A stretch of 32,000 nt of DNA. It comes from Trichlorobacter lovleyi SZ (GTDB lineage Bacteria; Desulfobacterota; Desulfuromonadia; Geobacterales; Pseudopelobacteraceae). Below are positions 1 to 32,000 of this stretch, piece after piece. The notes under the pieces are model-generated. The model searched no databases and was not told the DNA's origin. It saw only the letters and a list, made by a program, of their open reading frames with translations. The DNA is taken from contig NC_010814.1 in assembly GCF_000020385.1 (NCBI RefSeq), forward strand, positions 3,885,762-3,917,761, given 5' to 3'. A program made the position numbers and the translations under genes. How positions within the stretch are numbered: position 1 is the first letter of the stretch; each line of letters starts with the position of its first letter.

Positions 1-1
1 A

Positions 2-739
2 AAGTTGGCCGGTTTTGTCAGCGGCATGGCCCTCTCAAAAAAGGATCTGATCTATGATTTCAGCCTGGTTCGGATCAGTCCGCCCCTGAAAAAAGCCCCG
101 GCAAAACTTGCTGGACTATCTGTAGCCATCACCGGCTACGGCGATCAGATCCCCTTGCTTAGTAGCGGTTGGCAACAGCTTGAGCGTCAGCAGGGCAGGG
201 TGGTCATTACTACCGGCAGCCTGCGTAAGCCGGCTGACACACTACTCAAGCAGACAGCTGAAGCCTACCTGCAGCCATCGGAGGGGATTGAGTCTGCCTC
301 GGCAGAGATTTCAGCCAAGGCCAGGGAGTTGACCGGCAGCCTAAAGACCGATCTGGAGCGGATTCAAGCATTGACCACCTGGACCTCCAGCTGGCTTGAG
401 GACAGCATTGAAGATGGCGGTAGCGCCGTGGTGGCACTCAACAAAAAGAAGGGCAATTGCCAGACCCATGCCAAGCTGTACACCGCTCTGGCCCGTGCTG
501 CAGGCATCCCGACCCGTTTTGTCTCCGGCCTGGTTTCACAGGACGGGGCCGGTTTTTTATACCACAGCTGGGCAGAAAGCCTGGTGGAGGGACGCTGGCT
601 AGCGGTTGACCCCACCTTTAATCAGGTTCCGGCTGATCCGACCCATCTGGCCTTGTTTGAAGGCAACCGGTTGGCTGATCTGGCACCACTGGTGGGGGTA
701 ATCGGCAAAATCAAGGTGACGATACTGGAAGAACAATAA
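2..739 (+). CDS. Transglutaminase-like (Cys-His-Asp) domain protein, C-terminal part; the 5' end lies outside the window
   Basis: Frame is open to the window edge; the track start at 5 is only the first TTG. Transglutaminase core visible: KKKGNCQTHAKLYTALARAAGIPTRFVSG (Cys), FLYHSWAE (His), WLAVDPT (Asp). Confidence 0.75.
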   Translation, partial: KLAGFVSGMALSKKDLIYDFSLVRISPPLKKAPAKLAGLSVAITGYGDQIPLLSSGWQQLERQQGRVVITTGSLRKPADTLLKQTAEAYLQPSEGIESASAEISAKARELTGSLKTDLERIQALTTWTSSWLEDSIEDGGSAVVALNKKKGNCQTHAKLYTALARAAGIPTRFVSGLVSQDGAGFLYHSWAESLVEGRWLAVDPTFNQVPADPTHLALFEGNRLADLAPLVGVIGKIKVTILEEQ

Positions 740-826
740 CATGACCTTATTCCGATTTCAGTTCAACAGTACGTTGAGGAGCCGATGACGAGCCAACGAA
801 GATTGCGCCTTGAAATGGAATCGGAA

Positions 827-2104
827 CTACCGTTGTAACAGCTGTTCAATCCTCTGCTGATCAATACTCTCAATCGGCCCGATAACCCCCAGAAAACGGT
901 TTTCGGGCCGAAACAGTTCTGCTGCCAGCTCTTGCAACTCTTTTGCTGAAACCTGCGCAACCAGCTGCTGATCCTCATCAATGCTGCGGGCCACCCCCAT
1001 CAAGGTGCCCCAGCCAAACCTGATCCCCATCTCACTGACCGAATCACGGCTGTAATCCAGATCTGCCAGATAGACGGTTCTGACCCGCTCCAGCTCCTGT
1101 TCCGGTACTGGGGACGCTGCCAGTAACCGCAACTCTTCCAGAGTTGCTTTCAACACCGTTACCAGATTTTCAGGTGCGGTTGAGAGATCAATCGAAAGGC
1201 AGCCGGTTTCATCATAGCTGCCGATCGAGGCATCAACCGAATAGATCAGACCCAATCGTTCCCGTAACGCCAGATGCAGCCGCGAGCAGCCGCCTCCAGC
1301 CAGAATCCTCCGCAGCAGCTTCAGGGCGGTCAGCTCCGGTGCCGCACGGTGGCAGGCCCTGAAGGCCAGCTGCATGGTCATCTGGCTGTCTGAATCCCTG
1401 ACAAAGCGACAATTGGGGCCATCAGCAGGAGATGCGGCAACCGGCTGGACAACCGGCAGGGCCGCCCCCTGCCACCCCCCCAGAAAACGCTCGGCAGCCT
1501 CAACCATCAGCCCGTGCTGCACAGGGCCGGCGGTTACCACCACGGCATTGTTGGGACGATACCAGGTGGCAAGGTGCTGTCGCAGATCAGCCTCGCTTAT
1601 CCGGGCAATATCCTCCAGGCTGCCCACCGTGGATTCCCCCAGCGGATGGTCAGGCCAGAGCATCCGTCCCACCACCACATCAGGACTGATCTCGTCTCCC
1701 TCCTGGCTGATGTCCTCCAGCGCCTCTTCACCGATAATCCGACGCTCCAGCTCGATCCCCTCCAAACGTGGCCGCAGCAGCATGGAGGCCAGGATTTCAA
1801 GCCCCTGGACGGCAAAACGGGGGTGGATCCTGCCGTAGTAGCAGGTCGAATCAGCATCGGTGGCAGCATTGATTCCGCCCCCCAATGACTCAAAGGCAGC
1901 CTCAATCTCAAGCGAACTGGCGTAGTCGGCAGTACCGCGAAACAGCATATGCTCCAGAAAGTGGGACAACCCGGTTTTCCCGGCCGGATCGTTACGGCCA
2001 CCCACCTTCAGGTAGACCGCTACATCGGCGCTGTGCAGGTGGGACAACTCCACCGTAACCACCTGCAGACCATTGGCCAGGGTTGTACAGCAGGGCCTTT
2101 TCAT
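827..2104 (-). CDS. M16-family (pitrilysin/insulinase-like) zinc peptidase
   Basis: 425 aa. Inverted zinc motif HxxEH near the N-terminus (LSHFLEHMLFRGT). Length and layout fit M16B. The start overlaps the stop of the upstream HIT gene by 4 nt. Confidence 0.85.
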   Translation of the reverse strand: MKRPCCTTLANGLQVVTVELSHLHSADVAVYLKVGGRNDPAGKTGLSHFLEHMLFRGTADYASSLEIEAAFESLGGGINAATDADSTCYYGRIHPRFAVQGLEILASMLLRPRLEGIELERRIIGEEALEDISQEGDEISPDVVVGRMLWPDHPLGESTVGSLEDIARISEADLRQHLATWYRPNNAVVVTAGPVQHGLMVEAAERFLGGWQGAALPVVQPVAASPADGPNCRFVRDSDSQMTMQLAFRACHRAAPELTALKLLRRILAGGGCSRLHLALRERLGLIYSVDASIGSYDETGCLSIDLSTAPENLVTVLKATLEELRLLAASPVPEQELERVRTVYLADLDYSRDSVSEMGIRFGWGTLMGVARSIDEDQQLVAQVSAKELQELAAELFRPENRFLGVIGPIESIDQQRIEQLLQR

Positions 2105-2535
2105 GCCGCCTCCAGTGCCTGGCGGATCTGCTCACAACGCTGGCGATATCCTTCATTTGAAAGGTGGCTTTCTGGATGGGGCTCTGCCCAGACCGGCCTG
2201 GGCCAGAGCGGCTCATTGCTGAAACGGGGTATCAGATGCCAATGGATGTGGGGCACCATATTGCCCAGTAGCTCGTAATTGATCTTGTCCGGCTTGAAAA
2301 GACCGGCAAGGGCGGCTGCGGTTCTGGTCACCTCTTCCATCATCCCCTGGCGGGTCTTGAGGTCCAGATCAAACAGTTCGGTGACATGCTGCTTGCTGAA
2401 CAACAGACAGTAGCCGGGAAAGAACTGATCCCGGTTCAGAATCAGATAGCTGTACTCAAATTCCACAATCCGCAGATCGGCATCATCATCCCAGCGGCTG
2501 CACATCGGGCAGCCGGTTTGCTCTCTTATCGTCAT
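2101..2535 (-). CDS. HIT (histidine triad) family nucleotide hydrolase/transferase
   Basis: 144 aa. Histidine-triad motif HIHWHLIPR near the C-terminus. AAGAGG Shine-Dalgarno upstream of the ATG at 2535. Confidence 0.8.
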   Translation of the reverse strand: MTIREQTGCPMCSRWDDDADLRIVEFEYSYLILNRDQFFPGYCLLFSKQHVTELFDLDLKTRQGMMEEVTRTAAALAGLFKPDKINYELLGNMVPHIHWHLIPRFSNEPLWPRPVWAEPHPESHLSNEGYRQRCEQIRQALEAA

Positions 2536-2540
2536 GGTGA

Positions 2541-2678
2541 GCCTCTTTCAAAATGTTGTGAGGAAGGTCGGATACAAGGCGCACGGAGCGCAACGACTGA
2601 GACATACCATTCAGGTAGGCGAAGAAGTGAGCACCGCGCAACGCAGTATACGGCCTCCGCAGTAGTTTTGAAAGGGGC
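2541..2678 (-). other. Structured intergenic element between the kinase stop and the HIT start: 13-nt inverted repeat arms plus an internal direct repeat
   Basis: Arms GCCTCTTTCAAAA (2541-2553) and TTTTGAAAGGGGC (2666-2678) are complementary at 12 of 13 positions. The left arm contains the HIT Shine-Dalgarno. GCGCAACG occurs twice inside (2588-2595, 2636-2643). Confidence 0.35.
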
Positions 2679-3623
2679 TCATGATTTCTCCACAAGGGGT
2701 AGTTGCAGGGTAATGGTACAACCGCTGCCGGGACCGGCACTTTCAGCCTGCACTGCGCCGCCGCAGCCTTCAATCACGGACTGGACAATATACAGCCCCA
2801 GTCCGGTGCCACGAATCCGCTCATCCGGCAGTTCTACCCGGTAAAAACGACGGAAAATCTTGCGCAGTTCTGCTTTAGCAATACCACGACCGTGATCTTT
2901 TAATGCAATAATCGCCCAGCGGCCTTTACGACTCAGCCGCAATTCCAGCTCCGGCACACCGGGCGAATAGAGTACTGCATTTTCCAGCAGGTTACGCAAC
3001 ACAGTCCCCAGCTCATCAGGCTCCACCGCCGCCTTCAGACCAGGTTCAAGTTCCAGCTCAAGCCGGGTACCCGGTGGCAGGCGATCACGGTTTTCATCCA
3101 GATATTTCTGCACAAAGGCTGAGAGATCAATCACCCGCCGGTCAGCCGGACGCCGGCGCTGTTCAATCCGGGCGGCCAGCAGCAGGTTGTCAATCTGGGA
3201 ATGCAAGCGATGGGTATCATCCAGCATGGTATCCACAAAGCTGTCCAGGCGTTCTGCCGAGGGACGGCGCAACTGGATCGTCTCAAGATGAAGCTGGATT
3301 GATGCCAGGGGCGATTTCAGCTCATGGGTCACCTGGGTGATAAACTCGCGCTGTTCCTGATAGAGCCGCGACTGACGGCGCCAGAAGATGAACAACGTAT
3401 AAACACCGGCCAAAATCGCTGCCAGCAGCAGCAAGCCCTGCACCAGTGGAGACCAGCCCTCGGTCCGGGCCAGCAGCTCCGGACTGTAGCGGGTGGCCAG
3501 TTCTTTCAACTGGCGATGCCTGCCCACAAACCAGGTTACCCACAGTACCACCACCACCACCCAGACCAACTGGATGGCCACCAGGGCAATCACCGGATTA
3601 AAAATACGACGAATCAGTTTCAT
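2679..3623 (-). CDS. Membrane sensor histidine kinase (two TM segments, short periplasmic loop, HisKA + HATPase_c); no adjacent response regulator
   Basis: 314 aa. Two N-terminal hydrophobic segments. H-box THELKSPLASI. N/G boxes LLENAVLYSP, DHGRGI and GTGLGLYIV. Confidence 0.85.
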   Translation of the reverse strand: MKLIRRIFNPVIALVAIQLVWVVVVVLWVTWFVGRHRQLKELATRYSPELLARTEGWSPLVQGLLLLAAILAGVYTLFIFWRRQSRLYQEQREFITQVTHELKSPLASIQLHLETIQLRRPSAERLDSFVDTMLDDTHRLHSQIDNLLLAARIEQRRRPADRRVIDLSAFVQKYLDENRDRLPPGTRLELELEPGLKAAVEPDELGTVLRNLLENAVLYSPGVPELELRLSRKGRWAIIALKDHGRGIAKAELRKIFRRFYRVELPDERIRGTGLGLYIVQSVIEGCGGAVQAESAGPGSGCTITLQLPLVEKS

Positions 3624-3646
3624 CTGATATGACGCGTCTTTCCTGG

Positions 3647-3675
3647 TTGAATTTGTAACGCCGTTCTGTTATAAC
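3647..3675 (+). promoter_or_regulatory. Candidate sigma-70 promoter for the 3728 gene (TTGAAT-17 nt-TATAAC)
   Basis: TTGAAT at 3647-3652, a 17-nt spacer, then TATAAC at 3670-3675, about 50 nt upstream of the AAGGA Shine-Dalgarno and the ATG at 3728. Sequence match only. Confidence 0.35.
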
Positions 3676-3727
3676 CCAGACCCGCTGCAGATCACACCAC
3701 TAAATACACGCAAGTAAGGAACAAATA

Positions 3728-4210
3728 ATGGCATCCTACGACTTCACCCGCCTCAGACGTCTCACGATCATCCACAACGTGGTGCAGGTCGGCCTGCTGG
3801 GCCTGTTAATGTTTATGGCCTACAATTTTATGCTGGCTTTTGCCAAGTATGGCATGTCCGGTTTGTTTGTCAAAAGCTTCATCATGGCGGTGGTCGTGCA
3901 GCTGATCTGTATGTATCCTGCTTGGTGGCTTGCCGGCAAGGATGTTGAGGTAGAAGTTGAGACAAGCCTTGTTGGAGTTACGCCGGAACAATTGGTGGCA
4001 CTGCGCCGCAGACGGCTGCTTGGTGATATCTGGAAGCTCTCTGCCCTGGGCGCCTTTGTGGTCTTTATTTTCATGTCACCCAGTGTGGAAAAAGGACGGG
4101 CGGCATCGCTGTTCCTGTCGGTTTCCTACTATTCGTTCCTGCTGGTGGCCATTACCTACTTCCAGTGCTTTAACTTCATTGCCAAAAAGCGCCGCAGGGA
4201 ACTTGCCTGA
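3728..4210 (+). CDS. Hypothetical integral membrane protein (about 4 TM segments)
   Basis: 160 aa. AAGGA Shine-Dalgarno before the ATG, four long hydrophobic stretches, basic C-terminus (KKRRREL). A strong terminator hairpin follows. No recognisable family motif. Confidence 0.55.
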   Translation: MASYDFTRLRRLTIIHNVVQVGLLGLLMFMAYNFMLAFAKYGMSGLFVKSFIMAVVVQLICMYPAWWLAGKDVEVEVETSLVGVTPEQLVALRRRRLLGDIWKLSALGAFVVFIFMSPSVEKGRAASLFLSVSYYSFLLVAITYFQCFNFIAKKRRRELA

Positions 4211-4233
4211 AACACTACCGCCGTACTTGAATG

Positions 4234-4261
4234 AAACGGCCCGGTGTAAACCGGGCCGTTT
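4234..4261. terminator. Bidirectional intrinsic terminator hairpin between convergent genes
   Basis: AAACGGCCCGG (4234-4244), loop tgtaaa, CCGGGCCGTTT (4251-4261). This is an 11-bp perfect stem flanked by an A-run and a T-run, lying between the stops at 4210 (+) and 4271 (-). Confidence 0.65.
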
Positions 4262-4270
4262 CTGTATCAA

Positions 4271-4825
4271 CTAGTCATTATCACGGCCATGGCCGCGGCC
4301 ATGTTTTTTGTGTTCCTTCCACTCCTCGCGCGCTTCCCGCTTGTCCTCCTTACGACGGTCCTTCTCATCCCGCCACTCTTCTCGTTCCTCCCGACCAGGC
4401 CGGAAATGTTTACCGCGGTAGTGATCACGATTCGCATGGTAGGCGCGGTACTCATGATCACGGTAGTAGCGGATCTTCTCCACCTTGTATCGTCTGACCG
4501 GTGCCGGGAGCTGCTCGTAGCGGGTTACCACCCAGGGACCGTTATAATGGTTGGCCCGATACCAGTGATTACCTTGAAAGAGGTAGTAGACGCCGGAAAT
4601 GAGAACCATGTCGTAGGACATATCAACTCCCACATAGAACCCCAGTGACGATGGCGCCAGAAAGAGCGGCGGCGCATCAAAGACCACCCGGGGCGCCACC
4701 ACAACCGTGGGAGGCGGCGGTACCGGCACTCCCAGATTAACATTAACATTGAAATTGGACTCAGCTGCTCCAAGTGACGGGACCGCCATAAGTGCTGCCA
4801 GGACCAGAGCTGTTGCGATTCGCAT
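4271..4825 (-). CDS. Hypothetical exported protein with an extremely charged R/E/K/H/D-rich C-terminal tail
   Basis: 184 aa. Signal peptide MRIATALVLAALMAVPSLGAAES. AGGAGG Shine-Dalgarno upstream. Pro-rich linker. Aromatic core GVYYLFQGNHWYRANHYNGPWVV. Last ~60 aa are nearly all charged (REEREEWRDEKDRRKEDKREAREEWKEHKKHGRGHGRDND). Confidence 0.6.
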   Translation of the reverse strand: MRIATALVLAALMAVPSLGAAESNFNVNVNLGVPVPPPPTVVVAPRVVFDAPPLFLAPSSLGFYVGVDMSYDMVLISGVYYLFQGNHWYRANHYNGPWVVTRYEQLPAPVRRYKVEKIRYYRDHEYRAYHANRDHYRGKHFRPGREEREEWRDEKDRRKEDKREAREEWKEHKKHGRGHGRDND

Positions 4826-4869
4826 CTGCTGTTTCCTCCTTATAATGGAATACTCTGCCTAAAGCATAT

Positions 4870-7386
4870 TCAGTGCCATGATTGGAAAAACTGCTCCATC
4901 CGGCTGAATACCTGATCCAGCGGAGCGATCAGTTGTGCGGCCTCAGGCAAAGACTTTCTGAAACGCGCACCATAATTCTTGGTGACCATCCGGCTATCAA
5001 GAATCAGCACGGCCCCACGGTCAGTCCGGCTGCGGATCAGGCGGCCAAAGCCCTGACGCAGCTTGAGCACCGCCTGGGGCACTGACATCTCACGGAACGG
5101 ATCGCCCCCCAGGCTGGTGATCCGCTCTGCCCTTGCCTGCTGGATCGGCTCTGTCGGCACCTGAAACGGCAGCCGGGCAATCACCACCAAGCGCAGGGCA
5201 TCCCCCTTGACATCCACCCCTTCCCAGAAAGAATCAGTACCGAACAGCACGGCATGCTGTTCCTTGCGGAAACGGGCCAACAGCTGGTGCCTGCCGCCCC
5301 CCTCACCCTGCCGCAATACCGTTATTCCCTGATTTTCCAGTTCAGCTTTAAGGGCAGCATGAGTCTGACGCAGCAGGTCAAAAGAGGTGAACAGCACAAA
5401 GGCGCCTCCCTGCGAGATGCTGATCGCCCGCAGCACTGCATCAGCCAATGGCTGGCGAAAGGCAAAACTGGTTGGGTCAGGTAGATCCCGGGGGATGGCC
5501 ACCAATGACTGCTCTGCATAATCAAAGGGTGAGGCCAGTGCCAGCTCCTGCAGCCGCTCCGACTCCAGCAGGTCAAGGCCGGTCCTTCTGCGCAGATAGC
5601 CGAATGAGCCACCCACGGTCAGGGTGGCTGAGGTCAGCACCACCGTGGGGATCGGATCAAGCAAAGCGGTCTTGATGGTCTCTGCCACATCCAGGGGTGC
5701 CACACAGACCGTGGCCTGGCTGCCCCGGCTGGTCTGCTTGGCCTCCAGCCAGCAGCAGGCCTCAGGATCATCAGTGCAGAACCAGGCCAGTTCACGGCTG
5801 ATCGCCACCAGACGCTGACCAATGCCAAAGGCGTCAGTTAACAGCCCGTTCACCGCCTGCATGACCGTGTCCGGCAGCTTGGCAGCAGCCCGGTCCAGTG
5901 CTCCCAGACCATCGGCCAGTTCCTGCAACTGCTCGCCCAGACGCTTCAGGCGGGTCTCCAGCTCATGCCAGAACGGTGTGGCACGCACCTCTGCGGTAAT
6001 CCTGCGCTTCAGCTCACCACCCCGCTGATCATCTCCTTGTTGCATTTCACCTTGCAAGGCCTGGGCAAGCCAGTCCAGCTCACGGTCAACCGCGCCTGCC
6101 AGCTCATGGACCTGGGGCAGTAGGGCAGCCTCGATCAGGCCGGATAGTTCCTGATACAGGGCATCCAGCTCTTCCGGTAGTTCCTTGCCGATCTTGGTGT
6201 TCAGTACGCTCAGGATGCCGGCTCTGCCACCGGATGGCGCCAGCCTTGACAGTTGCTTCATCAACCCGGCCCGGCTGATCCTGACTGACAAGGCGCCGGT
6301 GGCCGCCTCTTCCAGGTGGTGGGCCTCATCAATAATCAGACGGCTGAAGGGTGGCAGAATGGCAACCGCATCATAACCGCTCTCACGGCGCAGGGCGATA
6401 TCAGCCAGCAGCAGGGCGTGGTTGACCACCAGCAGCCGGGCTGAAGCGGCATCGCGGCGCGCCTTGTAGAAAAAGCAGCGGTTAAACTCCGGACAGCGGG
6501 AACGGCCACACTGGTCTGCCTCGCAACGCAGGTCATCCCAGACCTCCCAGGCAGGATGGAAGGAGAGATCGCTCAGGCAGCCGCTGCGAGTGGTTTCGCT
6601 CCAGGCAGCTATGGCCTGTAACTCCTCCGAAGCGCTGTCCGGGAACAGGGACGGCTCATCCAGCACCCCGCCCAGTTTGCGCAGGCAAAGGTAGTTGCCG
6701 CGCCCCTTGACCAGACAGGCGGTGAACTCCGTGGCAGCATGGCGTTGCAGCAGGGGAATATCCTTCTTGATCAGCTGTTCCTGCAGGTTGATGGTGTTAG
6801 TGGAGATCACCACCCGTTGATCATTACGCATGGCCCAGAGCAGGGCAGGCACCAGATAGGCCAGTGATTTGCCGGTGCCGGTACCGGCCTCAATCAGCGC
6901 CACGGTGTTGTCGTTAAAGGCGGTTGCCACGCTAAAGGCCATCCGCACCTGTTCATCCCGTTTTTCATACCCCTTAAGATGCTTAGCCAGCATCCCGTCA
7001 GAGCCAAAGACCTTTTCCAGCTCATCAAAATTAAGCCGTTCGCCGGTGCGGGGGGTATGGGGCGCCACCACCAGATAGCAACGCTGGCAGTCATTGTCGA
7101 TGATGCCGAAACCGATCCCGTTGTTGCCGCAGATCGAGGCCAGATCAAGATCAGCATCAGAGGGGATCAGCTCGCCGGAGGGGTGGTTGTGCAGCACCAT
7201 CTGGCCGGCCGAGGCGCGGGAGAGGATGGCCGGTACGGCGTGCTTATTGCCACGGGCAATGGCCTCGGCAGAGACCATCACACCATTGTCGTCCAGGCAG
7301 GCGATGAAGAAGACCTCATTACCACGGGCCTGTTTGATCTCAAAACGGATCAGGGCGCTGCAATCAGTTGAAAAGGTTGCGGGCAT
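4870..7386 (-). CDS. RadC-like JAB/MPN domain fused to a DinG/XPD-family Fe-S ATP-dependent DNA helicase
   Basis: 838 aa. The N-terminal ~110 aa carry a complete JAMM motif: upstream Glu in GNEVFF, then HNHPSGELIPSDAD (HxH-x7-S-xx-D). Helicase motifs: motif I AGTGTGKS, DEAH box IIDEAHHLEE. Cys cluster typical of the XPD/DinG 4Fe-4S domain (NYLC ... DQCGRSRCPEFNRC). C-terminal motifs TSATL, GTDSFWEGVDVKG, QGFGRLIRS. Confidence 0.85.
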   Translation of the reverse strand: MPATFSTDCSALIRFEIKQARGNEVFFIACLDDNGVMVSAEAIARGNKHAVPAILSRASAGQMVLHNHPSGELIPSDADLDLASICGNNGIGFGIIDNDCQRCYLVVAPHTPRTGERLNFDELEKVFGSDGMLAKHLKGYEKRDEQVRMAFSVATAFNDNTVALIEAGTGTGKSLAYLVPALLWAMRNDQRVVISTNTINLQEQLIKKDIPLLQRHAATEFTACLVKGRGNYLCLRKLGGVLDEPSLFPDSASEELQAIAAWSETTRSGCLSDLSFHPAWEVWDDLRCEADQCGRSRCPEFNRCFFYKARRDAASARLLVVNHALLLADIALRRESGYDAVAILPPFSRLIIDEAHHLEEAATGALSVRISRAGLMKQLSRLAPSGGRAGILSVLNTKIGKELPEELDALYQELSGLIEAALLPQVHELAGAVDRELDWLAQALQGEMQQGDDQRGGELKRRITAEVRATPFWHELETRLKRLGEQLQELADGLGALDRAAAKLPDTVMQAVNGLLTDAFGIGQRLVAISRELAWFCTDDPEACCWLEAKQTSRGSQATVCVAPLDVAETIKTALLDPIPTVVLTSATLTVGGSFGYLRRRTGLDLLESERLQELALASPFDYAEQSLVAIPRDLPDPTSFAFRQPLADAVLRAISISQGGAFVLFTSFDLLRQTHAALKAELENQGITVLRQGEGGGRHQLLARFRKEQHAVLFGTDSFWEGVDVKGDALRLVVIARLPFQVPTEPIQQARAERITSLGGDPFREMSVPQAVLKLRQGFGRLIRSRTDRGAVLILDSRMVTKNYGARFRKSLPEAAQLIAPLDQVFSRMEQFFQSWH

Positions 7387-7696
7387 GAAGATCAGGATTG
7401 TTCGTCAGACAATAAGTTCATATCTGAGTATGGTGCCGGGCGTATCTCCCCCAGCGACTTCAGGCAGGTCTTCCGGTCCTCATCACCCCCAAAAATCGTA
7501 GCGCGGTTGTTGTCGCGTTGCATAATCTGATATGGGTGACCAGGCGCTATGCTGCAGGCTGTTTTTAACATCGGTTGGATAGTAATGACAGTTATTCGCA
7601 TTGGCAATACAAATGTGGTGAATGGCCCGAATGGTGCGTTGTCGGCAATAGTACATGCACCTGAAAGCAACTCGACTCAACAGATGGTGTTCGCTA

Positions 7697-7724
7697 TTGA
7701 CAGCACACATCATTCCGCTAAGCT
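7697..7724 (+). promoter_or_regulatory. Weak candidate sigma-70 promoter for the kinase gene (TTGACA-16 nt-TAAGCT)
   Basis: Perfect -35 TTGACA at 7697-7702, 16-nt spacer, poor -10 TAAGCT at 7719-7724. It would leave almost no leader before the ATGs at 7726/7732, and no Shine-Dalgarno is visible there. Sequence match only. Confidence 0.25.
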
Positions 7725-7725
7725 A

Positions 7726-9447
7726 ATGCCTATGTTAAACAGAATCTGCTTTCTAATAATCATCATTTCATTTTTCGGTGGGTTGCCGCTCCATGCTGAG
7801 CAGGCTACCCCCGACAATGCCCATGTGATCGTCGTCGGAGGTAACAGCAACTACCCGCCCTATCAATTTATCGGCAAAAATGGCCAACCTGACGGATATA
7901 TTGTCGATCTGACCAAGGCGATTGCAGGCGTGATGGGGATGAAGATTGATATCCGCCTCGGAGATTTCGGGGGAATTCTGGATGAGTTGGAGAATGGCCG
8001 GATTGATATCCTTGAAGGTCTTTCCTATTCAGAAAGCAGGGCGCAGCACTACGATTTTTCCCCCCCGCACTCAATTATCGTGCATGCCATCTTTGCACGA
8101 AAGGGGACTAAAGAGGTTAAAACGCTGGATGAACTGCGGGGTAAAAAAGTGTTGGTGCATCGGGGTGGCGGTATGCACAGCTACATGAAGGAGCACAATT
8201 ACGCCCACGACCTAGTCCTGACCGATAGCCCGCGTGAAACCTTGCAACAGCTTGCCGTCGGCAAATGTGATTATGCCGTCGTGGCACTTTTGCCCGGTAT
8301 GTATATCATTCGCGAAGAAAACCTGACCAATATTGTGCCGATAGCCAAGAACATCATCCAGCAGCGTTACTATTGTTATGCGGTCAAAAAAGGAAATACC
8401 GAGCTCCTTGCCAGGTTTAACGAAGGGCTCACCATCCTTAAGAAAACCGGCCAGTACGATGCAATATATAACAAATGGCTGGGGGTACTGGAACCGCAAA
8501 GGGTTTCCTGGAGGGTTATTGCAAAATATGCCGCGTTAGTGGTGATTCCGCTTGTGTTGGTACTTATGGGAACGGTGCTCTGGTCTTATTCCCTGCGCAA
8601 GCAGGTGGCACAGCGAACAGAATCTCTTTCAAAGGCTCTGGTTGAGTTGCGCTCCAATCAGCAGCAACTTGTTCAAGCGGATAAAATGGCTGCGTTGGGA
8701 ATACTCGTGTCAGGCGTAGCCCACGAAATCAATAACCCGACCGGTATCATCCTGATGAATATGCCGACGCTGAGAAAGATTCTCCGCGATGCCGAGCGCA
8801 TTCTGGACCAATACCGCGAGGAGCATGGCGATTATTCGCTCGGCGGACTTTCGTACGAACGTGTGCGGCAGGAATTGCCGCTCCTTCTGGAAGAAATGCA
8901 GGATGGAGCAGAGCGAATCAAACATACCGTAAATGACCTTAAGAATTTTGCCCGCAAGGATGATGAAGCCGCCAAGGTGTTACTTGATTTCAATGCCGTG
9001 GTACAGACGGCGGTACGGCTGGTCGATGTAACAACCAGAAAAGCTACCAATAGTTTTACAACAAGCTATGCAGACAATCTTCCGGGGATCATGGGCAACG
9101 CGCAACGCATCGAGCAGGTGGTGGTGAACCTGATTATGAATGCCTGCCAGGCGCTTCCTGATCCCGGCCGTGCCATTGCCATCTCGACCCACTTTGATCC
9201 ACAAGCCAACGTCGTTGTCCTTACCGTCAAGGATGAAGGATCCGGCATTCCGCCGGAGCATCTGCCGCGTCTGACGGACCCTTTCTTTACCACCAAACGT
9301 GAAAGCGGGGGGACGGGATTGGGGCTCTCTGTCTCAGCCTCTATTATTAAGGATCACGGCGGAGAGCTTACCTTCGACTCAGCGCATGGTAAGGGAACGA
9401 CGGTTAAATGTACGTTTCAGGCCGCCATGGAGGGCAAGAAGCTGTGA
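7726..9447 (+). CDS. Sensor histidine kinase with a periplasmic family-3 solute-binding (Venus-flytrap) sensor domain
   Basis: The track ORF starts at 7549, but I place the start at ATG 7726 (or 7732). The signal/TM1 segment MPMLNRICFLIIIISFFGGLPLHA begins there, and the 59 upstream residues have no features. The SBP_bac_3-like domain runs from VIVVGGNSNYPPYQF to YNKWLG. It is followed by one TM, a coiled linker, H-box SGVAHEINNP and G-boxes KDEGSGI and GGTGLGLS. Confidence 0.85.
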   Translation: MPMLNRICFLIIIISFFGGLPLHAEQATPDNAHVIVVGGNSNYPPYQFIGKNGQPDGYIVDLTKAIAGVMGMKIDIRLGDFGGILDELENGRIDILEGLSYSESRAQHYDFSPPHSIIVHAIFARKGTKEVKTLDELRGKKVLVHRGGGMHSYMKEHNYAHDLVLTDSPRETLQQLAVGKCDYAVVALLPGMYIIREENLTNIVPIAKNIIQQRYYCYAVKKGNTELLARFNEGLTILKKTGQYDAIYNKWLGVLEPQRVSWRVIAKYAALVVIPLVLVLMGTVLWSYSLRKQVAQRTESLSKALVELRSNQQQLVQADKMAALGILVSGVAHEINNPTGIILMNMPTLRKILRDAERILDQYREEHGDYSLGGLSYERVRQELPLLLEEMQDGAERIKHTVNDLKNFARKDDEAAKVLLDFNAVVQTAVRLVDVTTRKATNSFTTSYADNLPGIMGNAQRIEQVVVNLIMNACQALPDPGRAIAISTHFDPQANVVVLTVKDEGSGIPPEHLPRLTDPFFTTKRESGGTGLGLSVSASIIKDHGGELTFDSAHGKGTTVKCTFQAAMEGKKL

Positions 9448-10856
9448 ATAATGATCTATATCCGGCATTTGGAGTGCTGCTTGTGGATGACGAACCGGCA
9501 TGGCTTCGTTCTCTCTCTCTTGCTCTGGAAAGCAACTCGGGGATTACCAATGTCGTGCTCTGCAAGGACAGCCGCGAGGTCATGGGCATCCTGGAGCGTC
9601 AGAATATCGGCCTTATCCTCCTTGATCTCACCATGCCGCATCTTTGCGGTGAAGAATTGCTGACACTCATTGGCGAGCAGTATCCCGATATCGCCACGAT
9701 TGTGGTAAGCGGTCTGAATCAGGTCGGTACGATTGTTACCTGCATGAAGCTTGGCGCATATGATTATTACGTTAAAACCGACGACGAAGAACGGATCGTC
9801 TGTGGTGTTCTCCGTGCCATTAAACTGCTGGAGTTGCAGCGGGACACCAAAGAGATGACACAACGCTTTGTGACATGCGAGTTGAAACACCCGGAAGCAT
9901 TTCATGCAATCTGTACCGTTGATCGTGCCATGCAGTCAATCTTTGCCTACATTGAGGCGGTGGCCCAAAGTCCACTACCGCTACTCATTACCGGAGAAAG
10001 CGGCGTTGGCAAAGAGCTCCTGGCCAAAGCGGCTCACGACCTCAGCGGATGCAAAGGAGAACTGGTTGCAGTAAACGTCGCCGGACTCGACGATACGGTT
10101 TTTGCCGACACCCTCTTCGGCCATGTCCGAGGTGCCTTCACCGGCGCGGAAAGTGTTCGCCGCGGCATGATCGAAGTGGCAACCAATGGAACGCTATTTC
10201 TCGATGAAATTGGTGATCTCAGCACGGCATCGCAGGTCAAGTTACTCCGCCTTATTCAGGAAGGGGAATATTTCCCGCTTGGCAGCGACCAACCCAAACG
10301 CCTCAAGGCGCGGATCATCGTTGCCACCCACCAGAATCTGGAAACAAAAGAGGCGTCCGGCGCGTTCCGCCGGGATCTGTTCTATCGGCTTCGCACCCAT
10401 CATGTTCTGATTCCACCACTACGCAAACGCATAGACGACCTTCCCTATCTGCTGGACCTCTTTCTGGAAGAAGCGGCTCGCACGCTGGGCAAAAAGAAGC
10501 CGACACCGCCGCCCAGCCTTGTGCCACTACTGTCTACCTACAGTTTTCCCGGTAACATCCGCGAGCTTAAGGCCATGATCTATGACGCCGTAAGTACACA
10601 CAAAGGTCATATGCTCTCGATGGATTCATTTCTAAAGGCCATCAACAACTCTTCAGAACATCCCGTGACGATGGCCAGTGTACCGGAGCATAATCCCTTT
10701 GCCTGCTTCGAGCGGCTGCCAACCTTTGCCAATGCCGCAACCTACCTTCTTGAAGAAGCGCTCACACGCGCCAAAGGCAATCAGACTCTGGCTGCCCGTC
10801 TGCTCGGTATTTCCCAGCCGTCTCTCTGGAAAAGACTCAAACTCGCACGTCGCTAA
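9444..10856 (+). CDS. Sigma-54-dependent (NtrC-family) response regulator: REC + AAA+ enhancer-binding domain + Fis-type HTH
   Basis: I chose the GTG at 9444, which overlaps the kinase TGA stop (GTGA) and gives VNNDLYPAFGVLLVDDEP. REC residues are DDE, the phospho-acceptor in LLDLTMP, and a conserved Lys in YVK. Walker A GESGVGKE. Intact sigma-54 contact loop GAFTGA. C-terminal HTH NQTLAARLLGISQPSLWKRLK. Confidence 0.9.
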   Translation: MNNDLYPAFGVLLVDDEPAWLRSLSLALESNSGITNVVLCKDSREVMGILERQNIGLILLDLTMPHLCGEELLTLIGEQYPDIATIVVSGLNQVGTIVTCMKLGAYDYYVKTDDEERIVCGVLRAIKLLELQRDTKEMTQRFVTCELKHPEAFHAICTVDRAMQSIFAYIEAVAQSPLPLLITGESGVGKELLAKAAHDLSGCKGELVAVNVAGLDDTVFADTLFGHVRGAFTGAESVRRGMIEVATNGTLFLDEIGDLSTASQVKLLRLIQEGEYFPLGSDQPKRLKARIIVATHQNLETKEASGAFRRDLFYRLRTHHVLIPPLRKRIDDLPYLLDLFLEEAARTLGKKKPTPPPSLVPLLSTYSFPGNIRELKAMIYDAVSTHKGHMLSMDSFLKAINNSSEHPVTMASVPEHNPFACFERLPTFANAATYLLEEALTRAKGNQTLAARLLGISQPSLWKRLKLARR

Positions 10857-10859
10857 ACA

Positions 10860-10900
10860 GCTATTGCCAAAGTCTATACTCTATAGATTTTGGCAATAGC
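10860..10900. promoter_or_regulatory. 41-bp nested palindrome; candidate upstream activator site for the sigma-54 regulator and/or a transcript-end hairpin of the kinase-regulator operon
   Basis: GCTATTGCCAAAGTCTATA-CTC-TATAGATTTTGGCAATAGC. That is 18 Watson-Crick pairs plus one G-T position around a 3-nt centre. It starts 4 nt after the regulator stop, and its centre lies about 165 bp upstream of the GG of the sigma-54 promoter. No U-tract follows. Confidence 0.45.
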
Positions 10901-10913
10901 CATTCTATCCCGG

Positions 10914-10993
10914 CCAATTACCTGCCTTTCAACACTTCCGCAATATCCCTCCATAGCCTGCGGCTATAACGGATACGTTCTGTCCAATTACCT
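10914..10993 (+). repeat. Exact 10-bp direct repeat CCAATTACCT (x2, 70 bp apart) bracketing a small palindrome in the control region
   Basis: CCAATTACCT at 10914-10923 and 10984-10993. ATAGCC-TGC-GGCTAT palindrome at 10953-10967 between them. An AT-rich tract follows (about 10986-11032). Confidence 0.4.
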
Positions 10994-11045
10994 TAATTTG
11001 TTTAAAACAATAGTAAATATAGGCTGTTGTGCATAAACGCCCCTT

Positions 11046-11061
11046 TGGCACCGTTCGTGCT
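11046..11061 (+). promoter_or_regulatory. Sigma-54 (-24/-12) promoter of the flavocytochrome operon
   Basis: TGGCAC-CGTTC-GTGCT matches TGGCAC-N5-TTGCW with exact GG-N10-GC spacing. It lies about 60 nt upstream of the ATG at 11124 and is followed by the strong Shine-Dalgarno AAAGGAGGAG (11111-11120). A sigma-54 activator gene sits immediately upstream. Confidence 0.6.
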
Positions 11062-11123
11062 CCTACTGTGATTGGAATTACTATCAAGGAGGACGCTTCG
11101 GATGTCACAAAAAGGAGGAGTTT

Positions 11124-12914
11124 ATGAGACTGTTTAGAGCAGGCACCGTACTACTTTGTTCGCTGGTTTTGCTGGTCGGAAGCTCGCAGGTGTGGGCAGA
11201 TGGAGGGACTTCAAAAACCACATTCCTGGCAGGTATTCACAAAAAGAACCAGATGAGTTGTGCCGATTGTCATGGCAAATCTCTTGCCGTTGATGACAGC
11301 GAGACGGTTCTAAACAAAAAATGTGTTGAATGCCATGGGACATTTGCAAGTCTTGCAAGCAAGAAAAAAGAACATATCAATCCGCATAAGTCCCACCTGG
11401 GAGAGGTCAACTGTACCACGTGCCACAAGGGACATACGGCGTCCAAGGCGTACTGCAATTACTGCCATTCGTTCGGTATGAAAATCCCTGCTATGGGCAG
11501 CGTCGAACAGTCCAATAGTAAAAAATGGATTCAGGAAACAGCTCCCAAAAAATCTGACACAGCCAAGACTGTTACGGAACGTGCCGACATTGTTGTTATC
11601 GGTGCCGGTGGCGCCGGTTATGTGGCTTCGATCACTGCCCATGACGCCGGAGCCAAGGTAATCCTCTTGGAAAAGATGCCGATAACCGGTGGAAACAGCA
11701 TGCTTGCAGCAGGCGGCATTAATGCGGCAGCAACACGAATCCAGAAAGAACGCGGCATTCAGGATGATCCGGCTGAAATGGTTAAAGAGACCATGAAAGG
11801 CGGAAGAGAAAAGAACGACCTTGAACTGGTAAAAATCCTCTCGTACCGTTCATCCGACGCAGTTGATTTTCTGGTATCCCTTGGCGCAGACATGAGCGAT
11901 TTGGTGCGCTCAGGCGGTGTACACGCCGACAGAACCCACAGACCTGTAGGCGGAGCAGCGGTAGGCCCCCATCTGGTAAAAGTCTACAGAGAAAATGCTG
12001 CTAAACGCAACATTGACGTACGCGTAAATTCTGAAGTCGTAAAGATCCTCACTGACAAAAACGGCAGGGTAACCGGCGTACAGGTAAAAGGTAAACACAG
12101 AGGGTTGTACACCATAAAGGCTAAAGCGGTAATCGACACAGCAGGCGGTTTTGCTGCAAACAATGATCTGGTTGGTTTTTACAAACCGCAGTTCAAAGAA
12201 ACAGCTTCTTCAAACCAGCCCGGCGCAACCGGAGAAGGTGTTGTTCTGGCTGAAAAAATTGGTGCAAAAGTGATCGACATGGAGCAGATCCAGATCCATC
12301 CGACCATGGGCGGCGAAACCAAGGTGCTTGTCTCTGAAACGGTTCGGGGCAGCGGCGCCATTCTGGTAAATCATGCGGGCAAGCGTTTTGTTAATGAGCT
12401 GACAACCCGCGACAAAGCCTCAGCAGCAATCTTTGCACAGCCGGAGAAGACAGCATTTCTTGTCCTTGGCGAAGATATCCGCAAGAGCAATGTGCAGATA
12501 GACGGGTATATCGAGCTCGGCCTCGTACAAGAATCCGATTCAATTGAAGGATTAGCAACAAAGATGGGCGTTCCTGCCGCAACCCTTGCCGCAACAATTG
12601 CATCATACAACAAGGCCTATGACGCAAAGAATGACCCTGAGTTCAAACGTCAAGACATCCCGCGAAAAATTGCCGGTCCCAAGTACTATTCCATCTGGGT
12701 TAAGCCAGGCCGCCATCACACTATGGGCGGCGTCAAAATCAATACGGAAGGTCAGGTAATCAGCACAAATGGCACACCGGTGGTTGGTCTGTATGCCGCC
12801 GGAGAGGTTACCGGTGGCGTCCATGGCTGGAACCGGCTGGGTGGCAACGCCATTACCGATACTGTTGTGTTCGGTCGTATCGCCGGGGCAAGTGCAGCCA
12901 AATTTGTCAAGTAG
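11124..12914 (+). CDS. Exported tetrahaem flavocytochrome c, soluble fumarate-reductase-like (Shewanella FccA/Fcc3 type)
   Basis: 596 aa. Signal peptide MRLFRAGTVLLCSLVLLVGSSQVWA. Four CxxCH sites (CADCH, CVECH, CTTCH, CNYCH). FAD dinucleotide fold DIVVIGAGGAGYVAS. Fcc3 active-site blocks QIHPT, SETVRGSGAILVN, LTTRDKA, RHHTMGGV and WNRLGGNAI. Confidence 0.85.
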   Translation: MRLFRAGTVLLCSLVLLVGSSQVWADGGTSKTTFLAGIHKKNQMSCADCHGKSLAVDDSETVLNKKCVECHGTFASLASKKKEHINPHKSHLGEVNCTTCHKGHTASKAYCNYCHSFGMKIPAMGSVEQSNSKKWIQETAPKKSDTAKTVTERADIVVIGAGGAGYVASITAHDAGAKVILLEKMPITGGNSMLAAGGINAAATRIQKERGIQDDPAEMVKETMKGGREKNDLELVKILSYRSSDAVDFLVSLGADMSDLVRSGGVHADRTHRPVGGAAVGPHLVKVYRENAAKRNIDVRVNSEVVKILTDKNGRVTGVQVKGKHRGLYTIKAKAVIDTAGGFAANNDLVGFYKPQFKETASSNQPGATGEGVVLAEKIGAKVIDMEQIQIHPTMGGETKVLVSETVRGSGAILVNHAGKRFVNELTTRDKASAAIFAQPEKTAFLVLGEDIRKSNVQIDGYIELGLVQESDSIEGLATKMGVPAATLAATIASYNKAYDAKNDPEFKRQDIPRKIAGPKYYSIWVKPGRHHTMGGVKINTEGQVISTNGTPVVGLYAAGEVTGGVHGWNRLGGNAITDTVVFGRIAGASAAKFVK

Positions 12915-12944
12915 GATCGCGCGTTACTAACAACGCAAGTAAAT

Positions 12945-12979
12945 GGAGTTCCTGAGCTCATGGGGAGTTCAGGAACTCC
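12945..12979 (+). other. Intercistronic stem-loop between the flavocytochrome and MFS genes (no U-tract)
   Basis: GGAGTTCCTGAGCTC (12945-12959), loop ATGGG, GAGTTCAGGAACTCC (12965-12979). The 15-bp stem includes one G-U. It starts 31 nt after the flavocytochrome stop and is followed by ACACCC rather than a T-run. Confidence 0.5.
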
Positions 12980-13017
12980 ACACCCAGGCTTTGAGAAGCA
13001 TCCGAGAGGTTATACCT

Positions 13018-14262
13018 ATGGAAACCCGTAGTCTGTTTCGGGCACTGTTCCTGATCAACTTCGCCATCACCCTCGGTTTTGGCATTGCCGACGCATTCTT
13101 CTCTATGTACGTTTTCAGCCTGGGAGCCAGGGGCATCCTTCTGGTGCTGCCGCTGGTACTCTATTCACTCTCAAAGATTCTCTTCAGCCCTTTTATGGGG
13201 GCCTGCTCCGACAAGATAGGACCAAGAAGAATTGCTTCCATCAGTCTCGGTCTCTATCTACTCGTATCAATCTGCTATTTCTTCACTACCAGTCTGATGC
13301 TTATCACCATTATGCGCCTGTTTCAGGGGATCGGCTGCGCAATGTTCAGACCGTTGGTTGCCTCTCTTGTGGGTGAGAGGACGACAAGTGAAAAACGTGC
13401 AACCGTCTTGGGGACCTTTGACATTTCCTTTTACGGTGCTTTAAGCGTCGGGCCGGTTGTCGGCGGAATACTCAAGGATATCTGGGGCTTTGAGGGGATT
13501 TTTGCAGTGCTGACGCTGCTTTGCATCGTGGCGCTGTTGGTGGCACTGTTTTACATTCCTGCACAAAGACTCTCCAAGAACCATGCGGCAGAACGCAAAA
13601 CGGAAAACCAATGCAAGTGCAGGACTATTTTTACGATGGCCCGGCAAAACTCCCTACGGGGGCTTCTTGCCTTCATCTTTGGCCGGGCCTGCGGGATATC
13701 GCTGCTGAGTGCCTTCCTGCCGATACTGCTAACAACCAAGCTCGGATTGAGCGGCATACAGACCGGATTGGTGATGGCCTCCGGCTCCCTGGTATTCACC
13801 CTCCTCCTGCGGCCAATCGGCATGCTTTCAGATAAGACACCGCGCAAGCCTCTGATTGTCGCCGGCGGCACCATCGTATCGTTGCTCTACTTTCTGATAC
13901 CTGTTGTGTCCGGATTTAGCCAGATACTGTTCCTGGGGTTGGGAATAGGCATGTTCAGCGTGCTCTCTCAGCCCGCCTGTACAACGCTCCTGATAGAAGA
14001 GGGAGTCCGTCACGGCATGGGGTTAACCGTTGGAATCTTTAATTCGGTGCTGAACCTGGGGTTTATTGCGGGTCCGTTATTCGGAGCAGGTATGCAACAC
14101 ACGTTCGGCCTGTCCTCGGTTTTTTATGCCGCTGGAATCTTGGGGTTTGTTGCAGTTGGACTGTTTATCACAACAATCGTGTCAGAGGATACGCCATCTT
14201 CAGCGCTTTTCCTTGAGAAGGGCGACGTCACACTATCTTACGTAACATCAGAAAAGCTGTAA
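13018..14262 (+). CDS. Major facilitator superfamily (MFS) transporter, about 12 TM segments
   Basis: Start moved from 12943 to ATG 13018. A GAGAGG Shine-Dalgarno lies 7 nt upstream, TM1 begins immediately (METRSLFRALFLINFAITLGF), and the 12943 ATG sits inside the hairpin. Two six-helix halves are separated by a basic central loop (QRLSKNHAAERKTENQCK). Confidence 0.8.
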   Translation: METRSLFRALFLINFAITLGFGIADAFFSMYVFSLGARGILLVLPLVLYSLSKILFSPFMGACSDKIGPRRIASISLGLYLLVSICYFFTTSLMLITIMRLFQGIGCAMFRPLVASLVGERTTSEKRATVLGTFDISFYGALSVGPVVGGILKDIWGFEGIFAVLTLLCIVALLVALFYIPAQRLSKNHAAERKTENQCKCRTIFTMARQNSLRGLLAFIFGRACGISLLSAFLPILLTTKLGLSGIQTGLVMASGSLVFTLLLRPIGMLSDKTPRKPLIVAGGTIVSLLYFLIPVVSGFSQILFLGLGIGMFSVLSQPACTTLLIEEGVRHGMGLTVGIFNSVLNLGFIAGPLFGAGMQHTFGLSSVFYAAGILGFVAVGLFITTIVSEDTPSSALFLEKGDVTLSYVTSEKL

Positions 14263-14300
14263 TCAAGAAATACAACTATTTAAACCAAAGGAGCTCACAC

Positions 14301-15608
14301 ATGAAATTTGCAAAACTTGGTTTGGCGGGGATAATCGTTGCTGGCCTTGCGACCAGTTCGTATGGAGCAGACTCACTGTTTGATGCCTTTAAAAACGGGA
14401 AAACAAACGGGGAGCTCAGGGCATGGTATTTTGATAGAAAAGTAGAAAATGCCCCTACTAGTTCAGCAGGCATCTTCACTACCGCGGCAATATTAGGCTA
14501 TGTTACTGATACTTTTTACGGTTTTAGCTTAGGAGGAACATTTGAGGCAGTCTATGCTCCTGAGGCTAGTTCTGGTGCAAAGAATGTTTACAAAAGCGAC
14601 ATGTACGCCTCAGGTGCAGTTCTTTCAGAGGCGTATTTACAATATGGCATAGCGAAAACGGCAGTTAAAGCCGGACGGCAATATATTTCTACGCCGTTGG
14701 TTACCGGAAGCGGTACGAGAATTGTTAAAGAATCCTTTCAAGGGGCTATGCTTACCAGTAAAGACCTCTCTGATACGACGATAACCGGAGGCTATATTAA
14801 TAAGTTTCAAGGTAGAACCGGCTATGCCACAGGAGATTCCGTGGGTGATGCTCCGGATTTCGCCTCAAGATCAATATTCCTTGGTATTTCAGGGTCAACA
14901 ACCTATGAATTTAATGGAGCTTACACCGTTGCGGTTATTAACAAGTCCATTCCAAACCTGACACTGACTGGACAATATCTTAATGTGGGCGACGTGAAGG
15001 TCGGTACAAAGAAATCAGATATCCATGTCTATTATACTGATGCTAAATACTTACTCCCAATGGATGGGTACAAATTGGAATTTGCTCTTAACTTTCGCGG
15101 ATCGCAGACAGAGGATCCACTATCTGCTACAATAAAGTATAATGGTACGTATGCTGCTGGTAAAATTGCGGTCAGCGAGCTGGCAGGATTTGGAGCAAGC
15201 TTTGTTGCCGCAACAACCAGCCGTGATGATGCAGTGATAGCCGGTATGGGGAACGGCCCTTCAAGTTACACGGCAACACTGATAAGGGCAAGTACAGCCA
15301 CCTTGACAGCCAATACCAATTCGTACCGGTGCGATGTGACTTATGATTTTTCAAAAATCGGTCTTGCCGGGCTTAAAGGTGCATTGCAGTATGGTTGGAC
15401 AAATCAAAACAGAGTAGGGACGGCAGCAACCAGTTCAGATTATACTTCATATGCAGGGAGTTTGGATTACGCTGTTCCTCTGCTTAAGGGGCTGTCTTTG
15501 GCAGTACAGTATGAAAAACAGGAGAATGAGACCACGAAGTATACCTCCAATACCAAAACCTCCATTGACACCGATGAGTTGCGAATTAAACTGGCCTATA
15601 AATTCTGA
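14301..15608 (+). CDS. Outer-membrane beta-barrel porin, OprD-family-like
   Basis: 435 aa. AAGGAG Shine-Dalgarno. Signal peptide MKFAKLGLAGIIVAGLATSSYGA. N-terminal signature DSLFDAFKNGKTNGELRAWYFDRK resembles the OprD-family start. Alternating beta-strand pattern with a terminal aromatic residue (LRIKLAYKF). Confidence 0.7.
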   Translation: MKFAKLGLAGIIVAGLATSSYGADSLFDAFKNGKTNGELRAWYFDRKVENAPTSSAGIFTTAAILGYVTDTFYGFSLGGTFEAVYAPEASSGAKNVYKSDMYASGAVLSEAYLQYGIAKTAVKAGRQYISTPLVTGSGTRIVKESFQGAMLTSKDLSDTTITGGYINKFQGRTGYATGDSVGDAPDFASRSIFLGISGSTTYEFNGAYTVAVINKSIPNLTLTGQYLNVGDVKVGTKKSDIHVYYTDAKYLLPMDGYKLEFALNFRGSQTEDPLSATIKYNGTYAAGKIAVSELAGFGASFVAATTSRDDAVIAGMGNGPSSYTATLIRASTATLTANTNSYRCDVTYDFSKIGLAGLKGALQYGWTNQNRVGTAATSSDYTSYAGSLDYAVPLLKGLSLAVQYEKQENETTKYTSNTKTSIDTDELRIKLAYKF

Positions 15609-15643
15609 AAGCCTCTTGTCGAAATTGCACTTGCTTTATGACA

Positions 15644-15675
15644 AAGCCTCCGGGGTAGTAAAGTCCCGGAGGCTT
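15644..15675. terminator. Terminator hairpin shared by the convergent porin (+) and ABC-F (-) genes
   Basis: AAGCCTCCGGG (15644-15654), 10-nt loop, CCCGGAGGCTT (15665-15675). The 11-bp perfect stem is followed by GTTG on the plus strand (weak U-tract). Confidence 0.55.
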
Positions 15676-15713
15676 GTTGCCTAACCCTCACCCCCACTTT
15701 CCCTAGGGTGAAA

Positions 15714-17663
15714 TTATGACAACTCCTCCCACTGCGCGTACAGTTCCTCAAGCCTGGTGTTCAGTGCTGTATGCTGCTCACCGGCAGCCAGCCCTTGCTC
15801 AGGATCATCAAAGAAGCCGGGCCTGTTCATCTCTGCCTCAAGCTCAGCAATTTTTTGCTCAACCGTGGCGATCTCCTTCTCAATCGACTGTTGCTGTTTC
15901 TCCCGTGCCTGTTCTTCCTTTTTACGACGTTTCTGTTCTTCACGATCTTTAAGACGGTCTTCCTTATTCTGGGGGGGTAGCAACGCTACAGCGGATACGT
16001 TTGGTGCCGGTTCGGCTGCCGTCTTGATCTGGCGCGCTGATGCAACAGGTGTCTGGGCTGATTCGCTCTCTTTTTTTGATAAATAGTATTCGTAATCGCC
16101 GTAATAATCGGTCAGCTTGCCTTCGCCAACCTCTACAATCCGCGTTGCCAGACCGTTCACAAAGTAGCGGTCGTGGGAGACAAACACCACGGTGCCGTCA
16201 AAGCCCTTCAGGGCATCCAGCAGCACCTCTTTGCTGAACAGGTCCAGGTGGTTGGTGGGCTCATCCATCAGCAGCAAGTTAGAGGGACGCAGCAGCATCT
16301 TGGCCAGGGCCAGGCGGTTACGTTCACCACCGGACAGCACCCCCACCTTTTTATGGATGTCATCACCGGAAAACAGGAACGCCCCCAGGATATCCCGCAG
16401 CTTGGGTACCATCTCGTAGGGGCAGTCACTGTACAGCTCATCATAGGCGGTTCTGGTGGCATCCAGCACATTGGCCTGATCCTGGGCAAAGTAATCAGCC
16501 ACCACATTATGGCCTGGCTTCAAGCTGCCTTCCTGATACTCGCCACCGGCCAGTACGGCCATCAGGGTGGATTTTCCTGCCCCGTTATGCCCCACCAAGG
16601 CAACCCGTTCCCCTTTTTCAACGGTCAGATCAACCTTGTTCAGGACAACATTGCTTCCGTAGCTGCGGGTCAGCCCCTGCAGTTCCAGCACAATCCTGCC
16701 ACTCTTGGGGGCATCAGGAAACTGGAAGCGGATCTTCTTGCGCTCCGGCGGCAGTTCAATCCGTTCCACCTTCTCCAGCTGCTTGATCCGTGACTGCACC
16801 AGTGAGGCCTTGTTGGCCTGATAGCGGAAGCGGCGGATAAAGTCTTCGGTCTTCTGGACCTCTTCATCCTGCAGCCGTTTGGCCTCCCGTAGGGCAGAGA
16901 CCCGCTCTTCCCGTTGGATCAGGTAGGTGGAGTAGGAACAGTGGTAGTCGGCAATGGTGTGGTTCCAGACCTCGGCGATGCGGGAGCAGACCTGATCCAT
17001 GAAGAAACGGTCGTGGGAGACCAGGATAACAGAACCGGGGTAGGAGCAGAGATACTGTTCAAGCCAGTTGCGGGCCTCGATATCCAGGTGGTTGGTCGGT
17101 TCGTCCAGCAGCAGCACATCCGGTTTCTGCAGCAGCAGCCTGGCCAGGGCGATCCGCATCTGCCAACCACCGGAAAACTCGCCGCAGTCCTTGTGCCAGT
17201 CTTCCTGGCTGAACCCCAGACCTTTCAGCACGGTGCCGATCTCGGCCTCCATGGTGTAGCCGCCACGATGGCGGAACTGTTCCTGCAGTTCACCATAACG
17301 TGCCAGCAGGGCATCATGTCCGGCTGCATCGTGGGGCATCTGCTCCAGTTCCTGTCCCAGGCGGTGCAGTTCTTCTTCCAGCACCAGCAGTTCTGACAGG
17401 GCCGAACGGGCCTCGTGGAACAGCATCCGGCCACTGCTGACAATACCATCCTGCGGCAGATAGGCGGCCCTGGCACCCTTGGCCAGCTGGATATCACCGT
17501 TGCTTGATTCCTCAAGCCCGGCAATGATCTTCATCAGGGTGGATTTACCGGCCCCGTTTTCGCCGATCAGGGCCACCCGCTCACCCTTACGCAGGTGCCA
17601 GGAGATGTTCGCAAACAGAACACGACCGGAATAGTCTTTAGAAAGATTAACGAGTTGGAGCAT
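15714..17663 (-). CDS. ABC-F family ATPase (Uup/YheS-like, no membrane domain)
   Basis: 649 aa. Two ABC cassettes (Walker [10 protein letters not shown] and GHNGAGKST; signatures LSGGWQMR and LSGGERNR). Inter-domain linker. K/E-rich coiled C-terminal extension. Confidence 0.9.
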
Positions 17664-17666
17664 AAT

Positions 17667-18356
17667 TTAGTCTTGGTGTGCGGTGTCTGAGATAATCGAA
17701 CCATCGCGGAAGGTAATCCGGCGGGAGGCATATTCTGCCACTTCCGGTTCATGGGTAATCATCACAATGGTAATCCCCTGTTGGTTCAGGTCTGTGAACA
17801 GCTGCATGATTTCATGGGTGGTGGTGGTGTCCAGGTTGCCGGTTGGCTCATCAGCCAGGATCACGGCCGGTTCGTTGACCAGCGCGCGGGCGATCGCCAC
17901 CCGTTGCTGCTGTCCGCCGGAGAGCTGTGCACTGGTGTGATTAACCCGTTCACCCAGACCAACACGTTCAAGCGCAGCTGTAGCCCGCTGGTGACGCTCT
18001 GCTGCTGAAACCCCGGCATAGACCAACGGCAGTTCCACGTTTTCAAGGGCCGTGGTGCGGGGCAACAGGTTAAAGCCCTGGAACACAAAGCCCAGTTTTT
18101 TGTTGCGCACCTCGGCAAGGCTGTCCGGGGTCATCCCGGCAGTATCAATGCCGTCCAGCCAGTAGGTACCGCTGGTGGGTTTATCCAGACATCCCAGGGT
18201 ATTCATGCAGGTGGATTTACCACTACCGGAAGCACCCATGATCGCCACAAACTCCCCCACGCTGATGGTAAAGGAGACCCCCCGCAGCGCCTCAACGGTG
18301 TGGTCACCCTCGCCGAACACGCGGCGGATATTTTCCAGTTTGATGACGTCAGGCAT
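17667..18356 (-). CDS. ABC transporter ATP-binding protein, MacB/LolD/FtsE-like; no cognate permease gene adjacent
   Basis: 229 aa. Walker A GASGSGKST, signature LSGGQQQR, Walker B ILADEPTGNLD. The N-terminal pattern IKLENIRRVFGEG...VEALRGVSF is typical of FtsX-partner ATPases. Confidence 0.85.
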   Translation of the reverse strand: MPDVIKLENIRRVFGEGDHTVEALRGVSFTISVGEFVAIMGASGSGKSTCMNTLGCLDKPTSGTYWLDGIDTAGMTPDSLAEVRNKKLGFVFQGFNLLPRTTALENVELPLVYAGVSAAERHQRATAALERVGLGERVNHTSAQLSGGQQQRVAIARALVNEPAVILADEPTGNLDTTTTHEIMQLFTDLNQQGITIVMITHEPEVAEYASRRITFRDGSIISDTAHQD

Positions 18357-18358
18357 GG

Positions 18359-18820
18359 TTAGTGGTGGTATGGCTCGTTATTCAGGATGGTGCAGGCCCG
18401 ATAGATCTGTTCAAGCAGGAACGGGCGCACCATCTGGTGGGTAAAGGTCATGGCGGAAAGTGCCAGCACCTTGCCGGCACGGCTGCGGACTTCATCGCTG
18501 AAGCCGTAGGAACCGCCAATGGCAAAGACCAGCTCGGTGGTACCACTGTCACGATGTTTGCCGATAAATTCAGCAAATTTGACGGAATCCAGCTGCTGGC
18601 CCCGTTCATCCAGTGCCACCAGCACCGCGTTGGGGGAAAGCTGTTTCAGTAACCGCTCACCTTCGCGACGGCGCCCTTCTTCAAGGGTGGCATCCTTCTC
18701 ATCTTTCAGTTCATCAATGGCCAACGGCAGGTAGCGTTCAATCCGCCCGCTATACTCCGTAACCCCCTGCTTGATCCAGGGGTCACGGGTCTTTCCAAGC
18801 CAGATAATACGGAGCTTCAT
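18359..18820 (-). CDS. rlmH: 23S rRNA (pseudouridine1915-N3)-methyltransferase RlmH (SPOUT)
   Basis: 153 aa. Typical RlmH layout and length (MKLRIIWLGKT..., FAIGGSYGFS, LSAMTFTHQMVR). Conserved position downstream of rsfS. Confidence 0.9.
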   Translation of the reverse strand: MKLRIIWLGKTRDPWIKQGVTEYSGRIERYLPLAIDELKDEKDATLEEGRRREGERLLKQLSPNAVLVALDERGQQLDSVKFAEFIGKHRDSGTTELVFAIGGSYGFSDEVRSRAGKVLALSAMTFTHQMVRPFLLEQIYRACTILNNEPYHH

Positions 18821-18832
18821 GGCATTTGCCGA

Positions 18833-19249
18833 TCAGATTGTGAACGAGTCTTTGTTGGCTGCATCGGTGGCCTGCAACGCTGCTGACAGCTCCACCTGCT
18901 CTGCCTTTTCCCACAGCCCGTCCAGATCATAGCGTTTGCGCTGTTCCTCGTGGAAGATATGTACCAGCACATCGCTGTAATCCATCACGATCCACTTGCC
19001 TTCGGTCTCCCCCTCGATCTCCTGCACCTTGCCGAACTTTTTCAGCTCCCTGCGGATATGGTCGCAGATCGCCTGATTCTGTTTGTCGGACTGGCCGGAG
19101 ATGATCACCAGAAAATCGGCAATGGTGCTGATGGCGGTGATATCCAGCACCCGGAGGTCGTAGCCCTTCTTGTCGCTGGCCAATTCGGCACAGCGGATCG
19201 CCCGTTCACGTGGGCTGAGGGTCTGCTTTTCTGCAGTTTTTTCTGTCAT
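18833..19249 (-). CDS. rsfS: Ribosome silencing factor RsfS (Iojap family)
   Basis: 138 aa. Signature DYSDVLVHIFHEEQRKRYDLDGLW. Conserved nadD-rsfS-rlmH order. Confidence 0.9.
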   Translation of the reverse strand: MTEKTAEKQTLSPRERAIRCAELASDKKGYDLRVLDITAISTIADFLVIISGQSDKQNQAICDHIRRELKKFGKVQEIEGETEGKWIVMDYSDVLVHIFHEEQRKRYDLDGLWEKAEQVELSAALQATDAANKDSFTI

Positions 19250-19887
19250 GGTTGATACAATCCCTTCTGGGTAATAAATGATTCAATTTCAGGCGGAACA
19301 AGATAACGGATCGATTGCTGCCGTGCTACCCGTTCGCGCAGCTGGCTGGATGAGATATCCAGCCGGGTTCCGATCACAAAACGGATACTGGTGCCGCTAC
19401 TGTGTCGCACCAGGTTACCGGCCTCTTGTACAAACTGGTCGCGCACCAGCTCCGGTAACTGCTGTAATGGCTCGGTAATCGCTTTTTCAGGTCGTTCCAG
19501 TACTATCAGTGAGGCCAGCGGAAAAATGTCGGCATAACGGTGCCACAGGCCCAGCTCCAGAAAAGAGTCGCTGCCGATAATAAAATGCAGTTCGTCACCA
19601 GGCCGCGCTGTCCTGAGGGCGGTCAGGGTATCAACCGTGTAGGATTTGCCTGCTCGGTGCGCTTCTATGTCACTGAAACGGAAAGCCGGATTGGCAGCAA
19701 TGGCCCGTTGTACCATGGCTGCCCGCAGCTCGAAGGAGACATCCCCGGCCAGCGGTTTGTGCGGCGGATCAGCTGCCGGGATAAACAGCACCTGGTCCAG
19801 ACCGGCTGCCTCGCGGGCCTCTTCGGCTATCCGCAGGTGGGCAAGATGGATCGGGTTAAAGGTGCCGCCGAGCAGTCCAAGCTTCAT
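19246..19887 (-). CDS. nadD: Nicotinate-nucleotide adenylyltransferase
   Basis: 213 aa. N-terminal nucleotidyltransferase motif GGTFNPIHLAHL. 4-nt overlap with rsfS. Confidence 0.9.
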   Translation of the reverse strand: MKLGLLGGTFNPIHLAHLRIAEEAREAAGLDQVLFIPAADPPHKPLAGDVSFELRAAMVQRAIAANPAFRFSDIEAHRAGKSYTVDTLTALRTARPGDELHFIIGSDSFLELGLWHRYADIFPLASLIVLERPEKAITEPLQQLPELVRDQFVQEAGNLVRHSSGTSIRFVIGTRLDISSSQLRERVARQQSIRYLVPPEIESFITQKGLYQP

Positions 19888-19895
19888 GGCTGTTC

Positions 19896-20936
19896 CTACA
19901 GAAACTCGGAGAGTTTCTCCCGCTCATCCACCAGATAAAATTCTAGGGTCTTACGCAGGGCATCGTCAATAGTGGTGGTTGGTTCCCAGCCCAGGCATTC
20001 CTTGGCCCGCTTGACCGACGGCACCCGGGTCAGCATATCCTGGTAGCCTTTGCCGTAGAAGGAATCCGAAGATGTCTCCACGATCCGGCACTTGTCAGCC
20101 TTTTCCTTGTAGAGCGGGAAGGTGGCCACCATGTCACGCAGTTTTTCGGCCAGCTCCTTGACCGACAGGTCGTTGTTGGGGTTGCCGATATTGAAGATCT
20201 TGCCGTCGGCGCAACCGTTGCGATTCTCGATGATCTTCATCAGGGCATCGATGCCATCTTCAATAAAGGTGAAGGAACGGCGCTGGTTGCCGCCATCCAC
20301 CAGTTCAATCGGCTTTTCAGCCAGGATATCGTACAGGAACTGGGTCAGCACCCGTGAGCTGCCTTCCTTGGCAGTATGGATGCTGTCCAGCTTGGGGCCG
20401 ATCCAGTTGAAAGGACGGAACAGGGTGAATTTAAAGTTTTCGTGGTTGCCGTAGGCATAGATCACCCGGTCCAGCATCTGCTTGGCGCAGGAGTAGATCC
20501 AGCGTTCCTTGGCAATCGGCCCCAGCACCAGCGGTGAGTTTTCTTCATCAAACTCGGCGTCCGGGCTCATGCCGTAGACCTCGGAGGTGGAGGGAAAGAT
20601 GACCCGCTTCTTGTGCTTGACACACTGGCGAATGATCTTGAGATTTTCCTCGAAATCCAGTTCGAAGACCCGCAGCGGGTCCTTGACATAGGTGACCGGC
20701 GTGGCAATCGCCACCAGTGGCAGCACCACATCGCACTTCTTGATATGATACTCGATCCATTCCTTGTTGATGGTGATGTCACCCTCCAGAAAATGGAACC
20801 GCTCGTGTCCCAGCGACCGCTCCAGCTTGTCGCAGGCCATATCAAGACCATAGACCTCCCAGTCCGTGGTGGTCAGGATGCGATGGGTCAATGCATTGCC
20901 GATAAAACCGTTCACGCCGAGTATCAGTACTTTCAT
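19896..20936 (-). CDS. UDP-glucuronate oxidative decarboxylase, free-standing homologue of the ArnA C-terminal domain (SDR fold)
   Basis: 346 aa. Long stretches recall the E. coli ArnA C-terminal domain as I remember it: ILGVNGFIGN, KKCDVVLPLVAIATP, PLRVFELDFEENL, FPSTSEVYGM, FTLFRPFNWIGP. Confidence 0.85.
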   Translation of the reverse strand: MKVLILGVNGFIGNALTHRILTTTDWEVYGLDMACDKLERSLGHERFHFLEGDITINKEWIEYHIKKCDVVLPLVAIATPVTYVKDPLRVFELDFEENLKIIRQCVKHKKRVIFPSTSEVYGMSPDAEFDEENSPLVLGPIAKERWIYSCAKQMLDRVIYAYGNHENFKFTLFRPFNWIGPKLDSIHTAKEGSSRVLTQFLYDILAEKPIELVDGGNQRRSFTFIEDGIDALMKIIENRNGCADGKIFNIGNPNNDLSVKELAEKLRDMVATFPLYKEKADKCRIVETSSDSFYGKGYQDMLTRVPSVKRAKECLGWEPTTTIDDALRKTLEFYLVDEREKLSEFL

Positions 20937-20952
20937 CAGTGTCTCCTAGTTG

Positions 20953-21849
20953 TTATGCGAATCGATTAGATTCGCTCAATGAACATCCTGTTGCTTCTTG
21001 TTCCTGCCCACCCTCAAACTGCACCCTGCGTAGCTCCAGCAGCCCATCGCCGGTGCCGATACACAACGGTTTCAGTGAGACCACCTGCCCGGGTTGGCCA
21101 CTTCCCGCGACCGGCCAGGCGGACCAGATGAGCAGCTTCATGCTGTTAAGCTCGGTGAAGGCACCGGGATAAGGATGGGTCACTCCTCGGATCAGGTTGT
21201 AGATCTGAACCGAGCTTTTGGTCCAGTCGATCCGGCCATCTTCCGGCTTGCGGCCGCCAAAATAGCTCCCTGCTGCAAGGTCCATCGGAATACGATCTGC
21301 GCTGCCATCCACCAGCCTGGGCCAGGCCCTGCGCAGCACGGTCACCGCTGCCTCGTTTACCTTGCCAAAGACGTCGTGGGCCGTGTCGGTGAAGGCGATC
21401 GCAACCTTTTCCTGATCAACAATATCACCGGCATCCGGCTTGGCAACCATGTAATGCAGGGTTGCACCGGTCTCGGTCTCGCCGTTGATCACGGCCCAGT
21501 TGACCGGCACCCGGCCACGGTATTTCGGCAGCCAGGAGCCATGCAGGTTCAGTGCCCCTCTGGCTGGCAGTTCCAGCAGCTCCGGCTTGATCATGTTGCG
21601 ATAATAAAATGACAACAGAAAATCCGGTGCAATCTTGCGTACCTTTTCGATGTTCTCCGGTTCGTTGATGGAGCTGGTCAGGTATGGAATCCTGTTCGCC
21701 TCGGCCAGTTCACGCACTGAACTGAACCAGATCTGCTCAGTAGGTGAATCCTCATGGGTGAAGATCAGGCTGATCTCGGCCCCCTGGCGCAACAGTTCCT
21801 CAATGCAGCGGTAGCCGACGTTATGATAGGCACAGACGACAAGTTTCAT
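20953..21849 (-). CDS. Formyltransferase, free-standing homologue of the ArnA N-terminal domain (UDP-Ara4N formyltransferase-like)
   Basis: 298 aa. Motifs shared with the ArnA N-terminal / Fmt fold: SFYYRNMI, LNLHGSWLPKYRGRVPVNWAVINGETETGATLH, DAGDIV. Confidence 0.85.
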   Translation of the reverse strand: MKLVVCAYHNVGYRCIEELLRQGAEISLIFTHEDSPTEQIWFSSVRELAEANRIPYLTSSINEPENIEKVRKIAPDFLLSFYYRNMIKPELLELPARGALNLHGSWLPKYRGRVPVNWAVINGETETGATLHYMVAKPDAGDIVDQEKVAIAFTDTAHDVFGKVNEAAVTVLRRAWPRLVDGSADRIPMDLAAGSYFGGRKPEDGRIDWTKSSVQIYNLIRGVTHPYPGAFTELNSMKLLIWSAWPVAGSGQPGQVVSLKPLCIGTGDGLLELRRVQFEGGQEQEATGCSLSESNRFA

Positions 21850-22784
21850 GGTTCGTTAAACCCGTAGGTCTTTCTGACCACATACCGTGGGCGCTTACGC
21901 ACTTCCTGGTAGATCCTGCCCACATACTCACCCACAATGCCGATCCCAAAGATGACGATCCCGATGAAGAAGAACAGGATGGCAAACAGGGTGAAGACCC
22001 CCTCCACCTCAGCCCCGATCATGAAGCGCCGGACAAACAGAAACAGCGCAAACCCGACTGACAGGAAGGAGGTGATGATCCCCAGCAGGGCAAACAGCTG
22101 CAGCGGAACCACGGAAAAGCCGGTCATCAGGTCGAAATTGAGCCGGATCAGCCGGTAAAAGGAGTACTTGCTCTCGCCCAGGGTCCGCTCGGCATGCCCC
22201 ACCATGATTTCGGTCGGATTTGACGAAAAGGTCTGGGCCAGGGCGGGGATAAAGGTGGTGGACTCACCGCATTGGTTGATGTTGTTGATGATGTTGCGAT
22301 GGTAGCCCCGCAGCATGCAGCCGTAGTCGCTCATCTGCATCCCGGTCATCTTGTTGGTGGTGATGTTGACGATCCGTGAGGCCACCCGGCGAAAGAGCGG
22401 GTCCTGCCGCTTTTCACGGATCGTGCCGACCACGTCATGGCCGGATTCTATTGCAGCAACCATGCGGGGGATCTCTTCCGGCGGGTTCTGCAGGTCGGCA
22501 TCCAGCGTGATGACAATTTCTCCGCTGCTGCGCTCAAAGGCCGCCAGGATGGCCATATGCTGACCAAAGTTACCGTTGAACTCCACCACTTTCACACCTG
22601 GATAGCGCTGTACATACCCACGCAGCATCTCCAGCGAACGGTCACGCGAACCGTCATTGGTGAAGATGATCTCGAACGGACGTCCCAGCGCCTGTGCCAC
22701 CGGATAGAGCCGGTCCATCAACGGCTGCAGCGACTTTTCCTCATTGTACACCGGAACGACAATACTGACGTATGGCGCTGTCAT
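21846..22784 (-). CDS. arnC: Undecaprenyl-phosphate 4-deoxy-4-formamido-L-arabinose transferase-like GT2 glycosyltransferase
   Basis: 312 aa. Motifs: VSIVVPVYNEE, ITLDADLQNPPEEIPRMV, DVVGTIR, DYGCMLRGY, GESKYSF. Two C-terminal TM segments and GEYVGRIY..RPRY, as in E. coli ArnC. Confidence 0.85.
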   Translation of the reverse strand: MTAPYVSIVVPVYNEEKSLQPLMDRLYPVAQALGRPFEIIFTNDGSRDRSLEMLRGYVQRYPGVKVVEFNGNFGQHMAILAAFERSSGEIVITLDADLQNPPEEIPRMVAAIESGHDVVGTIREKRQDPLFRRVASRIVNITTNKMTGMQMSDYGCMLRGYHRNIINNINQCGESTTFIPALAQTFSSNPTEIMVGHAERTLGESKYSFYRLIRLNFDLMTGFSVVPLQLFALLGIITSFLSVGFALFLFVRRFMIGAEVEGVFTLFAILFFFIGIVIFGIGIVGEYVGRIYQEVRKRPRYVVRKTYGFNEP

Positions 22785-23926
22785 GCTGTCTGCGTCTCCT
22801 TTGCCAGAGTCTCAACCATCTCTGTACCCCACAGCCCGACCTGCCAGCGGCGGATCCCCGGTATGGCCTGAAGCTGCTCCAGCGTCACCGGCTGCTGTTC
22901 GGCAATCCGCTCCAGCAACCAGTTCGGCGCCAGCAATCCGGAAGCCAGTCCCATACGGCTGCTGATCCCTTCACGCCATTGCTTGAGCCGTGTAATCCTC
23001 GCCTTGATGCCCGGATTGGGCTCTCCCCTGCCCCGGGGAAAGCGGGGCAGATCTGCTTCAGCAACGGCAAGCCCCTGCCGGACTACTGTCAGCAGCTGTT
23101 CACCATAACGGCCAAGTAGACGTGGTGTCAGTCCCGCTATTCCGTTCATATCACGAACTGCAGCAGGTACCAGTTCAGCAATTTTAAGCAATGCCTCTGC
23201 CGGTATAACCTTGAAGGCGGGCCGGTCGGCCTCCCGCGCCTGCTGATCCCGGAACTGCAGTAGAGCCTCCAGGATAGCCAGGTTACGGGGTTTTAACTTG
23301 CCGGCGCCCTTACAGTTCAGAAAGAGCGGCCCGTTGCCCTTTTCAGCAACCCGGTTGCCAACCAGCAGGGCGCATTCTTCAGCTACCCATTCCCTGCGGC
23401 CAAGCTGCTCCAGCCTTGCATGCAGTCGATCTGCCAGCTCCAGTAAATGGGCCGTATCATGGGCTGCATAATCAGCCATTTCTGTGGTTAACGGGCGCTT
23501 GCTCCAGTCTGCCTTCTGAAAACGCTTGTCCAGTTCGATCCCGAAATGTTCCCGCAGCAGCGCAGCAAGGCCAAATTCAGTAGCACCGGTAAACTGTGCC
23601 GCGACCATGGTGTCAAACATCTGCTGCACGACAATACCAAAATCGCGATGCAGCGAGCGGATATCATAATCGCCACCATGCAGCACCGTACGTAGTCCCG
23701 GTCGTGCCAGTAAGACCCTCAGTGGCGAAAGATCTGAAAGCCGTAACGGATCAACCAACCAGGTTCCGGCACGGTTTGAAAGCTGCAACAGGCAGACCTT
23801 TTCCCGGTAGTGGTGCATCGAGTCGGCTTCAAGGTCAAGCGCCAGCTCAGTCTCATCAGTCAGCTCAGCACAGAGCTGCTCAAGCTGATGGTTATGCTCT
23901 ATCACAGTATAGCGCAGTAGCGGCAT
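22781..23926 (-). CDS. rnd: Ribonuclease D (DEDD 3'-5' exonuclease + HRDC domain)
   Basis: 381 aa. Exo motifs LALDLEADS, HGGDYDIRSL and YAAHDTAHLLEL. The C-terminal HRDC-like region ends in LEQLQAIPGIRRWQ. Confidence 0.85.
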   Translation of the reverse strand: MPLLRYTVIEHNHQLEQLCAELTDETELALDLEADSMHHYREKVCLLQLSNRAGTWLVDPLRLSDLSPLRVLLARPGLRTVLHGGDYDIRSLHRDFGIVVQQMFDTMVAAQFTGATEFGLAALLREHFGIELDKRFQKADWSKRPLTTEMADYAAHDTAHLLELADRLHARLEQLGRREWVAEECALLVGNRVAEKGNGPLFLNCKGAGKLKPRNLAILEALLQFRDQQAREADRPAFKVIPAEALLKIAELVPAAVRDMNGIAGLTPRLLGRYGEQLLTVVRQGLAVAEADLPRFPRGRGEPNPGIKARITRLKQWREGISSRMGLASGLLAPNWLLERIAEQQPVTLEQLQAIPGIRRWQVGLWGTEMVETLAKETQTA

Positions 23927-24969
23927 CAGTACTGCCTCAGGATGGCATAGCCGGTGCTGCGCTGAGCAGCACTAAAGCCTGCAGTCTGAATCAGCTCAAT
24001 CATCTCCTGTTGTGACATCCTGAAACAACAGCCAGCCGCAGCAACCACATTCTCTTCCAGCATGGTACCACCAAGATCGTTGGCGCCAAAAAACAGCGCT
24101 ACCTGAGCCAGCTTTGCCCCTTGAGTCACCCAGCTGGCCTGAATATTCGGAATGTTGTCAAGTACAATTCTGGATAACGCGAGCACTTTCAGGTACTCAA
24201 CTCCTGTGGCTGTAGAACCTCCCAACTCGGTGTTTCCGGGCTGGTACGTCCATGGTATGAACGCTGTGAACGAGCCTCCCGAAGCCTGTAACTCCCGTAC
24301 CCTGAAGATATGTTCCACAATCTGTTCCGGTGTCTCTGTGCTGCCGAACATCATGGTGGCGGTGGTGGTCATACCCAGTGAGGCTGCAGCCAGCATTACT
24401 TCTCCCCAGCGCTTCCAGCCGATCTTTTTCGGCGAGATGGCCTGTCGTACCTCATCCACCAGGATCTCTGCGCCACCACCTGGTACCGAAGTCAGACCGG
24501 CTGCCTGCAAACGTGTAAGTACCTGCATAACCGTAAGGCCATGGCGGTCTGCCAGGTGGCAGATTTCAGCGGGAGACAGCGAATGATTTTGTACTGTTGG
24601 AAAACGTCTCCGAATCTCGCCAAACAGCTCCTCAAAGTAGGTAATGGTGAGGCCCGGATGCAGGCCGCCCTGCATCAGCAGTTGCGTGCCGCCATGTTCC
24701 ACAAGCTCAGCGATCTTGGCAAAAATGCTTTCATGCTCCAGCAGATAGGCATCAGGTGCGTCAAGATCCCGGTAGAACGCACAGAATGAACAGCGCGATT
24801 CACAGACATTGGTATAGTTGACGTTACGGTCCACCACAAAGGTAACCTGTTTATCCGGGTGCAGCCTGCAGCGGATAGCGTCTGCCCAACGCCCAAGCTG
24901 CAGCAGATCGCCATGCAGCAGCAGTTCAAGTGCCTCGGACCGGTCCGGCGTCTGTCGCTCTCCGATCAT
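23926..24969 (-). CDS. Radical SAM enzyme of the MqnC/MqnE (CofH-like) family, futalosine-route menaquinone biosynthesis
   Basis: 347 aa. Cluster motif NYTNVCESRCSFCAF. Family blocks GGTQLLMQGGLHP, TATMMFG and FTAFIPWTYQP. I cannot separate MqnC from MqnE by eye. Confidence 0.75.
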   Translation of the reverse strand: MIGERQTPDRSEALELLLHGDLLQLGRWADAIRCRLHPDKQVTFVVDRNVNYTNVCESRCSFCAFYRDLDAPDAYLLEHESIFAKIAELVEHGGTQLLMQGGLHPGLTITYFEELFGEIRRRFPTVQNHSLSPAEICHLADRHGLTVMQVLTRLQAAGLTSVPGGGAEILVDEVRQAISPKKIGWKRWGEVMLAAASLGMTTTATMMFGSTETPEQIVEHIFRVRELQASGGSFTAFIPWTYQPGNTELGGSTATGVEYLKVLALSRIVLDNIPNIQASWVTQGAKLAQVALFFGANDLGGTMLEENVVAAAGCCFRMSQQEMIELIQTAGFSAAQRSTGYAILRQY

Positions 24970-25361
24970 GGTTGCAGCCCCTGAGCCAGTAGTTCTCTTA
25001 CTTCAGTGGGAATTCTCCTGGCCTTTAGCCCTGGTGTTACGCAGGCCAGGGTGACCTCTGCCTGCACCAGCAACTGTCCGTCGGCATCTCGCAGCACTTG
25101 CTGCTGCAGGGTAAAGGAGGAGCCCCCCACTCGCACAGGTACGGTTGTCACTTGCAACAGCTCGTCATGGCGCGCCGGGGCCTTGAAATCAATTGCCATT
25201 CGCACCACCGGAAAGACGGCCCCTTCGGCTGCCAGCTGTGCGACCGAGCAACCCTGGTCACGCAGAAACTCGGTTCTGGCCCGTTCCATGTAGTTCAGGT
25301 AATTGGAGTGGTAGACCACCCCGGCAGCATCGGTATCTTCGTAGTAGACTCTGATCTTCAT
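24966..25361 (-). CDS. YbgC/4HBT-type hotdog-fold acyl-CoA thioesterase
   Basis: 131 aa. N-terminal signature VYYEDTDAAGVVYHSNYLNYMERAR. 4-nt overlap with the downstream radical SAM gene. Confidence 0.8.
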   Translation of the reverse strand: MKIRVYYEDTDAAGVVYHSNYLNYMERARTEFLRDQGCSVAQLAAEGAVFPVVRMAIDFKAPARHDELLQVTTVPVRVGGSSFTLQQQVLRDADGQLLVQAEVTLACVTPGLKARRIPTEVRELLAQGLQP

Positions 25362-25459
25362 AGCTGTTCCAAGCCTGTCACTCTACTGCAGTTGGCCCTG
25401 CTCTGCAACCGCAGATGCCAAGGCTGTTAACAAATCAAGCGCCCAACAGCAAAACAAGC

Positions 25460-25483
25460 AAAAAGGCGCCAATTTCAGGCGCC
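25460..25483 (-). terminator. Intrinsic terminator (minus strand) downstream of rsmG
   Basis: The minus strand reads GGCGCC-tgaaatt-GGCGCC followed by TTTTT. Plus-strand coordinates: A-run 25460-25464, stems 25465-25470 and 25478-25483. Confidence 0.5.
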
Positions 25484-25528
25484 AAACAATTTTAAGCAAA
25501 AACCCATAGTCTGATAGCAACTCAATCG

Positions 25529-25553
25529 AAAAACGCCCTTACAGGCCGTTTTT
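25529..25553 (-). terminator. Second, weaker terminator-like hairpin immediately after rsmG
   Basis: AAAAACGCCCTTACAGGCCGTTTTT. A short GC stem with one bulge, flanked by A5/T5 runs, 27 nt from the rsmG stop. Confidence 0.4.
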
Positions 25554-25579
25554 GACAACAGGCTACGCCAGCCCTGTAT

Positions 25580-26227
25580 TTATCGTGCTTTGCGCATGAT
25601 CACCAGGCTGCGTCCGCCCATTTTCAATGGCAGGCGGTAGTTGACAGCCGGCTCGACCCTTAATCCTGCCGCAGCAATCGACTCCTTCAAGAGGCCAACC
25701 TCCTGTTCAGCATCGATACCGCGCATCGAGACCAGTCTTCCGCCGACGGATACCAATGGAGCAGCTAACTCGACAAAAAGCTCCAGACTGCTGAAGGCCC
25801 GCGACGTCACCAGATCAAATCCGCCAGACCGATCAGCTGCCAGCAATTCGACCCTGCCATGTAGCGGTTCAAGATTTGTCAGTTTAAGCAGCCGGCCGAT
25901 ATGTTTCTGAAAGCTGATCTTCTTCCCCACTGCATCAATCGAGGTTATCAAGCAATCAGGCCTGACAATGGCAAGCACCAGGGCAGGAAAGCCCGCTCCT
26001 GAGCCGACATCCAGTATCCGGTCACCCGGTCTGAGCTCAGGCACCAGATGCAACGAATCAATCAGGTGCTTGATGGTCATCTCATCCCTGCCAGTGATAG
26101 CCGTCAGATTGATTTTCTTGTTCCAGCGCAGCAATTCCTGCAACAACAGCTCACAAGCCCCATACTGCTGCTCCGTCAGTTCAAGATTTAGTTCCGCAAC
26201 AGCCTTGGTCAGCAGCTCACGGTTCAC
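25580..26227 (-). CDS. rsmG: 16S rRNA (guanine527-N7)-methyltransferase RsmG (GidB)
   Basis: 215 aa. SAM-binding motif ILDVGSGAGFPALVLAI. Conserved position directly downstream of mnmG (1-nt gap). Confidence 0.9.
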   Translation of the reverse strand: MNRELLTKAVAELNLELTEQQYGACELLLQELLRWNKKINLTAITGRDEMTIKHLIDSLHLVPELRPGDRILDVGSGAGFPALVLAIVRPDCLITSIDAVGKKISFQKHIGRLLKLTNLEPLHGRVELLAADRSGGFDLVTSRAFSSLELFVELAAPLVSVGGRLVSMRGIDAEQEVGLLKESIAAAGLRVEPAVNYRLPLKMGGRSLVIMRKAR

Positions 26228-26228
26228 C

Positions 26229-28115
26229 CTACTGCTCTCCTCTACCTTTCAGCATCACCGAAATAATCGCAATCGCAGCAGGTGTAACCCCCTGAATACG
26301 GGCCGCCTGCCCCAGGGTATCGGGCTTGAACCGCTCCAATTTTTCCCGTACCTCTGACGTTAGGCCGGGAACGGCTTTGTAGTCGAGATCAGACGGTATC
26401 CTGGCCTCTTCCTGTTTTCGCACTCGCTCTATCTGCTCCAGTTGACGCTCGATATAGCCTTGATACTTGACCTGTATCTCAACCTGCTCGCGCACCGCGC
26501 TCGGCAGTTCTGCAGCCTGCCGGTCAATCTCCTGCAGCTGCTGGTAGCCTATTTCAGGCCTGCGCAGCAGCTGCTCGTAGCTGGCGCCTTTGTGCAGATC
26601 AGCACAACCATGCCGTTTACACCAGCTCTTTTCTTCAGGATTCAGACTGAGACGTGTAGCACGGATCCGCTCCAATTCATCCCGGATCTGCCCCTGCTTA
26701 CGACAGAACCCGGCATAGGTTGTCTCATCAACCAGACCGACTGAATGGCCGATCTCCCGCAGCCTGATATCAGCATTGTCCTCACGCAGCAGCAGGCGGT
26801 ACTCGGCCCGCGAGGTAAACATCCGGTACGGCTCCCTGGTGCCCAGCGTGACGAGATCATCCACCATGACTCCGATGTATGACTCATGCCTGCCCAGCAT
26901 AATCGGCTCTCTACCCTTGACCTTCAGGGCTGCATTAATCCCTGCCAGAATGCCCTGCCCAGCCGCTTCTTCGTAGCCCGACGTACCGTTAATCTGCCCG
27001 GCATGAAACAGATTTTTTATCAACTTGGTTTCTAGGGTGGCATGCAGTTGCACCGGATTCACGTAATCATACTCAATACCATAAGCAGGCCGCATGATCT
27101 CCACCTGCTCAAGGCCGACCATGGAGCGATAAAAGGCGATCTGGATATCAATCGGCAGTGAGGTAGACATGCCGCTGGGATAATACTCAACCGTCTCCAG
27201 CCCCTCCGGTTCAACAAAGGTCTGGTGACGCTCCTTATCGGGAAAACGGACTACCTTGTCCTCAATCGAGGGGCAGTAGCGCGGGCCTATCCCCTCAATT
27301 ATTCCGGCATAGAGCGGCGAACGATCCAGACCGCTGCGGATAATCTCATGGGTACGCTGATTGGTGTAGGCAATATAGCACGGCACCTGCGGCATGGTGA
27401 TCCGCTCCGTACTGAAGGAGAACGGCACTGGCGGGTCATCGCTGTATTGAGCCTCAAGCCTGCTAAAATCAATTGTTCTTCCATCCAGACGGGCCGGCGT
27501 ACCGGTCTTGAGCCGTCCCACCTCAAACCCCAATGCCTTCAATTGATCCGAAAGTCCCAGAGAAGGCAGGTCCCCTGCCCTGCCACCAGCATAATTGATC
27601 AGGCCGATATGGATCAGGCCCCGCATAAAGGTACCGGTCGTCAACACAACCGTCTTTCCGAGAAAGCGGATGCCGCTGCGGGTATCTACCCCGCGCAGTT
27701 CTCCACTCTCAAGATGTAGCGCCGTAACCTCACCCTGTTTGACGTGCAGGTTCGGTTGTTGTTCAAGTACCCGCTTCATACGTAAACGATAGAGCTGTTT
27801 GTCTGCCTGGGCACGACCGGCACGCACCGCCGGCCCTTTGCGTGTATTCAGCACACGGAACTGTATTCCGGTGGCATCAATATTTTTTGCCATCTCGCCA
27901 CCCAGCGCATCGATCTCACGCACCAGGTGCCCTTTGGCCAATCCCCCGATTGAAGGATTGCACGACATCACCGCCATGCCATCGAGGCTCATATTCAACA
28001 GCAAGGTCAGGCACCCCATTCTTGCGGCAGCCAGTGCGGCCTCGCAGCCGGCATGACCGGCACCCACCACAATCACATCGTATCTGGTTTCATAGCTATG
28101 CATCATGGCCACCAT
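26229..28115 (-). CDS. mnmG: tRNA uridine 5-carboxymethylaminomethyl modification enzyme MnmG (GidA)
   Basis: 628 aa. FAD fold YDVIVVGAGHAGCEAA. Characteristic blocks GGLAKGHLVREIDALGG, GPRYCPSIEDK and LFHAGQINGTSGYEEAA. Two further in-frame ATGs at 28106 and 28103 are alternative starts. Confidence 0.95.
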   Translation of the reverse strand: MVAMMHSYETRYDVIVVGAGHAGCEAALAAARMGCLTLLLNMSLDGMAVMSCNPSIGGLAKGHLVREIDALGGEMAKNIDATGIQFRVLNTRKGPAVRAGRAQADKQLYRLRMKRVLEQQPNLHVKQGEVTALHLESGELRGVDTRSGIRFLGKTVVLTTGTFMRGLIHIGLINYAGGRAGDLPSLGLSDQLKALGFEVGRLKTGTPARLDGRTIDFSRLEAQYSDDPPVPFSFSTERITMPQVPCYIAYTNQRTHEIIRSGLDRSPLYAGIIEGIGPRYCPSIEDKVVRFPDKERHQTFVEPEGLETVEYYPSGMSTSLPIDIQIAFYRSMVGLEQVEIMRPAYGIEYDYVNPVQLHATLETKLIKNLFHAGQINGTSGYEEAAGQGILAGINAALKVKGREPIMLGRHESYIGVMVDDLVTLGTREPYRMFTSRAEYRLLLREDNADIRLREIGHSVGLVDETTYAGFCRKQGQIRDELERIRATRLSLNPEEKSWCKRHGCADLHKGASYEQLLRRPEIGYQQLQEIDRQAAELPSAVREQVEIQVKYQGYIERQLEQIERVRKQEEARIPSDLDYKAVPGLTSEVREKLERFKPDTLGQAARIQGVTPAAIAIISVMLKGRGEQ

Positions 28116-28133
28116 GTTCCACGTGAAACATCA

Positions 28134-29516
28134 TTACTTGCCAATACAAAACGAAGAGAAAATCAGATCAAGCAGGTCGTCGGTCGTGGTCTCGCCGGTA
28201 ATCTCACCAAGGGCGGCAAGGGCGGTCCTGAGATCCAGAGCTAACAACTCCGGCGGCAAGCCAAGCGACTGGTTGTCGGCAAAATCCTGGAGAGACCGCT
28301 GGGCACGAACAAGAACATCACGATGACGAACGTTTGAGATCACAGCAGCAGCATCGGATGAAAAGGCCGAAGACTGTACGAAGTGGTCGTAAATCTGAGC
28401 GGCAAGCCGGTCAATACCGGCCCTGCTCTTTGCAGAAACGCTGCAGACTCCGAGAGGCGCGGCCAGACCTGACAGATCGAGCAACTGGGGAAGGTCTGAC
28501 TTGGTCACCACCAGCAGATACGGAAGCGCGGCAAGCGATGTAGCCAGCTCCAACAATTCATCACTCAACGGGGCAGTGCCATCGACCAGTAAAAGCAGCA
28601 GATCAGCCTCAGACGCCTTGTCAAGCGCCCTGCGGACCCCCTCCTGCTCGACACAGTCGGCGTGATGGGCACGAATACCGGCAGCATCAATAACCTTAAC
28701 CGGCAACCCCTGCAGGGAAACCGTCTCTTCAATCAAATCGCGGGTGGTACCGGGCAGTGCTGAGACAATCGCCCGGTCAGTCCCTGACAGGGCGTTCAAG
28801 AGACTGGATTTGCCGGCATTCGGAAGCCCCAACAGGAGGACCGAAACACCGTCACGCAGCACCTTTCCGCTTGCAAAGGTAGCAAGCAGTCGGCTGATTC
28901 CGGCAGAAACCGTTGCAATTCCGGTCTCAATGGCCTCGAAGACAGCAGGATCAACCTCGTCCTCAGGAAAGTCTATATGAGCCTCCACCAAGGCTAAAGA
29001 CTCAACTAGCGGTGCCTTCAAGGCAGCTAATGCACGGGACAGATGACCTTCACGTTGCGACTGGGCCAGGCTTAAAGAACGTTCTGTACGGCTGGCGATC
29101 AGGTCCATGACCGATTCTGCCTGGGCAAGATCGATACGGCCGTTCAGGAAGGCCCGTCGGGTAAATTCACCCGGTTCAGCCAACCTGGCACCAGCAGAAA
29201 TACAGGCCTGGAGCACGGCACGAACCAGATAATAACCACCGTGACAGTGCAGCTCGAGCACATCCTCGCGGGTGTAGGAGCGGGGAGCCCGCATCAGAAC
29301 TGCCATGCCTTCATCTATCAGACCGTCATCAAGCGGATTAACCAGGCGACCATAGAAAAGGCGGTGGCTCTCAAAGCCACCGCCGTTCTTCGTGCCTGAT
29401 CCTTTAAAAAGCTTCCGGCCAATCTGCTCTGCGTCAGGTCCACTGACCCGTACTATGCCCACTCCACCAGAACCAAGCGGAGTCGCTATGGCAGCAATGG
29501 TATCACGAATATACAT
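28134..29516 (-). CDS. mnmE: tRNA modification GTPase MnmE (TrmE)
   Basis: 460 aa. N-terminal TIAAIATP. G1 motif GLPNAGKSSLLNAL. G3 DAAG and G4 TKSD variants. Diagnostic C-terminal CIGK. Confidence 0.95.
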   Translation of the reverse strand: MYIRDTIAAIATPLGSGGVGIVRVSGPDAEQIGRKLFKGSGTKNGGGFESHRLFYGRLVNPLDDGLIDEGMAVLMRAPRSYTREDVLELHCHGGYYLVRAVLQACISAGARLAEPGEFTRRAFLNGRIDLAQAESVMDLIASRTERSLSLAQSQREGHLSRALAALKAPLVESLALVEAHIDFPEDEVDPAVFEAIETGIATVSAGISRLLATFASGKVLRDGVSVLLLGLPNAGKSSLLNALSGTDRAIVSALPGTTRDLIEETVSLQGLPVKVIDAAGIRAHHADCVEQEGVRRALDKASEADLLLLLVDGTAPLSDELLELATSLAALPYLLVVTKSDLPQLLDLSGLAAPLGVCSVSAKSRAGIDRLAAQIYDHFVQSSAFSSDAAAVISNVRHRDVLVRAQRSLQDFADNQSLGLPPELLALDLRTALAALGEITGETTTDDLLDLIFSSFCIGK

Positions 29517-29527
29517 GGCGCACCGGA

Positions 29528-31120
29528 TCAGTCTTTAACAAGCTTGTTGATATATGCCTGCTGACCAATGGTCAGAATATTGTTAATCAACCAGTACAGA
29601 ACCAGGCCGGAGGGGAAACTGAGAAACATGAAAGTAAAGATAACCGGCAGACCCAGCATGATTTTCTGCTGCATTTCATCCATGTTGGAAGGAGTCATTT
29701 TCTGCTGAATAAACATGGTGACACCCATAATGACCGGAGTCACATAAAAGGGGTCCTTGTCAGACAGGTCGGTAATCCAGAACATGAACGGGGCATGCCG
29801 CAGTTCAATCGAATACATCAGCGCCTTGTAAAGGGCAAAAAACACCGGGATCTGAACAATCATGGGGAGGCAGCCACCCAGAGGGTTAACCTTGTGGTCG
29901 CGGTACAACTCCATGACAGCGCGGTTCATGGCATCTTTGTCATTTTTGTATTTCTCTTTCAAAGCAGCCATCTTAGGCTGCAATTTACCCATTTCTTTCA
30001 TCGACTTGTAGCTCTTATGGGTAAGTGGAAAGAAAAATATCTTCAGGATGACGGTGATAATAATGATCGCAATACCGTAGTTGCCTACATAGCGATAGAA
30101 GAATTTAAGCGAATAGAGCATCGGTTTGGCAATGGCAGAGAACCAGCCCAGATCAAGTGACTGCTCCAGAGAGCTGCCTTGAGCCTTGAGGATGTCGATC
30201 TCTTTGGGGCCGATAAACAGTTTATGTGCAACGGTCACAGCCTGGCCAGGAGCAACAGAAAAAGCCGGAGTACTGATATCAGACTCAAGGTAACCGGCGG
30301 CACTCTTCTTCAACTCAACTGACGCTATACTGTTATTTACGGAGAGCAAGGCACTTAAAAAGTATTTATCATTGATGGCTGCCCACGTTATGCCCTTGTC
30401 ATACTTCTTGGTTGCGGAAGCAACGTTCTTAGGCGCATCGGTATGTAGTGAGCCATCTGCATAAAGAGAGGAACCATAGGTTTCATAACGACCGTCTTTT
30501 TGAGGTGGATCGAACGGAGAAGTAAACAGATACTGAAATGCACCTGCAATAGGTGCAGCCGAGTTGTTGACCAGCTGCGTCTCCAAAGCGATCCCGTAAC
30601 CGGTACCGTCAAAAGTATACGTCTTACGGACAACGAAGCCCTGAGCGTCGACATAGGTAAAGACAAGCTGCTTCTTTTCACCGGACAGGAGCTTTAAGGA
30701 GCTTACATTAGGACTGTAGGCTGCTTGAGCTGAAAGAGCAAAACCAACTCCACGGGTTGAAAAGGACGGCAGGGCAGGATCAGCATTGGCAAGCAGTTTT
30801 ACCTGCGCTGCACCAGGTTTGTTGGTCTCTCGAAAACCTTTTAACGTCAGACTCTTCAGAGAAGCACCTACACCGCTAAAGACAGCGGTATAACGCTCGG
30901 TTTCTACCGTCACATCGGCCGCAGAAACTATCTTGGGAACCACCACCGGGGCAATGGCCGCAGCCTGAACACTCACTGCGGGTGCAGCTCCAACATTCTC
31001 AGTTTTAACAGGGACAGAGACAGCAGCAGGAGCTGGTTTCTTTTCTGGACCATAAAAAAACGAAAAAAGATAGAAAACACCGATGGAAAGTACTACTGCG
31101 AGTATCGTCCTTTTTTCCAT
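29528..31120 (-). CDS. yidC: Membrane protein insertase YidC
   Basis: 530 aa. N-terminal TM, large periplasmic domain, conserved C-terminal core ([40 protein letters not shown]). Confidence 0.95.
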
Positions 31121-31138
31121 GAAAACACTCCGTGGTCA

Positions 31139-31351
31139 CTAGGAGACCGGATCGTACCCGCCGGGATGCCAGGGATGGCATCTAAGCAGACGCGATACTG
31201 TCAACAGCATACCTTTATAGGGGCCGTAACGGCGTATAGACTGCAGTGAATAGTCAGAACACGTTGGGTAAAAACGACAGGAACCTGGAAGCAGGGGGGA
31301 GATACACAACTGATATGCCCGGATAGCTGTTATAAGGATTCGTGACAGCAT
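31139..31351 (-). CDS. yidD: Membrane protein insertion efficiency factor YidD
   Basis: 70 aa. Signature [22 protein letters not shown] ... [12 protein letters not shown]. Overlaps the rnpA 3' end by 22 nt. Confidence 0.9.
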
Positions 31352-31701
31352 GTACGTGAACCGATCTGCTGAAAGGCACGCTGCAGCTCACTGCTGAGAG
31401 CCGCGGCGCTATTTTCAGCAGCCTGGCGTCGAACGATTACATTCAGATCCACGCCGGGCAACAGTGAACAATGATGACGAAAGAACTCTCTGATATGACG
31501 CTTTAGACGATTTCGTACTACAGCATTGCCTGTTTTCCGGCTGGCCGTGATCCCCAGTCGGGGATACTCATACCCATTCTCTCTCCAAACAACAAGAAAA
31601 GACCGTCCGGAGACTACAGTCTTGCTGTCGGACAGTCTTAGGTACTCTGAACGGCTCAGCAGGCGGTACTGCTTAGGAAAGCTGTTGCCACGCGCCGACA
31701 C
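31330..31701 (-). CDS. rnpA: Ribonuclease P protein component
   Basis: 123 aa, basic. [13 protein letters not shown] and [21 protein letters not shown] (RNR motif). GTG start at 31701, 18 nt after the rpmH stop; the exact start is uncertain. Confidence 0.85.
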
Positions 31702-31718
31702 TACAGGTACAGAAAAAA

Positions 31719-31868
31719 CTATTTACTTGCGACCTGAACAGAGAGACGCTTACGGCCCTTCGCGCGACGACGCTTGATAACCAGACGACCGTTTTTGCTC
31801 GCCATACGTACCAGAAAACCATGGGTACGCTTACGTGATGTATTACTTGGTTGAAATGTTCTTTTCAC
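31719..31868 (-). CDS. rpmH: 50S ribosomal protein L34
   Basis: Too short for the ORF track; translated by hand from the minus strand. GTG start at 31868 with GGAG 7 nt upstream. Product (M)[51 protein letters not shown] stop at 31721-31719. Confidence 0.9.
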
Positions 31869-31959
31869 GGCGCTGCTCCAGATTACTTTGTATTTTTGTG
31901 GGAATGCTCTTATTTCTCAAATGCATCCGTAACCCACTGTCCTGAGTACAGGAACGGGA

Positions 31960-31989
31960 TTTATACTCAAATTACTTAAAAAATGTCAA
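31960..31989 (-). promoter_or_regulatory. Near-consensus sigma-70 promoter of the rpmH-rnpA-yidD-yidC-mnmE... cluster
   Basis: The minus strand reads TTGACA (31989-31984), an 18-nt spacer, then TATAAA (31965-31960). It lies about 90 nt upstream of the rpmH GTG. Confidence 0.5.
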
Positions 31990-32000
31990 GACTTTTTGTT

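Follow-up and report, generated by a model that had tools for sequence, protein, structure and literature searches.

A RadC-like DinG of Trichlorobacter lovleyi: a RadC-type JAB domain with an intact JAMM site fused to a YoaA/DinG-type iron-sulfur helicase

Fusions of a JAB domain to a DinG helicase were first reported by Iyer et al. (NAR, 2011; PMC3239186), who read them in terms of DNA repair and proposed a nuclease role from the close kinship of JAB-DinG and Exo-DinG helicases. According to the same paper, RadC-type JAB domains are recurrently fused to DNA-binding modules, among them HhH, primase and ArdC, but in no case to ubiquitin-like partners, and fusobacterial versions lack the zinc ligands. 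A 2025 review (PMC11981726) gave the subgroup the name “RadC-like DinG”, with examples from Desulfuromonas soudanensis (A0A0M4DKS9) and Kuenenia stuttgartiensis (A0A2C9CFG9), and described other DinG subgroups with N-terminal nucleases (ExoDinG, EndoDinG). It also reported that HolC (chi) is absent from organisms with RadC-like DinG, and the literature it cites includes E. coli and pneumococcal radC mutants without a repair phenotype. On the activity of RadC-type JAB domains, only computational inference and negative genetics were found in the literature.

The T. lovleyi gene considered here is a member of this published subgroup, with the JAB domain, helicase body and putative catalytic centre all present. 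As in the D. soudanensis example, from the same phylum, a RadC-type JAB domain (E/HxH/D) is followed by a four-cysteine Fe-S DinG helicase with an arch, and the helicase body is YoaA-like; nothing essential distinguishes it from the subgroup, although here an insertion of ~8.3 kb cuts off an ABC-F gene. In the 32,000-nucleotide stretch of chromosome analysed (the window), the protein is encoded by a single minus-strand ORF of 838 aa with an ATG start, at 4870-7386, the end coordinate including the stop codon (ORF list). Its parts, in window coordinates, are:

4870..7386, minus strand: complete RadC-like DinG ORF (JAB, linker and Fe-S SF2 helicase), 838 aa; ORF list, Pfam, NCBIfam
7057..7386, minus strand: RadC-type JAB/MPN+ domain, aa 1-110; Pfam, profile, Foldseek
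7315..7317, minus strand: Glu24 codon (in GNEVFF), predicted JAMM general-base glutamate; invariant, 87/87
7150..7191, minus strand: HNHPSGELIPSDAD, aa 66-79, predicted zinc ligands His66, His68 and Asp79, plus Ser76
6982..7056, minus strand: linker between JAB and helicase, aa 111-135; start point of JAB-less relatives
4873..6981, minus strand: YoaA/DinG-type 5'-3' Fe-S SF2 helicase body, aa 136-838; NCBIfam, 6fwr
6865..6888, minus strand: motif I (Walker A), AGTGTGKS, aa 167-174
6475..6687, minus strand: Fe-S module, Cys234, Cys293, Cys298 and Cys304
6319..6330, minus strand: DEAH box (motif II), aa 353-356
5776..6216, minus strand: helical arch insertion, about aa 391-537; AlphaFold2 model
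4942..5433, minus strand: Helicase_C_2 (motor domain 2), aa 652-815; Pfam PF13307
7387..7750, minus strand: upstream region, which must hold the promoter of this RadC-like DinG copy

The original prediction, of an N-terminal JAB domain of RadC type whose JAMM site is intact and which runs in one frame into a complete DinG-family Fe-S helicase, was borne out, and the motifs it quoted (GNEVFF, HxH-x7-S-xx-D, AGTGTGKS, DEAH and the four cysteines) are all present exactly as given. Pfam PF04002 (RadC) matches aa 8-83 above its cutoff (31.2 bits against 22.1, E = 2.3e-7), and a profile of the N-terminal domain recovers the RadC crystal structure 2QLC (E = 7e-8). The same structure is the top Foldseek match (E = 6e-6) of an AlphaFold2 model of aa 1-125 (pLDDT 90.5), followed mainly by CSN5, Rpn11 and archaeal JAMM1; matches include PfJAMM1 and the Caldiarchaeum Rpn11 homologue. 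In the AlphaFold2 models, a helix at 7-19 and strands at 25-31, 37-45 and 63-68 are followed by a helix at 77-88 and strands at 92-97 and 103-107. On this MPN fold the domain carries the JAMM arrangement E-x(n)-H-x-H-x7-S-x2-D, with E24 inside GNEVFF (aa 22-27) and H66-N-H68, S76 and D79 in HNHPSGELIPSDAD, which has the form HxH-x7-S-xx-D. E24, H66, N67, H68, P69, S76 and D79 show no variation across 87 diverse sequences (87/87) that reach down to 34% identity, and the motif is found in 116 of the best 120 homologues and in 148 of 150 diverse cluster representatives, an agreement far beyond chance. dN/dS is 0.10-0.21 for the JAB segment, versus 0.03-0.18 for the helicase. The absolute conservation of the Glu, His-x-His, Ser and Asp, together with this purifying selection, suggests that the metal site is catalytically active.

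With canonical RadC/YicR (2QLC) the fused domain shares the RadC signature HNHPSG-x3-PS-x2-D in the JAB core. Canonical RadC differs in having its own N-terminal HhH region (UPF0758_N) and a length of ~230 aa, whereas the fused JAB is without HhH, Pfam finding no UPF0758_N match in the protein, and forms its own subfamily. Both T. thiogenes and T. lovleyi have, at another locus, a separate canonical RadC of 230 aa (UPF0758_N plus JAB), and the fused JAB shares only 24% identity with this Trichlorobacter-type RadC; the NCBIfam RadC models score just 25 and 20 bits against the fused protein, versus cutoffs of 180 and 134. On these comparisons the fused protein is distinct from canonical RadC/UPF0758, whose HhH-JAB layout it lacks, and its JAB can be regarded as a specialised paralogue of canonical RadC.

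The helicase shares its motor domains, its Fe-S module, its arch and every ATP- and DNA-binding motif with E. coli YoaA and DinG, neither of which, however, has an N-terminal catalytic domain. Its best NCBIfam model is YoaA (NF053712; 582 bits, in two stretches, against an equivalog cutoff of 680), with the DinG models PRK11747 (426 bits, cutoff 598) and PRK08074 (523 bits) likewise below their equivalog cutoffs; by sequence, then, it is best described as YoaA-like, yet not a YoaA equivalog by the NCBI threshold. Among the Pfam domains proposed for confirming the architecture, RadC lies above its cutoff and Helicase_C_2 scores 169.7 bits, but DEAD_2, with only 17.9 bits, falls under its cutoff of 21; DEAD scores 34.8 bits. 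E. coli DinG (6fwr) is matched both in sequence (E = 8.5e-50) and in fold (E = 8e-42), where it is the best structural match of the full-length AlphaFold2 model (pLDDT 92.7, pTM 0.88). The model connects JAB and helicase by a linker of ~25 aa (pLDDT 82-95) and builds the arch from long helices at 391-402, 405-446, 471-501 and 506-537. In the 87-sequence alignment, G170, G172 and K173 of motif I are invariant, as are D353 and E354 of the DEAH box (H356, 86/87). From their spacing, Cys234, Cys293, Cys298 and Cys304 probably correspond to the four cysteines of the cluster in E. coli DinG; C298 and C304 are conserved in 87/87, C234 in 85/87 and C293 in 74/87.

Hundreds of homologues of 830-850 aa have the same JAB-helicase fusion, 95-97% identical ones occurring in Trichlorobacter and Geobacteraceae. 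When the fused-JAB subfamily was searched (E <= 1e-10), the 409 clusters were full-length fusions or fragments of them, so that JAB domains of this subfamily hardly ever occur apart from the helicase. Some close relatives, though, are without JAB and keep the helicase, and four of these (P0039, P0040, P0043, P0044) start within the linker segment. Since tblastn finds no JAB remnants upstream of the JAB-less relatives, the losses are clean deletions or rearrangements, and since the helicase was retained, the two activities are separable and the helicase can do without the JAB. Canonical radC is followed 55 nt downstream by the helicase in one JAB-less relative (L001), where the helicase has replaced the genes that usually come after radC; two JAB-less relatives close to it (L004, L071), and also L002 and L003, have other upstream genes. 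A “Rosetta-stone” link between the helicase and canonical radC, visible in L001 and in none of the other four, is a hint rather than evidence.

The reading that we consider best as a whole, at roughly even odds (about 0.5), is that this RadC-like DinG is a housekeeping gene whose helicase carries an active zinc hydrolase to substrates bound to DNA. Going by homology to YoaA and DinG of E. coli, with every motor and Fe-S residue conserved, the helicase would load on single-stranded DNA and move 5'-3' with ATP; the JAB metal site, judging from the conservation and selection described above, would be catalytically active. The helicase may substitute for RadC's absent DNA-binding module, carrying the JAB site to a substrate that is linked to, or lies on, the DNA ahead of the motor, at stalled forks or damaged DNA. 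What is cut may most likely be an amide, that is, a peptide or isopeptide bond of a DNA-bound or crosslinked protein or adduct; this tentative preference follows from the activity of every characterised JAMM enzyme and from mono-zinc His2Asp chemistry. Phosphodiester cleavage would be the main alternative. The cleavage activity coupled to unwinding that was originally predicted may be of either kind: the present computations do not separate nuclease from peptidase.

One possibility, tentative but deserving serious attention, is that the JAB is a nuclease that replaced the DEDD exonuclease of ExoDinG by non-homologous domain displacement, and would trim or degrade unwound DNA. Firmicutes ExoDinG (S. 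aureus DinG, 8zef/9ii8) likewise has an N-terminal hydrolase domain before a closely related helicase, but its own N-terminus is a DEDD/DnaQ 3'-5' exonuclease with an RNase H fold, whereas here it is a JAB/MPN+ zinc domain with a deaminase-like fold, and Pfam finds no exonuclease domain in RadC-like DinG. The JAB sits exactly at the exonuclease site, as had been claimed of the Firmicute DinG: PRK08074 aligns only from its position 237 (model positions 237-929 to aa 119-834), so JAB and linker replace its exonuclease part, and TIGR01407 aligns to aa 136-833 from model position 240. The case for displacement is nevertheless one of analogy rather than a test, and amide hydrolysis is what the invariant Ser76 and the mono-zinc His2Asp site typically go with. 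We know of no JAB-fold nuclease that has been demonstrated. The nuclease reading is favoured by the nucleases occupying the N-terminal position in the sister groups ExoDinG and EndoDinG (PMC11981726), by the helicase kinship from which it was first proposed, and by the choice of fusion partners of RadC-type JAB domains, which include HhH, primase and ArdC but never ubiquitin-like domains (PMC3239186). A rather more doubtful possibility, drawn by analogy, is that the fused JAB is a protease or amidase for DNA adducts made of protein or peptide, in which the motor, moving 5'-3', would unfold a DNA-protein crosslink or tightly bound roadblock and present it to the zinc site, as a single-chain bacterial counterpart of the eukaryotic FANCJ and SPRTN. 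FANCJ, a detectable homologue of this helicase in sequence searches, unfolds DNA-protein crosslinks for SPRTN, and so offers a precedent for a DinG-family helicase feeding a metalloprotease. The likeness is one of function only: in both cases a DinG/XPD-family 5'-3' helicase would run into DNA-bound protein for a zinc metalloprotease, but FANCJ and SPRTN are two proteins, SPRTN is zincin-type and unrelated to JAB, and action on crosslinks in bacteria is analogy only. Across 65 loci compared, the gene has no linked neighbour of ubiquitin-like or E1/E2 type and no other substrate gene, and hence there is no obvious isopeptide substrate.

It seems improbable that the JAB is non-catalytic, serving as a regulatory or recruitment module, for instance in autoinhibition of the helicase, in binding fork proteins or DNA, or as a substitute for the HolC (chi) interaction of YoaA. 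Non-catalytic MPN domains typically lose their catalytic residues; invariance of the five catalytic residues (87/87) and presence of the motif in 148/150 representatives are hard to square with a pure binding module, even if several close relatives do without JAB, fusobacterial versions lack zinc ligands (PMC3239186), and the absence of HolC from RadC-like DinG organisms (PMC11981726) would require some other recruitment device. Least credible, and in practice refuted by the conservation data, is that the fusion is an artefact of frameshift or misassembly, or that the helicase is a CasDinG-type defence component. JAB does appear as a separate short ORF in some database entries; however, the same single-ORF fusion occurs in hundreds of genomes of Geobacterales, Gemmatimonadota, Spirochaetia, Brocadiales and Halanaerobiales, and this conservation across phyla, the 87/87 catalytic residues and the JAB dN/dS (0.10-0.21) exclude the frameshift that had been named as a way of refuting the fusion. 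No convincing split form was found among the three long-contig candidates examined: two (L077, L078) are long-read frameshifts, and the third (L079) has one in-frame TAA inside a conserved helicase segment. As to defence, scores of up to 456 bits from the PADLOC type IV DinG models reflect general DinG homology; the NCBIfam Csf4 model, whose cutoff is 400, gives 140 bits. Neither cas nor other defence genes lie near RadC-like DinG, and no arrays adjoin it.

RadC-type JAB domains occur in the majority of bacterial lineages, and their activity has long been sought; a paper entitled “RadC, a misleading name?” reportedly bears on this decades-old question. The fusion to DinG is the clearest contextual clue that a RadC-type JAB acts on DNA or DNA-bound substrates, and a helicase partner with known polarity and assays makes this a convenient protein in which to ask: nuclease or peptidase? 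Were the JAB a crosslink protease, it would fill a gap in bacterial DNA-protein crosslink repair and, by extension, reveal the activity of the entire RadC family, canonical RadC doing the same job via its HhH. As a genome-scan finding, it is one more member of a family already described and named. The view that the fusion had escaped biochemical characterisation agrees with the review's statement that no research has been done on the subgroup (PMC11981726), but the fusion is less novel than was assumed: both the architecture and the notion that unwinding is coupled to a nuclease or protease were in print before (Iyer et al., 2011; PMC11981726), and RadC-like DinG is not new. Details added here are the co-resident canonical RadC, the loss of JAB in some close relatives, the ~8.3-kb island, and the lack of a LexA box, of a defence context and of a partner conserved across phyla.

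Genomic surroundings point to an ordinary chromosomal gene. When neighbours were clustered for the 65 loci, synteny was kept within lineages, with ordinary metabolic neighbours: a WXXGXW protein, a 160-aa membrane protein and a histidine kinase in Trichlorobacter (all three kinds neighbour the gene in the window), a chromate-transporter pair in Geobacter, and unrelated housekeeping genes in Gemmatimonadota. A conserved operon partner was sought and set aside, no neighbour being common across phyla. Within Geobacterales this is a chromosomal housekeeping gene inherited vertically; it is neither a mobile element nor a defence element. Regulation by the SOS response was likewise rejected: LexA boxes in the window (CTGT-N8-ACAG and GGTT-N2-C-N4-G-N3-ACC, one mismatch allowed) occur at chance level. 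Neither the E. coli-type nor the Geobacter-type box, the latter of the form GGTTNNCNNNNGNNNACC, occurs upstream of the gene with at most one mismatch, as the original prediction had noted, and this differs from the SOS-inducible DinG of E. coli type. In T. thiogenes the RadC-like DinG gene begins 1 nt past a same-strand ABC-F gene, which also adjoins it in other relatives; in T. lovleyi the ~8.3-kb island lies between the two. The upstream region (7387..7750) sits within this insertion, absent from relatives, and contains weak sigma-70-like sites at 7607-7579 and 7738-7709.

A single open reading frame, JAB-dinG, joins a RadC-type JAB domain (aa 1-110) through a linker (aa 111-135) to a DinG-type helicase body (aa 136-838). 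A motif check on the translated ORF found each motif quoted in the original prediction where it was expected:

4870-7386, minus strand: JAB-dinG ORF, 838 codons, ATG start, end coordinate including the stop
aa 22-27: GNEVFF with Glu24
aa 66-79: HNHPSGELIPSDAD
aa 167-174: AGTGTGKS
aa 353-356: DEAH
aa 234, 293, 298, 304: cysteines

Three independent routes agree on the predicted RadC-like JAB domain at the N-terminus: a Pfam match at aa 8-83 above the gathering score (31.2 bits, curated cutoff 22.1); a profile built from 33 N-terminal domains, which finds the Chlorobium RadC crystal structure 2QLC (E = 7e-8), with AfJAMM as a weak match; and a fold search with an AlphaFold2 model of aa 1-125 (mean pLDDT 90.5), for which the top matches are 2QLC chains (E = 6e-6 to 1.5e-5), followed mostly by MPN-fold proteins (CSN5, Rpn11, Pyrococcus JAMM1, a Caldiarchaeum Rpn11 homologue and BubCD). 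The full-length model (pLDDT 92.7, pTM 0.88) matches E. coli DinG (6fwr, E = 8e-42) as well as S. aureus DinG, CasDinG and XPD, and has a long helical arch between approximately aa 391 and 537. In the helicase part, Pfam recognizes DEAD (aa 161-210) and Helicase_C_2 (aa 652-815, 169.7 bits), with DEAD_2 only as a sub-cutoff match. The best-fitting NCBIfam model is YoaA (582 bits); Firmicute-type DinG PRK08074 scores 523 and E. coli-type DinG PRK11747 426, all three below their equivalog cutoffs. Alignment to PRK08074 and TIGR01407 begins only at model positions 237 and 240, respectively, so that the JAB domain and linker take the exact place of the DnaQ-type exonuclease found at the N-terminus of those proteins.

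The two parts form a real, maintained fusion, as predicted, rather than two genes. Almost all of the 120 best database homologues (57-97% identity, from Trichlorobacter, Geobacter and Desulfuromonadales) have a length of 830-865 aa and identical precomputed Pfam domains. Searched with the JAB domain alone, the whole library gave 409 clusters (50% identity) at E <= 1e-10; HxH-x7-S-xx-D is present in 148 of the top 150, and 62 of these are full length, the shorter ones stopping in the linker or early helicase and thus being fragments. Across 87 aligned sequences with identity as low as 34%, E24, H66, N67, H68, P69, S76 and D79 are invariant, likewise the motor motifs, Cys298 and Cys304, while Cys234 is found in 85 and Cys293 in 74. 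Compared codon by codon with close relatives, the JAB segment has a dN/dS of 0.10-0.21 and the helicase one of 0.03-0.18. Together these exclude a frameshift or assembly artefact, and they show strong purifying selection on the JAB metal site. The apparent split versions examined in the databases were traced to sequencing frameshifts or a nonsense codon. On one metagenomic contig (L079 4001-6550), a single in-frame TAA within the conserved YE-R-x-EQ-x-MA segment splits the gene into a JAB ORF of 147 aa and a helicase ORF of 697 aa with 12 nt between them, and may be a sequencing error or a nonsense mutation, or mark a pseudogene; two long-read contigs (L077, L078) have multiple breaks typical of indel errors.

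The fused domain is not the only RadC of these species. In T. thiogenes and T. lovleyi, a different and conserved locus (DUF2062-DUF2786-BacA-radC) additionally carries a canonical RadC of 230 aa (UPF0758_N + JAB), and a near-identical relative of this protein shares only 24% identity with the fused JAB. The fused JAB is thus an extra, specialized paralogue that has lost the HhH module, whose DNA-targeting role is plausibly taken over by the helicase. In four close relatives (helicase 69-78% identical) the protein begins in the linker and has no JAB domain, and no JAB remnant is left upstream of the JAB-less helicases:

L001 5253-8220: JAB-less helicase; others at loci L002, L003, L004 and L071

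These four relatives occupy three places within the JAB-bearing Trichlorobacter clade (neighbour-joining of the helicase part, without bootstrap values), which indicates repeated secondary loss of the domain and that the helicase can persist without it. At L001 the gene lies 55 nt behind canonical radC, in place of the genes normally found there, an arrangement suggestive of trans-complementation; close JAB-less relatives have other upstream genes, so this is kept as a lead only. These genes (a Schlafen/AlbA_2-Fic-like protein at L004, gatA-gatB-glyoxalase-TPR glycosyltransferase at L071) vary enough to mark the junction as prone to rearrangement.

What is observed, as a basis for a mechanism, is the architecture, a metal site that is intact and under selection, a motor and Fe-S module that are likewise intact, and a housekeeping context. 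By homology with DinG and YoaA, the motor would translocate 5'-3' on ssDNA, and the conservation of the JAB domain suggests that it is catalytically active. Canonical RadC pairs HhH with JAB whereas here JAB is paired with a helicase, a domain logic in which the substrate would be on DNA and the motor would deliver the hydrolase to it. To our knowledge, all characterized JAMM enzymes are (iso)peptidases; with the invariant zinc-site Ser and the precedent of FANCJ, a helicase of the same family that unfolds DNA-protein crosslinks for a metalloprotease, this tips the balance slightly toward hydrolysis of an amide bond in a protein or adduct that is bound or crosslinked to DNA. Nuclease activity is nearly as likely: nucleases recur at the DinG N-terminus, and Iyer et al. 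(PMC3239186) place JAB-fused helicases as close kin of those bearing 3'-5' exonucleases. A purely regulatory JAB would fit with its repeated loss, but all five catalytic residues are invariant, which counts against that role.

Searches of the literature turned up no biochemistry for RadC-type JAB proteins. The fusion is real and was correctly read, yet it is already described (Iyer et al., 2011) and named, as "RadC-like DinG" (PMC11981726): the original description and functional guess are correct, and re-derive published computational work. JAB-DinG is a known unknown, not a discovery, and what it offers is a tractable way into the question of what RadC-type JAB domains do.

At the DNA level the window shares approximately 88-89% identity with Trichlorobacter thiogenes ATCC BAA-34 and related MAGs; over the first 210 residues of JAB-DinG the figure is 95-96%. 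The fusion is also found in Gemmatimonadota and, judged by source names, in Spirochaetia/Treponema, Desulfobacteraceae, Desulfuromusa, Kuenenia and Halanaerobiales. Conservation of its neighbours is confined to individual lineages: a WXXGXW-repeat protein, a 160-aa membrane protein and a histidine kinase on the 3' side in Trichlorobacter, a chromate-transporter pair on the 5' side in Geobacter, unrelated housekeeping genes in Gemmatimonadota. No ubiquitin-like, E1/E2, repair or defence partner occurs among the compared neighbourhoods, PADLOC returned generic DinG homology only, and, as first noted, no LexA box of E. coli or Geobacter type was found upstream.

3728-4210, plus strand: 160-aa membrane protein without family match, convergent, beyond the WXXGXW gene
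4271-4825, minus strand: 184-aa WXXGXW protein, signal-peptide-like N-terminus, downstream of JAB-dinG
7375-15726: ~8.3-kb block, five plus-strand genes (SBP_bac_3-type sensor kinase, sigma-54 response regulator, flavocytochrome c, MFS transporter, OprD-like porin)
10860-10900: inverted repeat GCTATTGCCAAAGTCTATA / TATAGATTTTGGCAATAGC, 19 nt, 95% complementary, 3-nt spacer
15714-17663, minus strand: Uup-like ABC-F ATPase gene
L008 (T. thiogenes) 4053-6003: Uup-like ABC-F ATPase gene, 648 aa, ABC_tran x2 + ABC_tran_CTD

The WXXGXW protein has a highly charged, Arg/Glu/Lys/His-rich tail; its gene and that of the membrane protein are syntenic with dinG throughout the Trichlorobacter clade, not outside it.

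In T. thiogenes, JAB-dinG begins 1 nt past the stop of the co-oriented ABC-F gene, a spacing that suggests co-transcription in relatives that lack the insertion; this adjacency is limited to the Trichlorobacter subclade. E. coli Uup has been linked to DNA repair intermediates. In the window, the dinG start codon and the ABC-F gene are separated precisely by the ~8.3-kb block, which is missing in T. thiogenes and two related MAGs, so that this copy must use its own promoter. GC content of the block is 0.45-0.53, against 0.55-0.62 in the flanks; neither an integrase nor a flanking direct repeat was found. Its flavocytochrome c is multihaem and FAD-containing, fumarate-reductase-like. The inverted repeat directly follows the response-regulator gene, ~220 nt ahead of the flavocytochrome c gene, and may bind an activator or act as a terminator; a related word, TTGGCAATAGCCA-like, is found again at 8333 and 11258. 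Elsewhere, 22781-31120 (minus strand) holds a yidC-mnmE-mnmG-rsmG run, with an RNase D-like gene (DNA_pol_A_exo1 + HRDC) further on. Such runs are typically origin-proximal, and cumulative GC skew declines steadily along this stretch: the window may be near the chromosomal origin.

Follow-up and report, generated by a model that had tools for sequence, protein, structure and literature searches.

The closest described counterparts of the enzyme encoded at this locus are the flavocytochromes FccA (Fcc3) and Ifc3 of Shewanella (PDB 1D4C, 1QJD, and 1QO8), which are soluble periplasmic proteins with four c-type hemes and a FAD_binding_2 domain. Shewanella fccA is monocistronic and controlled by CRP, and ifcA is induced by Fe(III). 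FccA also serves to carry electrons in the periplasm. In S. frigidimarina, the ifcA-ifcO-ifcR cluster reportedly groups the tetraheme flavocytochrome gene with genes for an outer-membrane porin and for a regulator of its own; the regulator is said to be of the LysR type, the genes to be monocistronic and Fe(III)-responsive, and an MFS gene to be absent. The methacrylate reductase system Mrd/Mcc of Geobacter sulfurreducens AM-1 and the acrylate reductase ArdAB of S. woodyi belong to the same superfamily and are also periplasmic and supplied with electrons by a tetraheme cytochrome, but their cytochrome is a separate protein and their flavin subunits reach the periplasm through Tat as cofactor-loaded proteins. 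On the regulatory side, sigma-54-dependent C4-dicarboxylate systems of the DctB/DctD type combine a periplasmic sensor kinase and an NtrC-family activator with a −24/−12 promoter and upstream dyads. DctB senses through a double PDC fold instead of a Venus-flytrap domain, and the target gene encodes an uptake transporter. The dcuB gene of G. sulfurreducens, which is required for fumarate respiration, has an RpoN promoter that was mapped by primer extension (PMC2725144). Its product is an inner-membrane fumarate/succinate exchanger that feeds the cytoplasm-facing FrdCAB.

We analyzed a 32,000-nucleotide stretch of DNA from Trichlorobacter lovleyi SZ (the window), in which five contiguous plus-strand genes form a block. 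A profile scan of the whole window placed every other long Pfam-family ORF between 4870 and 31701 on the minus strand, as the preliminary description of this DNA had stated. These ORFs encode JAB-DinG, ABC-F, an ABC ATPase, RlmH, RsfS, a NadD-like protein, an Arn-like epimerase, a formyltransferase and a GT2 protein, RNase D, an MqnC-like radical SAM enzyme, and a thioesterase; the genes that follow the thioesterase are named RsmG, MnmG, MnmE, YidC, and RnpA from length and gene order only. The preliminary description interpreted the block as a sigma-54-controlled module for sensing, admitting, and reducing a small unsaturated carboxylate in the periplasm. Each element of this interpretation survived examination by domain content, synteny, and footprinting, and we consider it supported. 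HMM searches reproduced all the family assignments (SBP_bac_3, Sigma54_activat, FAD_binding_2, multiheme cytochrome, MFS_1, and OprD), and the details proposed for the kinase, activator, control region, reductase, porin, and closing hairpin were all recovered, as described below.

The first gene (7726–9447) encodes a sensor histidine kinase with a periplasmic family 3 solute-binding fold as its only sensory module: a single SBP_bac_3 (Venus-flytrap) domain (E = 8.6e-34) lies between two transmembrane segments and is followed by HisKA and HATPase_c domains. The start at 7726 is supported because the homologues are 571 to 573 residues long. The sensor domain is 63% identical (E = 1e-87) to that of G. 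sulfurreducens HK29 (P0275; PDB 3H7M), whose flytrap domain was crystallized in a closed, unliganded form (PMC4352136). The second gene (9444–10856, or from 9408) encodes an NtrC-family response regulator with Response_reg, Sigma54_activat (E = 1.6e-53), and HTH_8 domains in the Pfam and NCBIfam searches, that is, a receiver, an AAA+ domain with Walker A and an intact GAFTGA loop, and a Fis-type HTH with the motif ISQPSLWKRLK. Its GTG start at 9444 overlaps the TGA stop of the kinase gene, and the gene call is 470 residues long. The HK29 kinase and its regulator are encoded directly upstream of dcuB in both G. sulfurreducens and G. pickeringii, and the pair in the block is orthologous to them. 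A 56%-identical kinase of Oryzomonas sagensis is encoded among unrelated genes, which counts against the reading of the block as a fumarate system.

The control region between the regulator and flavocytochrome genes (10857–11123, 267 bp) has the same layout as that of the G. sulfurreducens dcuB locus, with dyad enhancers and a −24/−12 promoter 3′ of the regulator gene, and phylogenetic footprinting shows that a palindrome, a second dyad, and the promoter are conserved with unchanged spacing in six loci. Directly after the regulator stop codon is the 41-bp palindrome (UAS1, 10860–10900; inverted repeat I2), whose 19-nt arms show 95% complementarity and whose fold z-score is −9. Its outer arms (TATTGCC...GGCAATA) are invariant across five orthologous regions, and the change from AAAG/CTTT to GGAG/CTCC in C. 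bremense is symmetric. UAS1 is a candidate enhancer site and possibly also an RNA hairpin. The second dyad, ATAGCC-TGC-GGCTAT (UAS2, 10953–10967), recurs in each of the six loci compared, 95 to 101 nt past the end of the regulator gene; one of these loci is that of G. sulfurreducens dcuB. There the half-site is ATAACC, and the recognition helix of the HTH covaries with it (SLWKRLK with ATAGCC, ALSKRLK with ATAACC). The predicted sigma-54 promoter TGGCACcgttcgTGCT (11046–11061, plus strand) shows the correct GG-N10-GC spacing and lies 62 nt upstream of the flavocytochrome ATG. The promoter pattern matched three times in the whole window against 0.36 matches expected, and the −24 element is positioned at +189 to +194 relative to the regulator stop codon in six of six loci. 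The two systems differ in their targets, which are the exchanger in G. sulfurreducens and a periplasmic reductase accompanied by a porin in T. lovleyi.

The reductase gene (11124–12914, plus strand) encodes an exported tetraheme flavocytochrome c with Cytochrom_c3_2 and FAD_binding_2 domains, four CxxCH motifs, and a Sec signal peptide. The product (YP_001953845.1) is listed as a Sec substrate with a 25-residue signal peptide and four hemes (PMC4427408). It matches PDB 1D4C (E = 2e-176), PDB 1QO8 (E = 2.5e-168), and TIGR01813 (509 bits), and by eye its identity to FccA and Ifc3 over the full-length alignment is approximately 55%. It differs from the Shewanella enzymes in its Desulfuromonadales host, its apparent operon with MFS and porin genes, and its sigma-54 two-component control, and from Mrd and ArdAB in being fused and Sec-exported. 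Between the reductase and MFS genes is a hairpin with a 16-bp stem and no U-tract (12944–12980, plus strand; inverted repeat I7, fold z-score −3.5). Two related loci (L089 and L087) also have a hairpin at this position, each with a sequence of its own, and the element is likely a partial terminator or an mRNA-stabilizing structure. It could also be a full terminator, in which case the MFS and oprD genes would form a separate transcript. The last gene (14301–15608, plus strand) encodes an OprD-like outer-membrane porin (OprD E = 4.6e-13, 49.4 bits; cutoff, 25 bits). The protein starts with a signal peptide and ends in Phe. Its orthologue in L089 is 76% identical, and homologous cassettes can exchange one kind of outer-membrane channel for another (OprD, Porin_O_P, Phenol_MetA_deg, and others).

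The fourth gene (13018–14262, plus strand) encodes a DHA1-like permease, and the MFS_1 family assignment was confirmed. Its role had been left unexplained in the preliminary description, and the gene context now points to a candidate flavin exporter, not a substrate transporter. The protein has motif A and the antiporter motif C (GPvvGG), and its nearest solved relatives (NorA, YajR, EmrB, QacA, VMAT, and MdfA) are all exporters or antiporters. Among 30 loci encoding an MFS protein of at least 44% identity, a flavoprotein or cytochrome gene is found upstream on the same strand in 22, ribBA in 9, and either of them in 26. A permease gene transcribed together with reductase and porin genes would classically encode a substrate transporter, and efflux of electrophilic acids would fit both the DHA1 resemblance and the occurrence beside diverse reductases. 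The permease could on these grounds handle substrate or product, by succinate/fumarate uptake or by efflux of toxic unsaturated acids toward the periplasmic reductase, with no link to flavin. However, ribBA directly adjoins the MFS gene in 9 of the 30 loci, and in one (L093) the order is ribBA, a hemerythrin-like ORF, MFS, and ribH, with no reductase nearby. The partner reductases have unrelated active sites; those of the split flavoproteins are unlike FccA. MFS similarity follows the host lineage, not the enzyme type, being 70 to 74% for Oryzomonas-type loci with other reductases and 59% for the orthologous Citrifermentans block. Likeness to anion:cation symporters such as DgoT is marginal. 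A substrate or product transporter therefore seems rather unlikely. The split flavoprotein partners carry Sec-type, not Tat-type, signal peptides in all 11 N-termini checked, unlike Mrd and ArdAB. Two observations count against a flavin substrate: a distant MFS subgroup (36–41% identity) adjoins LIV-type ABC genes instead of flavoprotein genes, and the MFS protein encoded beside a T. lovleyi flavocytochrome paralogue is of a different, EntS-like family. From the contexts taken together, we infer that the permease is most likely a flavin or FAD exporter that loads the exported enzyme. The proposed role, FAD supply to the periplasm for a Sec-exported flavocytochrome, would resemble that of Bfe of Shewanella oneidensis, an exporter that moves FAD to the periplasm (PMC3551548). 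Bfe belongs to the MATE family, not the MFS superfamily, and its gene is unlinked to fccA. Loss of bfe does not slow growth on fumarate relative to the wild type, which shows that Shewanella does not strictly need a dedicated FAD exporter for this purpose (PMC3551548).

Comparison with the closest related genome (L007) defines the block as an indel of 8352 bp (7375–15726). In blastn, window positions 2616–7374 and 15,727–25,690 align with 1–4764 and 4791–14,749 of the reverse complement of L007, and homology to L012 and to L008-L013 ends at the same points. As the preliminary description had proposed to check, the JAB-DinG gene abuts the ABC-F gene where the block is missing: in L007, the ABC-F stop codon is separated by 1 nt from the DinG ATG (TGAgATG). 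The DinG ATG of L012 is likewise 1 nt past the stop codon of its upstream gene (TGAtATG), and its junction contains a MacB-type efflux system and three toxin–antitoxin modules instead. One T. lovleyi lineage carries the block between two housekeeping genes. In L089, the block is collinear with 78% nucleotide identity, but the flanks differ. It is unlikely that the block is ancestral here and that L007 and L012 have lost it or exchanged it for something else. The surroundings in L089 are broadly related (a hyp4271 homologue on one side and the ABC-F orthologue 6 kb away), no integrase or transposase domain was found on any ORF of the block, in line with the preliminary description, and no flanking or target-site repeat was found, all of which would suit an ancestral block. 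No tRNA gene was found either. On the other hand, the empty site is a translationally coupled junction, one junction exists in three different states, the identity to L089 is 81 to 88% for block proteins against 75% for the flanking ABC-F, and the homologous Citrifermentans cassette is found in unrelated contexts. Composition bears on both sides. The GC content is 50.0% in the block and 55.7% in the remaining window, and GC3 falls as low as 0.39 in the block (0.39–0.61; most neighbors, 0.59–0.76), but yidC (0.51) and rnpA (0.52) are also low. The contrast described earlier (45–53% against 60–65%) was correct in direction and in the low values of yidC and rnpA, but its figures were only roughly right (DinG, 60.5%; ABC-F, 56.7%). 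Acquisition, as in the Mrd system, which was likewise acquired horizontally, remains the preferred explanation. Between the DinG and kinase genes lies a 339-bp divergent intergenic region (7387–7725), which must hold promoters for the kinase–regulator operon on the plus strand and for DinG on the minus strand because DinG is now uncoupled from ABC-F; sigma-70-like consensus matches on the minus strand are at 7738–7709 and 7607–7579. The hairpin that closes the block, located where oprD and ABC-F converge (15644–15675), has a 12-bp stem and fold z-scores of −3.3 (plus strand) and −2.6 (minus strand). It is part of the island and has a homologous counterpart, followed by a TGCCTAA tail, at 14537–14577 of L089.

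The flavocytochrome is probably a periplasmic fumarate reductase of the FccA/Ifc3 type. In comparison with FccA, the residues for substrate binding and proton delivery (H365, S377, E378, R381, R402, HH504, and R545) are all kept, so that fumarate is the likely substrate. The preliminary description had proposed a small unsaturated carboxylate; this held and can be narrowed most probably to fumarate because the FccA-type active site is intact and the sensor and regulator are orthologous to the dcuB-linked pair. Another α,β-unsaturated acid (acrylate, methacrylate, urocanate, itaconate, mesaconate, and the like), sensed in place of fumarate, is improbable as the substrate. Enzymes of other specificities (ArdAB and UrdA) occur in the family, the regulator half-site differs from the dcuB type, the sensor shares no more than 63% identity with HK29, and the enzyme deviates from FccA by M236I, M375L, and T377S. 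Yet L375 and S377 are shared with Ifc3, which was deposited as a fumarate reductase, and the enzyme retains both sets of ligands for the C1- and C4-carboxylates (H365 with S/T377; H504 with R545) as well as the R402/E378/R381 proton path, whereas the C1-carboxylate ligands are replaced in known monocarboxylate reductases, as are the His and Thr/Ser in the acrylate reductase ArdA (bioRxiv 10.1101/2024.02.11.579808). Strain SZ respires fumarate and has seven pfam00890 proteins (PMC3403914). A dcuB-linked paralogue is already present in a second flavocytochrome operon, dcuB-fcc2-MFS (L090), which favors another acid for the block enzyme and could be the main fumarate system of T. lovleyi. That the flavocytochrome is mainly a periplasmic electron carrier or buffer, or an Ifc3-like iron-responsive protein, is very doubtful, since the block combines an intact catalytic site with its own periplasmic ligand sensor and an outer-membrane porin, which indicates a soluble substrate. 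In favor of such a role, the enzyme is slightly more Ifc3-like at positions 375 and 377, FccA acts as an electron carrier in Shewanella, and ifcA responds to Fe(III).

Here, we propose how the block may function. A C4-dicarboxylate would enter the periplasm through the OprD-like porin and be detected by the Venus-flytrap domain of the kinase, which would phosphorylate the NtrC-type regulator. The regulator would then bind the two dyad enhancers, approximately 165 and 90 bp upstream, and open the sigma-54 promoter. The flavocytochrome, MFS, and porin genes would be read as one transcript, with the hairpin after the first attenuating or stabilizing it so that the reductase is in excess. The flavocytochrome would be exported unfolded by Sec, receive its hemes in the periplasm, and draw on the periplasmic/quinol cytochrome network for the electrons that reduce fumarate to succinate. 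Because FAD cannot cross the membrane on a Sec substrate, the co-transcribed efflux-type MFS would export FAD or another flavin to load the apoenzyme.

The block is thus probably a self-regulated cassette that is horizontally mobile and serves fumarate respiration in the periplasm, residing in a variable ABC-F/JAB-DinG hotspot of T. lovleyi. Its proteins are of known kinds, and one useful new functional lead is gained, the possible export of flavin by the MFS permease.

The minus-strand run of housekeeping genes from JAB-DinG to rnpA is interrupted solely by five plus-strand genes (7726-15608), as the preliminary description had stated and as the ORF listing and HMM scans bore out. These genes occupy a block of 8,352 bp (7375-15726) between the JAB-DinG and ABC-F genes and encode a sensor kinase, a response regulator, a tetrahaem flavocytochrome c (Fcc, gene fcc), an MFS transporter, and an OprD-type porin. 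The junction was surveyed by scanning one genome per species with the DinG protein, followed by tblastn and blastn of the returned loci. The closest relative (locus L007; ~88% nucleotide identity in the flanks and a 97% identical DinG) is collinear with window positions 2616-7374 and 15727-25690, with 26 bp instead of the 8,352 bp. The proposed synteny comparison therefore gave a clear result: the block is missing in L007, where TGAgATG spans the ABC-F stop and the DinG start, an arrangement that points to a translationally coupled pair. The locus of Geobacter sp. UBA6169 (L012; DinG 88% and ABC-F 94% identical) breaks at both points where L007 does and carries a 6.5 kb cargo (1780-8312) at the ABC-F/DinG junction, consisting of a MacB-type efflux system (HlyD, ATPase, and two FtsX permeases) and three toxin-antitoxin modules (ParE, PIN, and HEPN/MNT). 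This second cargo marks the junction as a cargo hotspot. The homology of five further loci (L008-L011 and L013) to the window also ends at the DinG start.

The block is fixed at the junction in T. lovleyi populations, and the exact protein was found on 10 contigs with the same gene order and flanks. Outside the species, the entire block is collinear in a Desulfuromonadaceae MAG (L089; 78% nucleotide identity) with different flanks. In this otherwise intact homologous block, two ORFs of 313 and 150 aa stand in place of a single sigma-54 regulator gene (8335-9747), due either to pseudogenization or to an assembly error. In Citrifermentans bremense, a cassette is built from the same parts; its porin is of the Porin_O_P type and is located upstream of fcc. 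The Geomonas homologues of its Fcc are 80% identical to it.

The GC content of the block is 50.0% versus 55.7% for the rest of the window, and GC3 ranges from 0.39 to 0.61 in the block versus 0.59 to 0.76 in most neighbors; a few core genes, yidC and rnpA among them, are equally low. The hand-counted GC values of the preliminary description were thus only approximate, but the lower GC of the block and the similarly low yidC and rnpA were confirmed. The earlier remark on the absence of an integrase or transposase also held, as no such domain was found among the block proteins in Pfam and NCBIfam scans. No tRNA or other Rfam match was found in the window, and a search for flanking repeats at the island ends gave nothing convincing, only a 16-nt imperfect repeat near the right end (15636 and 15714). 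There, the last codons and stop of ABC-F (TTATGACAACTCCTCC, 15714-15729) are imperfectly repeated at 15636-15651, 78 bp within the island and before the terminator hairpin. In addition, the ABC-F frame past its TAA meets a TAG (15676-15716); in L089, an ABC-F paralogue adjoins the block, and its stop lies at the homologous position. The end repeat and the in-frame TAG may have been left over from the end of a donor gene or from the recombination junction. The block lacks the integrase or transposase, tRNA target, and flanking direct repeats of a typical genomic island, and it combines a clean empty site in a close relative with atypical composition. It is a strain-variable island in an already sequenced genome, and the available passages on genomic islands in Wagner et al. 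2012 (PMC3403914) do not mention the region.

At the left end (7387-7400), CCTGA remains 5 nt upstream of the DinG ATG and ends a mini-ORF of nine codons. In L007 and L012, the stop of the upstream gene lies 1 nt before the DinG start (TGAnATG), and the comparison therefore indicates that the translational coupling of DinG was lost in the window. The insertion would have cut DinG off from ABC-F, and DinG would then be driven from a new 339-bp region (7387-7725).

The reductase (11124-12914) was expected to be an exported four-haem flavoprotein, and it shows the fusion architecture of the FccA/Ifc3 type, with Cytochrom_c3_2 at residues 38-116, FAD_binding_2 at 155-576, and four CxxCH motifs. 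It scored 509 bits with TIGR01813 (cutoff 285) and aligned end to end with FccA (1D4C, E 2e-176), Ifc3 (1QO8), and Fcc3 (1QJD). The N-terminus (MRLFRAGTVLLCSLVLLVGSSQVWA/DG) is a Sec signal peptide without an RR motif, in agreement with the published description of this protein (YP_001953845.1) as a Sec-exported (25 aa), four-haem protein of 596 aa (PMC4427408). The ligand and catalytic residues H365, S377, E378, R381, R402, HH504/505, and R545 (Fcc3 numbering) are present in the window clade. Residue 377 is Ser as in Ifc3, whereas the clade of the T. lovleyi paralogue has T377 and HY. According to Bertsova et al. (bioRxiv 10.1101/2024.02.11.579808), ArdA retains the C4-carboxylate ligands, and its C1-carboxylate ligands His and Thr(Ser) give way to Gly and Tyr. 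Because both the C1- and C4-carboxylate ligands are kept, the enzyme is classed, by this ArdA-derived residue criterion, as a predicted fumarate reductase. Growth on fumarate and a set of seven pfam00890 proteins have been described for strain SZ (PMC3403914). The enzyme is thus a concrete candidate, among these seven, for the periplasmic fumarate reductase of strain SZ, and it sits on a strain-variable island.

The kinase (7726-9447) has, as anticipated, SBP_bac_3 as its sole sensor domain, followed by HisKA and HATPase_c (Pfam). The SBP_bac_3 domain is periplasmic and is located between two transmembrane segments, which is the architecture of the G. sulfurreducens sensor kinase HK29. The periplasmic domain is 63% identical to PDB 3H7M over 230 residues (E 1e-87). 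The 3H7M sequence corresponds to G. sulfurreducens P0275, and its structure, the Venus-flytrap domain of the HK29 kinase, is unliganded (PMC4352136). The regulator gene starts with a GTG at 9444 that overlaps the TGA of the kinase gene and ends at 10856. Its product is of the NtrC family, with a receiver (Response_reg), a sigma-54 AAA+ domain (Sigma54_activat) with an intact GAFTGA loop, and a C-terminal Fis-type HTH (HTH_8). In G. sulfurreducens and G. pickeringii, dcuB lies directly downstream of the HK29 kinase gene and that of its sigma-54 regulator. Leang et al. mapped the RpoN -24/-12 promoter of dcuB (GSU2751) by primer extension and described DcuB as essential for fumarate respiration (PMC2725144). 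Because an HK29-type kinase/regulator pair adjoins dcuB, this gene neighborhood suggests that the signal of the kinase is probably fumarate.

The control region of 267 bp agrees with the preliminary description and contains a 41-bp palindrome (10860-10900; fold z -9) and a sigma-54 promoter (TGGCACcgttcgTGCT, 11046-11061) that reads TGGCAC-N6-TGCT. A -24 GG/-12 GC promoter with upstream dyads thus precedes the target operon, as in NtrC-family systems. The sigma-54 pattern has three matches in the window versus 0.36 expected by chance. The dyad ATA(A/G)CC-N2-4-GG(T/C)TAT (10953-10967 in the window) begins 95-101 nt past the regulator stop, and a TGG(C/T)A element begins 189-194 nt past it, in six loci (the window, L089, three related loci [L087, L157, and L096], and G. 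sulfurreducens dcuB). The HTH helix is ISQPSLWKRLK at the ATAGCC loci and ISQPALSKRLK in G. sulfurreducens (ATAACC), and this co-variation of helix and half-site ties the dyads to the island regulator. The outer arms of the palindrome (TATTGCC...GGCAATA) are invariant, and symmetric substitutions occur in Citrifermentans. RpoN dependence of the promoter at 11046-11061 is presumed by analogy with the orthologous G. sulfurreducens dcuB promoter, the only one for which it has been shown.

The other two matches of the sigma-54 pattern lie elsewhere. A perfect element (TGGCACTGAATATGCT, 4863-4878, minus strand) overlaps the DinG stop codon, 38 nt upstream of an ORF (4271-4825, minus strand) whose 184-aa product is exported, is highly charged at its C-terminus, and belongs to no Pfam family; the same sequence is present in L007 and L008 and a near-identical one in L010. 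The match within oprD (TGGTACGTATGCTGCT, 15143-15158, plus strand) is probably due to chance. T. lovleyi also has a second operon at a paralogous locus (L090, 5650-13053) with the order dcuB, fcc2 (60% identical), and an EntS-like MFS gene. It carries ATAACC dyads of the G. sulfurreducens type and the promoter TGGCACtgttgCTGCT, and its neighbor, instead of a two-component system, is a sigma-54 activator of 857 aa that contains cNMP-binding and Fer4_5 domains. Cross-talk of the island regulator with the dyads of L090 is possible.

The porin (14301-15608) was correctly assigned to the OprD family: it scored 49.4 bits with PF03573 (cutoff 25), has a signal peptide (MKF...SSYGA/DS), and ends in a C-terminal Phe (KF). 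The NCBIfam Opr model matches its N-terminal part only, below the cutoff. The fcc ATG lies 62 nt downstream of the -12 element and has a good ribosome-binding site, and no convincing promoter was found in the fcc-MFS gap (103 bp) or the MFS-oprD gap (38 bp). The counts of intrinsic terminators and sigma-70 promoters in the block are near chance, and its strong hairpins have no U-tracts. The hairpin with a 12-bp stem that had been noted between oprD and the convergent ABC-F is present (15644-15675), and another with a 16-bp stem (12944-12980) lies between the fcc and MFS genes. The MFS gene starts at 13018 and not at 12943, a position within the latter hairpin. The structure of the fcc-MFS hairpin, not its sequence, is conserved in L089 and L087, and it has no U-tract. 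It may serve as an attenuator or stabilizer that would give a high reductase-to-pump ratio.

The preliminary description rightly saw that a periplasmic reaction does not need a substrate carrier in the inner membrane and left the MFS protein (13018-14262) unexplained. The protein has an MFS fold (MFS_1, E 1.3e-46) and carries motif A (GxxSDRxGRR) and, in TM5, the antiporter motif C (GPxxGG), as in DHA1-type transporters; the family alignment shows an invariant D65, as well as P146, G149, and G150 in GPvvGG. In a profile search against the PDB, the closest characterized relatives were efflux proteins and antiporters (NorA at 8e-26, then YajR, EmrB, QacA, VMAT2, and MdfA), and symporters matched at 1e-6 or weaker over half the protein. 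The family is sharply bounded, with identities from 37% upward and the next matches at 32% or below. Its hosts are T. lovleyi, Oryzomonas, Geomonas, Citrifermentans, Geobacter sp. FeAm09, Desulfuromonas acetoxidans, and one Shewanella. G. sulfurreducens and G. metallireducens have no entry among the 120 family matches at E ≤1e-20, which agrees with the distribution of flavocytochrome homologues (PMC4427408).

The genomic context was analyzed in 30 loci (MFS at least 44% identical, with at least 1.5 kb of upstream sequence) obtained by scanning metagenomes with the family profile and adding six named genomes. A gene for a periplasmic flavoprotein or a small tetrahaem cytochrome lies upstream on the same strand in 22 of the 30 loci, and ribBA lies immediately upstream in nine; one or both of these features were found in 26. 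A conserved ORF of ~145 aa (orfX) is present in 14 loci. It has invariant His, His, His, Asp, and Glu residues, it matches NCBIfam bact_hemeryth below the cutoff (E 1e-8 to 1e-12), and it has no Pfam match. The module of ribBA, the hemerythrin-like ORF, and the MFS gene occurs in L093 (3984-7829), L102 (3411-6423), L103 (4338-7224), L106, L107, L163, and L175 (5746-8206). In L093, the order is ribBA, the ~145-aa ORF, MFS, and ribH, with no reductase nearby; in L102, L103, L163, and D. acetoxidans, it is cytochrome, flavoprotein, outer-membrane channel, ribBA (with or without the small ORF), and MFS. Members of this proposed flavin-exporter family often occur together with an additional RibBA and a protein resembling hemerythrin, and the module suggests an iron- or oxygen-linked control of flavin export. 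The Rfam model V_AS9 (a Vibrio antisense RNA) scored above the gathering threshold antisense to ribB, on the minus strand, in L102 (3676-3779), L103 (4435-4538), and L106 (4431-4534), probably as an artifact of the conserved ribB coding sequence.

Among the partner enzymes of the MFS proteins are fused Fcc and also split flavoproteins; the latter share only 25-35% identity with Fcc and differ clearly from it in their active-site residues. The N-termini of the split flavoproteins are of the Sec type in all 11 checked, not twin-arginine; the characterized flavin subunits of Mrd and ArdA are Tat substrates (sources include PMC4427408). The similarity of the MFS proteins tracks the host lineage, not the enzyme: the island protein is 77% identical to that of L089, 70-74% to those of Oryzomonas-type loci with other reductases or rib genes, and 59% to that of the orthologous Citrifermentans cassette. 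Fcc and this MFS are not one orthologous pair everywhere, as the MFS beside the T. lovleyi paralogue is EntS-like and belongs to a different family. A flavoprotein link of all family members was also ruled out, because a subgroup of 36-41% identity adjoins LIV-type ABC genes. Its members (L121, L124-L132, L137, and others) are located downstream of the ABC transporter genes (Peripla_BP_6 and BPD_transp_2), and within ~300 bp further on there is either a small ORF resembling cytochrome c3 or a gene for a larger multihaem protein.

The simplest reading of these neighborhoods is that the MFS protein is a flavin exporter that would give the cofactor to enzymes exported unfolded, consistent with its linkage to flavin biosynthesis and to flavoproteins exported without cofactor. 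Flavin export supplying the cofactor is the job ascribed to the Shewanella MATE protein Bfe (PMC3551548). The island protein has no homology to Bfe, and since it is an MFS and not a MATE transporter, it would be an analogue of Bfe at most. Besides the LIV-linked subgroup and the EntS-like MFS of the paralogue, the flavin-export reading has two further caveats: a Δbfe Shewanella strain still grows on fumarate (PMC3551548), and no FMN riboswitch or other Rfam element was found in the window and seven related loci. A literature search found no named Geobacter flavin exporter and nothing specific on an MFS/FAD link to periplasmic flavoproteins. We consider the evidence evenly balanced as to whether the MFS protein (13018-14262) represents an unrecognized family of dedicated flavin (FAD) exporters that mature Sec-exported periplasmic flavoprotein reductases.

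Taken as a whole, the self-contained module of the preliminary description is a real observation, and its interpretation was essentially right. The reductase (FccA type), the sigma-54 system (HK29/NtrC type), and the porin of the block all belong to known kinds. The analysis adds a tie of the sensor family to fumarate respiration and, in a recurrent modular cassette, a specific candidate supplier of periplasmic FAD that can be tested. The HK29 sensors, with a solved structure and no assigned ligand, are now connected with fumarate respiration in two different circuits: in one, the target is dcuB, with uptake for a reductase facing the cytoplasm, and in the other, it is a periplasmic reductase with a porin. 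The ligand question is therefore directly testable. As the cassette is compact (8.3 kb) and has its own regulation, it is attractive for the engineering of periplasmic reductions. For periplasmic FAD supply, the MFS family offers a specific candidate amenable to knockout. If the flavin-export reading is true, the family would be the counterpart of Shewanella Bfe that had been missing from Geobacter and Desulfuromonas relatives, and it would be a candidate for the path by which Geobacter releases flavins, a secretion that has been reported. The sensor, outer-membrane channel, Sec-exported flavoreductase, and cofactor-supply pump would then form a recurrent plug-in cassette in which the sensor, channel, and enzyme are swapped and the pump is kept.
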